Assembly (NCBI GenBank): GCA_039208735.1
Contig: JBCCQY010000002.1
Span: forward strand, 64,001-128,000
From: Myxococcota bacterium
GTDB taxonomy: Bacteria > Myxococcota_A > UBA796 > GCA-2862545
Length of the DNA: 64,000 nucleotides
Reading direction: 5' to 3'
Under the pieces are notes generated by a model, which saw nothing but the letters and a program-made list of their open reading frames with translations, searched no databases and was not told where the DNA came from. A program made the position numbers and the translations under genes. This document shows, piece by piece, positions 1 through 64,000 of this stretch. How positions within the stretch are numbered: position 1 is the first letter of the stretch; every line of letters begins with the position of its first letter.

Positions 1-1
1 A

Positions 2-1291
2 AAGGGCCGCGATCTCGCCATTCGCGCGGACGGGGTGAGCATTGGCGGCGGCTGGTTCATGAGTCGGGCGAAGATCGACGGGCTCGTGCGGTTTCCGGCC
101 TCGACAATCGGCAACCAACTTCGGTTTTCAGGGGCGTCCATCACGGTCAATCAGGGACCCGCGGTGTTCGCCAATGGCATCACCGTCAAGCGCGATGTGG
201 TGCTCGCCGACGGATTCGCGACCGCGGGAGGGCTGACGTTCGATCAGTCACGCGTTCACGGTACCCTGAACCTGCGCGGATCCCGCATGGCGAGCGCCCA
301 TCAGGTCCGGGGCGAGCATGTCCAGATCCCCGACGAACGAGGGGAACAGTTGGTGACCCGTTACGACACGAGCGCCTTCAGCTTGGTCGACTCGGTGGTG
401 GATCGGCTGCAGATGCCTCGCGAAGGGGATCACCGCCCCCAAGGCATTGTCGACCTGTCCCGAGCCCAAGCCGGGTCCCTCGACGACCATGCCGATGCCT
501 GGCCCCCTCACGGGCCGGACGTGGATGACACCTTCGACCACCTCGTCCTGGACGGCTTCACCTACAACCACCTCGAAAACCCTGCCGGCGTGGACGAGGG
601 CGATGGTCGGTCGGATGCGCCGGTGTGGTCGCAACGGCTGGCCTGGCTCGAAGGCCAAGCCCAGCGAGATCTCGACGAACTCTTCCGACCGGCCCCTTGG
701 ATTCAGCTTGCGGGCCGGCTTCGCGCACAGGGCTACCAAGAGGACGCCCGTCAGATCACCATCGCGCGGGAACGGCGCCATCGCCGAAGTGCGTCCGTGC
801 GGGTTCGGGAACGATGGCAGAGCGTGCTTCTCGATTGGTTTGCCTTGTACGGCCACAATCCGTGGCGCACGGTGGGCTGGATCGTGGTCTTCGTCCTGCT
901 GTTCGCCGGCGTTTGGTCGGGGGCCGAGCAGATGTGCAAGGCACCCGACTGCCGCGACGAACAGGTGTTCGTTCGCACCAAACGGGGGGAATTCGCGGAC
1001 GATCTCAAGGTCCTGAACGCGACCTACCCGGAGTTCAACGCGCTCGCGTACTCCTTCGACTTGTTCGTGCCGGTCGTGGACTTCGGCCACCGGGAGTTTT
1101 GGCGGCCCAATACGCGATTCCGGCCCCTCGTCGAAGTCCAACTGCCGAAGGAGATCGCACCGGATGTACGGGTCGATCTCACCGTCGGTGAGCTGCTCTA
1201 CATCCTCACCATCGTCGAGATGGTGCTCGGGCTCATTCTCACCTCCCTCGCCGTCACGGGCTTCACGGGCATCATCGCGTCCGAGGTGTGA
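2..1291 (+). CDS. 5'-truncated membrane-anchored beta-solenoid repeat protein (membrane-associated oxidoreductase-like family)
   Basis: Frame is open from the window edge. Repetitive beta-solenoid-like N-terminal part, then LDGFTY, PWIQLA, ALYGHNPWR and YSFDLFVPVVDFG motifs and C-terminal TM helices. Confidence 0.65.
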   Translation, partial: KGRDLAIRADGVSIGGGWFMSRAKIDGLVRFPASTIGNQLRFSGASITVNQGPAVFANGITVKRDVVLADGFATAGGLTFDQSRVHGTLNLRGSRMASAHQVRGEHVQIPDERGEQLVTRYDTSAFSLVDSVVDRLQMPREGDHRPQGIVDLSRAQAGSLDDHADAWPPHGPDVDDTFDHLVLDGFTYNHLENPAGVDEGDGRSDAPVWSQRLAWLEGQAQRDLDELFRPAPWIQLAGRLRAQGYQEDARQITIARERRHRRSASVRVRERWQSVLLDWFALYGHNPWRTVGWIVVFVLLFAGVWSGAEQMCKAPDCRDEQVFVRTKRGEFADDLKVLNATYPEFNALAYSFDLFVPVVDFGHREFWRPNTRFRPLVEVQLPKEIAPDVRVDLTVGELLYILTIVEMVLGLILTSLAVTGFTGIIASEV

Positions 1292-2429
1292 GCAAGTCGT
1301 CGTAGAGCGCCTCGTAGGCGCTGACGCGGGCTTGGATTTCGAACCGCTCGACCGCATGGGCCCGGGCCGCACGTCCCAACGCCTGCTGCCGTTCGGGATG
1401 GGAAAGCACCTCGACCACGCGCTCCGCAAGCGCATCGACGTCGTCAGGGGGGACCAGGAAGCCCGTCTCTCCATCGACGACCACCTCGGGGAGGCCACCG
1501 ACTCGATAGGCGACCACGGGAACGCCGCACGCCAAGGCCTCGAGCGCGGCCAGACCGAAGCTCTCGGTGCGACTCGGCAGCACGAACACCGAGGCCTCGC
1601 GTACGAGCGCCTCGGGATGCGCCTGGTTGCCGATCAAGCGGGCCCGGTCCGACAACCCCACCTGCCGCAAGCGCGCTTCGACATTTCGCCGCTCGGGCCC
1701 ATCCCCCACCAGCAGCAATCGGGCGTCGGTCCGTGCCAACACTCGCGTGAACATCTCGACGAGTTGCTCGACCTGTTTGACCGGTCGAAAGTTGCTGACA
1801 TGCACGATCACCGGGACATCGTCGTCGCCGAAGAGGGCCGCGAGCCGTGGCCTTCCCCGCTGGGACGGGTCGATCGGCTTGTACACGTGGGGGTCCACGA
1901 AATTGGGAATGACCGAGATCGGCCGTTCTTCGGGAGAGAGCGCAAGCGATTGGTAGGTGTCTTCGCGCAGCGAGCGCGAGGGGGTGGTGACGGCATCGGA
2001 CTGCAGGATGCTGTGACGCACGATGGGCCGGTAGCCTTCGTCTTGCCCAATGAGCGTGACGTCGGTGCCGTGCAACGTGGTGACGATGCGCATCTTGGGC
2101 CCCAGTGCCTCCCGGGCCATCCACGCGGCCGCCGCATGGGGCAACGCGTAGTGCGCATGGACGAGATCGAGGCCCGAGTGGGTGGCCACTGAGACGAGGG
2201 TCGAGGCCAACGCAAGGGTGTAGGGAACGTGAGGAAACACCGGGTAGGTCGCGGCATTCACCTGATGGAAGAACACGTTGTCGAGGTTGCGGGACAACCG
2301 ACGGGGCACATCCGTGCTCACGAAGTGCACGACGTGTCCTCGGCGCGCAAGCTGTACGCCGATTTCGGTCGCGATGATCCCACTGCCGCCGAACGTCGGG
2401 TAGCACAGCACACCAATGCGCAAACTCAT
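1272..2429 (-). CDS. bshA: N-acetyl-alpha-D-glucosaminyl L-malate synthase (GT4 glycosyltransferase)
   Basis: CYPTFGGSGIIATE, HAHYALPHA, TTLHGTDVT, HVSNFRPVK and ESFGLAALEA motifs; coupled to bshB1/bshC. Confidence 0.95.
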   Translation of the reverse strand: MSLRIGVLCYPTFGGSGIIATEIGVQLARRGHVVHFVSTDVPRRLSRNLDNVFFHQVNAATYPVFPHVPYTLALASTLVSVATHSGLDLVHAHYALPHAAAAWMAREALGPKMRIVTTLHGTDVTLIGQDEGYRPIVRHSILQSDAVTTPSRSLREDTYQSLALSPEERPISVIPNFVDPHVYKPIDPSQRGRPRLAALFGDDDVPVIVHVSNFRPVKQVEQLVEMFTRVLARTDARLLLVGDGPERRNVEARLRQVGLSDRARLIGNQAHPEALVREASVFVLPSRTESFGLAALEALACGVPVVAYRVGGLPEVVVDGETGFLVPPDDVDALAERVVEVLSHPERQQALGRAARAHAVERFEIQARVSAYEALYDDLLTPRTR

Positions 2430-3163
2430 CGGTAGGGTCCAAACGCTTGCGGCGATTGATGGGCGAAGTACGCCACGGGGTCAGGCACCGGCACCGGTCC
2501 GTTCAACACGTAGGGCTCTCCGTGTTCGACCCCGATGCTCGCGCCCCAATAGCGGTCGCGGGCTTCGAAGGCGCCGACCCCCAACGGGTCGTTGATGAGG
2601 GTCTGACGTGCCCCTTCGGCACGAAATTGGCTCGCATAACAGTCGATCGCGCGACGTTTGGTGTCGGCGAACGCGGTGATGTCGACGACAAAGTCGGGCC
2701 TTGGGTCACGCCGCTGACCGTAGTGCCATCGGTGGGTTAGCCGATGCGGAGGTCCCAGATCGGGCCAGCGATTGCGCACGCCCGCCCAGAAACACGCATC
2801 GGCCACCAAGGTTGCGGCTGCGGCGTGGTCCGGGTGCCGAGCTTCGGCCCACGGCCCCAGCACGATGCGGGGCTGGATGCGTCGCACCGTCGCCACAAGC
2901 GAGCGCAGTTGGTTGTCATCGGCCCCCCTCAACCCGCCATCGGGCAGGCCAAGGTTGCCCCGCTGGGCAACGCCGAGCACCTCCGCCGCCGCCGCCGCCT
3001 CGACCGCGCGCACCGCAGGCGTTCCGTTGGTGGCGAGTTCACCCCGCGTCAGATCGACGATGTGCACCACATGGCCTTGGGCGGTCGACCGAGCCACCAG
3101 GCCACCACACGACAGCTCCACATCGTCGGGATGCGCACCGAACACCAGCAGATCGACCGTCAC
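2426..3163 (-). CDS. bshB1: Bacillithiol biosynthesis deacetylase (PIG-L/LmbE family)
   Basis: GAHPDDVELSCGG, DLTRGE and RHPDH motifs. GTG start at 3163 overlaps the bshC stop (GTGA). Confidence 0.92.
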   Translation of the reverse strand: MTVDLLVFGAHPDDVELSCGGLVARSTAQGHVVHIVDLTRGELATNGTPAVRAVEAAAAAEVLGVAQRGNLGLPDGGLRGADDNQLRSLVATVRRIQPRIVLGPWAEARHPDHAAAATLVADACFWAGVRNRWPDLGPPHRLTHRWHYGQRRDPRPDFVVDITAFADTKRRAIDCYASQFRAEGARQTLINDPLGVGAFEARDRYWGASIGVEHGEPYVLNGPVPVPDPVAYFAHQSPQAFGPYR

Positions 3164-4722
3164 GGGAGCGCCAAGGATCGCAGGGTTCCGTTCCAGGGCT
3201 CGATCGCCTCGATCAGCGCGGGCACCACGCGCTCCCAGCCCGACCGTGCCACCAACGTGGGCAACGACTGCGCCCGCTCTTGCGGGGCCCCTGCGGGCAC
3301 ATACCAATCGCACAACCGATTCAGGCGCCGCATCGCGATGGCGTTGTCTCGTGCGAGCGCCCTGCGGTAGCGTGCGATGAGCCGCTCCACGGCCCTGGTG
3401 ACCGTGGCCTGAGTCTTTGCCACCGACTTGCCAAGGCCCTTCGATCGTGCTTTGGCCTCCGGCGCACTGCGGTCAAGGGCATCGACCAGTGCGTTGCAAG
3501 CGCTCTGCCACGCCTCGAACGGTCCTTCTTCGACCGAGACGAGGTCGGCCAACAGTTCGTCGCGGGGCAAGGCCAGCCGGTCAAGCGACCATCCCCAGTT
3601 CTCGAGAATGCGGTCGCAAGCGGGGTCGCGAATCACGAAGCGGGGACGAGGAACCACCAACGGCATGGGAAGGTCGAAGTGCGCATAGACCGGGGGCAGT
3701 TGGGCGAAGTAGGCAATCTCACCTGGGCCCCCCAGGTAGGCCGCGGTCGGCAGCAGTCGGTCCTGAAGAATGGGCCGAAGCATCGCCGAAGTTGAAAAGG
3801 CACCGGTCGAAAGGTCCTTCACGGTGCGGTCGGTACCCACGAGCGACCAATCGTCGGTCGGCCCCGGTTCGAGCCGGTAGCGCGGCCCGTCGGGACCTTC
3901 GGGGTGGAAGAACGACAACGGTGCGCCAGGGCGAACGTGAATGGGAGCGACGAATCCCGCCGCGTTCAGGCCCTCGCTCCATTGTCGCGCGCGTTGGGCC
4001 AGCGTGGCCGCCTCGGTCACCGCCTGCTCGTGCAAGGGACGCGCCGCTTGTTGCACCCGGAGATCTCGCGGGTCCACGATCAACAGTCCATGCGGCGCGA
4101 ACAGGTCCTGCATCAATTCGGCAAAGGCCCCGGTCCAGGTTTGGTCCGGTGCATAGGCCTTACGGATCCGCGTGATGGTGGTGGGGCCATGGGGCAACTC
4201 ACGAATCGCTCGATCGAGCTGTTCGATCGCCTGGGTCGCGGCCGGTCCGATCGAACGCGCCCCCACCGACCGGCGGCGCTCGAGGGTGCTGGGCACAGCG
4301 ATGACCTGCCGTTCGCTGGCCGCATCGACGACGGCGGCGGTGGCGATCTCGTCGAAGTCGTGGTCTTCGCTCTGCAGCCAAAACACCGGCACGCATGGCG
4401 TACCGGTCGTCGCCTCAAGGACCTGGGCATGACGAATCGCGCCGGCGGCCTTGAACAGGGTGTAGAGCGGTCCACCGAACAGGCCCGCCTGTTGACCGGT
4501 GACCACACAAACCGACCCCGTACGGGCCAACTGGTCGCGATTGCGAGCCTGCGCATCCGTGCGGGTCTCGACCGCCCCCACGACCGCTGGATGAACGGAT
4601 CGCGTGGCCGCTCGGGCAACCGTCTCGCGACGGGCGGTAGGATCGCGGAAGGCCGCCGGCAGCCAGCGTAATGCTTGGTCCTCTCCGGCCAACCATGCCG
4701 CTGTCAACGTCGTTGGGCCCAT
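3160..4722 (-). CDS. bshC: Bacillithiol biosynthesis cysteine-adding enzyme
   Basis: VVTGQQAGLFGGPLYTLFKA, FWLQSEDHDFDEI, GGPGEIAYFAQL and PQER motifs. Start codon is a best guess. Confidence 0.92.
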   Translation of the reverse strand: MGPTTLTAAWLAGEDQALRWLPAAFRDPTARRETVARAATRSVHPAVVGAVETRTDAQARNRDQLARTGSVCVVTGQQAGLFGGPLYTLFKAAGAIRHAQVLEATTGTPCVPVFWLQSEDHDFDEIATAAVVDAASERQVIAVPSTLERRRSVGARSIGPAATQAIEQLDRAIRELPHGPTTITRIRKAYAPDQTWTGAFAELMQDLFAPHGLLIVDPRDLRVQQAARPLHEQAVTEAATLAQRARQWSEGLNAAGFVAPIHVRPGAPLSFFHPEGPDGPRYRLEPGPTDDWSLVGTDRTVKDLSTGAFSTSAMLRPILQDRLLPTAAYLGGPGEIAYFAQLPPVYAHFDLPMPLVVPRPRFVIRDPACDRILENWGWSLDRLALPRDELLADLVSVEEGPFEAWQSACNALVDALDRSAPEAKARSKGLGKSVAKTQATVTRAVERLIARYRRALARDNAIAMRRLNRLCDWYVPAGAPQERAQSLPTLVARSGWERVVPALIEAIEPWNGTLRSLALP

Positions 4723-4977
4723 GGCCGAGAGAGTGCTGTCGTAGCCGGCCAAAAGCCGGTCACAAATGGTCGCTGCTTGATTCCACCTTCGGGCTCTGCC
4801 ATACACATCGCACCGTTCCCGAGCTGGTCCGGACCCAGGAGCCTGCGTGTCGAACGACGCCGACCATCCCGACGCCCCGCCCCCTCTCCTCGGCCACTGG
4901 CGAAACCTTTATGCGCTTGTGATCGGAGCCCTCGCCGTACAGATCGTGCTGTATTCCTGGGTTTCGTGGATGCTGTC

Positions 4978-6660
4978 GTGACCGGTCTCGATTGGGTTGT
5001 GATGCTCGGCACCATCGCAACCATCGTGGTCTACGGCCTGTGGCAATCCCGTCGAGGCACCTCGGCCGCGAGCTACCTCAAAGGCGAGGACCTTCGCTGG
5101 CCGACGATTGGGCTTTCGATCATGGCCACCCAGGCCTCCGCGATCACCTTCCTTTCGGTGCCCGGACAGGCCTACGAAGACGGCATGGGCTTCGTGCAGT
5201 TCTACTTTGGGCTGCCCATCGCGATGGTCATCATCAGCGCGGTGTTCGTGCCCATCTACTACAGACTCAAGGTCTACACGGCCTACGAGTACCTCGAACA
5301 GCGATTCGACGTGAAGGTTCGGGTCCTGGCGGCCCTCTTGTTCATGGTCGGCCGGGGACTCGCGGCGGGCATTAGCATCTACGCACCTGCCATCGTGCTT
5401 TCCACGATTCTGGGGTGGTCGCTCAACATCACGAATGTGGTGATTGGTGCGACCGTCATCCTGTACACCGTCACCGGTGGGGCCAAAGCGGTCAGTCAGA
5501 CCCAACGTCAGCAGATGATCGTGATCATGGCGGGCATTCTCATTGCCGCCGTCGTCATCGCCTGGCGCTTGCCCACCGGCGTGTCGGTCCTCGATGCCGC
5601 CACGGTCGCCGGAGCGGTTGGTCGTATGGAAATCGTGAGTTTCGACCTCGATCCGACGAGCCGCTACACCGTCTGGTCGGGCCTCACCGGAGGGCTCTTT
5701 CTCGCGCTATCCTACTTTGGAACCGATCAGTCCCAGGTCCAGCGCTACCTCGGCGGCCGATCGGTGGCCGAGAGCCGTCTGGGACTCCTGTTCAACGGGC
5801 TGCTGAAGATTCCCATGCAGCTCCTCATCTTGTTCATCGGCATCCTTGTGTTCGCGTTCCACGTGTTCGAGGAACCGCCGATCTTCTTCAACGAAACTGC
5901 CCTTGCCGAAGTACGACAGACCGAACAAGCCGCGGAACTCGCCGGACTCGAAGCCTCGTTCTCCAATGCCTTCGAGGCCCGACGCGCCGCGGCAGAAGCC
6001 GTCGTGACCTCGGACAGCCCATCCGCCAGGGCCGCGTTGCAAGACGCCCAGGCCCAGATGGAGGTGCTGCGCAGTGACGCGAAGCGGGTCATCGCCGAGG
6101 CCGTGCCAGGCACCGAGACCAAAGACCAAGACTTCATTTTCATCTCGTTTGTGCTGCACTATCTCCCGTCGGGACTCATCGGACTGCTTCTCGCCGTGAT
6201 CTTGAGTGCCGCGATGAGCAGCACGGCGAGTGAACTCAATGCGCTTGGCGCCACCTCGGTGGTGGATCTCTACGGACGACTCTTCGATCGCAATGCCGAT
6301 GACCAGCGCACCATCGCCCTGTCCAAAGGGTTCACGGTGCTGTGGGGCCTCATCGCGATTGCGTTCGCCACGTTCGCGTCGCTCGTCGACAACCTCATCC
6401 AGGCGGTCAACATCATCGGCTCGTTGTTCTATGGCGTAAGCCTCGGCTTGTTCCTGGTGGGCTTCTTCCTCAAGCGGGTGCAGGCCAACGCCACGTTCGT
6501 GGCTGGGCTCCTCGCCCAGGCCGCCGTATTGGGCCTGTACTTCACCGCCGACATCGGTTTTCTTTGGTTCAACCTCATCGGATGCGTCCTCGTGGTGGTT
6601 CTCGCCCAGGCGGGACAGCTCGTCCGTGGCGCATCCCCATCCCCAGGAGAGCCCTCATGA
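4978..6660 (+). CDS. Sodium:solute symporter (SSS/SLC5 family)
   Basis: SIMATQASAITFLSVPG, YFGTDQSQVQRYL and SAAMSS motifs; many TM segments. GTG start is approximate. Confidence 0.9.
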   Translation: MTGLDWVVMLGTIATIVVYGLWQSRRGTSAASYLKGEDLRWPTIGLSIMATQASAITFLSVPGQAYEDGMGFVQFYFGLPIAMVIISAVFVPIYYRLKVYTAYEYLEQRFDVKVRVLAALLFMVGRGLAAGISIYAPAIVLSTILGWSLNITNVVIGATVILYTVTGGAKAVSQTQRQQMIVIMAGILIAAVVIAWRLPTGVSVLDAATVAGAVGRMEIVSFDLDPTSRYTVWSGLTGGLFLALSYFGTDQSQVQRYLGGRSVAESRLGLLFNGLLKIPMQLLILFIGILVFAFHVFEEPPIFFNETALAEVRQTEQAAELAGLEASFSNAFEARRAAAEAVVTSDSPSARAALQDAQAQMEVLRSDAKRVIAEAVPGTETKDQDFIFISFVLHYLPSGLIGLLLAVILSAAMSSTASELNALGATSVVDLYGRLFDRNADDQRTIALSKGFTVLWGLIAIAFATFASLVDNLIQAVNIIGSLFYGVSLGLFLVGFFLKRVQANATFVAGLLAQAAVLGLYFTADIGFLWFNLIGCVLVVVLAQAGQLVRGASPSPGEPS

Positions 6661-7487
6661 TCCTTTCCCTGCTGCTCGCGAACCCCGCTGTGGCCCAGGG
6701 TCTGCCTATTCCCGCGGTGTCACCGCGAGCCGAGGTGATGCAAGAGGTCGGCGTCGTCGAGATCCGCGTCAACTACGCAAGCCCGGCCAAGCGCGACCGG
6801 GTGATCTGGGGAGAACTCGTGCCCTTCGGCGAGTTGTGGCGGACCGGCGCGAACGCGGCGACCACGCTGTCGGTGTCGGCCCCCGTTTCGATCGGCGGAA
6901 CGACGGTGGAAGCGGGCAAGTACGCCCTGTTCACGATTCCTTCTGAGGAAAGCTGGACCATCATCCTCAACTCGAACGCGGACCAAGGCGGCACGGGCAG
7001 CTACACCGAAGACCTCGACGTGCTGCGACTCGACGTGAAGCCCCAGATGGGCGGGGAGCTCGAGCGGCTCACCTTCTCATTCCACGACACGACGGCGTCC
7101 GAGACCTCCCTCGACTTGGCTTGGGACGGCGTGCAGGTGTCGATTCCCATCGAGGTCGACACGGGCAAGATGATGGACGATGCGGTGGCGGCCTACATTT
7201 CGGGCTCCTCCCGGCGTCTTGCTTCGGCGGCCCGTCACTATTCTCGGTCCGGCGAGCACGACAAGGCCCAGGACGCGATCGACGCCGCCCTGCGCATCGA
7301 AGACAACTGGTACAACCTGTGGACCAAGGCCGAAGCCTACCGTGCGGCCGACGATCGACGTCAGGCGCTTCGCTACGCCAAGAAGGCCCAGCGGGCGGGA
7401 AAGGCGGCCGAGTCCGATGGGGGGAGCTTCCCGAAGTTCTATGCCGAACGCATCGACAAAGCGCTGACCGACTGGCGTAAGGGATAG
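6657..7487 (+). CDS. DUF2911 domain protein with C-terminal TPR-like helices (secreted)
   Basis: Signal peptide; SPRAEVMQEVG, WGELVPFGELWRTGAN and GKYALFTIP motifs. ATGA overlap with the SSS gene. Confidence 0.85.
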   Translation: MILSLLLANPAVAQGLPIPAVSPRAEVMQEVGVVEIRVNYASPAKRDRVIWGELVPFGELWRTGANAATTLSVSAPVSIGGTTVEAGKYALFTIPSEESWTIILNSNADQGGTGSYTEDLDVLRLDVKPQMGGELERLTFSFHDTTASETSLDLAWDGVQVSIPIEVDTGKMMDDAVAAYISGSSRRLASAARHYSRSGEHDKAQDAIDAALRIEDNWYNLWTKAEAYRAADDRRQALRYAKKAQRAGKAAESDGGSFPKFYAERIDKALTDWRKG

Positions 7488-7541
7488 GCCTCCCCAATAT
7501 TCGGACCCCGAGCGCGTTGTCGCAGCGAGCCCGGGAGTCCC

Positions 7542-8819
7542 ATGCTTCTTCTCTTTGCGGTGGCCTGCGCACCCGATGATGCGAGCCCGACCTACTACCA
7601 AGATGTGGCCCCCCTCCTCGCCGAACGCTGCGAGGGGTGCCATCGAAGCGGTGGAATCGGAACGTTTCCGTTCGAGAGCTACGATGCGGTGGCCCCCCTC
7701 GCGCCACTCATCGCGGAGAGCACGGCATCGGGGCAAATGCCTCCGTGGCCTGCGGTTGAAAGCGAGACCTGCACGCCGCCCCACGGCTGGGTTGACGATC
7801 TGCGCCTCACGGACCACGCCATCGATCTGCTCACGGCGTGGGATGCCGCGGGAGCGCCAGCCGGCGAGGTGGCGGAGGTGGTGGTTCCTCCCGATCTCAC
7901 CGCCCTGCCCGAGCCGTCGCTCACCCTGACGCCCAGCACGTCCGTGACCATTGAGGGCACCGAGGACCAATACCTGTGCCGATCCCTCGACCCAGGCTTG
8001 GACGCGCCCGTTTGGATCACGGGCCTGCAGGTCCAGCCCGGCGACCCTGCGGTCGTGCATCACGCCCTCGTGTTTGCCGACCCCACGGGAGCGTCCGCGT
8101 CCCGTGGCGACGACGTCTGGCCGTGTTTCGGAGGCAGCGGCGTGCCCAACACCAGCCTGCTCCAGCCGTGGGCTCCCGGGCAGTTGCCCTACGAGTTGCC
8201 GCCTGACACGGGCTTTCCGTTGCCGGCGGGGGGCCGTTTTGTGGTCTCGACCCACTACCATCCCGTGCCCGGCGAAGTGCATGAGGACGCCAGCAGCCTC
8301 GAAATCCGATTCAGCCCCACTCCACCTGCTCGGCGGGCCCTCGTGACGTTGATCGGCAACGGACGCGGGCTCCAGCCGGGGCCAAGCGACCGGGGAGCCC
8401 CCGAGTTTCGCATCCCGAGTGGGGCCAAGAACCACGTCGAAACGATGGTCTTCGACAACCCCGCCGACGCCTTGACCTTCAAGGTGTTCAGCGTCGGGGG
8501 CCACCTGCATTGGGTCGGTACCTCCATCGAGGTGCGAATCGAGCGCGCAGATGGCGATACCTGCCTGCTCAACATCCCTGACTGGGACTTCGATTGGCAG
8601 ATGCTGTACCGCTACGATGCACCATTCGATGCGCTTCCCGAGATTCGGCCGGGAGACCGCCTCGTGGTTCGTTGCACGTACGACAACACCCTCGACAATC
8701 CCGAAGTGGCGACCTTGCTCGCCGAAGAGGGGCTCACCGAGCCGATCGACGTGGAGCTGGGAGAAGCGACCACCGATGAGATGTGCCTCACCATGCTCGG
8801 GCTCGCTCCGGTGCTGTGA
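7542..8819 (+). CDS. Lipoprotein, Cu type II (PHM/DBH-like) monooxygenase with N-terminal CxxCH motif
   Basis: Lipobox-like AVAC, CEGCH, VVHH, HYH, HLH, WDFDWQ and EMC motifs. Confidence 0.75.
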   Translation: MLLLFAVACAPDDASPTYYQDVAPLLAERCEGCHRSGGIGTFPFESYDAVAPLAPLIAESTASGQMPPWPAVESETCTPPHGWVDDLRLTDHAIDLLTAWDAAGAPAGEVAEVVVPPDLTALPEPSLTLTPSTSVTIEGTEDQYLCRSLDPGLDAPVWITGLQVQPGDPAVVHHALVFADPTGASASRGDDVWPCFGGSGVPNTSLLQPWAPGQLPYELPPDTGFPLPAGGRFVVSTHYHPVPGEVHEDASSLEIRFSPTPPARRALVTLIGNGRGLQPGPSDRGAPEFRIPSGAKNHVETMVFDNPADALTFKVFSVGGHLHWVGTSIEVRIERADGDTCLLNIPDWDFDWQMLYRYDAPFDALPEIRPGDRLVVRCTYDNTLDNPEVATLLAEEGLTEPIDVELGEATTDEMCLTMLGLAPVL

Positions 8820-8846
8820 TAGCCTCCCCGTTCCCCGAGGAGGCCC

Positions 8847-9947
8847 ATGCGAACCGCCCTTGCTGTCATTGCCGGGATCGTCCTACTGACGCTTGCCTAT
8901 TTCTTGCTGTGGCCGGTACCGGTTGACCCGGTCGCCTGGGATCCACCCCCGAACGCGGGGTACACCGGTGCCCACGCGACCAACCAACGGCTCGCAACGC
9001 TTGAGCGTGTCGCCGTGCCCGAACTGACGGGCCCCGAGGACCTCGTCCAATCGCCCGAGGGCACCCTCTATACGACGTCCCATGAGGGGGTCATCGCACG
9101 GATGGAGCCCGGCTCGGACGGATTTACGCCCTGGGTCACCCTCGAAGGGCGTCCGTTGGGCATCGATTGGGATGCCTCGGCCGACCGGCTCGTGGTGGCC
9201 GATGCGTACGAGGGGTTGTACGCGGTTGGGCGAGACGGCACGGTCACCGAACTTGCGACCGAAGCCGACGGCATTCCGATTCGCTACGCCGATGACGTTG
9301 TGGCCGCCTCAGACGGTCGGTTGTACTTTTCGGACGCGAGCACCAAGTTCGGGGCCCATGAACACGGCGGCACCTACGAGGCAAGCCTGCTCGACATCAT
9401 GGAGCACGGTGGCCACGGCCGAATCCTCGTGTACGACCCCACCACCCAAGTCACCACCACGTTGGTCGACGGGCTCGAGTTTGCCAATGGCGTGGCGCTG
9501 AACCCCGCAGAGACGGTTTTGTACGTGGCCGAAACCGGCATGTACCGAATCCTGGCCATTCCCCTCTCCGGATCTCGCAAGGGTGCCAAAGACGTGTTCA
9601 TCGACAACCTGCCCGGCTTTCCCGACAACCTGTCCCGGGGTCAGGACGGACGGATCTGGGTCGGCCTGGTGTCGAGCCGACGCGCCATCGTGGACCAAAT
9701 CGCGCCAAGCCCATTTGTGCGCCGCATCATTCAGCGGTTGCCGCGGTTCACCCGACCGGAGGCCACCCGCTACGGACACGTCGTCGCCATCGATGCGTTG
9801 GGACGAGTGGTCGCCGATCTGCAAGATCCTTCGGGGAGCTTCGCCCGAACCACCGGTGCGCTTGAAGTCGGCGAGACGCTGTGGATTTCGTCGCTGCACG
9901 AGCCCGACCTTGGACGGCTGAACGGCTGGCAATCGACATTGCGCTGA
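8847..9947 (+). CDS. Strictosidine synthase-like / SMP-30 beta-propeller protein
   Basis: GPED, GRPLG, YFSDAS, FANGVAL and NLPGFPDN motifs; N-terminal TM anchor. Confidence 0.88.
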   Translation: MRTALAVIAGIVLLTLAYFLLWPVPVDPVAWDPPPNAGYTGAHATNQRLATLERVAVPELTGPEDLVQSPEGTLYTTSHEGVIARMEPGSDGFTPWVTLEGRPLGIDWDASADRLVVADAYEGLYAVGRDGTVTELATEADGIPIRYADDVVAASDGRLYFSDASTKFGAHEHGGTYEASLLDIMEHGGHGRILVYDPTTQVTTTLVDGLEFANGVALNPAETVLYVAETGMYRILAIPLSGSRKGAKDVFIDNLPGFPDNLSRGQDGRIWVGLVSSRRAIVDQIAPSPFVRRIIQRLPRFTRPEATRYGHVVAIDALGRVVADLQDPSGSFARTTGALEVGETLWISSLHEPDLGRLNGWQSTLR

Positions 9948-9957
9948 GCGCAGCAAC

Positions 9958-11166
9958 CTACTTGATGTAGCGCAGCGCCCGCATCTTCTCGAGGCTGCTG
10001 TCCACGACTTCGCGGTCGTAGCTTGGCGCATCCTTCGCGTTGCGCGTGCGCTCTTCGGTGACCCAGGCATCGCGCTTGGCCACCACCTGAGCCATCTCGG
10101 CCTGAATCCGCGCTCGTTCGGTGTTCCGCTTGTCGATTTCGGCCTGCCGCTGAGGAGCTGACAACGCCTGCAGTTCGGTGGGCAAGTCCTCATTGGCAAT
10201 GGCCCCGAGGTCCGCCCTGCCCTCTCGCAAATCGTCGAGCAGGTCACCGCGGCTCGCACCCGTCACGATCTTGCCGCCCCGCTTCGTGAGCACAGACGCG
10301 CGGGAGGCCTTGGTTGAGGTCGGAGCGGCATCGTAAAGGGCCATCTTGTCGGACGTCTCCTTCCGTTCGGCCCGGCTTCCCCAAGGAATCGCCGTCTTCG
10401 AAAGTTCGCGCTGCAGCCGGTCCAATTCCTCGTCGTAGGGAGTCGAGAGCCGTTCGACGGCCCCGTCTTGGGCCACGGCGCGGAACACCCCTTCGCCCGC
10501 TACCGCAATGCTGCGGAATTGCTTGGCGGTGCCTTGCATGCTTCCACACTGGATGGCGTTGACGAAGATGTCGCGGCTTCGCGCCCTGCGCACGACCTCG
10601 CGAGGCGAAGGTTCGTTGGCGTACTGCTTGTCCGGCGCATCCCCGACAAGGAAGATCGACCGAAAGACCCGGCCTTCCTGGGACCACGGCTGTTCGTTCA
10701 CTCCCGCAAGAAGGCCCTGAACCACCGACTCAGGCGCATCTCCGCCGCCTTGCGCCTGCAGACCCACCAACGTGCCGTAGATGGCGTCAAGATCGTCGGT
10801 AATCGGGGTCGTCTGAGTCACGTAGGCATCGCCCCGATCACGATAGGCCACCAGCCCAACCGCCACCTCGGGGCGAGGCTCCTGGCTTGAGAAGTCGTTG
10901 ACGACCTGCCAGATCGTCTCTTTCGCCCCTTCGATGAGGCCCGACATCGACGATGTGGTGTCGAGGACAAAGACCAGTTCGACCCTGGCTCCGGGCCGTG
11001 GCGTCACCTTGGCCTGCGGAGGCTCGGCCTTGGGCTCGACCGACATCTCGATCGGTTCGTCGGGCGGAGTCACGACATCGTGGGCGCGGGGAGTCAGGTA
11101 GGGTGCGGAAACGGCGGCCACCGCCACCAAACCAACCAACGACCACGTCAGGGTCGAACGCTTCAT
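9958..11166 (-). CDS. vWA domain protein, exported or membrane-anchored
   Basis: MIDAS LDTTSSMS, AYRD, GGGDAPE and LVGDAP motifs; GGAGG SD before the ATG. Confidence 0.85.
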   Translation of the reverse strand: MKRSTLTWSLVGLVAVAAVSAPYLTPRAHDVVTPPDEPIEMSVEPKAEPPQAKVTPRPGARVELVFVLDTTSSMSGLIEGAKETIWQVVNDFSSQEPRPEVAVGLVAYRDRGDAYVTQTTPITDDLDAIYGTLVGLQAQGGGDAPESVVQGLLAGVNEQPWSQEGRVFRSIFLVGDAPDKQYANEPSPREVVRRARSRDIFVNAIQCGSMQGTAKQFRSIAVAGEGVFRAVAQDGAVERLSTPYDEELDRLQRELSKTAIPWGSRAERKETSDKMALYDAAPTSTKASRASVLTKRGGKIVTGASRGDLLDDLREGRADLGAIANEDLPTELQALSAPQRQAEIDKRNTERARIQAEMAQVVAKRDAWVTEERTRNAKDAPSYDREVVDSSLEKMRALRYIK

Positions 11167-11212
11167 GGAACCTCCGAGGAGCTGTCGTCCCAACGGAGGT
11201 CCCTTCGCGAAC

Positions 11213-11773
11213 TTACGGACAGATCTGCTTCGGGTCCCGTTGCAGAGTTACCGACACACGATCCGTCAATTTCACGCCTTGGGCAGCATCGTTGACCGTG
11301 ACCGAGAGATCGGCCGTCTGGCCGTCCAACCCGCACACAAAGGCAACGGGATCATCGGTGAGTTCGTCGTCGTCGAAAATCGCGCGCAAGCCGAAGAACG
11401 TCCATCCGCAGGGTTTTTCGGGAACCAGCGCCAGGGTCTGAGCCGGCAACGCGCCGGTCAGCGTCTGGGCCTGCCATTCAAGGGCCAGCTGCACCGAAAC
11501 CACCTGTTCCGTCGCCATGACCCGCCCACCAACATCAATGTGCCAGCCCCCTTGCGGACCAAACACCACGGTCACGGCGTCACCGGGGTTGAGCGGCAAA
11601 TACTCCGACAGCCCCGTTCCAATGTCGACGGACGGCACCTCGCACGGGTCTGGCGGAGGCCCGGTGTCGGCGGTCGAAACTCCGGTTGCGACCGGGGGAA
11701 CACCGGTCTCATTCTTCGGCGGGCTGAGGTCGGTCTCGGGGGTGCACCCCAATCCCAGCAGGACGAACATCAC
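11213..11773 (-). CDS. Hypothetical lipoprotein
   Basis: Lipobox-like LGLGC and a GPQGGWH motif; start overlaps the upstream stop. Confidence 0.6.
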   Translation of the reverse strand: MMFVLLGLGCTPETDLSPPKNETGVPPVATGVSTADTGPPPDPCEVPSVDIGTGLSEYLPLNPGDAVTVVFGPQGGWHIDVGGRVMATEQVVSVQLALEWQAQTLTGALPAQTLALVPEKPCGWTFFGLRAIFDDDELTDDPVAFVCGLDGQTADLSVTVNDAAQGVKLTDRVSVTLQRDPKQICP

Positions 11774-13512
11774 GGTTCGAGCACCACGCGCGTGTTGCCT
11801 GGCACGTTGATGGCCGCCAACGTACGGCCGTCTGGCCACAGGACGCCCACGAAATCTGCGCCCGTGTAGTGGCCCAGTCCAAAGCGTGTCGTCAGGGCGT
11901 TCTGCGAAGCGCGGCTGCTGCCCCCGGTCACATCCCGGAACCAGACATCGTCGCCTGCCTTCACGACAACGCGCGCCGTAATGCCCGTGCCTTCACCGGT
12001 TCCGGGGGCACTGCCGATGACCACTTCGAGGAAGCGGTTCGTGCCGCGGTCGGTGTCGTTGCGGTACAACTGAACCCGATTGCCCCCGGTGTTCGCACTC
12101 ACCACATCGACGTCACCATCGTGGTCGTAGTCCGCGAACGCCACCGGAACGTTGTGGCCGTTTTGGGTCGTGGGATGCGTCCATTCCTGCTCGGTGAAGG
12201 TGGGCGGGTCATCCTGGTTGTGCGTAAACGTGAGGTAGGGGCGCCAGTCTTCCTGGGCGACGAAAATGTCCCACCACCCATCCGCATTGAGGTCTTCGAA
12301 CCCGAGTCCCCAGCCGTAGGTGCCACGAACGCCCGCCGCAAGGGCAAAGTCGACGAACGTACCGTTCGGCTGCCCCATCAACAGGGCATTCCCACCAATG
12401 TTGCCGATGTAGTAGTCGAGGATGCCGTTGCGATCGACATCTGCGCCATCGATGCCCATGGGATTGCCCATGGCGTTTGTCATCTGGGCCGCCGACGTGA
12501 CATCGACGAACTGTCCGCCTTGGTTTTGGAGCAGCGAGCGGTTCGACGTGAAGTTCCCGCGGTCGTTCCAGACGTTGAGGTCCTGGTCGCCGTCGTTGTC
12601 GAAGTCGGTCCAAATCACCGCACAGGGGTTGCCGGTCGTGGAGACCTGCAGGCCAGCGGCCGCGCTCTCATCGGTGAATCCGCCCGCCTGGTCGTTGCGC
12701 AGCAGGTAGCCATGGCGCGAGTTGTTGTCGAAGGTGCTGGAGGCGACGAACAAATCGAGCCAACCATCGCCGTCGTAGTCACCAAACGCTCCGATCTTCG
12801 ATGAGCCAGAGAAGTCCTCGGAGGACGCCGGACCACCCGCCCCTGCGGCTTCGGTCTGATCGGTGAACGTGCCCCCCTCATTGCGAAGCAGGACGTCGTG
12901 GTCATGGGCGCCGATGTAGATGTCGACATCCCCATCCGCGTCGTAGTCCGCGGCAGCGACCGAGTAGGTGTCGAGCCCACGCAAGATGTCGCCAAGGCCC
13001 GTGGAGGCAGAGACGTCCGTGAAGGACCCCTTGCGGTCGTTCCTCCAAAGGCTCGACGTGGGGTTGCCCCCCGATGCGATGAGAATGTCTTCCCAACCGT
13101 CTCCGTCGTAGTCGAAGAAGCCGATTCCCACGCCGTGGGAGTTACCGCCCGCCAACGCCTGACTAAGACCCGAGGTTGCCGCGACCTCGGTCAGGACGAG
13201 CGGCTGGCTTTCCACCCGTTGGTCCTTGGGAATCATCTCTACCTTGTGGCCAAGGTCCCGGGCGCCAGCCAGCGGGATGTCCTGCCACAAGAACGGCGCA
13301 CTGAAGGCTTGTCCGTCGTTGCCCGTGTCGTCAGGTGCGGAGTCTGTATCGGCGTCCGCATCGCTATCGGCGTCCGCGTCACTGTCCGCATCGGCGTCCG
13401 CATCGGCATCTGCGTCTGCGTCGGCATCTGAGTCCGCGGAATCCCCGCTGCAGGCCGCAAGGGCACCGCCGAGGGCTAAAGTCCACAGGATCGGCCAGGC
13501 GTTGAGTCGCAT
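11770..13512 (-). CDS. CRTAC1/ASPIC-UnbV family lipoprotein with FG-GAP repeats
   Basis: Lipobox LAAC, (DA)n linker, multiple DYDxDGxxD repeats and a C-terminal ASPIC/UnbV-like segment (RFGLG, WPDG). Confidence 0.85.
   Translation of the reverse strand: MRLNAWPILWTLALGGALAACSGDSADSDADADADADADADADSDADADSDADADTDSAPDDTGNDGQAFSAPFLWQDIPLAGARDLGHKVEMIPKDQRVESQPLVLTEVAATSGLSQALAGGNSHGVGIGFFDYDGDGWEDILIASGGNPTSSLWRNDRKGSFTDVSASTGLGDILRGLDTYSVAAADYDADGDVDIYIGAHDHDVLLRNEGGTFTDQTEAAGAGGPASSEDFSGSSKIGAFGDYDGDGWLDLFVASSTFDNNSRHGYLLRNDQAGGFTDESAAAGLQVSTTGNPCAVIWTDFDNDGDQDLNVWNDRGNFTSNRSLLQNQGGQFVDVTSAAQMTNAMGNPMGIDGADVDRNGILDYYIGNIGGNALLMGQPNGTFVDFALAAGVRGTYGWGLGFEDLNADGWWDIFVAQEDWRPYLTFTHNQDDPPTFTEQEWTHPTTQNGHNVPVAFADYDHDGDVDVVSANTGGNRVQLYRNDTDRGTNRFLEVVIGSAPGTGEGTGITARVVVKAGDDVWFRDVTGGSSRASQNALTTRFGLGHYTGADFVGVLWPDGRTLAAINVPGNTRVVLEP
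13342..13440 (-). repeat. Low-complexity (Asp-Ala/Ser)n coding repeat
   Basis: Encodes SADSDADADADADADADADSDADADSDADADTD with synonymous codon variation. Confidence 0.9.
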
Positions 13513-13601
13513 CCACGCTCCTTGTCGCGCGTGGTCACTATGACACGGCCCACCAGGGTTCGCGTCGCAGATCTGTCAAGGGAGCCGCCTGTCCGCTGTG
13601 T

Positions 13602-14021
13602 TCAGGGGCCTACCGGGTTGTTTTGTTCCTGCGTGTACACCACGAAGGTCCGCGAGACCTGGGACCCCACAAACGGCAAGCCGAACAGCGACTGGTAGGG
13701 CACCGCCGCATGAACGCGAAGCCACATGCGACCGCTCAAGTCGGGGGTCCAGGTCGCCGTGACGGTGGCGGTCGAGGAGTCGAGGCCCCACAGGTCGAGC
13801 GCCTCCCGGGTCGTCATCTCGGCCTTGTCGGTGATCGGAGCCCCGGTCTTGGCATCGGCGGGCAGGATGGTTCGACTCGCTTCCCGGGCACCATCCTGGA
13901 CCGCCCGGCTCACCGCCTGTCGCGAAAAGGACCACCAAGCGAAATCGGTCGACCCCACGAGCAACAACAGAACAAACGGCAAGGTAAGTGCAAACTCGAT
14001 CGCGTTGGCACCGCGTCTCAT
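13602..14021 (-). CDS. TadE-like minor pilin
   Basis: RRG/ANAIEFAL prepilin-type N-terminus, TM segment and AVQDGAR motif. Confidence 0.8.
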   Translation of the reverse strand: MRRGANAIEFALTLPFVLLLLVGSTDFAWWSFSRQAVSRAVQDGAREASRTILPADAKTGAPITDKAEMTTREALDLWGLDSSTATVTATWTPDLSGRMWLRVHAAVPYQSLFGLPFVGSQVSRTFVVYTQEQNNPVGP

Positions 14022-14452
14022 GTCGGATCCCGTTGAAACTCGAGACGAACCACCACCTCATCCGTGAGGTCGCCCGACTGGATTTCGGAAAGGGCTGGAG
14101 TCAGGCCATCCCAAGGCGCGACGAGGTTGCAACGTAGGGCGCGGTTGGGGATGGCCCCCACCATTGTGGTATTCACCACACAACCTGGACAAGCGCCAAC
14201 ACTGCCCTCGTAAAGGCTCCGAATGGCGTTTTGGGCTCGGGTGTGCACGTCGGCCACGGCACTTTCCTTGAGCCCCGGATCGACGAGCGAGCCCGCCCGA
14301 CACCCTCGACTCACCGCCGAACGCATGGCGCCCCGTTGAAGCATCAGCCACGAAAGGTCGACGCTTCCTCCGACCAACAGCACAAACACCGGAAGGAGCA
14401 AGGCAAACTCAACCGCGTTGGCCCCCCGACGCTTCGTTCGACGCATCATCAT
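14018..14452 (-). CDS. TadE-like minor pilin
   Basis: RRG/ANAVEFALLLP N-terminus and a Cys pair; ATGA coupling. Confidence 0.8.
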   Translation of the reverse strand: MMMRRTKRRGANAVEFALLLPVFVLLVGGSVDLSWLMLQRGAMRSAVSRGCRAGSLVDPGLKESAVADVHTRAQNAIRSLYEGSVGACPGCVVNTTMVGAIPNRALRCNLVAPWDGLTPALSEIQSGDLTDEVVVRLEFQRDPT

Positions 14453-15594
14453 TCCACCAACGCAATCGGAAGCGACTCGGCAATGTCGGTGAAGATGTCG
14501 ACGAGTTCGGACGAATTCGTGGCTCGAATGAAATATCCGTCACCCTGGGCGACCGGAACCATCCAGGGGTCATTGAGCTTGAAGCTCACCATCCAGGTAT
14601 GCACCTCCGCCGTGTCCCATGCCATCTTCGTCATGGCCTGTGACTCGCTGCGAATGGCGTCTTTGGTGCGTGCGGTGGCCCCGGTGTACTCGAAGCGCCA
14701 CCGGGTATCGACCCATCCAACGTCGTTCCGGTTCTTGTGCTTGCCGACATCGGCCGGAGCCCCATCCGTGATGATGATCATGGCTCGATAAACCGTTGGA
14801 TCGGGCTGCTCGGCGAACATCTTGGTCGCCATTTGAATGCCGATGGCATGGTCGGTGCCGGTCTCATCGTTGAACTGCAGGGGAACCGGCGGCAGTGGCT
14901 CCACAGGAATGGCAGTGCCCGTCAGCTGGGCTCGGTCCAGTTTCAGCCACTCCTCACGCACGCCGTTCGCCACGGCATCATCCACCCGCGTGAGCGGCGT
15001 GAACTCCGTTCCATACTTGCCATGGAACACGACCAACCCAACGCGGTCGTTCTTTCCTGCCGCGGAAGCCATGTGGTCGAACACCGCGACGGCTCCATCC
15101 CGGGCCCCGACGAAATCCACCGGACTCCACGACCGCGTGATGTCGACCACCACGATGGTGTGGAGGGGTCGGGCGGCGGCCGCCGCCGTTCCGCGAAGGG
15201 TTTGGCTGCCCGCTCCCCAAAAACCCGAGAACGGAAGGTCCACATCGACCTTCACGTCCACACGAACCGCGTTCGCATTGAGGCTGGTTGGCGTGAAAAC
15301 CCCTGCTTCGAAGAGCCCAAAGTCCAGGTGATCTTGAATCGGCTGGATGCCCGCCACCCGATTGTGCCCCGTGACCTGCTGGGAAACGGCCTTAGCAACC
15401 GCTCGATTGTTGGTAGACCGAAGCTCCAGAATCGCGGCCTGGGCCGACGCATCGGCTACGGCTTGAATTTCCGCGTCCGCCAAACGCAACATGGACAGAT
15501 CAACGGCAATCGCACCAAACGCAACCAGTGCGCTTGCGGCGATGGCATAAACTGCAGCATAGGACCCACGCTGCGGCATTCTCGAGAGTTTCAT
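14449..15594 (-). CDS. TadG-like pilus protein with vWA domain
   Basis: QRG/SYAAV N-terminus, AVD...QAVADASA Tad motif, vWA DITRS and ITDG motifs. Confidence 0.8.
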
Positions 15595-15793
15595 GGTTGA
15601 CCCCGCGCGGTCGGATTCTATGAAAGGGATCTCAAGTATCGGGTCTCATAGCGGTGACGCCTCCATACTCCCTCCACATCCATTTCAATCAGTACCGATA
15701 CCCGGAAGAGATTCCGTCAACCGGGACTTCGGAGGTTCGTTTGACGCCGCGCGATCCACTTGTTGTGGAAGACGCACAAATGGGAGGAACCCA

Positions 15794-17179
15794 ATGGCGA
15801 CGCGGATCGAGAAAGACAGCCTGGGTGAGGTCGAGGTCCCCGACGAGCGCTATTGGGGCGCCCAGACCGAGCGCAGCCGTCAGAATTTCCCAATCGGTAC
15901 CGAGACGATGCCCGAGGAGTTGATCGCGGCGTTCGCCGTCGTGAAGAAGGCCGCCGCCCGTACGAACGTGGCGCTCGCGGGGCTTCCCGCCGAGACGGGC
16001 AAGGCCATCGAGTCGGCTTGCGACGAGATTCGAGCCGGGAAGCTGCCTCACGAGTTCCCTTTGGTGGTCTGGCAGACGGGGTCGGGAACCCAGAGCAACA
16101 TGAACCTCAACGAGGTCATCGCGAACCGCGCCAGCGAGATGCTGGGCGGCGACTTCCGCGTGAACCGTCAGGTCCATCCCAACGACGATGTGAATCGTAG
16201 CCAATCGTCGAACGACACCTTTCCCACCGCGATGCACATCGCGGCCTACAGCCTCGTCAAGTCGCTGACGATTCCCTCGCTCGAAGGCTTGCGCGACACC
16301 CTGGCCGCCAAATCGGCTGCGTTCGACAACGTGATCAAGACGGGCCGCACCCACCTCATGGACGCCACACCGCTGACGTTGGGGCAGGAACTGAGTGGCT
16401 ATGTCACCCAGATCGACAATGGACTCACCGCGCTCCACAACGCCCTGCCTCGCGTGGCGGAACTCGCCCTTGGCGGAACCGCGGTGGGTACGGGGCTCAA
16501 CACACCGGCTGGCTACTCCGAGGCGGTCGCCGGAGCCATTGCCGACATTACGGGGCACCCATTCGTCACGGCCCCCAACAAGTTCGAAGCGCTCTCGGCC
16601 CACGATGCGCTCGTCGAACTGTCGGGGGCGCTCAAGCGCGTTGCCGTGAGCCTGCTGCACATTGCCAACAACATTCGACTGCTGGCGTCCGGCCCCCGCA
16701 CCGGCATCGCCGAAATCACGATTCCCGCCAATGAGCCCGGCAGTTCAATCATGCCGGGGAAGGTGAACCCGACGCAGTGCGAAGCCCTCACGATGGTGGC
16801 GGCACAGGTAATTGGGAACGACACCACGGTCGCCCTGGCCGGCACCCACGGCCAATTCCAACTCAATGTGTTCAAGCCGGTGATGGCCTACAACGTGCTC
16901 CAAAGCGCGCGGCTCATCGGCGATGGCGCAAAAAGCTTCAACGAGCGCTGCGCGCAGGGCATCGAACCCAACACGGCACGCATCGCCGAACTCGTCGAAC
17001 GCAGCTTGATGCTCGTCACGGCCCTCAACAAGCACATCGGCTACGACCGGGCCGCCGAAATCGCCAAGAAGGCGCACGCCGAAGGGACGTCGCTCCGTGA
17101 AGCGGCGCTGGCCCTCGGCCATCTCTCGGCCGATGAATTCGACCGCATCGTGGTTCCCGCCAATATGGTGGGAAGGTAG
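15794..17179 (+). CDS. fumC: Fumarate hydratase class II
   Basis: [30 protein letters not shown] and [15 protein letters not shown] motifs; GGAGG SD. Confidence 0.98.
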
Positions 17180-17205
17180 GTCGGTAGGCCGCTCCGACCG
17201 AGCCG

Positions 17206-17748
17206 TTACGTCGGAGCGAGGATCATTTGCATCCGCCGACCTTCCATACGGGGATGGCTCTCGATCCGGCTCACGTCGCTCACCGCTTCGGCGATGCGGA
17301 GGCACTGCTCTGCACCGATGTCTCGGTGGGCATGCTCACGACCTCGGAACCACACGACCACCTTGACGAGGTCGCCACGGTCGAGGAAGTCCTTCGCCTT
17401 GCGAATCTTCACCGCCAGGTCGTGCTCATCGGTCTTCGGACGAATCTTCAGTTCTTTGAGCTGACGCTGATGCTGCGACTTCTTGGCCTGCGACTTGGCC
17501 TTTTTCCGGTCGTACTTCATCTTACCGAAGTCTGCGAACTTGCAGACGGGCGGATCCGCATCGGGTGCGACTTCGACCAGGTCGAGCCCGCGCTCGTTTG
17601 CGAGCTGCATGGCGTCGGCCGGCTGGAATTCTCCGAGGCGGTTGCCCTCCTCGTCGATGACCATGACCCGGCGGGCCCGAATGTGCTCATTGACCCGAGG
17701 TCCTTCGACCGGGGGTGGTGTACGGCGTCCACGACGTCGAATACCCAT
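17206..17748 (-). CDS. infC: Translation initiation factor IF-3
   Basis: RVNEHIRA, LDLVEVAPDADPPVCK, KELKIRPKTDEHD and FRGRE motifs. Confidence 0.95.
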   Translation of the reverse strand: MGIRRRGRRTPPPVEGPRVNEHIRARRVMVIDEEGNRLGEFQPADAMQLANERGLDLVEVAPDADPPVCKFADFGKMKYDRKKAKSQAKKSQHQRQLKELKIRPKTDEHDLAVKIRKAKDFLDRGDLVKVVVWFRGREHAHRDIGAEQCLRIAEAVSDVSRIESHPRMEGRRMQMILAPT

Positions 17749-17750
17749 GA

Positions 17751-17840
17751 TTACACCTGCTCCCGGTTGGGAGACTCGAGATTCACTCGTTGGATTGGTT
17801 CTCCTTGCTGAATGAGGTTTACCTTTGACTGTTCCTTCAC
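17751..17840 (-). CDS. Putative 29-aa leader ORF upstream of infC
   Basis: AAGGAG-5nt-GTG start; MKEQSKVNLIQQGEPIQRVNLESPNREQV; TAA 2 nt before the infC ATG; second in-frame AAGGAG-5nt-ATC at 17795. Confidence 0.45.
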   Translation of the reverse strand: MKEQSKVNLIQQGEPIQRVNLESPNREQV

Positions 17841-17951
17841 GAACACTCCTTGAAGGGGTGGACTAATCACGCCTCTCACCGTACAGCCTTCTTAGAGGCC
17901 CTGGGGTCGGTGTGTGAATGGGCGCCCGCGGGCGGAAGTGCCCGTTCTTTT

Positions 17952-17960
17952 AGTATAGCA
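17952..17960 (-). promoter_or_regulatory. Putative extended -10 promoter for the infC leader
   Basis: TGCTATACT on the minus strand; the identical 9-mer occurs at 52726-52734. Confidence 0.5.
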
Positions 17961-18075
17961 ACGATTCGCATTCGTTACGAGGGCCTATCGGCGGATGCGA
18001 CCTCATCACGACCGAATGCCTTCCTTGACGGATGCTCACCGGACGGACACGTGTGGCTCACGCCCGGGAGGCCCC

Positions 18076-18915
18076 ATGGATCCGTTCGACTCACCCCAAG
18101 CCGAAGGCGGTTTCAAGATCGGCGAGCTTTCGGCCGCCGTTGCCGTTAGCGACGCCATTTCAGGCATGCTGCGGAACGCCCTAGGTTGGTTCCTCGTCAT
18201 GGTCACATTCATGGTGGCCATCTTCATCGGCATTTGCCCCACCGTCGTCGGTTGGATCGTTCTCCTACCTCTGATGACGTGGGGCCTTCAGGCCTACGCG
18301 CTCGAAGCGGTCGACGGAAACGCGAACTACATGACGCTGTTCTCGGGCTGGGAGCAATTCGGCACGATGATGGCGCGCATGTGGGGCCTGTTCATTTTGG
18401 GTGGTTTGGCGTACGGACTGCTCTTCACTCCGCCCTTCGTGCTCATCTCGTACCCCGAACTCCAAATGATGGTCCAAGGCGATTTCGCTGCGTTTGAGCA
18501 GGCGCAAATCATGTTCACCGTCAAGTCGATGGCCGTAGGGCTCCTGATGAGCTTGCTGGCCGTCCGATTCATCCTGGTGTTGCCGTTCGTCGTGGACCAC
18601 GACAAGCCCATCCTCGAGGCCATTTCCGAGAGCTGGCAGCGGACGGGCAGCCATTGGCTCACCCTGATCGGAATCATCTTGCTCTACCAGCTGCTGCTCG
18701 TCCCCGGCCAGGTGCTGAACCTTGGGGCGGCTCAATTCAATACGCAGGCCCAAAGCAACCCTGAAGAACTCGTCGCCGCCCTGCCCTTGGTTTTGGGCGC
18801 TCAGCTCTTCGCGACCGTGCTCAACCTCGTCGTCGCAGTGTTCTTCTCGATGCTGACGGCGAGCGTGTTTCGTCAACTGGCCGGGCCTTCCCCCCAGAAG
18901 GCTGCGGGCGCCTAA
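18076..18915 (+). CDS. Integral membrane protein of unknown function
   Basis: About 6 hydrophobic segments and an EAISESWQRT motif; GGAGG SD. Confidence 0.7.
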   Translation: MDPFDSPQAEGGFKIGELSAAVAVSDAISGMLRNALGWFLVMVTFMVAIFIGICPTVVGWIVLLPLMTWGLQAYALEAVDGNANYMTLFSGWEQFGTMMARMWGLFILGGLAYGLLFTPPFVLISYPELQMMVQGDFAAFEQAQIMFTVKSMAVGLLMSLLAVRFILVLPFVVDHDKPILEAISESWQRTGSHWLTLIGIILLYQLLLVPGQVLNLGAAQFNTQAQSNPEELVAALPLVLGAQLFATVLNLVVAVFFSMLTASVFRQLAGPSPQKAAGA

Positions 18916-18983
18916 GCGTGTTTTGTGCGGGCAGGTGAAAGCTTCCGCCCGCACCCCCGTTCGGCTGCCGCAAAGGAGGCCGA

Positions 18984-21900
18984 ATGACCCGTGTGCTCGT
19001 CTGGCTCGGACTGCTCGTCGCGTGCTCTGACCGCAGACCTGTTTCCACGACGTCCCCCCCTACGGTCGAGGCGGTGGCCCCTGAAACCGCCCCCAGGGAG
19101 AGCCCCCGCCTCCCCCTCGATTCAGATGCCGCCGCGTTCTTCGATGCGATTGAGCCGGCCTGGGAGCGCGGGGATCAGCGACGTGCGATGCTGCAAGTCG
19201 ACAAGCCGTTGTACCGACCCGGCGAGACGATCTGGTTTCGCCTGTTCGACCTGCGACATCGCACGCTCGATGGTGAGGGGGCCTACCCGGTCACCGCAGA
19301 ACTCATCGACCCCCGTGGGGCGACCGTGTTCTCGAAGCGGCTGCGCAACGACGGTGGGTCGGGCTTCAACGACTTCGAGTTGCCCCCCGGAGTTGCGGGC
19401 GGCCGCTACCTCGTTCGGGTAAGCCAGACCGCCCGCGGCAAGGTGGTCGAGCGACCGGTCATCGTGGCCAGCTTCGAAGCGCCACGGGTCAAGAAGACGC
19501 TCGACTTCGTCCGAAAAGCCTATGGCGAAGGCGACAAGGTTGCGGCCACCGTAAAGGTCGAACGCGCCACTGGCGCCGCACTCGCCAACCATGCCCTCAC
19601 TGCGGTGGTCGACCTCGACGGGCGCGAACTCACCCGTTTCGTGGTGACCACCAATGCGCAGGGCGAGGCTCGAACCACCTTCACCTTGCCCGAGGCGATC
19701 GACTTTGGAGATGGACTTCTCACCGTGCTCGTCGAGGATGGTGGGGTCACCGAGTCCATTTCACGCCCCATTCCCATCGTGCTTTCAAAGGTCGACCTGG
19801 CGCTGTTTCCCGAGGGAGGCGACCGGGTGGCCGGCCTCCCCGGTCGGATCTACCTTCGGGCCCTCACGCCACGGGGCAAACCCGCAGACATCGGAGGTCG
19901 GGTGCTCGACGCAGACGGCAGCGAAATCACCACCTTCCGCACGGTGCGTGACGGGCTCGGCCGCTTTAGCCTGCCGGCCGGCGTGGACGAAGGCACGGTG
20001 GTCATCGACGAGCCTGCGGGCATCACCACGACCCTGCCCCTGCCCGAACCGAAGCCCGATGGATGCGCGATGCACGTCTACGACGACGTGACCTCCATGT
20101 TCTCGGCAATTCGGGTCGGTCTACGGTGCACCGACCCTCTCGCCGCCACCGTGCATGCGATGGTGAGAAACCGCCCCCTCGATGCAGCCACGGTGCAGGT
20201 CGACCCCGGCAAGGAGACGGTGGTTTACCTGCAGCCCGACGACATGGGAGCACGCCAACAAGGCGTCGCCCGCGTCACCCTGTTCGTTGGTGATGTGCCC
20301 GTCGCCGAACGGCTCGTGTATCGAAACCTCGGCGTCGAGCTGAACGTTGCCGTGGAGGCGAAGCCCGGTTCAGCAACCCCGCGGGAGGACATCGCACTCA
20401 CCGTCAAGACCACCGACCCGCAAGGACAACCGATCGCGGCCTCGGTCGGTCTCGCAGTGGTCGACGACACCTTGCTCTCCTACGCCGATGACGAGTTTCC
20501 GCATCTGCTGGCGGCGACTTACCTCACCCCGGATTTGCCCTACGACCTCGAAGCCTACGAACTCAACAGGTACTTCGACCCCGAGACGCCGGACCGTGCG
20601 GTGGCGCTCGACCGCCTTCTCGGCACACACGGCTGGCGTCGGTTCGAATGGAAGAGGCTTACGCACACGCCCTCGTGGCTCGCGGCGCTCGAGACCGAAC
20701 ACGCCCTCGCCGACAACGTCGTCGACATCGCCGAAGTCGAAGCCGAGGAACAAGCCGCGCCGCGTCGCGAGCGTCGCAGGAAACGTCCCATGGCCCCTTT
20801 GCCCGTCGAGGCGCCACCGCCCGAGGCCGAGCCCGTGGGCGATGAATTGCCGATGAGGGACGCAAAGGCGCCCCAGGAGGAGGTAGCGGACGGCGACTTC
20901 GCCTTCGACAAGGCCCTCGAGATGGAGGACGAGGGCAAGCAAAAGATGGAATTCGGCGCGGGGCGTTTCGACGACCGGCTGCGAGCCGCCAACGTCATGA
21001 AATGGTCGGTGGCCCGCGTTTTCCCTGTGCCACCGCCACAGCCTGCCTACGACGGACCGCGGACCGACTTTCGACAAACCATCTTTTGGAAGCCGGATGT
21101 CCAGACCGACGACAATGGCCAGGCCACCGTGCACCTCACGACCTCCGATGCCATCACGAGCTTTCGGGTCGTGGCCGAAGGGGTCGGCGGTGGTGCAGTG
21201 GGGCGAACCGAGCACGTGTTCGAAAACGTCCGTCCCTTCTCGTTGAACATCAAGCTTCCGGTCGCCTTGACCCAGGGAGACCAGCTGCAACTGCCCGTCA
21301 CGCTCGCAAGCGAAGTGAATCGGCCCCTCACGGTCCAGCTGACCCCCACGTTTGGCCCCGGCCTCACCGTGGCGGATCCTTCTCCGCGCCCCGTCGCGCT
21401 CCCTGCGCGAGGTCGCGACACCGTGTGGTTCGACGTCAAGGTTGAAGGCCCGCCCGGGACCACGTCCATCGGCATGGCCGCAATCGGTGGAGGACAATCC
21501 GATGAGATGGTGCGGGACCTCGAAGTCCATTCGCGAGGGTTTCCGCAGACCTTCGAAGCCAGTACCTCGATCGACGACCGCGAAACCTGGACCATCGACC
21601 TGGCCAAGGCGCTGCCCAACAGTGTGACCGCCAGCGTTCGCCTCTATCCTGAGCCCGTCGCCACCCTCACGGAAGGCATGGAAGGGCTGTTGAGGGAACC
21701 CAACGGCTGCTTTGAGCAGACCAGCTCCAGCAATTACCCAAACCTGATGGTACTGCGATACCTCCAGCAGCATGATGTCGCCGACGCGAGCCTGCAAAAA
21801 CGGGCTTCGGAACTCCTCGAGCGCGGCTACGCAAAGCTGGTGGGCTACGAGACCGCCGAACGCGGCTACGAGTGGTTCGGCTCGACCCCCGCGCACGAAG

Positions 21901-23120
21901 CGCTCACGGCCTATGGCCTTGTTGAATTCGTCGACATGCAGGAGGTCTTTGGGGGCGTCGACAGGGCGATGATCGATCGGACACGGGACTACCTGCTGTC
22001 GCGCCGTGACGGGAAAGGTGGGTTTCTGCGAAGCAGTCAGGCCCTCGACTCCTTTGGCCGGGCCCCTGACGACGTGACCGATGCCTACATCCTGTGGTCC
22101 CTCACCCGTGCAGGCACCACCACCAACCTCAATCGGGAGCTGGAGCGCACCCGCGACCTGGCGCGTTCGACGACCGATCCCTACCTCCTCGCGTTGGCCA
22201 CGAACACGCTGTTGAACCTGGAGGACCCGAGCGATGGTCGGGCGGCCCTCAAGCGCTTGCTCGCCCTGCAAGCCGACGATGGGGGATTCCCGGGTGCGAA
22301 AACGTCGATCACGCGTTCGGGAGGCCGTGGCCTCGACATTGAAGCCACGGCCCTTGCGGTGCTCGCCATGATCAAGGGCGACGCTCCCCGGAACGCGCTG
22401 CGCAAGGCCGTGGCATTCCTCAACGAGGCCCGGGGCGGCTACGGCGCGTTTGGGTCCACCCAAGCCACCGTGTTGGCACTCGATGCTCTGACGGCCTACG
22501 CGAGCGCGAGTCGGGCCACCCGCGCCCCGAGTCGGACCACGGTGCGCCTCAACGACGAGGTGGTGGGCACCCACGACACGCCGGCGAACTTCCGAGGCGC
22601 CATCGAGTTCACCGACTTCGCCTCGGCGTTTGAATTGGGGTCGAACACCCTGGTCGTCGATCACGAAGGCGAATCCATGCCGCTGTCGGTGGTCGTGGAC
22701 TACCGCACCGTCGAACCTGCGTCGGCGGACGAAGGAACCGTCGACGTCACAACCCGGCTCGACAAAGCGCGGGTGGCCATGGGTGAAACCCTTCGACTCA
22801 CCGCACGAATCGAGAATCGAACCGCGGAAGGACAACCGATGGCACTCGCTCGAATCGGGCTGCCCGGGGGTCTGACCGCGGCCGGCTGGCAGCTCGAGGA
22901 CCTCCGCAAGCAAGGCACCGTCGACTTCTACGAGACCACGCCTCGCGAGGTGGTGCTCTACTTCCGCGATCTCGGGCCCCGAGAAGCCTTCGAGGTCGGC
23001 CTCGATCTCACCGCGGAGGTCCCCGGCACCTACGAGGGGCCCGCTTCGCAAGGCTACCTCTACTACACCAACGAACTGCGCCGATACGCCGCTGGTCTCG
23101 AGGTGACGATCACTCGGTGA
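18984..23120 (+). CDS. Alpha-2-macroglobulin family lipoprotein
   Basis: Lipobox LVAC, MG2 motif DKPLYRPGETIWFR, LFPEGG, thioester GCFEQ and C-terminal receptor-binding-like domain; AAGGAGG SD. Confidence 0.92.
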   Translation: MTRVLVWLGLLVACSDRRPVSTTSPPTVEAVAPETAPRESPRLPLDSDAAAFFDAIEPAWERGDQRRAMLQVDKPLYRPGETIWFRLFDLRHRTLDGEGAYPVTAELIDPRGATVFSKRLRNDGGSGFNDFELPPGVAGGRYLVRVSQTARGKVVERPVIVASFEAPRVKKTLDFVRKAYGEGDKVAATVKVERATGAALANHALTAVVDLDGRELTRFVVTTNAQGEARTTFTLPEAIDFGDGLLTVLVEDGGVTESISRPIPIVLSKVDLALFPEGGDRVAGLPGRIYLRALTPRGKPADIGGRVLDADGSEITTFRTVRDGLGRFSLPAGVDEGTVVIDEPAGITTTLPLPEPKPDGCAMHVYDDVTSMFSAIRVGLRCTDPLAATVHAMVRNRPLDAATVQVDPGKETVVYLQPDDMGARQQGVARVTLFVGDVPVAERLVYRNLGVELNVAVEAKPGSATPREDIALTVKTTDPQGQPIAASVGLAVVDDTLLSYADDEFPHLLAATYLTPDLPYDLEAYELNRYFDPETPDRAVALDRLLGTHGWRRFEWKRLTHTPSWLAALETEHALADNVVDIAEVEAEEQAAPRRERRRKRPMAPLPVEAPPPEAEPVGDELPMRDAKAPQEEVADGDFAFDKALEMEDEGKQKMEFGAGRFDDRLRAANVMKWSVARVFPVPPPQPAYDGPRTDFRQTIFWKPDVQTDDNGQATVHLTTSDAITSFRVVAEGVGGGAVGRTEHVFENVRPFSLNIKLPVALTQGDQLQLPVTLASEVNRPLTVQLTPTFGPGLTVADPSPRPVALPARGRDTVWFDVKVEGPPGTTSIGMAAIGGGQSDEMVRDLEVHSRGFPQTFEASTSIDDRETWTIDLAKALPNSVTASVRLYPEPVATLTEGMEGLLREPNGCFEQTSSSNYPNLMVLRYLQQHDVADASLQKRASELLERGYAKLVGYETAERGYEWFGSTPAHEALTAYGLVEFVDMQEVFGGVDRAMIDRTRDYLLSRRDGKGGFLRSSQALDSFGRAPDDVTDAYILWSLTRAGTTTNLNRELERTRDLARSTTDPYLLALATNTLLNLEDPSDGRAALKRLLALQADDGGFPGAKTSITRSGGRGLDIEATALAVLAMIKGDAPRNALRKAVAFLNEARGGYGAFGSTQATVLALDALTAYASASRATRAPSRTTVRLNDEVVGTHDTPANFRGAIEFTDFASAFELGSNTLVVDHEGESMPLSVVVDYRTVEPASADEGTVDVTTRLDKARVAMGETLRLTARIENRTAEGQPMALARIGLPGGLTAAGWQLEDLRKQGTVDFYETTPREVVLYFRDLGPREAFEVGLDLTAEVPGTYEGPASQGYLYYTNELRRYAAGLEVTITR

Positions 23121-23172
23121 CCGAACGGGTGCGGAGCGCGCTATCCCCTCTGCAACGTGCGAGGGGGATGGC

Positions 23173-24723
23173 ATGTCCGTCGATACCGTCGAGGCATTAA
23201 TCACAGAGCACGAGCTGCGGGTGGACTTCGGAGCCGACGTGCTCGCCGAGGCAGACGCTCACGAGGCCTCACCGGGCCTCGACGACCCGACCCTTGAAGA
23301 CCTCACGGGGTTGCCGTTCGCCACCATCGATGAGGTCACCTCCCGCGACCTCGATCAGGCCCTCTACGTCGAGGCTGACGCGGCGACGGGGGACTTCGTG
23401 GCCTGGTACGCCATCGCAGACGCCGCGCACTACGTGCCGGTGGGCTCGGCCACGTTCCGCGAAGCGCTGTTGCGTGGCGCCACGTACTACTTCCCTGGGC
23501 GCAACGTCCCCATGCTCCCTCGCACCCTGTCCGAAGGGATCGTGAGTTTGAACCCTGCGGTTCATCGGCGCGCCCTCGTGTGGCGAATGGCTGTGGCCAC
23601 CGATGGCCACTGCACCACCACGACGCTCCATCGAGCGCGGATTCGTTCGAGAGCAAAACTCGACTATGACGGAGTACAGGCTTGGTTTGACGGCCAACGG
23701 CCCGACCCCACGGACGACCCCGAGGTCCTTGCTTCGCTTCGGGCTCTCGCCCAGTTTGGCGAGTGCCGACTCGCGGTCGCGGAGACCCGGGGGGTCGTGC
23801 AAATCCGGCGACGGGAGGTCACGGTGGGCCTCGGCGACGCAGGCCTGCGCTTTGTGGCCCAGGGCGACGAGCGCAACGACGTCGAACGCTTCAACGAACA
23901 GCTGTCGCTGTTGTGCAACATCGAAGGCGCCCGGCGGCTCGAAGAGGCCGAGCAGCGACTGCCCGAACTGGTTCAACCCATCTTTCGGGTGCACCGTCCG
24001 CCCAACGAAGACCTTCTCGACCGCCTCGCGGCCCAGCTCAAAACCCTGTGCGCTCACCATGATCTTCCGGTGGCCCAGTGGGTGTGGTCGCCAGACGAGG
24101 GACCGAGCCTCGCCAAGTTCCTCGATCGGTTGCCCGTCGAGCAACGCGTGTCCCAGGTGGTGCATCGCCAGGTCGTGATGATGAACCGGGCCGCAACCTT
24201 CGAGACCGAACCGGGGCCTCATCATGGGGTGGGTGCGTCTCGCTACGGACGGTTCTCGGCGCCCATGCGCGAGGTCGTAGGGGTGTTCCTACATCAGGAA
24301 CTCGCCGAGGCTGCCCGGGCCAAGCGATCCCCGCTGCCTGCGAACTTCGCCACCCCTGAAGCACTGCAACAGGCGGTGATCGACGCGGCCACAACCTCGC
24401 GTCAGCGCCAACGGACGATCGACCGCCAGCTCAATCGAGCGGCCCTCGACCAGATTTTCACGGATGCCACAACCCCCTTGCCCGCGACCGTGATGGGCGT
24501 GTCCCGGGGCCGCGTGCACGTCCAACTCGACGAACCCCCGATCGACGCCAAGGTCTATTTCCGTCACCTTTCGGACCGCCACGGTCCCCTCACCGCCGAT
24601 GCCCTCGGCATGGCGGCACATCGCGCAGACGGCACTCCGCTCGTAGTGGCAGGGGACTCTGTGCAGGTCCGCGTTCTGGGCCGAGATGCGGAAACGGACC
24701 GATGGGCCCTGGACCTCGGGTAG
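23173..24723 (+). CDS. RNB-domain exoribonuclease (RNase II/R family)
   Basis: ATIDEVTSRDLDQAL, AIADAAHYV, PMLPRTLSEGIVSL, IFRVH and FSAPMRE motifs; C-terminal S1-like domain. Confidence 0.85.
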   Translation: MSVDTVEALITEHELRVDFGADVLAEADAHEASPGLDDPTLEDLTGLPFATIDEVTSRDLDQALYVEADAATGDFVAWYAIADAAHYVPVGSATFREALLRGATYYFPGRNVPMLPRTLSEGIVSLNPAVHRRALVWRMAVATDGHCTTTTLHRARIRSRAKLDYDGVQAWFDGQRPDPTDDPEVLASLRALAQFGECRLAVAETRGVVQIRRREVTVGLGDAGLRFVAQGDERNDVERFNEQLSLLCNIEGARRLEEAEQRLPELVQPIFRVHRPPNEDLLDRLAAQLKTLCAHHDLPVAQWVWSPDEGPSLAKFLDRLPVEQRVSQVVHRQVVMMNRAATFETEPGPHHGVGASRYGRFSAPMREVVGVFLHQELAEAARAKRSPLPANFATPEALQQAVIDAATTSRQRQRTIDRQLNRAALDQIFTDATTPLPATVMGVSRGRVHVQLDEPPIDAKVYFRHLSDRHGPLTADALGMAAHRADGTPLVVAGDSVQVRVLGRDAETDRWALDLG

Positions 24724-24775
24724 CAAGAACGCCCATCCAACGGCATAGTGAAGCGACGATTGGAAGGAGGACCTC

Positions 24776-26077
24776 GTGATCGGCTGGCAGTTGTTGGCAT
24801 TCGCGTGCTCGAAGCCCCCACCGGAGCCCGTCGACGCCTCGTCGATGGAAGCGGCTCTCAGTGATGAGTTTCTAGGTCCCGTGACCGTCACCTGGGACCA
24901 ACCTGAGGCCGCCGATGTCCAGATTCAATACCAGGTAAATGGGCGCTGGCTGTCCTCACCAGTGCGCAGCGTCAGGGCCGGTGAACAGTCCATGACCATC
25001 GTGGGCATTCCGCTCGGCGAAACCGCTTCGTGGCGAGTGTTCATCGACCATCCGCGCGAGCCCGTGCTCGTCGAAGCTCCCGAGCCCATCGTGAGCGCTC
25101 CGTTGCCCAAATCCTTCCCGCCGCTGAAAATCGACATCGAAGATGATCTGCGGCGCGACGACTACATCCTTACGAGCGTCAATGAGCGCAACTGTGGTTG
25201 GTGCAGCGGTCCGTACTGGACGTTCATCACGAACCGCGAAGGTCAGGTCGTCTGGGCCACGCGCACGGGAACCGGCGAATGGACTCTGTTCAGCCAGGTT
25301 TCGGTCCGTGGCGACCACATCATCTACGACGTCCTCTCCGAGCCGTCGTTCGCCGTGCGCACCTACCTCGATGAATCGATCGAGGAAATCGGCATGGCAG
25401 GCCACCACCACGGATTCATCGAGCTGCCCGATGGCACGTTGGCGTGGGGCGAGCACCAGTCCGGAGCGTTCACCGAGCAGATCGTCGAGCGGGCGCCCGG
25501 CTCGGATGAAACCCGCACCGTGTGGAGCTGCTCCGATTGGCCGCAGGTCCAAGGTTGTCGCAGCAATGCGCTGGAGTACGACGCGGAACGCGACGTTTAC
25601 TGGTTTTCGTTCTACACGCTGAATGCGGTGGCCGAAGTCGACCGCTCGACCGGCGACCTAGTGGGTTTCTCGGACCTTCGCCGCCCCGGCCCTCAGATCG
25701 CCAACGAATATGTGTTCTCGCCCGAGAACTCGATCTTCACGTGGCAACATGGCCCACGAGTGTTGCCTAACGGCAATATGCTCATCTCAACCGATGATAC
25801 GTCACGTACCACGACGAAAATCAGCGAATATGAACTCGACCGCGATTCGGGCGTGTTCACCGAAGTCTGGTCTTACGATCCCGGCGTCCTCGCGCGCTTT
25901 AACGGCGACGTGCTGCGGCTTGAAAACGGCAACTCGATGCATGGGCTCGGGGCGGCGGGTATCGCCTACGAGGTCAATGACGAAGGCCAGGAAGTCTGGC
26001 GGATGTCGTTCCCCGATGGGCATCAGGTCGGTCGTCTCGCGGTCATCGAGGACCTCTACACGCTCGTCGCACCGTAG
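24776..26077 (+). CDS. Arylsulfotransferase (ASST)-like beta-propeller lipoprotein
   Basis: Lipobox AFAC; HHH, SNAL, WQH and LPNGN motifs; GGAGG SD with GTG start. Confidence 0.6.
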   Translation: MIGWQLLAFACSKPPPEPVDASSMEAALSDEFLGPVTVTWDQPEAADVQIQYQVNGRWLSSPVRSVRAGEQSMTIVGIPLGETASWRVFIDHPREPVLVEAPEPIVSAPLPKSFPPLKIDIEDDLRRDDYILTSVNERNCGWCSGPYWTFITNREGQVVWATRTGTGEWTLFSQVSVRGDHIIYDVLSEPSFAVRTYLDESIEEIGMAGHHHGFIELPDGTLAWGEHQSGAFTEQIVERAPGSDETRTVWSCSDWPQVQGCRSNALEYDAERDVYWFSFYTLNAVAEVDRSTGDLVGFSDLRRPGPQIANEYVFSPENSIFTWQHGPRVLPNGNMLISTDDTSRTTTKISEYELDRDSGVFTEVWSYDPGVLARFNGDVLRLENGNSMHGLGAAGIAYEVNDEGQEVWRMSFPDGHQVGRLAVIEDLYTLVAP

Positions 26078-26080
26078 CGA

Positions 26081-27079
26081 TCAGGCCCCGTAGAGGGCGA
26101 ACGTCCCAAGCCAGTGGTCTCCTGCGTAGTGGCCGGAGAACAATGCCGACATCGCCGCTTCCCGGTGAGCCGCGGCGCTGGTCTGCCACTCCGAGGCCTG
26201 GGGATGGGCGGAGCGATGGGCGGCCAGCGCCCGGAGTTCCCAGGCTCGGGACAGGTCGAGCCCCACGAGGTGGGCCAACCAACCGTCGGTCGGATCAAGT
26301 TCGCGAATCGGCATGAGCGTGTGAGCGGCTGGAGGTCCATACCGCTCAAGCCACCCATCGAACGCCTCAGGCTCGAGCACCCGCCGCATCACACCGATGG
26401 CGGTCAGCCCAGCCGACAGGAAATCATAAGCCGAGGGCTCGTACGCCCAGGGGTAGTTCACGTCTTCCCCGAAGAATCGGATCGCGTGCTCGGTGATCAA
26501 GGGCCGGAGATCGGGTCGACCGCAGTCCGGAGCGGCATCCCAAAAGAGTTCAAGGGCGAAGCCAGAATTGCGGTGCGTGCCCGTGCGAATCGGGCCCAAT
26601 TGCCCCGCGAGCCGAGGTCCGATGCGGTCCGCCAGCAAATCGATGAGGGGACGCAGCGCCTCGCCCGCTCCAGTCAGCCCCGGATCCGAACTCTGGGACA
26701 GCTCGGCGGCCAACATGAACAGCCACGCCCATCCATACGGCCACTCGAACCCTTTGCGAGCGGGATGCTCAAAGTACGCCTGTTCCACCGCGACCCGTTC
26801 CGGGGTGAGCGACGTCACGAGGTGCATCCGAGCGTCGTGAGCCGTGCGCGCATCGAGCAGGCCCCGGTTGGTGAGGCGAGCCAGCGTCCAATGGGCGTGA
26901 ACCGCCGAATGCCAGTCGTAGCAACCGTGAAAAATGGGGTGCCAGACCTTGGGGGGAGCCCCATCATCGGGCCCCGTCCACACATGACCCGGCTGGTAGG
27001 GCCAGGCCCGGGTAATCCCATCGAGGGCGGTGACCGCAATGCGGCGTGCAAGGTCCAAAGGCATCGGAATCGCGGTCAT
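26081..27079 (-). CDS. DUF2891 family protein
   Basis: FHGCYDWHSAVHAHW, FEWPYGWAW, GTHRNSGF, HLVGLDLSRAW and YAGDHWL motifs. Confidence 0.85.
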   Translation of the reverse strand: MTAIPMPLDLARRIAVTALDGITRAWPYQPGHVWTGPDDGAPPKVWHPIFHGCYDWHSAVHAHWTLARLTNRGLLDARTAHDARMHLVTSLTPERVAVEQAYFEHPARKGFEWPYGWAWLFMLAAELSQSSDPGLTGAGEALRPLIDLLADRIGPRLAGQLGPIRTGTHRNSGFALELFWDAAPDCGRPDLRPLITEHAIRFFGEDVNYPWAYEPSAYDFLSAGLTAIGVMRRVLEPEAFDGWLERYGPPAAHTLMPIRELDPTDGWLAHLVGLDLSRAWELRALAAHRSAHPQASEWQTSAAAHREAAMSALFSGHYAGDHWLGTFALYGA

Positions 27080-27191
27080 ACAAATTCCTATCACGGCCCG
27101 TTTTCACAAACTTCGGTGCAACGGATTCGTAATTCGCGCGCCCAGCACCATACGTCCTGTTCGCTAGACACCGTCCCCCCGGGGGAGATCC

Positions 27192-28115
27192 ATGAACGCT
27201 CGGACCGAAATGCTCACGATCGAGCCGCGCGCGGCCCTGCCGTCGCCGCTCCACCTCCATCATGGTGGCCAAGTGGCCCGTGGGACGGTCCGCTACTGTT
27301 GTTCCGAGTCGGATGGCCCCCCGTTGGTGTTGCTCGGTGGCGTATCGGCGCATGCCGAGTGGACGTGGTGGCCGCGTATGGTCGGCTCGGGCTTGACCAT
27401 CGATCCCGACCACAACCAGCTCGTCGGCATCGAGTACCTCGATGAACCCACCGTCGATCCGCGCGACCAGGCCCACGCTGTGGTTGCCGTGCTCGATCAC
27501 CTCGGCCTGGACCGGGTGCGGGTGGTCGGCGCGTCCTACGGGGGCATGGTGGCCCTCGCCCTCGGCGAAGTCGCCCCCGAACGCGTCGAACGCATGATGG
27601 TCATCGCCGCTGCCCACCGCCCCCACGCCCTTGGCACCGCATGGCGAACGATTCAGCGGCGCATCCTCGACCTGGCCGTCCATGCGGGCGCAGAACACGA
27701 CGGTGTGGCCCTTGCGCGGGCGTTGGCCATGACCACGTTCCGCAGCCCTCAAGAGTTCGAGAATCGATTCGGCCAGCCCGGCATCGTCAACGCTGGCGAC
27801 GCCCAATTCCCCGTCGACAGCTACCTCAACCACAACGGCGAGCGGTACGCTCGACGGTTTTCCGCGGCCACCTATCGGGCTCTCATCACATCGGTCGATC
27901 TACATCAGGTTGACCCCAAAGCGGTCCCGGTGCCGGTCCACGTTGTGGGCTACACCAACGACGCGCTCGTCCCCCCGTCGATCGTCAAAGAACTGGCCGA
28001 AGGCTTGCCGGATTGCCGGTCGTTGCATCTGCTCGACAGCATTCACGGGCACGATGCCTTCCTCACGGACCCTGAGCCCTTGGCGCCATTGATCAGGGCT
28101 GCCTTGCTAAACTAA
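27192..28115 (+). CDS. metX: Homoserine O-acyltransferase-like alpha/beta hydrolase (MetX family)
   Basis: LGGVSA, nucleophile GASYGG, ARALAMTTFRS, SYLNHNG and HGHDAFL motifs. Confidence 0.75.
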   Translation: MNARTEMLTIEPRAALPSPLHLHHGGQVARGTVRYCCSESDGPPLVLLGGVSAHAEWTWWPRMVGSGLTIDPDHNQLVGIEYLDEPTVDPRDQAHAVVAVLDHLGLDRVRVVGASYGGMVALALGEVAPERVERMMVIAAAHRPHALGTAWRTIQRRILDLAVHAGAEHDGVALARALAMTTFRSPQEFENRFGQPGIVNAGDAQFPVDSYLNHNGERYARRFSAATYRALITSVDLHQVDPKAVPVPVHVVGYTNDALVPPSIVKELAEGLPDCRSLHLLDSIHGHDAFLTDPEPLAPLIRAALLN

Positions 28116-28423
28116 GGCAGCATGAACCTTCGGTTTTAGGGTTGTTGACCGGTCGGGCGCACGGGCTGTGCCGTTCGCCCCATCGTGGCCGGTCGGTTCG
28201 CCCGTTTTGTTCTCAGTTTCTTCACCACCCCATGGATTGGCATCTTGGCAATCTCTGGTCACCACATGGGAAGGCGGTCGGATGGAAAGTCGCCTTTCGG
28301 CCGGGATGGGCGAGACGTAGGCCACCAACGCGACAACAAAGATGGTCCGGTCTGCAATCCTGGCGAACCTCGAACCACAACCCCATCCAACTGCTGGGCA
28401 GCGTCGTGATACCAGGGCTCCCA

Positions 28424-29314
28424 ATGATTTGGGCTTTGTTGTTGGCTACGGCGTGTCGAGAATCTGTTGAAGCGAGCGAAACCGCGCCGACCAAACGCGA
28501 CGCACCCCGCATTGTCGCCCTCGGTGACCTCCACGCCGACTACGCTCAGGCCACAAAAGTGTTGGCCGGGGTGGGACTGATCGATGTCGAGGGCCACTGG
28601 GTGGGCGGCAAGGCCGTGCTCGTCCAGACCGGCGACGTCATGGATCGGGGGCCCGACAGCCACAAGCTCATTCGCTTCCTCGCCCGGCTCGCGACCGAAG
28701 CCGAGTCGGCGGGGGGACAGGTCGTTCCGCTGCTCGGAAATCACGAGGTGATGAACCTGCGCGGCGATTGGCGCTACGTCGACACCGCCGATGTGCAGCA
28801 GTACGGCGGCCGGGAGGCCCGTCGGCAGTCGTTGGCTCCCGACGGCGAGGACGGCAAGTACCTCCGGTCTCTGTCGGCAGTCGCGCACATCGATGGCACC
28901 GTGTTTGTGCACGGGGGCGTGCACCCCGACTTTGCGAACCGCCCCCTCGACGAAACCAACGCCGCGATTCGCGCGGCCATCGATGCCCCAGCCGCCCTTC
29001 CTGCGGCCGTTCTCGGCGAACAGGGCCCCTTATGGTACCGCGGCTATGTGCTCGATCCTGAGCCCCAGGCGTGCGCCCGACTCGCCGAGGCCCTCGACCA
29101 ACTCAAGGCCGAACGTATGGTGGTGGGCCACACGACCCAGCGGGACGGTGTGGTGCGGTCTCGCTGTGAGGGACGTCTGTTTGCGATCGACGTTGGCATC
29201 GCGGGGCCGTACGGCCACCACACCGGCGCACTCGAGATCGTGGGAGACGCCGTCACGGCGTTGTACCTCGATCCGGATGGGAGCATTCGTCGCCAGAGCC
29301 TCACCCCGCAGTAG
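28424..29314 (+). CDS. Metallophosphoesterase, Shewanella-like (Shelph) type; putative lipoprotein
   Basis: GDLH, GDVMDRG, GNHE, VHGG, GHT and IDVG motifs; LLATAC lipobox-like. Confidence 0.85.
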   Translation: MIWALLLATACRESVEASETAPTKRDAPRIVALGDLHADYAQATKVLAGVGLIDVEGHWVGGKAVLVQTGDVMDRGPDSHKLIRFLARLATEAESAGGQVVPLLGNHEVMNLRGDWRYVDTADVQQYGGREARRQSLAPDGEDGKYLRSLSAVAHIDGTVFVHGGVHPDFANRPLDETNAAIRAAIDAPAALPAAVLGEQGPLWYRGYVLDPEPQACARLAEALDQLKAERMVVGHTTQRDGVVRSRCEGRLFAIDVGIAGPYGHHTGALEIVGDAVTALYLDPDGSIRRQSLTPQ

Positions 29315-29335
29315 GATGGGCGCGGGAGGACGGAC

Positions 29336-30637
29336 GTGAAGTCATCCGACGGCCGGGACTTCCGGCTCCAACGCAAGCTCGGCGCAGGCAGCTACGGCGA
29401 GGTGATGCTCGCGACCATCCACTCGTCAGGGAACCTGACCCGCCGGGTGGCGGTGAAGCTGTTGCACCGTGAGCTATCGGCCGATGCCTCACCGGTACGG
29501 CGACTCCGTGACGAAGCGCAGATGCTGGCGAGCCTCGATCATCCGGTGATCTTGTCCGCCCACGAACTCATCCGCCTCGATGGTCGCATGGCGATGGTGT
29601 GCGAGTACGTCGACGGCGTCGACCTCGAGACGTTGATTCAGGGCAAGGACGTGTTGCCCCGGGGTCCTGTGCTCGACATGGTGGAACAGATCGCCGACGC
29701 GCTGCACGTCGCCTGGATGGAGCACCAGATCGTCCATCGTGACGTCAAGCCGTCCAACATTCGCATCGGGCAACATGGCAACGTCAAGCTGCTCGACTTC
29801 GGCTTAGCCCGCAGCGACCTCCGTCCGCGGTCGGCCCACACCACCGAAGGCACCCTGCTCGGGACGCGACCGTACATTGCCCCCGAGTGCTACGACCTCG
29901 ACGATGCTCCGCCGCGACCGTCCTCCGATATTTTCGCGTTGGGCTGCGTGTTGTACGAGGCCTGGACGCGGACTCGCTTCTTCGAAAACCTGGACGGCAC
30001 AGACCTGCTGGCGGTCACGGACACGCCAGCGACCTACCAGCCTTGGCTCGACCGAAGGCTCTCGATCCCGACGCTCGACCCGATCGCGGATCTGCTGGCC
30101 CAAATGCTCGCGTTTGATCCTCGGCATCGCCCCGCCGCCCTCCTTGTGGCCCAGCGCTGCGAACAGATCGCGGCGGATCTTCCGGTGCGACAGACCCTGC
30201 GGCGGTGGGCACGCGAGCGTCGCGACGAGTCCCGTCCGACCGAGCGGGTTTCGCGAGTCGACGCCCAACGGCTCACTGCCATGGCCGACCTCGATGAACC
30301 CTCGACCGCCGTCACCGTCCAAGAGGTCGTAGCGGTGGGGCTGTCCGCTCCGCTCCCGGGGGAGTTGGGCATCGCGACCGCCCCTGCCGTTCAAGCCGTC
30401 GCATCGACCCCGCCGCGTCCCCGCTCGGCCCCCGCCCCGCTCGAGGCCGCGGCAGCCAAACCGGGTCAGGCCACGACGCGCTGGATCGCGCCGGTCATCC
30501 AACGCGGCTCGTCGGATGACCCCACGCCATCAGGCAGTTGGGGTCTCGTGCTGGGGAGCACGTTGCTGCTTGCGCTCTCGGGGGCGTTGCTCGCTGCTGC
30601 GTACCTGACGGGGGCGCTCGACGTGCTGCTTCGCTAA
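29336..30637 (+). CDS. Ser/Thr protein kinase with C-terminal TM helix
   Basis: GAGSYG, VAVK, HRDVKPSN, DFG and APE motifs. Confidence 0.92.
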   Translation: MKSSDGRDFRLQRKLGAGSYGEVMLATIHSSGNLTRRVAVKLLHRELSADASPVRRLRDEAQMLASLDHPVILSAHELIRLDGRMAMVCEYVDGVDLETLIQGKDVLPRGPVLDMVEQIADALHVAWMEHQIVHRDVKPSNIRIGQHGNVKLLDFGLARSDLRPRSAHTTEGTLLGTRPYIAPECYDLDDAPPRPSSDIFALGCVLYEAWTRTRFFENLDGTDLLAVTDTPATYQPWLDRRLSIPTLDPIADLLAQMLAFDPRHRPAALLVAQRCEQIAADLPVRQTLRRWARERRDESRPTERVSRVDAQRLTAMADLDEPSTAVTVQEVVAVGLSAPLPGELGIATAPAVQAVASTPPRPRSAPAPLEAAAAKPGQATTRWIAPVIQRGSSDDPTPSGSWGLVLGSTLLLALSGALLAAAYLTGALDVLLR

Positions 30638-30638
30638 G

Positions 30639-31424
30639 TCAGCGCGCGAGCCAAGCGTACAGCGCTTCGTCTTGAGCCACCAAGCCGTCGATGAGCAGAT
30701 TTAGGGCCGTAGCCTCGGGAACCTCAACCCCCACGATCGCGGCATCGACCCACACGGACTGCAACCGCACGAGCCCACGTGACGTAGGAACATTGGCAGA
30801 AAGGAAGAACTGGTCGTCCACCCGGAAGATGTTGAGGTTGACGTCGGCGGGCTCACGCAGCCAAGACCGGGTCAACATCGCGGGTCCCGCTTCCGTCTCG
30901 ACCCACCGGTACTGGGCGGTGTTCTTCGTCGTCAGCTCGAGGGACAGCGGCAACCGCGTCACCGTGTCGTTGTCAACAACGAGTTCGTCGCACTCCCGGC
31001 TCACGAAGCAGTTGGGGTCGCTGCGGAAGTTCGAATCCCAGCGGACGTAGTCATCGGGGTAAATCGTGGTTTGATCTTCGAGCAGGAACGCGGAGGCCAG
31101 ATCCAGGACGGAGGCCTGACTCAAGGTGGTGACCGCGCCCCCCACGAGCTTCGCGGCATCTCGCTCGCGCTGCACCTCAAGGGCATCGAGCGAAGCCTGC
31201 GACAACAGCTCGATCGTGTAGCCCTCATTGGCCTCATCGAGGTTCGCTTCGAGCCATGCGGCGAGGTTCTCGACCCCTGCCTCGAGGCCCTGCTGTTCAT
31301 CGGTGCCTAGATCCTCGAAGAGGAAGGCCGACAGGGCTTCGAACTCGGCGGGGGCCTCGGGCGGCGCCCGACAAGCCGTCACCAGCAAGAGCAAAGCCCA
31401 CGAACGGATGTCAGTTGCGTACAT
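30639..31424 (-). CDS. Hypothetical lipoprotein
   Basis: Lipobox VTAC; ORF fills the gap between neighbours and has protein-like composition. Confidence 0.65.
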   Translation of the reverse strand: MYATDIRSWALLLLVTACRAPPEAPAEFEALSAFLFEDLGTDEQQGLEAGVENLAAWLEANLDEANEGYTIELLSQASLDALEVQRERDAAKLVGGAVTTLSQASVLDLASAFLLEDQTTIYPDDYVRWDSNFRSDPNCFVSRECDELVVDNDTVTRLPLSLELTTKNTAQYRWVETEAGPAMLTRSWLREPADVNLNIFRVDDQFFLSANVPTSRGLVRLQSVWVDAAIVGVEVPEATALNLLIDGLVAQDEALYAWLAR

Positions 31425-31452
31425 GGCCCGATGGTACCACTCGCCTCACCAT

Positions 31453-31598
31453 TCAAGGCAGAACCACCTGCTTCGCTGAGACGCGGTTGTGCTCCATGTC
31501 GTCGTGGGCCTTGGCGGCTCAGGAAGCGGAACCTCACGAATCTTCAAGTTGCTGGCCGGCCCAGGCGCGTCCAGGACCACGGCTTTCATCGTCTTCAT
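31453..31598 (-). pseudogene. Internally deleted zinc-binding dehydrogenase/quinone oxidoreductase (MDR family) remnant
   Basis: N-terminus MKTMKAVVLDAPGPASNLKIREVPLPEP joins, out of frame, to a C-terminus-like AKAHDDMEHNRVSAKQVVLP*. Confidence 0.65.
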
Positions 31599-32751
31599 GC
31601 GGCAACGCTCCCCGTTCGAGCCCCCGCCAGACCCCCAGCGACAACACGCCAAGGACTCCTGTGCTCGTGAGCATTGTCGCATCGTCCGTGACGTCGGCGA
31701 GCCAGCCCGCCACCGGCACAAGCATCAACTTCGTGAGGTCCCACAACGCGGTGAATAAGGCCATGGCACTGCCGCGAAGGTCAGCCTGCGCGCGGTTGAC
31801 GACCTGCCCCGTGAGCACGGGAAAGGCAAACCCGTGGCCTAATCCTGCAAACAACCCCGCAACCAAGAAACCGGTGCCGCTTGCGGCCCACGCTACGCCA
31901 AACACCCCCACCGCGTACGACAACAACGAGGGCACGACCATGCGGGAGGGACCCACTCGCTCGGGGAGTCTCGCCCCAAACAACCGCACCGTCACCGCTC
32001 CCAACGCGTAGGAGAGCCAAACCGACGCGGGATCCGCCATGCCGCGATCTTGAGCGGTGACGGTGGCAAATGCCATGAAGATGGCCACGAGCGTCGAAAA
32101 CACGAGGGTCGCCCACCACACCGGCAGCAAGGCCCGCCGTCGCAGGGCGACGAAAACGGCAGAACGGTGCTGCGACGCCGGTTGCGGGGCAACGCGAGGA
32201 AGCCACCACAGCAGCAAGCCTGAAGACGCTACAAGCCCGCTCATCACGACGAAGAACCAGCGTAGTCCCGCTCCCGAGATGCCAAGCGCATCCGCGACGG
32301 GATTCACGGTGAGGGTGACGAGGCCTGCAATGCCAAACAGCGCCAAGCCTTCGGTACGGCGGGCGGGCGGCAGTAGATCGGCGGCCATCGTGAAGTACCC
32401 CGTGAACAGGGAGCCCGTTCCAATGCCCACCGCCGCGTGGACGAGGTAGACGAGCGGCCCGATCGCGTCGACAAACCCGATCAAGCCAAGCCCGGTGGCG
32501 AGAAACGCGGTGCCCACGAACAGGGTCGAGATCCGTCCCAGCCTATCGAGAGCCCAGCCCACGAGCGGACGCACCAGCAACCCACCGATGGCCGAGGTTG
32601 CCAGCACCAGTCCCACCTCGGTCCGCGAGGCGCCCAAATGGTCCAGGTACAGCGGCATGAGCAGCAGCGACGCAAACCCCAAGGACTGCAACGCATGGGC
32701 TACCATGAGCACGAGGAACGGCCGCGTAAGGAGCCGAGGCTCAGGGCTCAT
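31534..32751 (-). CDS. MFS transporter
   Basis: About 12 TM segments, motif A GWALDRLGR and RRTEGLALFG. Confidence 0.88.
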   Translation of the reverse strand: MSPEPRLLTRPFLVLMVAHALQSLGFASLLLMPLYLDHLGASRTEVGLVLATSAIGGLLVRPLVGWALDRLGRISTLFVGTAFLATGLGLIGFVDAIGPLVYLVHAAVGIGTGSLFTGYFTMAADLLPPARRTEGLALFGIAGLVTLTVNPVADALGISGAGLRWFFVVMSGLVASSGLLLWWLPRVAPQPASQHRSAVFVALRRRALLPVWWATLVFSTLVAIFMAFATVTAQDRGMADPASVWLSYALGAVTVRLFGARLPERVGPSRMVVPSLLSYAVGVFGVAWAASGTGFLVAGLFAGLGHGFAFPVLTGQVVNRAQADLRGSAMALFTALWDLTKLMLVPVAGWLADVTDDATMLTSTGVLGVLSLGVWRGLERGALPHEDDESRGPGRAWAGQQLEDS

Positions 32752-33500
32752 GCAGCTCCTCGAGCCGAAGCGACGATCGCCAGCAAACGGGCCGCCTCTG
32801 CGAGGTCGGCCAAGGCGTCGCGTCGAGCCACCAATGTGGGGGCATCCGCAGCCAGATCCACCCACGTCGCGCACCGGTGTCGGAGCCGAGCCCCCTTCGG
32901 GTGGTCAGGCGCGGAAACGTCTTCGAACACCTTGCGGATCGGTCCGTCTTGGGCCACCGCAACCCGGAACACGTCGAGCGGGGGTCCGTTCGGCAGCGGT
33001 CGAGGCGGGACCGGTTCGGGCACCAGCGGCACGGATGGTGGCAAGGCCGCCTCCGCAACGATGAAGGCGTCGACCCACGCCTGCCGGGTCGGCTCGGGAA
33101 TGTGCGCATCCAACAGGGGCACCAACGAGGTCTGTTCACGGAGATCGTGGTGTTCGAGCACCCCAGTGAGCCGGCACAGCGCCTCTTGCTCGGCGAGGAT
33201 GCCGGCAATGCTGGTGGCCACCTTGCTCTCTTCAAGGACCGTGATCCACGACCGCAGTTTGTCGTGGTCGGCCTGCAGCACACGGGCGGTGGCGTTGGGA
33301 GGGAACGTCACCGGAAGGGCCGCATAGGCAGGGAGAAGAACCGCTTCTTCGTGGGCCAGGTGCAGTTCAAGAGGCGCCCGGAACTGGGCAAGCGCAGTGC
33401 GCCGACGCTCCTCATCGCCCTCGGGCCAAATCCTGCGCAGCGTTCGCAGGGCCTTCGCCAGCGCATCATGCGCCTGCATCCATGTCGCGATCACCGCCAT
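32748..33500 (-). CDS. Hemerythrin (HHE) domain protein
   Basis: AHDAL, HLAHEE, ADHD and HDLRE metal-ligand pattern; start approximate (33500 or 33512). Confidence 0.65.
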   Translation of the reverse strand: MAVIATWMQAHDALAKALRTLRRIWPEGDEERRRTALAQFRAPLELHLAHEEAVLLPAYAALPVTFPPNATARVLQADHDKLRSWITVLEESKVATSIAGILAEQEALCRLTGVLEHHDLREQTSLVPLLDAHIPEPTRQAWVDAFIVAEAALPPSVPLVPEPVPPRPLPNGPPLDVFRVAVAQDGPIRKVFEDVSAPDHPKGARLRHRCATWVDLAADAPTLVARRDALADLAEAARLLAIVASARGAA

Positions 33501-33557
33501 CGCGGGAGCCATAACGCCGCAGCCGGTACGCTTGGGGTTCGATTCCCCGGAGGATCC

Positions 33558-34757
33558 GTGCTTCGATTCACCTACGACGTTGTTTGCCCATTTGCCTACC
33601 TTGCTTCCACCCGAATCGAGGCCATTGCCGCCGAGGCCGGTCGTTCGATCACGTGGGACCCCATCCTGTTGGGTGGCGTGTTGCGGGCCCTCGATCGCCC
33701 AGACGTGCCCATGAATGCCATGCCGGCTGCGAAAGCCCGCCTCAAGGCACTCGACATCGTGCGACAAGCTTCGATGCTGGACGTACCCTTGCACGTGCCC
33801 GCCGAACATCCTCGCCGTACGGTGGCCCCCATGCGCTGTTTGGTCGCGGCCGCCGCCGACCAAGTGCCAGGGCTCACGCATGCGCTGTACCGGGCCTACT
33901 GGGTCGATGGGATCGACGTGAGCGACCTCGATGCCCTCACTCCGGTGGTGGCTCCCTTCGGGGTGGACGCGCGGGCTGCGCAGACCGACGAAGCCATCCG
34001 ACAGGGCCTGTTCGACCGAACGGCCGCCGCGGTGGAGCGAGGGGCCTTCGGTGTCCCGACCATCGAGGTAGATGGTGAGCTGTTCTATGGCGTAGACCGG
34101 CTTCGCATGGTGCGGAGGAAGCTCGGTCTCCCCGCCCTCCCCCCGAATGAGCCCTCGACCCCTCCCGGCGGAACCATCGAGTTCTTCCATGACTTCTCGA
34201 GCCCGTTCAGCTACCTCGGGGCGACCCAGGTGGAGGCGTTTGCGGACCGCCATGGGGCGAAGGTGGTGTACACCCCGTTTCTACTGGGGGGCCTGTTCAA
34301 AGCCATCGGCACCCCGATGGTGCCGCTGCACGCTCAATCCGCCTCCCAGCAACGCTACGCGGGCAAGGACATGGGCGATTGGTCGTCGTACTGGGGCGTT
34401 AACTTCAAGTTCCCCAGCAACTTTCCCCTCCGCACCATCGCCCCCCTGCGCGCGGCCATCGTAGAGCCACGCGCCACGGGCGCGATCTACCGAGCCGCCT
34501 GGGTCGACGATCGAAACATTGGCGATACCGAAGTACTCACCGCGGTGCTGAACGACGCAGGCTTCGACGGGGCCGCCATTGTCGCGCAAACCCAGGACCC
34601 GGCCATCAAGAAGCAACTGATTGCCAATTCGGAGCGCGCTCAGCAGGTGGGCGTCTGCGGGGCCCCAACCTTCAAGGTCGGTGATCAGCTGTTTTGGGGC
34701 CAAGATCGGTTCGACATGGTGTCCCGGGCGCTCACCGGCTGGGCGGTCCATGCGTGA
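33558..34757 (+). CDS. Tandem two-domain HCCA isomerase / kappa-GST (DsbA-like) protein
   Basis: Two repeats: YDVVCPFAYL...GAFGVPT...FYGVDRL and HDFSSPFSYL...GVCGAPTF...FWGQDRF; GGAGG SD with GTG start. Confidence 0.85.
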   Translation: MLRFTYDVVCPFAYLASTRIEAIAAEAGRSITWDPILLGGVLRALDRPDVPMNAMPAAKARLKALDIVRQASMLDVPLHVPAEHPRRTVAPMRCLVAAAADQVPGLTHALYRAYWVDGIDVSDLDALTPVVAPFGVDARAAQTDEAIRQGLFDRTAAAVERGAFGVPTIEVDGELFYGVDRLRMVRRKLGLPALPPNEPSTPPGGTIEFFHDFSSPFSYLGATQVEAFADRHGAKVVYTPFLLGGLFKAIGTPMVPLHAQSASQQRYAGKDMGDWSSYWGVNFKFPSNFPLRTIAPLRAAIVEPRATGAIYRAAWVDDRNIGDTEVLTAVLNDAGFDGAAIVAQTQDPAIKKQLIANSERAQQVGVCGAPTFKVGDQLFWGQDRFDMVSRALTGWAVHA

Positions 34758-34867
34758 GGACCAGGATGTGAATCACAGCGCCTTGCAGCATTCGCAAAGC
34801 GAGTCCGTGGTCGGTTAATGTCGAGGAGGTCCGTTTCTTCCATCGTTGCTGTTTGTTTTGGACGCCG

Positions 34868-36367
34868 ATGCAACTCCTGCTCGTCGAGGACGCTCCAGAC
34901 GACCGGGTCTTGGCCCACCGCGGGCTTCAGGGCCTGGATGCAACCATTCAGGATGCGACGACGCTCAAGCAAGCAAGGACACTCCTCGAGACCGAACGCT
35001 TTGACTGCGTGATCCTAGACTGGAGCTTGGAAGGCAACGATGCCATCGAGCTCCTCGAGTCGATTCGAAGAGACCACCCGGACCTTCCGGTGGTGGTGAT
35101 GGCGGCGACCAACGATGCGGGACTCGCCGAGCAGGTACTCCAAGCCGGAGCCCAAGACATCTTGGTCAAGGATCCGGGTCGGTTCGACTTGAGCCGTGCA
35201 GTGCGATTCGCGATCGAGCGCCAACATGCCACGGCCATGCAAGCCCGGCTGGCCCATGCCGATCGCCTCGTGTCGGTCGGGCGGCTCGCCGCAGGTATCG
35301 CCCACGAGGTGAACAACCCCGCCACCGTGGTGATGTCGAACCTGTCGATGCTGCAGGAGCTCATCGAGCAACCCACCAATCCTGCGCTTGCCGCGGAGTT
35401 GGTCTCCGAGTGTCGAACCTCGATCCTCCGCATCGGCACCATGATGACCCAGCTCGTCGCCTTCTCCCGGCGCCGAGGTGGGGGGGTGGTCGAACTCGCG
35501 ATGCATGAACTGGTCGAAGAGGGCGTTCGCCTTGCTCGACCGTCGATGCGTCACCGCGCCACGTTGAGAATCGAACCCGCGCTGGTGCCTCCCATCGTCG
35601 TCGACCGGGTGGCTATGGTCGGTGTCATCGTCAACCTCCTGGTCAACGCCCAACAGGCGATCGATGCGGCCGTTCCCGGACCTCACGAAGTCCTCGTCCG
35701 GCTTTCAGCCACAGACGACCACATCGAACTCGTCGTTGAAGATTCGGGAATTGGCGTGGCCGTGAGCGAACGTGAACGCATCTTCGAAGCGTTTGTGACG
35801 CGGCGCGAGCACGGACTGGGCTTGGGTCTTGCGATCTGCCGAGAGGTCGTGCGCAGCCATGGCGGAACGATCCGTGTCGAGGATTCGAGCCTGGGAGGGG
35901 CCGCGTTCATCGTCACGCTCCCCCACCACACGGGCTTGACCCCGACCGCCACCCCGGACCTGCCCGATTGGACCAAGCCGCTCGACGTGTTGGTCATCGA
36001 CGATGAGCCGAGCGTGCGCCGAGCCATCTCCCGGCTGCTGCGTGAGCATCGGGTCATCGAGGCCCACAGCGTGGCCGAAGCACGGCGTCACCTCGAAGAG
36101 GGCAACGTTCCAGACGTGATTGTCTGCGACTTGATGCTGGACGGCGAACTCGGCTCCGTGTTGTACGAGTCGCTACGCGAAGTCGACCCCGATCTCGCCA
36201 ATCGCATCCTGTTTGTGACAGGGGGGGCTGTGACCCCTGACGCTGGCGCCTTCTTGCGCAAGATCGAGCCCCCGTTGCTCACCAAACCATTCAACGCAAC
36301 CGAGCTTCGCGTGGGCATCCAACAGCTGCTGACGCGGGCGGTGACCCAGAGCGCGCTGCCCCCCTGA
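34868..36367 (+). CDS. Hybrid histidine kinase (REC-HisKA-HATPase-REC)
   Basis: LLLVED...ILDW, AHEVNNP, NLLVNA, DSGIG, GLGLGL and VIDDE...CDL...KPF motifs. Confidence 0.9.
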   Translation: MQLLLVEDAPDDRVLAHRGLQGLDATIQDATTLKQARTLLETERFDCVILDWSLEGNDAIELLESIRRDHPDLPVVVMAATNDAGLAEQVLQAGAQDILVKDPGRFDLSRAVRFAIERQHATAMQARLAHADRLVSVGRLAAGIAHEVNNPATVVMSNLSMLQELIEQPTNPALAAELVSECRTSILRIGTMMTQLVAFSRRRGGGVVELAMHELVEEGVRLARPSMRHRATLRIEPALVPPIVVDRVAMVGVIVNLLVNAQQAIDAAVPGPHEVLVRLSATDDHIELVVEDSGIGVAVSERERIFEAFVTRREHGLGLGLAICREVVRSHGGTIRVEDSSLGGAAFIVTLPHHTGLTPTATPDLPDWTKPLDVLVIDDEPSVRRAISRLLREHRVIEAHSVAEARRHLEEGNVPDVIVCDLMLDGELGSVLYESLREVDPDLANRILFVTGGAVTPDAGAFLRKIEPPLLTKPFNATELRVGIQQLLTRAVTQSALPP

Positions 36368-36433
36368 CGGCCTCCCTGCACCATGAGCTTGGTACAGGCC
36401 GTCAGGGAGGCAGCTGTGCCGAACCGAGAGTCG

Positions 36434-37261
36434 ATGTTGAAGTCGGCGCCCACCCCTGTCCTCGAACTCTCCGAACTCATCGGGACGTTCGTACACCCCG
36501 GGGACACCGTGGCGCTCGAAGGGTTCACCCACCTCATCCCCATGGCCGCCGGACATGAGATCCTTCGTCAGCGAATCGGCGACCTCACGCTCATCCGCAT
36601 GACCCCGGACCTGCTTTACGATCAGCTGATCGGAGCTGGGTTGGTGAAGAAACTGGTGTTCTCGTGGGGCGGAAATCCCGGCGTGGGATCCCTGCATCGG
36701 TTCCGTGATGCGGTTCAACAAGGCTTCCCTCGGCCTCTCGACATCGAGGAGCACAGTCACGCCGCGATGGCCGCAGCTTGGGATGCCGGGGCCGCGAACC
36801 TTCCGTTCGCCGTGCTTCGAGGGTACATCGGCTCGGATCAGCCGGTTCACACCGCAACGATTCGCACGATCGAATGCCCTTTTACCGCGGAACAACTCAC
36901 GGCCGTGCCCGCACACCGGCCCGACGTGGGCATCGTTCACGCTCAGCGTGCGGACCGTCGGGGCAACGTACTCCTCGAAGGGATCATCGGGGTCCAAAAG
37001 CAGGTGGTACTGGCCAGTCGCTACGCGCTGGTGACGGTCGAGGAGATCGTCGATGATCTCGGTGAATTGCATCCCAACGCCACCGTCCTGCCTTCGTTCG
37101 TCGTGAGCGCCCTGGCCGTCTGTCCGGGAGGCGCCGCGCCATCGTACGCCTACGGCTACTACGACCGCGACAACGCCGCCTACCTCGCCTGGGATGCGAT
37201 TTCCCGCGACCGCGAGGCCTTTGCCCGCTGGCTCACCGACGTCCAAGGAGCTGCCTCATGA
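36434..37261 (+). CDS. CoA-transferase subunit A (CatI/GctA-like)
   Basis: ALEGFTHLIP, IRMTPDL, FSWGGNPGVGSLHRFRD and PSYAYGYYDRDN motifs. Confidence 0.88.
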   Translation: MLKSAPTPVLELSELIGTFVHPGDTVALEGFTHLIPMAAGHEILRQRIGDLTLIRMTPDLLYDQLIGAGLVKKLVFSWGGNPGVGSLHRFRDAVQQGFPRPLDIEEHSHAAMAAAWDAGAANLPFAVLRGYIGSDQPVHTATIRTIECPFTAEQLTAVPAHRPDVGIVHAQRADRRGNVLLEGIIGVQKQVVLASRYALVTVEEIVDDLGELHPNATVLPSFVVSALAVCPGGAAPSYAYGYYDRDNAAYLAWDAISRDREAFARWLTDVQGAAS

Positions 37262-38022
37262 GCCCCGCCACGGCCGCCGAACGCATGACCATCGCTGCTG
37301 CCCGAGAGCTGTCGAACCAAGACGTTTGCTTCGTGGGCATCGGGGCCCCTTCCGAAGCCTGCAATCTGGCTCGGCTCACCCACGCGCCCGACATCGTACT
37401 GATTTACGAATCGGGCACCCTCGCTACGCAGCCAGACGTTCTACCGCTTTCCATCGGCGACGGCGAACTGTCCAAGACCGCTTTGACCAATGTCTCGGTC
37501 CCCGAGATGTTTCGGTACTGGCTGCAGGGCGGGCACATCTCGGTCGGGTTCCTTGGCGGGGCTCAGATCGATCGGTTTGCCAACCTCAATTCGACGGTCA
37601 TCGGAGACTACGATGCCCCCAAGGTGCGTCTGCCCGGCGCTGGCGGAGCCCCCGAGATCGCAGCCCACTGTGGGCGCATCCTCGTTGTGATGAAGCATGC
37701 GCGACGCGCGTTCGTGCCCCAGGTCGACTTTGTCACGTCGTTTGGATTCGGCAAAGGTGGACGCGAACGGGAAGAGCGAGGCCTCACCACCAAAGGGATG
37801 CAGCGGGTGATCACCGACCTCTGCATCCTCGAACCCTCATCCGAGGACCGCGAACTCGAGGTTGTCGCCCTGCAGCCAGAGGTGACCCTCGACGATGTTC
37901 GCGCCAACACCGCCTGGGACGTTCGCGTACGCGGCACGCCAACGGTCGCCGCCGAACCGACGGCTGAGGACCTCGAGGTGTTGCGGGACCTGAAGGCCCG
38001 TACAGAAGCGGCCCGCCGCTAG
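37258..38022 (+). CDS. CoA-transferase subunit B (CatJ/GctB-like)
   Basis: FVGIG, LIYESG (catalytic Glu), FLGGAQIDRFANLNST and RLPGAGGAPEI motifs; ATGA overlap. Confidence 0.88.
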   Translation: MSPATAAERMTIAAARELSNQDVCFVGIGAPSEACNLARLTHAPDIVLIYESGTLATQPDVLPLSIGDGELSKTALTNVSVPEMFRYWLQGGHISVGFLGGAQIDRFANLNSTVIGDYDAPKVRLPGAGGAPEIAAHCGRILVVMKHARRAFVPQVDFVTSFGFGKGGREREERGLTTKGMQRVITDLCILEPSSEDRELEVVALQPEVTLDDVRANTAWDVRVRGTPTVAAEPTAEDLEVLRDLKARTEAARR

Positions 38023-38037
38023 CCGTCAGTCCGGAGC

Positions 38038-38961
38038 CTACCCCTCCGAAACGGATTGCCCAACCCGGAGGAGGGCTTCACGGGTCGCATCGAGGCGTGG
38101 ATCGAGGGCTCCAAATTCGCGCAGGACCTCGGCGGTCGCCTCGACCTCAGCGACCAGCGCCGAACAGAGACGCGGCACCCCATGGTGATCGGCCGCGGTG
38201 TGCCACAACGACTCCAGCACCTTGACCCGTGAACCAAATCCCGAGGGTAGATCCGCTACCCGTGCCGCACGACCCATTCCGTGCAGCGAAAGAAACATTC
38301 CCGAGTATATAGGGCGCACCAAATGATTCACGATCCGACGCAGTCCCGTTTCTGGGTCGTCCAGATCGAGCCGAATCACCGGCAAGGGGTCTTGCAATCC
38401 CAGCCCCAACAACCCCCGGTGCGCGAGGGTCAACTCCACCGCCAACGCCGCGATTCGCGCTAACCATGCGCAGGAGGTCTGGGTGGCCAACGCCGCCGCA
38501 AACCCCGGCCACCAGACCCCCGCATGCCGCTCGAGGAACCGCCGTGACAATCCCCGGCACCGCTCGACGACGGCCGCGTGACCGTCCTCGATCGCGTCGG
38601 CCTCGGCCCGAGCGAGGTGGGCCAGATAGGCGAGTTGAAGCCCAATGTGATCGGGCTCAATCGAGGCAACGTCGGGGGCAAATCCGCCCTCCCGGTACGC
38701 GGCGTGCACCTCGGCGGCGACGGCCCCTCCAAGCAAGCCGTCCTCGGCCCGAAAAGTGCTTTCGTAGGGAAACACCTGACGGCCAAGGGCCTCTTGATGA
38801 GCCGCTGCGGCCAAGTCCGCTTCGAAGGGACGGGGCAGGACGTCTGCAATCGCAGGCAACTGCTGCAACGTCTCCACCGTGGCCTCGGACAGCCCTTCGG
38901 TCAGAACCAGGCCAAACAACGCGTAGGCCCGGTGGCGAGCCTCAGCGCTTTCACTTCGCAT
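38038..38961 (-). CDS. TorD/DmsD family molybdoenzyme chaperone
   Basis: FPYES and EPDHIGLQL motifs; follows the Mo-enzyme gene. Confidence 0.85.
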   Translation of the reverse strand: MRSESAEARHRAYALFGLVLTEGLSEATVETLQQLPAIADVLPRPFEADLAAAAHQEALGRQVFPYESTFRAEDGLLGGAVAAEVHAAYREGGFAPDVASIEPDHIGLQLAYLAHLARAEADAIEDGHAAVVERCRGLSRRFLERHAGVWWPGFAAALATQTSCAWLARIAALAVELTLAHRGLLGLGLQDPLPVIRLDLDDPETGLRRIVNHLVRPIYSGMFLSLHGMGRAARVADLPSGFGSRVKVLESLWHTAADHHGVPRLCSALVAEVEATAEVLREFGALDPRLDATREALLRVGQSVSEG

Positions 38962-41911
38962 CCTGAGGCACCTTGGGTAGCAGGTAGGCCGTGATGGTGG
39001 GCTTTAGCGGACGCTTGAGCCACCTCGGTCGTCGGGTTCCATCCGGACTGTGGCTCATCGCCGACTTGGTGAGCGCCTTCCAGGCCTCGTAGACCTCCAT
39101 CGACTTGGTGGTGTCGACGTGGACATGCCCGTACCGGTCGTTCGCTCCGGCGCGGGTCACCGAAACGGCTCGCTGAAGCCAACAATGCGCGCCAGATACG
39201 GGGTCCGGATGCACCCCGTGGGTGAGGTTTTGGTGGACCCCTACGTGTTGCCACCACACCCGCGCCGTATCGGGATCGGCACTTTCGTAAGCCGCTGCGC
39301 CGTGCTCGACGCTCAAGTCGTAGGTGGTGCCTTGCTGGTCGATGCTGGCTAACGAGCTGCCAAAGCGGTTGACGCCCTCGGTTTCCGACAACCGCCAGCG
39401 ACCGAGGTGATGGCTGATGGCCACGATGCCCGGCCGAATGCCCTCGGTGACCCAAGCCCGGTCTACGAACCAGCCGATTTCGGTTTCGATACGCACCAAG
39501 TCCCCCGTCTCCACGCCCAACCGGGCCGCGTCTTCAGGGTGGAGCCACGCCGGATTGTCGTGACTGATTTCGTACAGCCACTTTGCGTTCGCCGAACGGG
39601 TGTGAATCAAGGTCGGCAGCCGAAAGTTGGGAAGCAGAACCATCTCCCCCCGATCGCGCGCAATCGCATCGGGATGCACGTGGCTCTTCAGCGGCCAGGG
39701 CACCACGTGGTCTTGGGTGTCCCAACCCCACGCCATCAAGGTCTCCGAGAGCAGCTCGAGTTTGCGTGAAGGCGTATTGAAACCTTGCCGCGCAACCCCG
39801 TCCACCACCACGCCCACGACCTTGTCCTGGGCACGCACTCGCCCGTCGTCACCGACCTCCCCGTCCACTTCGGCCTCATAGGGCACGTAGCGGTCGCGAC
39901 TCACTTCAAAAGCGCCGTATTTCCGCATGTACTGCAAAGGGGTGAGGCCCTCCTGGTCCGCCGCTTCGGGAAGGCCCGGTACGCTGTGTTCAAAGATGAA
40001 GCCCCAATACTCGTCTTGTGAGATGGGCTCGCCTTTGCGCACCGGACTTTCAAACCACTGGCGCACGCCGAGTGTCCCGTCGGGGTCCATTTTCCACGAC
40101 AGTTCCACCCAAAACTCAGACTCTTCCCAGACTTCACCCGGATTGGCTTCGTAGGTGCGCTCGACCTTCTTACCCAGACGTTCCATCGCGACGCGTCGCA
40201 CCGGTTGACGGAAACCGATCCATTGTCCGGCGTGGGTCTCCTGACTCATCAGGTCATGCCGCTCGGCGGAATGACCCATGGGGAGCACATAGTCAGCAAA
40301 CCATGCCGTTTCATTCCAGGTGGGGGTGAGCGCCACGTGCAACCCGAACAGCTCCTCCTTCTGGAGCGCCTCGAGCCACATGAACCCATCGGGATTGGTC
40401 CACAGTGGATTGTAGACCCGGGTGAAATACACATCGACGGTGCCTCGTCCCTCGGCCATCAGGTGAGGCAGCAGAAAGCTCATCTCAAAGTGGGCAAACG
40501 GCCACTCCAATGGCAGCTGCAGCTCGTTCCAGATGTTGGGCGGAGGCGGCTGGGCAAACGGCTTGGGAACGAACTTGTTCCACGAATTGCCCGACGTTCC
40601 TCCTTTCGTACCGATGCTTCCCGTCAACACGTTGAGGAAAAACAGCGCTCGAACAATCTGCCAGCCACCACGGTTGCCGATCGATGCCGAGCGCCAATTG
40701 TGGGTGGCCAATCGCGATCCCGCTCGAGCCACCGCCTCTGCGGCCTCCTCGATGCGGTCCAAGGGCACCCCGGACACCTCGGCCGCACGCTCAAACGTGA
40801 ACTCGCCGTATAGCGCGATCAGCGCGCGCTCAAAGCCCTCGAAGGTTCCGTCGAGTGCATCGATGACTTCGGGGTCCTCGATGGACAGGGGAGCCAGCCG
40901 ACTGAACCCTTCCCAGTCCACCCATCGCTTCATGAACGCTCGGTCGTGCTGCTTTGTCACCAACACATGACGGGCGATGGCCAGCAGGACCCACGCTTCC
41001 GAGCCCGGCCAGGTCGGCAACCACACATCGGACTTCGACGCGGTATTCGACAGCCGCGGATCGAAGGTGATGAGGGTCGCACCGGCCCGCTTGGCCTCCA
41101 TGATGCGCTGGGCGTGGGGGTTGAAGTAATGGCCCGTCTCGAGGTGACTCGAAATGAGCAAGATCGTTCGAGCATGCGCATAATCAGGACTGGGACGGTC
41201 GAATCCGCCCCAAAGGTAGTAGCCAGTGCGAGAAGATGCCGAACACACGTTGGTGTGGGAATTGTGGCCATCCACGCCCCATGCCTGAATGCAGCGGTTG
41301 GCGTAGTGATCTTCGCCAGGCCGGCCCACGTGGTACATGATGCCATCTCGCCGTTTCTGACGACTTTCACGCATCTTGGCTGAAATATCGTCGAGCGCCT
41401 CCTCCCAGGTCACACGCTTCCACTGTCCGCTGCCGCGAGGCCCCACGCGCTTGAGTGGGTACAGGATGCGCTCGGGGTCGTAGATCTGGTTGTGGGTCGC
41501 TGGCCCTTTGGCACAGTTGCGGCCCCGACTGCCTGGATGAACAGGATTGCCCTCAAACTTCCGAATCTCGAGGGTCGTGCGGTCGACGTAGGCAAGCAAC
41601 CCGCAGCCCGATTCGCAGTTGAAGCAAATGGTCGGTACGATCGTGTAGCGACGAGCCACCCGGTCGGGCCAGGCCTGGCTCTCCCATTCAACCCAGTCAT
41701 CCCACCGTTCGGGAGGCGGGTATTGCGAGAGTCTTCCGTCGGGGTGACGCACCTCGAGCCGTTCGACGGTGGCGTCAGGGGTGGCGTACTCCGGCATGGC
41801 AACGCCACCTACGTTCGTCTCGGACGTAGGACCTGCCGGGCGGCTGCCCTTGGACGGAGGCAATCCCATGAGCCGGGCGAGGGTATCGGCAAGGCGAGTG
41901 GTCATCGACAC
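38951..41911 (-). CDS. Mo/W-bisPGD oxidoreductase catalytic subunit (DMSO reductase superfamily)
   Basis: 4Fe-4S motif CFNCESGC...NCAKG, RILYPLKR, SHTNVCS, DPRLS, ADYVLP and LHPEDA; AGGAGG SD with GTG start; no twin-arginine signal. Confidence 0.92.
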   Translation of the reverse strand: MSMTTRLADTLARLMGLPPSKGSRPAGPTSETNVGGVAMPEYATPDATVERLEVRHPDGRLSQYPPPERWDDWVEWESQAWPDRVARRYTIVPTICFNCESGCGLLAYVDRTTLEIRKFEGNPVHPGSRGRNCAKGPATHNQIYDPERILYPLKRVGPRGSGQWKRVTWEEALDDISAKMRESRQKRRDGIMYHVGRPGEDHYANRCIQAWGVDGHNSHTNVCSASSRTGYYLWGGFDRPSPDYAHARTILLISSHLETGHYFNPHAQRIMEAKRAGATLITFDPRLSNTASKSDVWLPTWPGSEAWVLLAIARHVLVTKQHDRAFMKRWVDWEGFSRLAPLSIEDPEVIDALDGTFEGFERALIALYGEFTFERAAEVSGVPLDRIEEAAEAVARAGSRLATHNWRSASIGNRGGWQIVRALFFLNVLTGSIGTKGGTSGNSWNKFVPKPFAQPPPPNIWNELQLPLEWPFAHFEMSFLLPHLMAEGRGTVDVYFTRVYNPLWTNPDGFMWLEALQKEELFGLHVALTPTWNETAWFADYVLPMGHSAERHDLMSQETHAGQWIGFRQPVRRVAMERLGKKVERTYEANPGEVWEESEFWVELSWKMDPDGTLGVRQWFESPVRKGEPISQDEYWGFIFEHSVPGLPEAADQEGLTPLQYMRKYGAFEVSRDRYVPYEAEVDGEVGDDGRVRAQDKVVGVVVDGVARQGFNTPSRKLELLSETLMAWGWDTQDHVVPWPLKSHVHPDAIARDRGEMVLLPNFRLPTLIHTRSANAKWLYEISHDNPAWLHPEDAARLGVETGDLVRIETEIGWFVDRAWVTEGIRPGIVAISHHLGRWRLSETEGVNRFGSSLASIDQQGTTYDLSVEHGAAAYESADPDTARVWWQHVGVHQNLTHGVHPDPVSGAHCWLQRAVSVTRAGANDRYGHVHVDTTKSMEVYEAWKALTKSAMSHSPDGTRRPRWLKRPLKPTITAYLLPKVPQDAK

Positions 41912-41920
41912 GGCAGCCTC

Positions 41921-43537
41921 CTACGAGTTCGAGAGTTGTTGGGGAGCCATCACGAGCGCCCAGGACCACCCCAGCAGCCCCAACGCGGCGCACCCGATGG
42001 CCAAAGGCCCCCAAGCCTCTCCAAGGCCAAGCAACGCCAGGGGCACGACGTGGCCGAGCCCAATGCCCAACCCCCAGTACGGCATCGCGAACCGGCCCCA
42101 GGTCATGTCCCGGGCCGCTCGGCGTGCAAGTTCCGACGGCGGAGCAACGGTGAGGTCAGCCACCAACGTGACGCCGACCGAGAGCAGTACCGCGACGATG
42201 AACGGCATCCAGGACCCGTCGAACACCGCCAAGGTGCCGAGCCCCAGTGCTGTGGCATGAAGTGCCACTTGCACTGGCAATGCTGGGCTTTGCCAAAGAT
42301 CTCGGCCTTCGGCCTGGGCGAACAAAAACGCCGTATACACCGCCGCCAACACCGCGGTAGGCAGCGTCAAGACGGCAAAGAAGGGGCGCAGGGCATCGGC
42401 GAGCCCAAGGTCTAAACCCCACAGCGGCGCCAGCTCCACCGCCGTCCAGCCGACCGAAGCGAACGCAAAGCCCGAAAGGATCCAGGCTGCGCGAGCAACC
42501 CAACTGCGCCATTGCGGTCGCACGAGCAGGTAGAAGAAGCGGTCGGGGCGGTCGAGATCGTAGACCAGCAGCCCCAACGTCACGAACAACATGACCAGCG
42601 CGACACCAAGGGCCGGCGCGACGGTGGACCACACCACCGGAGCCATCAGCCCTGCGGTCGCGAGCAACGTCTGCAGGGCCACCACGCCAAACACGCCGGC
42701 GGCGATGCCCTTGGTCACCATGTAGGTCGGAATGGGCCAATGCCAGGGCACGTGGTGACGTGAGGTATAGGCGACTTGGACCATGTGCTCGGCCATGCGC
42801 CCCCCAATGTGCAAGGGTCCTGACCGAGGTAGCCCCTGCGGATCGGGAACTCGGACGGGATACCGATCGTGGTCTTTGGTTTCGCGAGGGATCCCCGTTC
42901 GGGTGCCCACCGCACCGATGTGGTGGGGATCGTCAACCACATCCGCGAAGGCGAAACTCTTGGGTACGGCAGCGGCCGAAGGCCGAAGCGAAAGCTCGTT
43001 GCCTTCGATGTAGAACACCTTGGGGGCCGTGCCCTGCTCCGGCTTGCGCACCGTGACGTTGTGTTTGGCGAGGGTGCGGCTGATCTCGGACTCGGGATCA
43101 TCGAGGTCACCCGCAATGATCGCGTGTTCGGGGCACACGACGACACAGGCGGGTTCGAGCCCCACGTCCACGCGATGGGCGCAGTAGTGGCACTTCGCCG
43201 CGGTGTGGGTCTCAGGGTCGATATGGATGGCATCGTAAGGGCAAGCTTGCATGCAAGCCTTACAGCCGATGCAGGCATCCGAATCGAAGTCGACGATACC
43301 GTCGTCACGCTGCACCATGGCGCTTACGGGGCAGATGCGTACGCAGGGCGGATTGCTGCAGTGGTTGCAGCGCGTGACCTGAAAAGAGCGCCGCACATCG
43401 GGGTACTGACCGGCTTCGACCGCCTTTACCCAGGTTCGATGCACGCCGAGGGGCACCTGGTTTTCGCTCTTGCATGCCGTGCTGCACGCGTGGCAGCCGA
43501 TGCAAGAGCGGTTGTCCATCACGAAGCCAAAGTTCAT
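41921..43537 (-). CDS. 4Fe-4S dicluster domain fused to NrfD/PsrC-type membrane anchor
   Basis: CIGCHACSTAC, CNHCSNPPCVRICP, CIGCKACMQACP and KCHYC; then PWHWPI, DLDRPDRF and SWVARAAW with multiple TM segments. Confidence 0.9.
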   Translation of the reverse strand: MNFGFVMDNRSCIGCHACSTACKSENQVPLGVHRTWVKAVEAGQYPDVRRSFQVTRCNHCSNPPCVRICPVSAMVQRDDGIVDFDSDACIGCKACMQACPYDAIHIDPETHTAAKCHYCAHRVDVGLEPACVVVCPEHAIIAGDLDDPESEISRTLAKHNVTVRKPEQGTAPKVFYIEGNELSLRPSAAAVPKSFAFADVVDDPHHIGAVGTRTGIPRETKDHDRYPVRVPDPQGLPRSGPLHIGGRMAEHMVQVAYTSRHHVPWHWPIPTYMVTKGIAAGVFGVVALQTLLATAGLMAPVVWSTVAPALGVALVMLFVTLGLLVYDLDRPDRFFYLLVRPQWRSWVARAAWILSGFAFASVGWTAVELAPLWGLDLGLADALRPFFAVLTLPTAVLAAVYTAFLFAQAEGRDLWQSPALPVQVALHATALGLGTLAVFDGSWMPFIVAVLLSVGVTLVADLTVAPPSELARRAARDMTWGRFAMPYWGLGIGLGHVVPLALLGLGEAWGPLAIGCAALGLLGWSWALVMAPQQLSNS

Positions 43538-43646
43538 CGCCTTCCCCTGGAGCCCGAGGCGGGTCGAGTGCACGTGAGCAAGGCCCGTGCCAGCCTTGGC
43601 ACGAGTACGGCGCATTGTGGCACGGGAGCTGCACTGCACCCCCACC

Positions 43647-46346
43647 ATGAATGGCATGGTCGGCTTCGGACAATCCGCTCGAACCCTATGGAATGCGTGG
43701 CGCGACGAGTTCCGCACCGCTCCCTGGGGCCGGGAGTTCCTCGCCGCGCTCACCGTGACGTCGCTTAGCGTGCCCCAGGGCGTGGCGTACGCCCTCATCG
43801 CAGGGCTCCCTCCGGCTGTCGGGCTGATTGCAGGCGCCGTTCCCGCCATTGTGGGTTCGTTGTTTCGCAGTTCGCGCCATGTGGTGTCTGGACCCACCAA
43901 TGCCCTGTCTCTCCTCGTAGGGACCACCATCGCAGCGCAGTACGACGATCCGGTGGTGGCCGCCGCAACGCTGGCGGGCCTCGTTGGGCTGCTGCAGATC
44001 CTCGCGGGCGTGCTCCGCTTGGGCGCCGTGGTCGACTACGTCTCGGCCGCTGTAGTGACCGGCTACGTCACCGGGGCGGGCATCCTCATTGGCATCGGCC
44101 AGCTGCCCAACCTCACCGGCACGCCGAGCCTTCGCGGTGACCTCGTCACCCAGATCAGCCACTGGTTCACCACGCTCCCCGATGCCCACGGGCCCTCCCT
44201 GGCCCTCGGTTTGAGCACGGCCGTCACGATTCTCGTCTTGCGACGGTTCATTCAGAAGAGCCTGGCTGCCCTCATCACCGTCGCGTTGGGGGTGGTGGTC
44301 TCGGTGGCGCTGGGCCTCAAGAACCACGGCGTGGCCCTCGTCGGCGACCTCGCCCGCATTCCCGCGGGACTGCCTCCCTTGGTGCTTCCCGATGTGTCGT
44401 TGGTCGCCGCCCTCATGCCCGTCGCCCTTGCCGGGGTCCTGCTTTCGTTGGTCGAATCCACATCGGTGGCCCGCTCGATTGCCGGCCGGTCCGGCCAATC
44501 CCTCGATTTGAGTCTCGAGTTCTTCGGGATGGGCCTCGCGAATCTCACATCAGGTCTTTTCGGCTCATTTCCGGTCAGCGGCAGCCTCTCCCGATCCGCC
44601 ATCAATGAGCAATCTGGAGCGCAAACGCGGTTCGCGGGTGCGCTTTCGGGGGTGCTCATGCTGGGCGTGATGCTGGGGCTGGGGCCCCTGGTCGATCGCA
44701 TGCCCATCGCCAGCCTCGCGGGCCTCTTGGTCGTCATCGCGGCCGACCTCGTCGATCTCAAGCGCATTCGCCGGTTGCTTAGGGCCACCCATTCGGACCG
44801 GTTTGCCTTCCTCGGCACGCTCGTCGGGACCTGGCTGCTTCCGCTGGATCAGGCCATCGCGGTGGGCGTTGGCGTGAACGTGATCCTCTTCCTGCGTCAG
44901 TCTCAGCTGTTGCTGGTCCGCGAGCTGGTCGTCGACGACACCTGGCGGCTTCGCGAGGTGGAACCGGACCCCATGGGCCGCCCCCTCCCCAACCAATGCC
45001 CCGCCGTGCGCATCCTCCACCTCGAAGGCCCCCTGTTCTTTGGGGCGGCCGGGGGCCTCGATCGGGCACTCCGTCCGATCGTCGCCGATCCGGCCGCCCG
45101 ATTCGTCGTGCTGCGCCTAAAGCGCACCCAGGGCCTGGATTTCACCACTGCCGAGGTGTTTGGTCGGGTGCACCAACAGCTCGCCGCCCAGGGCCGCACC
45201 TTGCTCATGGTCGGACTGCGAAAACCGGCGGTGGACACCCTCGACCGTTCCGGCGTGGGGGAAGCGTTGGGCGAACAGCAGGTCTACCCGACCCAACCTG
45301 GCTGGTTCATCGCGATGAACGAGGCGCTCGCCCACGCGATGCGCCACTTGCCCGCCGAAGACCAAGACGAGTCAAGCCGGCTCGCCACCTACCTTCGGCT
45401 TCACCGGACGTCTCAATCTGAATCAAACCCTCGAGTCGTTGTGAACCCATCTGATTCACCCATCCCGCGGAGGACTCCCATGCGCATCGAAGCGTTCTTC
45501 GACGATGCCACGTGCTCACTCACCTACGTGGTGTCGGATCCTAAGACCCGCGACGCCGTCATCCTCGACCCGGTGCTGGACTTCGATCCCCAGTGGGTGA
45601 ACGTCACCGAGTCCTCGGTGGAGCGAGTGGTGAAGTACGTCCAGGACCAGCAGTTAAACGTGAGGTTTATCCTTGATACCCACGTACATGCGGACCACTT
45701 CTCCGGCACCCAAGCGCTTAAGGCCCGATTGGGCGGTGTGGTGGGCATTGGCCGGCATGTGGCCGCCGTCCAACGCACGTTCAAAGAGATCTTCAACTGG
45801 CCTGAGGCCTTTGCCACGGACGGGCGACAATTCGACGTGTTGCTGGAAGATGGAGTACCGCTCCTCGCAGGCTCGCTCACCGTCGTCCCGATCCACACCC
45901 CGGGACACACGCCTGCGTGCCTGACCTACCACATCGGGGACGCGCTCTTCACGGGCGACACCATGTTCATGCCGGACTTTGGGACCGGACGCTGCGACTT
46001 CCCTGGGGGCTCGGCCGAACAGCTCTACGAGAGCATCCAAAAGCTCTACCGGTTCCCCGACGACACCCGCGTGTTCGTCGGCCATGACTACCAACCCGGA
46101 GGCCGCGAACTGCGGTACGCGACCACCATCGGCGAGGCCAAGCGCCACAACAAACAGCTTCGAGCCGACACGACCAAGGCCGAATTCGTGGCCTGGCGAT
46201 CCGCCAGGGACCGCACGCTCAAGCCACCGAAGCTCATCTTGCAGAGCCTTCAGGTGAACGCCAATGCAGGCCATCTGCCTGAACCCGAAGACAACGGACG
46301 CCGCTACCTCCGCATGCCGTTGGGGGTCTTCGGCCGACCGCTTTAG
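43647..46346 (+). CDS. SulP (SLC26) transporter-STAS continuing in frame into a persulfide dioxygenase domain
   Basis: PQGVAYALIAGLPP, SGPT, SGSLSRSA and STAS GPLFFG motifs; no stop before the MBL domain. Confidence 0.85.
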   Translation: MNGMVGFGQSARTLWNAWRDEFRTAPWGREFLAALTVTSLSVPQGVAYALIAGLPPAVGLIAGAVPAIVGSLFRSSRHVVSGPTNALSLLVGTTIAAQYDDPVVAAATLAGLVGLLQILAGVLRLGAVVDYVSAAVVTGYVTGAGILIGIGQLPNLTGTPSLRGDLVTQISHWFTTLPDAHGPSLALGLSTAVTILVLRRFIQKSLAALITVALGVVVSVALGLKNHGVALVGDLARIPAGLPPLVLPDVSLVAALMPVALAGVLLSLVESTSVARSIAGRSGQSLDLSLEFFGMGLANLTSGLFGSFPVSGSLSRSAINEQSGAQTRFAGALSGVLMLGVMLGLGPLVDRMPIASLAGLLVVIAADLVDLKRIRRLLRATHSDRFAFLGTLVGTWLLPLDQAIAVGVGVNVILFLRQSQLLLVRELVVDDTWRLREVEPDPMGRPLPNQCPAVRILHLEGPLFFGAAGGLDRALRPIVADPAARFVVLRLKRTQGLDFTTAEVFGRVHQQLAAQGRTLLMVGLRKPAVDTLDRSGVGEALGEQQVYPTQPGWFIAMNEALAHAMRHLPAEDQDESSRLATYLRLHRTSQSESNPRVVVNPSDSPIPRRTPMRIEAFFDDATCSLTYVVSDPKTRDAVILDPVLDFDPQWVNVTESSVERVVKYVQDQQLNVRFILDTHVHADHFSGTQALKARLGGVVGIGRHVAAVQRTFKEIFNWPEAFATDGRQFDVLLEDGVPLLAGSLTVVPIHTPGHTPACLTYHIGDALFTGDTMFMPDFGTGRCDFPGGSAEQLYESIQKLYRFPDDTRVFVGHDYQPGGRELRYATTIGEAKRHNKQLRADTTKAEFVAWRSARDRTLKPPKLILQSLQVNANAGHLPEPEDNGRRYLRMPLGVFGRPL
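45480..46346 (+). CDS. Persulfide dioxygenase (ETHE1/Sdo-like MBL hydrolase), possible internal start
   Basis: GGAGG SD before ATG 45480; THVHADH, TPGHTPAC, GDTMFMPDFGTGRCDFPGG and GHDY motifs. Confidence 0.85.
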   Translation: MRIEAFFDDATCSLTYVVSDPKTRDAVILDPVLDFDPQWVNVTESSVERVVKYVQDQQLNVRFILDTHVHADHFSGTQALKARLGGVVGIGRHVAAVQRTFKEIFNWPEAFATDGRQFDVLLEDGVPLLAGSLTVVPIHTPGHTPACLTYHIGDALFTGDTMFMPDFGTGRCDFPGGSAEQLYESIQKLYRFPDDTRVFVGHDYQPGGRELRYATTIGEAKRHNKQLRADTTKAEFVAWRSARDRTLKPPKLILQSLQVNANAGHLPEPEDNGRRYLRMPLGVFGRPL

Positions 46347-48644
<2,298 letters not shown>

Positions 48645-48678
48645 GCAGCAAGCCTGGCCCGGGAGGAGGGTTCGCCAC

Positions 48679-51168
48679 TCAAGAGGCGAACCACCTCCGA
48701 GAATACTCGATGGCGAGCCTCGGATCGGCAGAAAGGGTGTCGAATCGAGCCGCCCACTCAGCAAATGCGAGGGCATCCTTTTTGGCGACCACCTTCACAA
48801 TCTCGATCGTCTGATCGTTGGCCTCGTACGTTTTCGGCAACGGCTCGAGTCGGGACAACGCCTCTCTGGACTTTCCGTTTCCGACGAGGGCCAGGGCGTG
48901 GAACGCCGAAACAAGCGGGTAAGTGGTTGGATCATCGGGCAGGCAGGTTTCGAGGGCAAGCTCCAGGTACTCCAACGCCAAGGCGAACTGTCCCCGCTTG
49001 AGTTGCAGTTGTCCAAGGCTGAAATTCGCTTCCCCAACCATGTAGGCCCGACCGAGACGACGACCGAGTTCACGAGCCTCCACAATGTGCTCCTCGGCCA
49101 TGGTTTGGTCGGGCTCCATCGACGCACAATTGAGCAACGTGTGGAAGAGCAGTTGGCGCGTCGCATGCTCGCGAGCCACGGGAAGCAATTCGCTGAACCG
49201 CTGGTGGGCGGCTTCGTTTCGACCCAATTCCCCGAGCACCATGCCCTCACACATCTTGAGCACGACCCAGCTCGAGGTCCCTTCGTATGCGGTGACTTGA
49301 TCGAGTTGGCGGCGGACGAACGACAGTGCTTCGTCAAGCCGATTGAGCGAAACGAGCCCGTTGACCACAATATTCGAGAGCGCCACGCGCTGCTCAAGGG
49401 GAGCGTCCCCCAGCTGCGGCATTCCAGTCAGGGCGACGGTCACGGCTCGATTCGCATCGCCCGTGAGATAAAACGAACGCGCCACACTATCGAGCACCTT
49501 GGCTCGAAGTCTCGGAGACAGTTCTTGAGTTTCGGCGTACGTTTGCAATGCCTCTGCCTCAGAGGCCAACGCGACCACACCGTCTTGCATTCCCGTGACG
49601 TTCACGACATGGGTCCACACGTCCACAATGACGTCGGCGTCGCCTTCGTTCAAGGCTCGGTCGAGTGCGGATCGCAATGCCGGAAGCGCGCGGTCGGCCG
49701 AATCCCCTTTCAGCGTTCGTACGGCTTGTCCCACGGCTACCCGAACGCCGAGTCTCGGCGAAAGTTCGTCTGGGTTGAGTGTATCGATCCACCCAAGCTC
49801 GCCTCGATGGGGGCCAAAGTACGCTTGGTGCTGCGTCAAGGCCAACGCCAGGAGTGCTCGCTCGTCGGCAGTATCGACGCGTGGGGTAGCCTCAAGCCAT
49901 CGAGCCTTGCCTTTTCGAAGCCTTCCCAGCACGTCCTCTGACGGTGTACCAAACACGAGTTCCTCGGCTTGCTGACAGGCCAACTGCACAAATCTCTGCC
50001 AAACCTCGGCCGAAAGCTGCTGTCGAATCACCTGACGAACCACGTCAAACAAGAACCACCGCTCACCATCGCGCAACAGCAATGACCCGTTCAGCAGCTC
50101 CTCAACGTCATCGAGCACGTCACGCCCCGCAATGTGCTCGATGTCATTTAGGTCAAACGGACCCGGAAACGTCGCGAGAAGATTCAGTACCTCACGGGCC
50201 GAGGGGTCGAGCCGGGCGGCTGCGCCATCGATCACATTCGCCAAGGTTCTCTTTCGTCGTTCGATCAACGCCCCGTCTTCGAGGGAGGCCGCCAAACGAC
50301 TCAACGGAATCCGACGCGCTAACGAAGCGGTAAGCTCGATGGCGAGGGGAATCCCGCTGGCCAGCTCCAGCACGGGACGGAGCACCGCGTCGCTCAACGT
50401 TGACGGATGCAGCTCAGACGGGGCCCTGCGTCGAAACAGTGTGGCGGCATCGGCGTGGGTGAGCGGGCCCAGGGGCAGTTGGGGCACGAGCGATGGAGCC
50501 TGACGCGCCGTGACGACGAAGAACGTGGAGCCCAACCGTGCCCAGTCCGCAATCAGCTCGAAGGCTTCGTCGGACAGTTCGTCTGCACCATCGACGATGA
50601 TGAGGCCCGCATTGGCCACCGGCAGCCCGTACGCCACCATGCCTTCGTCCGCCTTGACCGGTTCGAGTTCGATGGCCTCGGCCACCAACGCCGTCAGCTC
50701 TCCTCGTGATTGGGTGCCTGCTGCATCGATCCAAATGGTTTTCCCACTCTTACGCGCTGTCGCCCGGGCAAGCCTCGTCTTGCCGATCCCTCCTAAACCG
50801 ACCACCACACACCATTGCTCCTCCAACAAAATGCGTTGGAGTTCCGAAAGCGCGACGCTTCGTCCCACCAAGCCGTGGTCGGGATCGTCGTAGCGATACC
50901 CAACCCCCACGACCGTCGAGATTAACGAAGCATCCTCTCCCAGTTTGCCCCTGAGACGGGCCACCAATTTGTCGATCGCCCGAGTCCGAATTCGAGGGGA
51001 ATAGGACCAAACGTCGGCAAGCAACTCTCGACGGGACACCGTGACACCCGGCCGGGTCGCCAGGTGTCGCAAGAAATCATGCTCGAGTTTGGTCAGGCCG
51101 ACCTGTTCATCGAGTCGCTGGAGCACCAAGCGGTCATCATCCAAGTTCCACGAACCGAATCTTGCCAC
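48679..51168 (-). CDS. OmpR-type winged-helix + P-loop (NB-ARC/STAND-like) + TPR transcriptional regulator
   Basis: RRELLADVW...RLRGKL...GVGYR, Walker A GLGGIGKT, GIPLAIEL and TPR-like C-terminus; GAGGA SD with GTG start. Confidence 0.8.
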   Translation of the reverse strand: MARFGSWNLDDDRLVLQRLDEQVGLTKLEHDFLRHLATRPGVTVSRRELLADVWSYSPRIRTRAIDKLVARLRGKLGEDASLISTVVGVGYRYDDPDHGLVGRSVALSELQRILLEEQWCVVVGLGGIGKTRLARATARKSGKTIWIDAAGTQSRGELTALVAEAIELEPVKADEGMVAYGLPVANAGLIIVDGADELSDEAFELIADWARLGSTFFVVTARQAPSLVPQLPLGPLTHADAATLFRRRAPSELHPSTLSDAVLRPVLELASGIPLAIELTASLARRIPLSRLAASLEDGALIERRKRTLANVIDGAAARLDPSAREVLNLLATFPGPFDLNDIEHIAGRDVLDDVEELLNGSLLLRDGERWFLFDVVRQVIRQQLSAEVWQRFVQLACQQAEELVFGTPSEDVLGRLRKGKARWLEATPRVDTADERALLALALTQHQAYFGPHRGELGWIDTLNPDELSPRLGVRVAVGQAVRTLKGDSADRALPALRSALDRALNEGDADVIVDVWTHVVNVTGMQDGVVALASEAEALQTYAETQELSPRLRAKVLDSVARSFYLTGDANRAVTVALTGMPQLGDAPLEQRVALSNIVVNGLVSLNRLDEALSFVRRQLDQVTAYEGTSSWVVLKMCEGMVLGELGRNEAAHQRFSELLPVAREHATRQLLFHTLLNCASMEPDQTMAEEHIVEARELGRRLGRAYMVGEANFSLGQLQLKRGQFALALEYLELALETCLPDDPTTYPLVSAFHALALVGNGKSREALSRLEPLPKTYEANDQTIEIVKVVAKKDALAFAEWAARFDTLSADPRLAIEYSRRWFAS

Positions 51169-51288
51169 TATATCCTCATCCTGGTCCGGACTTCCCAAAG
51201 GGCAGCGCATTCTTTAACGCTATTGGCGCACCAGGTCTTCGAAGCACAGGATAAGTCGAATGCCTCATCGAGCCTCAGGGCCAAGCGA

Positions 51289-51588
51289 TCATCCGAGGCC
51301 ATCAGGCAGAAGCTTGTGTAGTGCGTCGAGATAGGCGAGAAACGCGTCACGGCCAGGCTCGGTCAACGAGACCCGCGTCTGGGGCTTTCGTTCGACGAAC
51401 CGTTTTTCGACTGCGACATAGCCCGCCTTCTCGAGCTTCCCGAGGTGGCTGGCCAAGTTTCCATCGGTCGCCCCGAGCTGGTCACGCAGCACAGTGAATG
51501 CAATTCGCTCGACGGGAATCAATGCGCTCATGATGGCGAGCCGAAGGGGGGCATGAATCACCGGATCAAGGGCCTTCGGGTCACCCAC
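51289..51588 (-). CDS. Winged-helix transcriptional regulator (HTH_34-like)
   Basis: LDPVIHAPLRLAIM, TDGNLASHLGKLEKAGYV and LTEPGRDAF motifs. Confidence 0.88.
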   Translation of the reverse strand: MGDPKALDPVIHAPLRLAIMSALIPVERIAFTVLRDQLGATDGNLASHLGKLEKAGYVAVEKRFVERKPQTRVSLTEPGRDAFLAYLDALHKLLPDGLG

Positions 51589-52153
51589 GGGCCGCCCGCA
51601 TCATCCAGATGCCCGGCACGACGTAGCCGAGCAGGAGGACGACGGCGAACAGCGCAAACTGAAGCTGCCAAGTAAGGAACCAGCTCATTATTCCCGCGAT
51701 GAGAAACAGCACCGCAGACCCGGTCACGGGACGATAACGATACAGCGCCCCGGCGGTGGCCAGCGCGACCGCGAGGATCGAGCAGAGAATCGGAACAATG
51801 GCGGCGGGGGGGAGCATGCCAGACGCGGGACCTCCGAACGCCAGCGCCCCCATGGCCAAGCCTGTGAACAGCCAGGTCCGGGCCTCGACACGATTGGCGT
51901 AGGTGAAGACGCGATTGGCCTGTTGGCGGCCACGGAAGATGGAGTACGCCACCGCGGCGGGGGTCGTCATGAACCACGCCATCCACGGCTGGGAAAAGCC
52001 CCATCGATCGAGCATGACCTGGCCGAGGAGCGCCGCAATCACCACGACCGCCCAGACGACATAGATGTCTCCGGTGCGAATCCGATCATGGCGCGATCGT
52101 TCTACCATCTCGCGGATTGCTGCGAGGTGGCTTGCGGCGTCCTCGGTCTTCAT
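51581..52153 (-). CDS. Multi-pass membrane protein, operonic with the HTH regulator
   Basis: LAAIREMVERSR N-terminus followed by about 6 TM segments. Confidence 0.75.
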   Translation of the reverse strand: MKTEDAASHLAAIREMVERSRHDRIRTGDIYVVWAVVVIAALLGQVMLDRWGFSQPWMAWFMTTPAAVAYSIFRGRQQANRVFTYANRVEARTWLFTGLAMGALAFGGPASGMLPPAAIVPILCSILAVALATAGALYRYRPVTGSAVLFLIAGIMSWFLTWQLQFALFAVVLLLGYVVPGIWMMRAARG

Positions 52154-52154
52154 T

Positions 52155-52688
52155 TCAGGCTCCCTGGCCAAGCGCTCCCAAGTACACCATGACCCCTGCC
52201 CTCACACTGGGGCCTCGAACCACATCGAGGACTCCGCGCCCACCTTGGCTGCCGAACTCAACGGAAAGCGCGGTGCGGGGAGCAAGGCGCACCTCGATTC
52301 CGTAGTGCCCCCCGCCGCCCAGGGCAGGCTCCCCTTGTGCGTCAACCCCGACCAACAGTCCCCCTCCTCCTACAACGCGCAGAATGCCGAGGAGCACAGG
52401 GCCACGGCCAAACAGCGAGATCCCTCCCATCCACACCACGGGATCGGCCGAAGACACGGCAAGGCCGCGTAGGCGCGCGCCGAAGAACTGCCCGGCCCGC
52501 CTGCCGAATGGCACATCGAGACGGATCCCGTACCCCGTACCCCGACCCAGGGTCCCGCCATCGGCACCAAAGCCCAGGCCCCGCCATTTGCGGTTGATCG
52601 CGGCGACCTCCTGGGGCGATGCCAATGGACCCGTCGTCACGTCAGGCGGACTTGCCAGGGCGGTGAGGGCAAGGAAGCAAGAAAACAC
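52155..52688 (-). CDS. Hypothetical exported protein (beta-barrel-like)
   Basis: GGAGG SD with GTG start, signal peptide and Gly/aromatic alternating strands. Confidence 0.55.
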   Translation of the reverse strand: MFSCFLALTALASPPDVTTGPLASPQEVAAINRKWRGLGFGADGGTLGRGTGYGIRLDVPFGRRAGQFFGARLRGLAVSSADPVVWMGGISLFGRGPVLLGILRVVGGGGLLVGVDAQGEPALGGGGHYGIEVRLAPRTALSVEFGSQGGRGVLDVVRGPSVRAGVMVYLGALGQGA

Positions 52689-52703
52689 ATCGACCTCCAA
52701 CTT

Positions 52704-52734
52704 TTCAAAGTACTTTGAAGTGCAAAGTATAGCA
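52704..52734 (-). promoter_or_regulatory. Palindromic operator overlapping an extended -10 promoter
   Basis: Perfect palindrome TTCAAAGTACTTTGAA (52704-52719), ACTTTG-N5-CAAAGT (52712-52728) and minus-strand TGCTATACT (52726-52734). Confidence 0.65.
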
Positions 52735-53191
52735 GAGACGAGCGTCGTGGATGCACATTCAATCGGATGGAGGCCATATGTAGGTGTGGCTCGCGTGTGG
52801 AGTAGCGTCGGACGCGTATCGGGGGCGCTCCGTGTTTGCCGTTTCAGGCCGAACCCTACTGCGGAACCTCTACGCGCCCTGCCCCCGCGATATCCGCATT
52901 CCGCTTGAACGGGTTCGCTACGTCAGCGGGACTTTGTGTACGGCATGCGCAAGAGCCTGGAAACATCGCTCACAGAGGTGGTGATCGTGGTCCGCCCCGA
53001 AGGTTCCGTGACGACGGCGGTACTTCGTAGGGCGGCCACACTCACACCGATGTCGATCCCGACGCATCGGGGCTCGCCGGCACTGACGTTCGAAGAGTGC
53101 GTCCAAAAGGTCTCCCGCAGCCTGGGCCAATGTCCCAGGTTGGATCGGGAGAGTCCCGTCCGTCAACCTCGGCGTCCAACGAGCCGGACCA

Positions 53192-54847
53192 TCAGGCCAT
53201 CCGTCCAACCCCGGCAAATCGAATGCCGGCGAGCGCGGCCGTAGTCTCGTCACACGTAGACAGATCCGAAGGTTGAAACTTGCGGAATGCATCGTGACCG
53301 CAAGCTCGCGCCAACACCTTCATCAGTTCGGTGGCCCCGATGAAGAAATTGGCCAAGCGCGTGGCGCTAGCTTCCACCACAAGCCGCTTGCGAAGGTGTT
53401 CCTTGCGGGTCGCGATGCCGACGGGACAGTTGTTCGTGTTGCAAGCCCGCATGCCAAGGCAACCGATGGCCTGCAGGGCCGCGTTGGAGACCGCAATGGC
53501 GTCTGCTCCGAGCATCAGGGCCTTCACAAAGTCGGTAGGAACGCGCAGGCCGCCGGTCACGATCAAAGTCACCGGCTTGTCGCTGCTCCGCCCCCGGCCG
53601 ATTCGCTCCAGGTAGTGTCGGGCGCGCGCCAGCGCGGGAATGGTCGGCACGCTGATGTGGTCACGGAAGATGACCGGAGCCGCGCCCGTTCCCCCTCCAC
53701 GACCGTCCAAGATGATGTAGTCGGCGGTCGACTCGATCGCGAAGTCGATGTCGTCTTCGATGTGCTGACCGCTCATCTTGAAGCCGATGGGGATGCCGCC
53801 GGTCGCGTCTCGTACCTCATCCGCGACCCGTCGGAAGTCGGCCGGGGTCGAGAGATCGGTGAACGTGGCCGGTGAAATGGCGCTCTGTCCCACCTCGATG
53901 CCACGAACCTGTGCAATGCGCGCATCGACCTTGTGGCCCGGCAGGTGACCCCCCGTGCCCGTCTTGGCTCCCTGACCCGCCTTGAAGTGCATGGCTTGCG
54001 ACTTCTGGGCATTCGCGATGGACCAGCCAAACCGACCGCTGGCCAGTTCAAGCAGATAGCGCGAGTTCGCCTGCTGCTCCTCGGGTAGCATGCCCCCCTC
54101 TCCCGAGCAGATCCCCGTTCCCGCACGCTCCGCGCCCTTGGCGAGCGCGAGCTTGGCTTCCTCCGAGATCGCTCCAAAGCTCATGTCGCTGACGAACAAC
54201 GGAATCTCGAGTTCGAGCGGCTTGTTGCACGCCGGACCGATCACCGTTCGCGTGTCGACGGGATGGTCATCGAGCAACGGCTTGCGCCGCAGCTGGGCCG
54301 TCAGAATCTGAAGATCGTCCCAGGCGGGCAGTTTGTGGTGCGGAACCCCCATGGCCACGGTGACCCCGTGGTGCCCCACTCCGGCGATGCCTTCCCGGGC
54401 GAGGCGTTGGATGAACGCGTTGTGGGGCTCGTCAGGCGTGCCGTGGGGGTCTTGGTAGTCACCAAGGTACGCATCGCGGTTGAAGGGCTGTGGATGCTCG
54501 GTGCGCCACCGTGCGACTTCATCCGCATCGACGGTCACAGACCGTTGGCCATCGACATCCTCAATCCACGCCGAGAATTTCTCGAGAACCTCGTCGTTTT
54601 TGTACTCAGAGACACCGGTGTCGAAACGGTAGTCCCAGTTATGAAGGCCGCAAACGAGGTTGCCACCTTGGATATGACCATCGGCGAGTAGGGCACCCCG
54701 ATGGAGGCAACGCCCATAGAGCACCGAGACCTGATCAGCGCCATCGCGTTCATAGCGAACGATCACGAGGTCGACGTTGGCGACCCGAGCGGGGGTGGGA
54801 GTGAGGGCGGGCAGCTGGTTCCAACGGGCCACGACCACGCGATTCAT
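53192..54847 (-). CDS. Rieske 2Fe-2S domain fused to FMN-binding glutamate synthase-family domain
   Basis: CLH...CGLH, SDMSFGA, CSGEGG, GQGAKTGTGG and 3Fe-4S CLGMRACNTNNCPVG motifs; GGAGGAG SD. Confidence 0.88.
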   Translation of the reverse strand: MNRVVVARWNQLPALTPTPARVANVDLVIVRYERDGADQVSVLYGRCLHRGALLADGHIQGGNLVCGLHNWDYRFDTGVSEYKNDEVLEKFSAWIEDVDGQRSVTVDADEVARWRTEHPQPFNRDAYLGDYQDPHGTPDEPHNAFIQRLAREGIAGVGHHGVTVAMGVPHHKLPAWDDLQILTAQLRRKPLLDDHPVDTRTVIGPACNKPLELEIPLFVSDMSFGAISEEAKLALAKGAERAGTGICSGEGGMLPEEQQANSRYLLELASGRFGWSIANAQKSQAMHFKAGQGAKTGTGGHLPGHKVDARIAQVRGIEVGQSAISPATFTDLSTPADFRRVADEVRDATGGIPIGFKMSGQHIEDDIDFAIESTADYIILDGRGGGTGAAPVIFRDHISVPTIPALARARHYLERIGRGRSSDKPVTLIVTGGLRVPTDFVKALMLGADAIAVSNAALQAIGCLGMRACNTNNCPVGIATRKEHLRKRLVVEASATRLANFFIGATELMKVLARACGHDAFRKFQPSDLSTCDETTAALAGIRFAGVGRMA

Positions 54848-54937
54848 GGACTCCTCCGATTGTCTAGGAGACTCTACCGGGAACTTGCGCCCCGATGAGT
54901 CCAGTGTGCGAAGATCGGTCCCCCCCCCGGAGGAGAC

Positions 54938-55414
54938 ATGTTGCGCATCACTGCACTTTGGGCCCTGTTGACGGGCTGCGTCGGCACCGAGCCAGACACG
55001 ACCCCAACCGACGAGACGGCCACGCCAACCGAGACCCTCCCTACAGCCGAAACCGGCGAGAAAAAGAGCCCCGATACCCCGCCGGTCGTCACGATTACGA
55101 TGCCCAAAAAGGCACAATCCTCGTTGTTCTACGACGGCTACGACAACGACGCGATGCTCTGGTACAAAGACGTGACCTTCGAGGGCACCGCCACGGACGC
55201 CGAAGACGGCGAACTCTCCGGAGCATCGTTGGTTTGGACGACCAACAAGTCCGGCATTCAAGAAGCCGAACTGGGCACGGGCGGATCGATTACCGCGCGG
55301 CTCTACAGCGACGACTGCTTTGGAGCCACGCACAACATCACGCTGACGGGGACGGACAGCGACGGCAATGCCGTCTCTGCCGTCGTCGAGATCTTCATCT
55401 ACACCGTCTGCTGA
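54938..55414 (+). CDS. Hypothetical lipoprotein (Ig-like/PKD-like)
   Basis: GGAGGAG SD, lipobox LTGC, DAEDG and HNITLTGTDSDG motifs. Confidence 0.7.
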   Translation: MLRITALWALLTGCVGTEPDTTPTDETATPTETLPTAETGEKKSPDTPPVVTITMPKKAQSSLFYDGYDNDAMLWYKDVTFEGTATDAEDGELSGASLVWTTNKSGIQEAELGTGGSITARLYSDDCFGATHNITLTGTDSDGNAVSAVVEIFIYTVC

Positions 55415-55417
55415 AGA

Positions 55418-56701
55418 CTACGGAAGGATCTCGTTGGGCGCGATCGTCGTGAGGGTCGTGCTCCCAAGCACGACCGACCGGTCGGTGGCGGCGGTGTTGT
55501 TGTCTCCACCCAGAACGACGGACTCAAGGCCCGAGGCGATGTTGAGGGCCCCGCCGACGACCGCCGAAGTCACGCCGGGCGCCTGATTGGCGTTGCCAGA
55601 CAGAATGACCGCGGCAAGGCCGTCATTGAGGTTGAACGCACCGCCCACGACGACCGCCGAGAATCCGTTGGTGCCGGTCTGGTTGGACTGACCACCCACC
55701 ACCGACGACAGAATGCCGGTGGTGGTGTTGCTCACGCCTCCAAGCACGGTAGAAGCGGGGCCCAACGCCTGGTTGCCCGAACCGAAGGCCACCGAGAAGT
55801 CGGTGATGACGTTGTCGAGGCCTGACACCATGGAAGCCACGCCCGTCCACTCGTGACCATCGCCGATGATCAGGTTGTGGCTCCCCGTCCGCACCGGGTT
55901 GGCCACGGGCGGGTTGTTGGCCGGGTCAGGCAAGGCATTGTAACCGATAACCAGATTACCAAGTCCCGTAAGCGCCCCATCGTCGTCGGTGAAGCCCGAG
56001 CCCGACTGGACGAACAGGTTGGCCCCGCTGAAGACGATCTCGTTGTTCATCGTGTCGACCGTCACGTAGCTGAGCAAGTCGCTCGCATCCCCCAACCCAT
56101 CGAGATCCGACTGGGTCAGGTAATCGGCCTCGATGACCGCGATACGATCTTCGACCGCCTGGAGGTCGGGCGGAGTGTTGACGTTGGCCAAGACGAAGGC
56201 CTCGGTGGCCAAGCCCACCAAGTCGCCCGCGGTGAGGTAATCGGCCTCGATGAACGACACGCGCGTCGACACCGCCGCCGTTGCGTCCGACAGCGCCGTC
56301 GCCGTGGCCTGCGTCAGGTAATCCACCTCGATGGCCCCTACGCGCGCCGACACCGCATCGGTCGCGTTCGTGAGCGCCACCGCATCCTTCTGGGTGAGGT
56401 AGTCCACCTCGATGTCGGCAACCCGTTGTTCGAGGTCCGTCGGAAGGGCATCGACCGCCATCTGTAGCGCATCATCAGCCGCTTCCAGCTCTGCATCCGC
56501 ATCTTCGAGTTCAAGATCCTTGGCTTCAAGCGCCGTAACCGCCGTTTCAAGTTGGGTGCGCAAGTCCTCAATCTCGTCCGTGGCGTCCATCAACGCGTTC
56601 TCGAGATCATCGAGACGCTGCTGGTCGGCGTCCGAGGTGCCACCGAACGAACAGGCGACCGAGGTGAGCGGGATCAGCGAAAACAGCATCAAACGAAGCA
56701 T
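55418..56701 (-). CDS. Fibre-like lipoprotein: coiled coil + DYLT repeats + Gly-rich beta-helix head
   Basis: Lipobox SVAC, heptad region, four RxxxIExDYLT repeats and C-terminal (S/A)xVxGGxxN repeats. Confidence 0.7.
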   Translation of the reverse strand: MLRLMLFSLIPLTSVACSFGGTSDADQQRLDDLENALMDATDEIEDLRTQLETAVTALEAKDLELEDADAELEAADDALQMAVDALPTDLEQRVADIEVDYLTQKDAVALTNATDAVSARVGAIEVDYLTQATATALSDATAAVSTRVSFIEADYLTAGDLVGLATEAFVLANVNTPPDLQAVEDRIAVIEADYLTQSDLDGLGDASDLLSYVTVDTMNNEIVFSGANLFVQSGSGFTDDDGALTGLGNLVIGYNALPDPANNPPVANPVRTGSHNLIIGDGHEWTGVASMVSGLDNVITDFSVAFGSGNQALGPASTVLGGVSNTTTGILSSVVGGQSNQTGTNGFSAVVVGGAFNLNDGLAAVILSGNANQAPGVTSAVVGGALNIASGLESVVLGGDNNTAATDRSVVLGSTTLTTIAPNEILP

Positions 56702-56775
56702 AATGACCATCCATCGTGGGAAGGGGCAGCCAAAGTAGCCGGTCGATGCAGGATCAGCTGGCAGAAGTTGACCGC

Positions 56776-57906
56776 CTAATCTTCCCCGCTTTCTTCCTCG
56801 GGTTCTGGCAGCAGCGACTTACGAATGCGGTGCCACACATACCCGGCATCCGAACCGGGATCGTCCCATCGACCTGAGAACCTTCCGCAAAAGCTCGATT
56901 TCAAGATCTCCGCGAGGAGCGCATCGTCGGCCTTCTCCATGAGCGGATGCTTGAGATAAATGCACACTTCATCGGTGGCCCGAACCGACAGGCCCGCTAC
57001 GAGCTCTTTGGCATCGCGAACCTCGTTAGCGAGCTTCACGATGGTCTTGAGCCGTGCCTTCGAGACCTCGGGATGCCGCCGATGCAGCAACTTGACCTCT
57101 TCCTCCGCGGGCAGGTAGGTCACCTGAAGAGGCGCAAAGCGGTCGAGTTGGGCCGCATCGATCGAAAAGGTTCCGGTGAACGCCGACCCCCGATTGACTG
57201 CGGCCACAAACTGTACGTTGTCAGGAATGTCGAGGAACGCGTTGGTGACAGGATCGAAGAGCTTCCGAGTGCTGTCCAACGCGGGCATCAGCGTATTGCG
57301 CGCGGCTTCTGGACAACGATTCAGCTCGTCGAGGAACACGAGGTAGCGCCCATCGTCCTCGCGCGCCTCGAACAGCGCGGCCCGCAGGTCCGTCGAGACG
57401 AAATCGGTGATGGGCACCCCACCTTCACCGGCTCGGACTTGAATCGTGGCCATGAAGTCGGTCGCTTCAATGACCGAACTGCAGTTGAAGAATACGAACC
57501 GCATGCCCAACGTCTCGGAGATTGCGCGGGCGAGAACAGTTTTCCCAGAGCCCTGTGGACCATCGAGCAGAATGTTGAGGCCACTTTCGAGAAGCACCTG
57601 TAGCTTTCGCGAAACCACAGGATCCAGATAGATCCCATCGATCTGAAGCGCATGGGCCCGCACGAACTCCACCTCGATCCAGCCCCGGTCGCTCCGTTCG
57701 GGTTTGTGGACCTCGACAATGCGCACCTCGGTCCGCATACCAGGTCGAATGCGCGGATCGTCGGACAATACGACTTTGGGAGCGCGCTTACCGTCGAGGT
57801 GAGTCGCCCGATAACGGTATTTGGAGCTATCAACCGGGTTGACGAAAAACGTGGTGGACATCGTCTTACCGACGTGGATCTCGTGGACCTTCCACTTGCC
57901 GCTCAT
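56776..57906 (-). CDS. MoxR-like AAA+ ATPase (AAA_5 / CbbQ-NorQ-like) with N-terminal beta domain
   Basis: Walker A GPQGSGKT, Walker B VFLDELNR, AAVN, IDAAQLDRF and SVRA motifs; GGAG SD immediately after the vWA gene stop. Confidence 0.88.
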   Translation of the reverse strand: MSGKWKVHEIHVGKTMSTTFFVNPVDSSKYRYRATHLDGKRAPKVVLSDDPRIRPGMRTEVRIVEVHKPERSDRGWIEVEFVRAHALQIDGIYLDPVVSRKLQVLLESGLNILLDGPQGSGKTVLARAISETLGMRFVFFNCSSVIEATDFMATIQVRAGEGGVPITDFVSTDLRAALFEAREDDGRYLVFLDELNRCPEAARNTLMPALDSTRKLFDPVTNAFLDIPDNVQFVAAVNRGSAFTGTFSIDAAQLDRFAPLQVTYLPAEEEVKLLHRRHPEVSKARLKTIVKLANEVRDAKELVAGLSVRATDEVCIYLKHPLMEKADDALLAEILKSSFCGRFSGRWDDPGSDAGYVWHRIRKSLLPEPEEESGED

Positions 57907-57914
57907 GAACTCTC

Positions 57915-60900
57915 CTACCGGCGCGCACGCATCGTGGTTGCCACGAGGCCCTGGACGATGCGGCCGAAGCGGCGCACCGCATCGCCGGTTTCATCGTTCA
58001 GCACCTCGACGTAATGGTCGAAACAGGGCTCGCGAATCGGCGCGACCGCGACCTGGGCGCAGGCCATGCCTTCGCGAGAGAGTCTGCGGACCAGCCCGAT
58101 GAGTGCGTTCGAGGTGCACTCCGTGGGAAGCCCATCGCTGATCATGACGAGGAGCTTGACGTCGCGGGGGCTTCGTCGCGCCAGCGTTGCGACATGGTGC
58201 AACGCCGCCGCATCGTTGTTGCCGCCCTCCGTACGCAAGGCATGGGCCGCACTGCGCATGGCGTTGCCCGCATCGAACAGCTTCGAGTCGGTAAAGCCAA
58301 AGGTCCGAAGATCGACGCTCGCCAGTCCTCGGCAGGCTTCAGCCATCAAGGTTGCAAATCGGCGAGCCCGCTCGAGCCGGGCTCCGCCCATCGAGCCCGA
58401 ACAATCCACGCAGACGCCGACGAACAGGTCGTTGGCCGGCATGCGAACCCGACTCACCAAGATGCGCGGATCCCGTCGGAGCGCAGCGTGCACCAAACGC
58501 CCTCGATCGATGCGATGCCCTTGGGTGCGGGGCTTGACCGGTCGGGTGGCCAAGCCCAAATCGGCGAGAGCGGCCCGAAGTTGGCTTGCCGGTCGCTGAA
58601 CATCACGGGCGAGCCGGGCGTGCGCCACCGGATCATGGGACAGGACCTCGATGGTTTCAATGCGGTCGAATTCGGTTTCATCCCCTACATTGATGGTGTC
58701 GGGGCCGGCGGCCCCTTCGCCAAACCCCTTGGGCTTCTCCCGAATGCGCTGGAGTTCATCGGCTTTGCCTTGAACCTCCTCGTCGGTGACCCCACGGCCA
58801 CCCGGAATCGCCTCACCATCGCCCCCCGCCGAGGTTTCGTGCAGGTCGACGAGGTCCATGAGGTTGACGTCATCCCCAAACAACTCGTGCAGCGCGAGGG
58901 TGACCTTCCACAGTCCCTCGTTGTCGAGCTTCCGGAACCCCTTCCCAAACAGGGCCAGACCCTTCTCAACGAGCGGATCCCCGTGCCGATTGCCAAGCCC
59001 CATGCGCAGGGCCCGCACAAAGCGGGCGAAGCTCGATCCCTCGGCTTCGAGCTGCCGGAACAGCCGGCCCATTTCGATGGTGACGCAGCCCACCGTCCGC
59101 GCCACGCCCATCGAGGTGGCGATGAGGCGGTCGACCGACATGCCAAGGCGCTCGATGAGCGTGAGCACGTGGATGTCGGTGCGGGTGTGAAGGAACGCCC
59201 ACGCGGCCAACCGCTTGAGCACAAGGTCGTAGCCAGGCTTCATCGATCGCAAATTGCGTTCAAGATGCTCGTCGCACACGAGATTGTGAAGACGCTGAAG
59301 CTTCTTCTCCCCCGCCCGTTTCCAAACCTCGAGGCCTTCTCGGCTTGCGTTGTAGAGGTGGTGCCCAAGTTCGTGGATGAGCAGTCCCTTCAGAATCGCC
59401 GCGCCATTCCGCTCCCGGCGCAACAGCGGCAGCGGATTGACGTAGACGCGGTCCTGCTCGAGACGGGTATAGCCGAGCGACTCCCCTCCAATGAGCTGAA
59501 CGCCGAAGTCCCGATCGAGCAGGTCGCGGGCCTGGTCGCGCCCCCACAACACAACGCGAGCAAGCCGCCCCACCACCCGTTGCTTGATGTGGCGATTGTC
59601 CAGGTGATTAAGGGCTTCACGCTGTACCGCCTCTTGGTCGCAGTCGTTGAGGATGGCCAGCGCGGCCCTCGTCCGCTCAAACAAGGGCACATGGGAGGCG
59701 ACAACCGCCGTGAGCAGGGCGCTTGGCGGCACAAGGTCCGTCCCGGCCAGCACACCGGCTCGCGCGACTTCGTCGGCCCCCCGTGGGGCGAGTTCGACGA
59801 AGGGCTGGGTGTCGTTGCGCACCTGCTCCATGCGCCGCGCGGCCAGGATGGGTGCGCCCAGCGAGTCTCCCCGCGTGGCCAACGCTTCAGCCGCGGTCAG
59901 CCGAATCTTGGCCATCCGGTTCCGACCATGACGTAAGAACCGTCGTAGCGGCTCAATCTCCCGCCCATCGGGCTCCTCGATCAGCAAGAGCACGGCCCAG
60001 CGGTAAGCAGGGAAATGCGGGCTATCGACCAGAGCGATGGCAAGTTCCATGCTTCGGTCTGAGGGGGCATGGGCAAGCCAACGCGTGAAACGGGCGTGAT
60101 CGAGCCACGATCGAGCCTCATCGGTATGGGGGGCCACCATTGCGGCGACCGCCGGTTCGACGCAATCTACGTCGTCGAGGAACGCTCCTTCCGCCAACGC
60201 CAATGCCACGTGGAAGCGCACCTGTGGGGGGCGCGACGGATCGGCGAGGGTCTCGGCCAGAAGGCGAAGGGCATCCGAGTCCGACACAAGGGCAACCGCC
60301 TGGCAGAGCACGGCGGGATTGCGGCCCGGAGTCTCCACGAGAGCGTGAACGAGCGCGCGTCCGCCTTCTGGAAGCTCGAGAAGGCGCAACGAAGCCAGTT
60401 CCGCCCAGCCTCGCTCACCGCGCTGAACAATGTCGATGAGCACCGCCACGTCCGTGAGAGATTCCACGCCCTGCGGCACCTCCACGGTCTCGCCCGGCGG
60501 CTCCTCCGTCCCCGACGGTGGTTCGACGCCCAGCCACGCAGCGAGTTCGGCGACGGTTCGCGGAGGAAGCTCCCCGAGTCGGGCTTCCACAGGCTCGCGA
60601 TACGCCGAGAGGTCGATGCCCAAATGCACCATCGCGTTCAAGATCAGGGCCGCCTGTCGGGTGACGTCGGCGAAATCGGGGCGACTGGCAACATAGGCCC
60701 GGGGTGAGCCCGACGTGGCGTTCGCTCCATCGAAGGAACGGACGACGATCGTCAAGAATCGATCGTGCGCCACCTCGACCAGCGTTGTCGGCACACGCCA
60801 CCGCCAACGACCGCACAAGTGCCGAACGGCTTGCCACAGTCGATGCCGAAGCCGAGTGGACGGGAGCTCGAGCGAACGGGCCAGGACGGCGGCGAGGTCC

Positions 60901-62990
60901 TGGGCCTGGTCGGTCGCCCACGACACAAAGACGGAAAACGGGCGATCCCAGCGCCACAACCATGCCGCCATCGCCGTTCCCACCTGATCGTCCTGACCAA
61001 AGTTCTTGACGGCGCGGGTCTCGAGTTCGTGCCAAAACGCGTCGGTGGATTCGCTGTAGTCCTCCAGAAGCCGGCCAACCGATTCGAGACGATCCCCAGA
61101 CAACAACAGGGCCAAGCATGCCTCGATGCTGGGCTGTGGCTTGCGGTTGTCCAGCGCTTCAACGACCCCGCGGCTGCGCGCGGACAACGCCGGAGCCAAC
61201 GCCGTGGCAAGCTGCTTGGGAGTCGCGGTCTTGATTCGGTTGAGTTCGGCATTGGTAAGACCACGGCCTGGCGAGGCCTCGGCCAACCGGGCCATGGCGA
61301 CCTCGACCGGCGCCAAAACCTCGCGTGCCCATGCCTGAATGCCCGAATGCCCATGGTGTTGCAGGGCTTTGGCCACCTCCTGCTGCAACGCCCAGGGCAG
61401 CGCATCTTCCTTGCGATCCAAGTCGACGAGCCGCTGCAGCGCTGCACCGGACAGATCATCCACCACGGAAGACCCCAGAGCCACCAAGGCCTGCGTCACC
61501 AAGTGATGGACGAACCCACCCGACAACGCCTGCTCCAGCACCGCGGAAAGCGCGGCCACCGTGTTGAACGGAGGGTGGCGAGCCAGCTTCGTGACGTGCC
61601 GCTCGCGGATGGCTCCGTTCCGATCCAGACTGGCGAGAGCGGCAAGAACCTCCCGCAACAATGCATCCTGTTCCGCTTCCCCCCAGTCCGAGGGGCGAGC
61701 TTCGAGCAGCAACAAGGCCTCTTTGGGAAGCCGTACGGCAGCGTGCGCGATGAGGGTCGCGGTGGCGCGTCCATGCTGGTTCAGCACGTCCAACAACAGC
61801 GTTCGGCGAGCGGACTTGTCACGGCGCGTCTGCACCGGTACCGCGAGCAGCCGGCCCCCCGCGTCTGGGTCCTCCACCATCGCGTTGACCAGCGCATCCC
61901 GGCGAAGGTCCGGATGCTGCAGCAGCGTGTCGAACGCGTTGGGCCCCGCCAGCCGGACCAACCCGGTCAGCCCGTCGATCGACACCGCGTCCCAGGGCAC
62001 GTGCTCAAACAGCCCGTCTTGCACCTCGGAGGGGAGACTCCCTTGGACCGCGCGGGCGTAGTGTGGCAACGCGGGCCACAGCCGATCGGGGTGCATCAGA
62101 CGGGCCAGGCCAGGGAACCCCGCCAGAGCCAATGCCAACCCGAGGGGCCACCAATCCAACTTCGAAAGCACCACCACCACACTGATCGCCAGGCGACGTT
62201 CGTGGTCGGTCAGCGCACCGCCCGATGCGACGTCGTGGAGCCACTGTTCCACGATGCTTGTCGCATGTGGATCTTCGGCCATCGCTCCACTGATGATGGT
62301 TCGAACCAACTCATCCAAACTGTCGGACTGGGACCGCCACGCGAGGATTTGCTCGCCCAACGGCTCGTCCTTGGTGGGCGCCGGATTCCGGGTCGCGGAA
62401 AAGACGGTGACGATGGCCTCGAGCTGATGACGCCAATCCAGACTGGCCAAGCAACGGAAGACCAGCCCCGTGGCCAGACCGCCCCGTTTGGTCAGGCGCA
62501 TCAGATCACCGACGCTGCCCGGCTCGAGCCCATGTACGAGCAGGCGGGCCTCGAGCATCGGCCCCACCTCGGGGTCGCCAAGCAACGGCAGCAACGACCA
62601 CTGTGGCATCGCGGCATGGCTCGGCATCGCCTCGAGGGTCTGTTGACGGACATCGGACCGCGGATGGTACAGCCCGTGGACCCACAGCAATCGGTCCATC
62701 CGACCCACCACGGCACACGACCGCATCGCGGCGGCCCGAACCGCGTCCTCCTCATCGTCGAGGGCTCGAACCAGAGCCGTGCGGGCCCCGAGTCCGGTGG
62801 CCCCCTCAAAGGCCGCGAGGGCCGCCACCCGAACGGCCGGCGCATCATGGTCCAACAATGCCTCGACCCGTGCGAAATACGGCCAACGGTCTGAGGCCGA
62901 AAGCTCCGCGAGGGCGTCGAGCCACTCAACCAGCTCATCATCCGACCGTTCCGGGTCGGTGAGGGCGTTCCAACAATCCAAGTCACGCAT
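57915..62990 (-). CDS. Giant HEAT-repeat / HEXXH metallopeptidase-like / vWA protein
   Basis: HEAT motifs (PAVRVAAL, DAVRAAA), IHELGHH...NLVCDEHLE, MIDAS DCSGSM, GNND and ISDG. Start set at ATG 62990. Confidence 0.8.
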   Translation of the reverse strand: MRDLDCWNALTDPERSDDELVEWLDALAELSASDRWPYFARVEALLDHDAPAVRVAALAAFEGATGLGARTALVRALDDEEDAVRAAAMRSCAVVGRMDRLLWVHGLYHPRSDVRQQTLEAMPSHAAMPQWSLLPLLGDPEVGPMLEARLLVHGLEPGSVGDLMRLTKRGGLATGLVFRCLASLDWRHQLEAIVTVFSATRNPAPTKDEPLGEQILAWRSQSDSLDELVRTIISGAMAEDPHATSIVEQWLHDVASGGALTDHERRLAISVVVVLSKLDWWPLGLALALAGFPGLARLMHPDRLWPALPHYARAVQGSLPSEVQDGLFEHVPWDAVSIDGLTGLVRLAGPNAFDTLLQHPDLRRDALVNAMVEDPDAGGRLLAVPVQTRRDKSARRTLLLDVLNQHGRATATLIAHAAVRLPKEALLLLEARPSDWGEAEQDALLREVLAALASLDRNGAIRERHVTKLARHPPFNTVAALSAVLEQALSGGFVHHLVTQALVALGSSVVDDLSGAALQRLVDLDRKEDALPWALQQEVAKALQHHGHSGIQAWAREVLAPVEVAMARLAEASPGRGLTNAELNRIKTATPKQLATALAPALSARSRGVVEALDNRKPQPSIEACLALLLSGDRLESVGRLLEDYSESTDAFWHELETRAVKNFGQDDQVGTAMAAWLWRWDRPFSVFVSWATDQAQDLAAVLARSLELPSTRLRHRLWQAVRHLCGRWRWRVPTTLVEVAHDRFLTIVVRSFDGANATSGSPRAYVASRPDFADVTRQAALILNAMVHLGIDLSAYREPVEARLGELPPRTVAELAAWLGVEPPSGTEEPPGETVEVPQGVESLTDVAVLIDIVQRGERGWAELASLRLLELPEGGRALVHALVETPGRNPAVLCQAVALVSDSDALRLLAETLADPSRPPQVRFHVALALAEGAFLDDVDCVEPAVAAMVAPHTDEARSWLDHARFTRWLAHAPSDRSMELAIALVDSPHFPAYRWAVLLLIEEPDGREIEPLRRFLRHGRNRMAKIRLTAAEALATRGDSLGAPILAARRMEQVRNDTQPFVELAPRGADEVARAGVLAGTDLVPPSALLTAVVASHVPLFERTRAALAILNDCDQEAVQREALNHLDNRHIKQRVVGRLARVVLWGRDQARDLLDRDFGVQLIGGESLGYTRLEQDRVYVNPLPLLRRERNGAAILKGLLIHELGHHLYNASREGLEVWKRAGEKKLQRLHNLVCDEHLERNLRSMKPGYDLVLKRLAAWAFLHTRTDIHVLTLIERLGMSVDRLIATSMGVARTVGCVTIEMGRLFRQLEAEGSSFARFVRALRMGLGNRHGDPLVEKGLALFGKGFRKLDNEGLWKVTLALHELFGDDVNLMDLVDLHETSAGGDGEAIPGGRGVTDEEVQGKADELQRIREKPKGFGEGAAGPDTINVGDETEFDRIETIEVLSHDPVAHARLARDVQRPASQLRAALADLGLATRPVKPRTQGHRIDRGRLVHAALRRDPRILVSRVRMPANDLFVGVCVDCSGSMGGARLERARRFATLMAEACRGLASVDLRTFGFTDSKLFDAGNAMRSAAHALRTEGGNNDAAALHHVATLARRSPRDVKLLVMISDGLPTECTSNALIGLVRRLSREGMACAQVAVAPIREPCFDHYVEVLNDETGDAVRRFGRIVQGLVATTMRARR

Positions 62991-63006
62991 GACGTGCCCT
63001 ATGGGT

Positions 63007-63444
63007 ACACCACGGCGGTCCGATGACGGGGGCATGACCTCGCACCCGGGGAGCCGGACCGGGCCCACCACGCCGTTCGTGAACGGGCGCCACGTAGCCG
63101 TGGCCCCCGATCGCCCGGCGACCCACGAGGGGCCGCAGCGTTGTGTTTCCGATCCTGGGTTGGGAGTGCATCGAAGGAAGCGACAAGCCGAGGACCAAAG
63201 AAGGGCGGATGCATCCGAAGATGTCATCGAGGTGGTTGAAATGCCCTTCGGTCGTGCGCGCAGCCCGCTCCCACCTGAGAAGACTGGATGCTCGCGCACC
63301 TCACCCTGCACCTTCCTGACAACCGGGGAAGGTTCAGAGGCCCATGCGTCGCAAACTCATGGGCTAACTCCACTTGCGACCGAAGCCGCAGCGTTCAGCT
63401 CACGTCGTACGAAGGAAACGTCCGAAACCGGACCGCCGTAGTGT
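63007..63444 (-). ncRNA. Unnamed large structured RNA element (putative 5' leader of the vWA-MoxR operon)
   Basis: 16-bp closing helix with a G-U pair on the minus strand, at least 6 internal stems, two cUUCGg tetraloops and duplicated motifs; no credible CDS. Confidence 0.65.
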
Positions 63445-63564
63445 CAAAGAACCGGGTCGAACCAGGACAGAACCTGAACGACAGCGAGAGGCGCAAAACG
63501 CGCACGACTCATGACGGCTCCAAGAAGGAAAGTGAAGAACGCTCTTTCGAGCTTCTACATTCCT

Positions 63565-63591
63565 ATTATGGGGTCTCTGGATGGGGGTCAA
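63565..63591 (-). promoter_or_regulatory. Possible sigma70-type promoter for the RNA element and operon
   Basis: TTGACC-N15-CATAAT (short spacer), flanked by an inverted repeat CTCTTTC (63542)/GAAAGAG (63594). Confidence 0.35.
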
Positions 63592-63716
63592 TAGAAAGAG
63601 ATCTGCATCACCAGGGCCTTGTCGCGACGTTGCATATCGAACAGCCCGCCCTATTCAGGCTCGACGACCCCTACCTTCCCTAGGATCGCGGTGTTCAGGA
63701 CCCCGAAGGAGGGGCG

Positions 63717-64000
63717 GTGCACGAAACGGCCGCCCGATGCGCAGGCCCCGGGTGGATTTTCGTAACGGATCCAACGACAAGGCCGCCTGCGTCAGGGTTT
63801 CCGACACAGACGGCCAAGGGCCTCAACACGGGCGAAGGTTCTTTATGGCAGGAACTGCACCGGTGGCTGGGCCGCACACCCCACTTGACCATCGTTGTGG
63901 GGAGCGGGAGCGGGTTCGATGCCGAGCGTCGTGCTGCTGCCCAGGACCGAGGCCGCACCGTAGCCCTCGACGCGCCACCCGCCCTCGGCCAACTGTGCGC
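63717..64000 (+). CDS. 3'-truncated hypothetical protein
   Basis: AAGGAGG SD and GTG at 63717; frame open to the window end (MHETAARCAGPGWIFVTDP...). Confidence 0.4.
   Translation, partial: MHETAARCAGPGWIFVTDPTTRPPASGFPTQTAKGLNTGEGSLWQELHRWLGRTPHLTIVVGSGSGFDAERRAAAQDRGRTVALDAPPALGQLC

Follow-up and report, generated by a model that had tools for sequence, protein, structure and literature searches.

A MoxR-class ATPase coupled to a large HEAT, zincin-like and vWA domain protein in Myxococcota: a candidate remodelling motor that may also cleave its client

Two adjoining genes of a Myxococcota bacterium (GCA_039208735.1, contig JBCCQY010000002.1) raise the question of what a MoxR-class ATPase does with a very large vWA adaptor that also carries a metallopeptidase-like motif. 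Positions are numbered within the window, the whole 64,000-nt stretch of DNA that was analysed (Table 1). The adaptor gene comes first and the ATPase gene second; the ribosome-binding sequence of the latter overlaps the stop codon of the former. The large frame is open on the minus strand from a GTG at 63311, and the Met codon at 62990 lines up with the start that is conserved in 20 of 21 full-length relatives. The adaptor gene is present as a single copy in the source genome. An earlier note had proposed a coupled MoxR-class/vWA two-gene unit, and this description holds, as the reading frames are as described, the spacer is short and the adjacency is kept in relatives. Of 78 loci, 61 have an ATPase gene on the adaptor's strand no more than 300 nt downstream of it, and in 8 others the distance is 0.6-6 kb. 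Six of the 78 that have at least 5 kb of downstream sequence lack an ATPase gene close by.

Table 1. Features of the locus in window numbering
Feature	Position	Strand	Description
Conserved non-coding leader	62991..63522	(-)	~530 nt, upstream of the large gene; holds the uORF
22-codon uORF	63444-63512	(-)	Frame within the leader
Large adaptor gene ('BIG')	57915..62990	(-)	1691 aa + stop; conserved start Met
HEAT repeats	62619..62870	(-)	Residues 41-124; alphaRep/HEAT chains E 1e-24 to 1e-6
N-module	61803..62819	(-)	Residues 58-396; a separate FGE-sulfatase-fused protein in the short-form system
Middle region	59766..61802	(-)	Residues 397-1075; weakly conserved, presumed to be a helical scaffold
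Pre-zincin helix and zincin-like domain	58851..59765	(-)	Residues 1076-1380, conserved; start of the core common to the short form
HExGHH motif	59358..59375	(-)	H1206-H1211, on predicted active-site helix
N1236...D1240-E-H-L-E-R-N-L-R1248	59247..59285	(-)	Next-but-one helix after HExGHH
Acidic Gly-rich linker	58641..58850	(-)	Residues 1381-1450, predicted disordered
Pre-vWA helices and conserved basic loop	58428..58640	(-)	R1488, G1491, R1493, D1495, P1508, R1509, R1514 invariant
vWA domain with MIDAS and conserved C-terminus	57918..58427	(-)	CobT/NorD/Rea1-like
MIDAS DCSGS	58392-58406	(-)	Residues 1529-1533
Gene junction	57907..57917	(-)	TAG stop, GGAGAG, ATG; 8-nt spacer
AAA_5/MoxR-class ATPase gene	56776..57906	(-)	376 aa + stop
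N-terminal beta domain of ATPase	57607..57906	(-)	Residues 1-100; 61% mean pairwise identity
AAA+ core	56812..57606	(-)	Residues 101-365; Walker A, Walker B, N238, R256, R309
Walker A	57538-57561	(-)	Residues 116-123, GPQGxGKT
Walker B D193-E194	57325-57330	(-)	FLDE

The ATPase belongs to the Pfam AAA_5 family (E 1.8e-12, 47.9 bits against a cut-off of 22). Its closest solved relatives are the AAA domains of midasin (E 1e-20) and NorQ (1.8e-6), and it also matches the CobS-like phrog_249 (3.6e-20). The bpMoxR score of 16.4 bits falls under its cut-off of 27, and no CbbQ_C domain was found with Pfam. Both Walker motifs, N238, R256 and R309 are invariant in 34 of 34 ATPases, with putative sensor and arginine-finger roles assigned by position. 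The N-terminal domain, which found no match among PDB sequences, is possibly an OB/TRAM-like barrel, a lead given by the similarity of its Atlas model to TRAM/S1 proteins (TM 0.57-0.61).

The adaptor is composed, from its N-terminus, of HEAT repeats, a zincin-like domain, an acidic linker and a vWA domain with a MIDAS. This last domain matches the CobT vWA profile (E 2.5e-7) and, by Foldseek, NorD (9qhd_G, 2.1e-9) and the Rea1 MIDAS; in structural comparison the Rea1 MIDAS (Z 19.5, rmsd 2.8, 199 residues aligned) and MDN1 (Z 19.2) score above generic vWA domains (Z at most 17.6). The MIDAS was described earlier as intact, and its DCSGS, GNND (1590-1593) and SDG (1618-1620) motifs are indeed invariant in 22/22 full-length and 64/64 core sequences. 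The linker contains 18 D+E, 7 K+R and 12 G per 70 residues at 31% identity, and within the model pLDDT drops under 50 at residues 233-250 and 270-289. Low values recur in the pre-vWA loop region (model 331-344 and 363-369). Model residues 309-535 align with NorD 382-638, a span that contains the NorD pore finger, placed at residues 403-448 in the NorQD cryo-EM paper (PMC13036017), and by analogy the conserved basic loop is a candidate pore-inserting 'finger'.

The zincin-like segment noted earlier at about 59260-59375 was located there, as HELGH (residues 1206-1210, 59375-59361) and the N1236...D1240 motif. The H, E, G and H of HExGHH and the N...DEHLERNLR motif are invariant in 64/64 relatives, whose domains are 40-58% identical to that of the window save one at 80%, and H1206, E1207, G1209, H1210 and H1211 are invariant in all 22 full-length sequences. 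The model of residues 1125-1384 (pLDDT 91.8) has a backing helix, a three-stranded sheet, an HExxH helix (model 72-90) and a later DEHLE helix (model 108-126); E1241 or E1244 is a candidate third zinc ligand. In a PDB structure search (VIA), about 22 of the best 25 rows, classed from their titles, are zincin-type; they include ZMPSTE24 (Z 6.8), abylysin (6.2) and HtpX (6.2), as well as selecase, BepA, SPRTN and Wss1. These fold matches are weak (Z at most 6.8), as are the best Foldseek rows, also zincins (E at least 0.083), and the adaptor matched no Pfam or NCBIfam peptidase family. In agreement with its earlier designation, the HEXXH segment is predicted to lie in a zincin fold whose catalytic-type residues do not vary.

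The nature of this domain bears on two alternative explanations. In the first, which we consider improbable, it would be a non-catalytic structural or docking module, and the pair would serve purely as a disassembly or release factor through its MIDAS, as Rea1/midasin frees assembly factors from a large complex. The Rea1/MDN1 and midasin matches of the two proteins are consistent with this, as is the report by Kaur et al. (PMC7159879) that inactive forms are common among the peptidase domains fused to vWA components. A decayed site is nevertheless unlikely because none of the catalytic-type residues varies among 64 divergent sequences, and the six-AAA single chain that defines midasin is absent here. 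In the second, unlikely but less so, the pair would work as NorQD, CobST, BchID or CoxDE do, as a chaperone that inserts metal centres or cofactors. The HExGHH/DEHLE cluster would hold a metal that the motor helps to insert, without peptide-bond cleavage, into a scaffold-held target enzyme. Since no characterised AAA_5-vWA pair is known to involve proteolysis, this His/Glu cluster, unusually rich in metal ligands, could instead hold metal for delivery. The nearest characterised relatives of both proteins (CobT vWA, NorD, NorQ and the CobS-like PHROG) are metal-insertion systems, and the NorQD paper (PMC13036017) gives metal insertion and the remodelling of targets as the typical tasks of MoxR-vWA pairs. 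Against metal insertion, both the modelled topology and the preponderance of peptidases in the fold searches favour a zincin catalytic site. The phage relatives that share the motif have no obvious metalloenzyme client, and the variable neighbourhoods of 78 loci contain neither a conserved target gene nor a conserved metabolic gene.

The N-terminal two-thirds of the adaptor are far less conserved. Beyond the repeats listed in Table 1, Pfam HEAT_2 stays under its cut-off (E 0.0081), and a PADLOC match to HEAT-ARM_XIII (4.3e-8) reflects repeat similarity only. Of the helical repeats, put at about 1200 aa in the earlier note, HEAT repeats are shown at residues 41-124 only. Residues 125-1075 are Ala/Leu-rich, many relatives have precomputed HEAT matches, and profile searches with residues 397-1075 found no family match. 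In a short form of the adaptor (730-755 aa), represented by P0273, the core is retained (residues 1076-1691, E 1e-146), and the N-module corresponds to a separate protein (hhalign probability 96%, E 3.2e-9, 320 columns), which in locus L080 matches FGE-sulfatase at 3.2e-35. Conservation falls from motor to core to scaffold; the mean pairwise identity of the scaffold and middle region is ~25-26%, against 69% for the ATPase.

The leader upstream of the large gene is 76.7% identical to its counterpart at locus L001 over 528 nt, with indels that are not multiples of three. This is close to the coding identity (71-79%), whereas other intergenic DNA is unalignable. The leader has a z of -2.7 and found no family match in Rfam. 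It is a candidate for the upstream RNA element that, in the earlier note, would control the pair.

The family is not a chance assembly, since at E<=1e-30 it comprises 356 representative clusters, and it occurs in 199 species genomes. It is found mostly in Polyangia-type Myxococcota and in some Planctomycetota, and is rare in both (11 of 301 and 3 of 201 genomes sampled). Length (~1650-1790 aa in most relatives listed) and architecture are uniform, the tree mostly tracks families (a single clade takes in 13 of the 14 Planctomycetota rows), and no third conserved gene accompanies the pair across 78 loci. By these sequence comparisons, the MoxR and zincin-vWA pair is a distinct family.

The rare and patchy distribution also fits a conflict or defence system, a somewhat unlikely explanation in which an invader protein would be detected by the rapidly evolving scaffold, and the MoxR motor would then activate a zincin effector. 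Such a system would resemble the MoxR-vWA conflict systems of multicellular bacteria and possibly derive from a domesticated phage assembly chaperone-protease. Rarity and patchiness in large-genome Myxococcota and Planctomycetota, a self-contained module in variable neighbourhoods, a fast scaffold beside a slow motor, a same-genus copy only 47% identical and two adaptor paralogs in some genomes (BIG1-AAA-BIG2 at L002 and L003) are all compatible with it. So are the phage relatives, a SUKH-like ORF between the two genes in three loci (E 6.9e-5, under cut-off) and the FGE-sulfatase fusion of the short-form N-module, a domain that appears in the effector/sensor list of Kaur et al. (PMC7159879). 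Set against this are the absence of the defining third components (VMAP, iSTAND, FtsH, beta-propeller), a C-terminal vWA domain, PADLOC matches of generic HEAT and AAA similarity only, an architecture that is not shuffled and a tree that mostly tracks taxonomy; the adjoining ORFs examined, part of 864 flanking ORFs, included none recognised as a mobile-element gene or a known defence gene. The single copy, the uniform length and architecture and the tree speak for a fixed machine over a diversifying one, and a dedicated cellular client, whose maturation or quality control the pair may serve, is favoured over a defence role.

With about an even chance of being correct, the leading explanation is that the pair forms a remodelling motor of the NorQD/CbbQO type whose adaptor is also a zinc protease acting on a specific client. 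The NorQD cryo-EM paper provides the mechanistic template (PMC13036017). A hexameric ATPase ring would hold the vWA domain through the pore-inserted loop and the adaptor C-terminus, while the client would be gripped by the helical scaffold of 1075 residues together with the MIDAS site; ATP hydrolysis would twist and stretch the linker, and the client, exposed to or positioned at the adjacent zincin site, would be remodelled and likely cleaved. The earlier suggestion of a helical scaffold with an ATPase that gates a protease is, by this analogy, a reasonable mechanism, as a prediction. If true, this reading would signify an ATP-driven machine that grips, and likely cuts, one specific client protein.

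Coupling of an AAA+ motor to an HExxH zinc protease (M41) is known from FtsH. That protein belongs to another AAA clade, carries its protease in the same chain, is hexameric and membrane-anchored and has no vWA/MIDAS domain; profile searches found no FtsH family match. Rea1/midasin shares with the pair the closest MIDAS structure, the best solved ATPase sequence match and an acidic linker ahead of the MIDAS domain, but it is a eukaryotic single chain of six AAA modules without a peptidase motif, whereas the ATPase here is separate. The MoxR-vWA ternary systems, as presented by Kaur et al. (2020; PMC7159879), likewise combine a MoxR-class ATPase with a vWA partner, to which scaffolding repeats and, rarely, a metallopeptidase are fused, and are enriched in Myxococcota and Planctomycetota. 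Membership in these conflict systems, raised earlier, is not supported, since the pair has no third conserved component, its vWA domain is C-terminal and not N-terminal and its bpMoxR score is under the cut-off; its architecture is also fixed.

The core of MoxR ATPase and metallopeptidase-vWA protein is also found in phages, and a jumbo-phage pair with an N-terminal metallopeptidase was described by prediction in Iyer et al. (2021; PMC7824862). In Bacteroides phage BS162P1, an AAA_5+CbbQ_C gene precedes a 618-aa protein with HExxH, N-I-L-E-D-E-R-I-E-R and a CobT_C vWA, so that in both pairs an AAA_5 gene adjoins an HExxH...N-x-x-x-D-E-x-x-E-R domain, a linker and a CobT-type vWA. A BFVD fold search using the zincin model without the vWA domain retrieved phage 'VWFA/CobT-like' proteins (E 2.6e-5, TMq ~0.5, ~250 columns), and the phrog_249 match links the ATPases; the zincin similarity is not significant at the sequence level (hhalign E 0.0086, probability 4.7%), and the phage function is itself only predicted. 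The pair of the window differs in being cellular, in its reversed gene order, in the additional scaffold and in an ATPase that starts with a beta domain of 100 residues and has no CbbQ_C match.

A further parallel lies with NorQ/NorD, CbbQ/CbbO and CobS/CobT. A housekeeping pair of the CobST/NorQD kind in conserved metabolic context, the outcome that the earlier note set against its own reading, was looked for and rejected: the vWA domain is CobT/NorD-like, but neighbourhoods are not conserved, and a search of the source genome yielded no member of the CobT N-domain family. No NOR, Rubisco or CobN context surrounds the pair, its gene order is reversed, and its adaptor is ~3 times larger and carries a zincin motif. 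What is shared is a MoxR-class AAA_5 ATPase and the vWA type, an N-terminal domain-linker-vWA order in which the acidic linker is predicted to be disordered, and conservation both of the C-terminus and of a loop at the position of the NorD finger.

The two ORFs of the unit are arranged in tandem on the minus strand and encode a 1691-aa adaptor (BIG) and a 376-aa ATPase, whose positions are collected in the table below together with those of the other features discussed. The upstream ORF is open from a GTG at 63311, but the Met at 62990, from which the 1691-aa product is read, matches the start of 20 of the 21 full-length relatives in the alignment. The TAG stop of BIG is followed by GGAGAG and then, 8 nt past the stop, by the ATG of the ATPase; the adaptor gene therefore comes first and the ATPase gene second, which is the opposite of the order in norQD, cbbQO, and cobST. 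Among 78 loci of relatives, mostly from Polyangia-type Myxococcota and Planctomycetota, the ATPase gene lies no more than 300 nt downstream of BIG and in the same direction in 61, and 0.6–6 kb downstream with unrelated genes inserted between the two in 8. It is on the opposite strand at the locus edge in one, and is absent from the locus in 8, two of which end less than 1 kb from BIG. The coupled ATPase/vWA two-gene unit described in the earlier note is thus confirmed, both in its ORFs and in its adjacency across relatives.

Several loci depart from this layout. Six of them (L006, L043, L048, L053, L065, and L076) lack an ATPase gene, although the adaptor gene is followed there by 5 kb or more of sequence. 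In L002 and L003 one ATPase gene stands between two adaptor paralogs (BIG1-AAA-BIG2), and two adaptor copies are also found in genomes G303 and G407. The record of L042, from a Pirellulales MAG, gives the C-terminal zincin-vWA end of the adaptor as a separate 646-aa protein (P0248), which suggests a split or frameshifted gene.

Coordinates of the gene pair, the parts of the adaptor, neighboring genes, and features in related loci
Feature	Nucleotide position (strand)	BIG residues	Description
SARP-like regulator	48679-51210 (-)		843 aa; Trans_reg_C, then AAA_22, then TPR
Rieske/glutamate-synthase protein	53192-55333 (-)		713 aa; Rieske [2Fe-2S] (7.1e-11), glutamate-synthase FMN domain (1.3e-88); 84% with L001
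ATPase	56776-57906 (-)		376 aa
BIG	57915-62990 (-)	1-1691	adaptor
HEAT repeats		41-124	alphaRep chains, E 1e-24
Presumed helical scaffold		125-1075	Ala/Leu-rich
Conserved core		1076-1691	
Zincin-like domain		1125-1384	pLDDT 91.8
Linker		1381-1450	acidic, Gly-rich, disordered in model
vWA with extra N-terminal helices		1451-1691	vWA proper 1522-1691, last domain
Leader	62991-63522 (-)		upstream of BIG
uORF in leader	63444-63512		22 codons
BIG1-AAA-BIG2	L002: ~3353-13305		
BIG1-AAA-BIG2	L003: ~10001-20380		
Sulfatase gene	L009:16913-18838		PF00884, 7.8e-25
Short-form locus	L080:2530-4892 (-)		metagenome contig
Short-form locus	L079:2712-3857 (-)		metagenome contig

The non-coding leader upstream of BIG is 76.7% identical to that of L001, the nearest relative of the window, over 528 nt in this comparison of two sequences, and its indels have lengths not divisible by three. 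This identity is similar to that of the coding sequence (71–79%), and other intergenic DNA of the two genomes is not alignable. The small uORF within the leader keeps its start and stop and not its codons, and the leader folds somewhat better than shuffled sequences (z −2.7). No Rfam family reaches its gathering threshold anywhere in the window, and the leader has only a chance-level lncRNA row (E 0.9). The leader is likely under constraint and may control the operon, as the earlier note proposed.

The ATPase is assigned to AAA_5 (Pfam E 1.8e-12; 47.9 bits, cut-off 22) and has no fitting NCBIfam equivalog, GvpN reaching 42.9 bits against a cut-off of 266.8. In sequence comparisons with solved structures it comes closest to the midasin AAA modules (E 1e-20) and, across the whole domain, to NorQ (1.8e-6), while its top PHROG is the CobS-like phrog_249 (3.6e-20). 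All 34 aligned orthologues, drawn from two phyla and sharing a mean pairwise identity of 69%, keep Walker A, Walker B, and further motif residues unchanged. The first 100 residues make up an additional domain that is conserved (61% identity) and matches nothing by sequence, and for which the likeness of the ESM Atlas model to TRAM/S1-type barrels (TM ~0.6) provides a lead only. Prediction of a complex between the ATPase and the adaptor core, run with no controls alongside, scored 0.00 in both runs and carries no weight for or against binding.

For BIG, the Pfam families VWA, VWA_2, CobT_C, and HEAT_2 all score under their cut-offs (VWA and VWA_2 just below) and NCBIfam gives almost nothing, and its anatomy was drawn from alignments and models rather than from family HMMs. 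The earlier note had described about 1200 aa of helical repeats, of which the HEAT segment near the N-terminus stands; the remainder up to residue 1075, little conserved at 25–26% identity, is only presumed to be a helical scaffold. The C-terminal vWA domain has as its top structural matches the MIDAS domains of Rea1 (Z 19.5) and MDN1 (Z 19.2), followed by NorD, and by profile it is a CobT (2.5e-7). Its MIDAS site is complete, as the earlier note had read it, and its residues are invariant across BIG relatives. A non-catalytic release factor in the manner of Rea1 is a highly improbable role for the pair. A conserved basic loop, R1488...R1514, occupies the position of the NorD finger in a part of the model with low confidence, and the C-terminus is also conserved; in the sections of the NorQD study drawn on here, the NorD finger enters the NorQ pore (PMC13036017).

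Between scaffold and linker lies the zincin-like domain. Its model runs from a long backing helix through a three-stranded sheet to a helix with H1206-E-x-x-H1210-H1211 and then to a later one bearing D1240-E-H-L-E-R-N-L-R, and thus has the HExxH on a helix after a backing helix and β-sheet, the secondary-structure order of zincins of the gluzincin type. The HExxH and D1240...R residues do not vary across 64 of 64 sequences, whose identity to that of the window is otherwise 38–58% (80% in one). The likewise invariant E1241 and E1244, on helix 108–126 of the model, are candidates for the third zinc ligand. The zincin-like HEXXH segment that had been proposed for the vWA partner therefore holds as an invariant motif in a well-modelled domain, its activity being a prediction. 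Against solved structures, Foldseek ranks abylysin, selecase, LTA4H, and an M48-like peptidase first, all with weak scores (E ~0.08–0.6, at least 0.083). About 22 of the best 25 VIA-align rows are zincin-type as judged from their titles, again with weak scores (Z ≤6.8), and include ZMPSTE24 (Z 6.8), abylysin, HtpX, selecase, BepA, SPRTN, and Wss1. Despite the weak scores, these searches with the model point consistently to a predicted zincin fold. That the His/Glu cluster serves as the metal site of a metal-insertion chaperone is decidedly unlikely.

The DUF2201 metallopeptidase-vWA-like proteins also pair with MoxR. Their HMMs (PF13203/PF09967) match neither the whole of BIG at E≤0.01 nor the 64 zincin-domain sequences at E≤1. 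As for a possible origin of the zincin domain in the CobT N-domain, the ESM Atlas placed a CobT-domain cluster at rank 13, and an hhalign comparison of the zincin-domain profile with a single CobT N-domain (L086) gave no match. Neither Pfam nor NCBIfam holds a model for the zincin domain, and the BIG family is consequently annotated only as ‘vWA’ or ‘HEAT repeat’ proteins.

Phage relatives were reached by two routes, a fold search with the zincin model and a search with the ATPase. The zincin-only model matches phage proteins of 570–810 aa labelled ‘VWFA domain’ or ‘CobT-like’ (E 2.6e-5, TMq ~0.5), and tblastn of phages with the adaptor core gave vWA-level matches only, in 4 records. In Bacteroides phage BS162P1, an AAA_5+CbbQ_C ATPase gene is followed by that of a 618-aa protein with HExxH, N-I-L-E-D-E-R-I-E-R, and a CobT_C vWA. 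The vWA parts of BIG and this protein align at hhalign E 7.9e-11; the motifs of the zincin parts are collinear, with an alignment that is not significant (E 0.0086, probability 4.7%). A cellular short form of 730–755 aa, some records of which are labelled Thermoanaerobaculia or Acidobacteria, corresponds to BIG residues 1076–1691. On the only two contigs available, near-identical metagenome contigs (L079 and L080), the 730-aa short form is convergent to an ATPase gene, which is followed by the gene for a 695-aa protein; the first 360 residues of this protein match BIG 58–396 (hhalign 96%, E 3.2e-9) and its C-terminus is an FGE-sulfatase domain. Since the two ends of BIG thus occur as the short form and a separate N-module protein, BIG appears to be a fusion between a recognition module and a zincin-vWA core. 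No shorter protein with the N-module (searched as BIG residues 1–420) was found at E≤0.001 among 7996 candidates, and no second N-module copy was found in this genome.

The core matches 841 representative clusters at E≤0.001, of which 356 pass E≤1e-30, and a relative is encoded in 199 genomes of a one-genome-per-species data set; the full-length relatives listed are mostly 1600–1790 aa and uniform in architecture. Carriers among the 78 loci comprise Sandaracinaceae, Nannocystaceae, Kofleriaceae, Polyangiaceae, Minicystis, Plesiocystis, and Planctomycetota, with Sandaracinus amylolyticus, Minicystis rosea, Plesiocystis pacifica, and Lignipirellula cremea as cultured carriers. The module is rare. 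In the window's phylum it is present in 11 of the 301 genomes sampled, one of these being the single carrier among 18 further genomes of the same family, and in a Planctomycetota sample it is present in 3 of 201; BIG is single copy in this 9.4-Mb genome. The core copy of G202, a genome of the window's genus, is only 47% identical, against 78% for L001, and orthology among the copies of this lineage may not be straightforward. In a FastTree of the core, which mainly tracks families, 13 of the 14 Planctomycetota rows fall into a single clade nested within Myxococcota diversity; the root is arbitrary, and the tree therefore points to no donor. Five MAG records labelled ‘uncultured Enterobacteriaceae/Enterobacterales’ (L001, L004, L045, L052, and L075) carry the module and branch among Myxococcota rows, and these labels look unreliable.

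The window locus and its relatives sit among cellular genes, and clustering of 864 flanking ORFs from the 78 loci revealed no further conserved neighbor. Ser/Thr kinases, the sole other family in more than 8 loci, occur in 19 at varying positions and on varying strands, and were judged background of these phyla. Downstream in the window, a 430-aa protein and the Rieske/glutamate-synthase-domain protein are shared with L001 only, and the SARP-like regulator lies further along the same strand. In four related Polyangiaceae-type loci (L009, L012, L015, and L019) a sulfatase gene lies directly downstream of the ATPase; three of them also have a small SUKH-like ORF immediately before the ATPase, and L062 has a distant sulfatase gene. 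The sulfatase link is not general, tblastn finding none in the other loci or the window, and was set aside as an explanation. A defence system would agree with the rarity of the module, the adaptor paralogs, the fast-evolving scaffold, the FGE-sulfatase partner of the short form, and the phage kin, but fits poorly with the uniform architecture, with a tree that mostly agrees with family boundaries, and with the lack of known defence components, and this role is unlikely.

By analogy with NorQD, as described in those sections of PMC13036017, the ATPase hexamer would grip the vWA finger and the adaptor C-terminus, ATP hydrolysis would turn the vWA domain and stretch the linker, and the N-terminal part of the adaptor and the MIDAS site would together hold the client. 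As that N-terminal part includes the zincin site, coupled remodelling and cleavage of a specific client is predicted, a reading by analogy to which we give about even chances. To our knowledge, all MoxR-vWA pairs studied at the bench (NorQD, CbbQO, CobST, and RavA-ViaA) remodel their client without cutting it. In a more far-reaching and very unlikely scenario, a phage virion-assembly chaperone-protease would have been domesticated by large-genome Myxococcota and Planctomycetota and joined to a 1075-residue sensing scaffold, and would now act as an ATP-gated ‘guided protease’ of immunity, in which the scaffold captures an invader structural protein, the MIDAS latches, and the motor feeds the zincin.

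Among known systems, the pair resembles the NorQD/CbbQO/CobST type in its AAA_5 protein with intact Walker A/B, its partner ending in a vWA with complete MIDAS, and its adjacent co-directional genes, and NorQD in particular in the NTD-linker-vWA order of BIG. It differs from NorQD, CbbQO, and CobST proper in that no client context (cNOR, Rubisco, CobN) is conserved among the 78 loci; the CobT N-domain family PF06213 was not found in this genome, and an NCBIfam search gave no equivalog. The earlier note had named a CobST/NorQD-like housekeeping pair in conserved metabolic context as the reading that would undo its own, and neither a conserved neighbor nor PF06213 was found. The multi-component conflict systems that it mentioned do not accommodate the pair, and its overall reading is borne out in part, for the paired ATPase/zincin-motif/MIDAS unit. 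In the MoxR-vWA ternary conflict systems, as far as the sections drawn on describe them, the vWA is N-terminal and variable effector domains are C-terminal (Kaur et al., 2020; PMC7159879), whereas in BIG the vWA comes last and the architecture is uniform, and clustering of the 864 flanking ORFs brought out no conserved third component (VMAP, iSTAND, double FtsH, or beta-propeller). Unlike midasin/Rea1, with six tandem AAA modules and MIDAS in one chain, the pair has only one AAA module, carried by a protein of its own (376 aa). A phage pair of MoxR and an N-terminal metallopeptidase-vWA protein, proposed in the part of the source used here to serve virion assembly with proteolytic processing (Iyer et al., 2021; PMC7824862), is alike in having a vWA protein with an N-terminal predicted metallopeptidase domain encoded next to a MoxR ATPase. 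Searches of open-access text yielded no description of the cellular family, only this phage remark (PMC7824862) and the ternary-system paper. The pair is a new cellular form of the MoxR + metallopeptidase-vWA kind, and neither a ternary conflict system nor NorQD/CobST/CbbQO proper. It ties unexplained phage ‘CobS/CobT-like’ genes to a cellular counterpart, with a shared core approachable in cultured hosts, and belongs to a conserved cellular family whose adaptors have an intact protease-type site of their own, placed between a giant scaffold and a MIDAS domain. If active, this site would represent a new coupling of an AAA+ motor to proteolysis, MIDAS-guided and with one adaptor per ring, unlike that of FtsH, Lon, or Clp.
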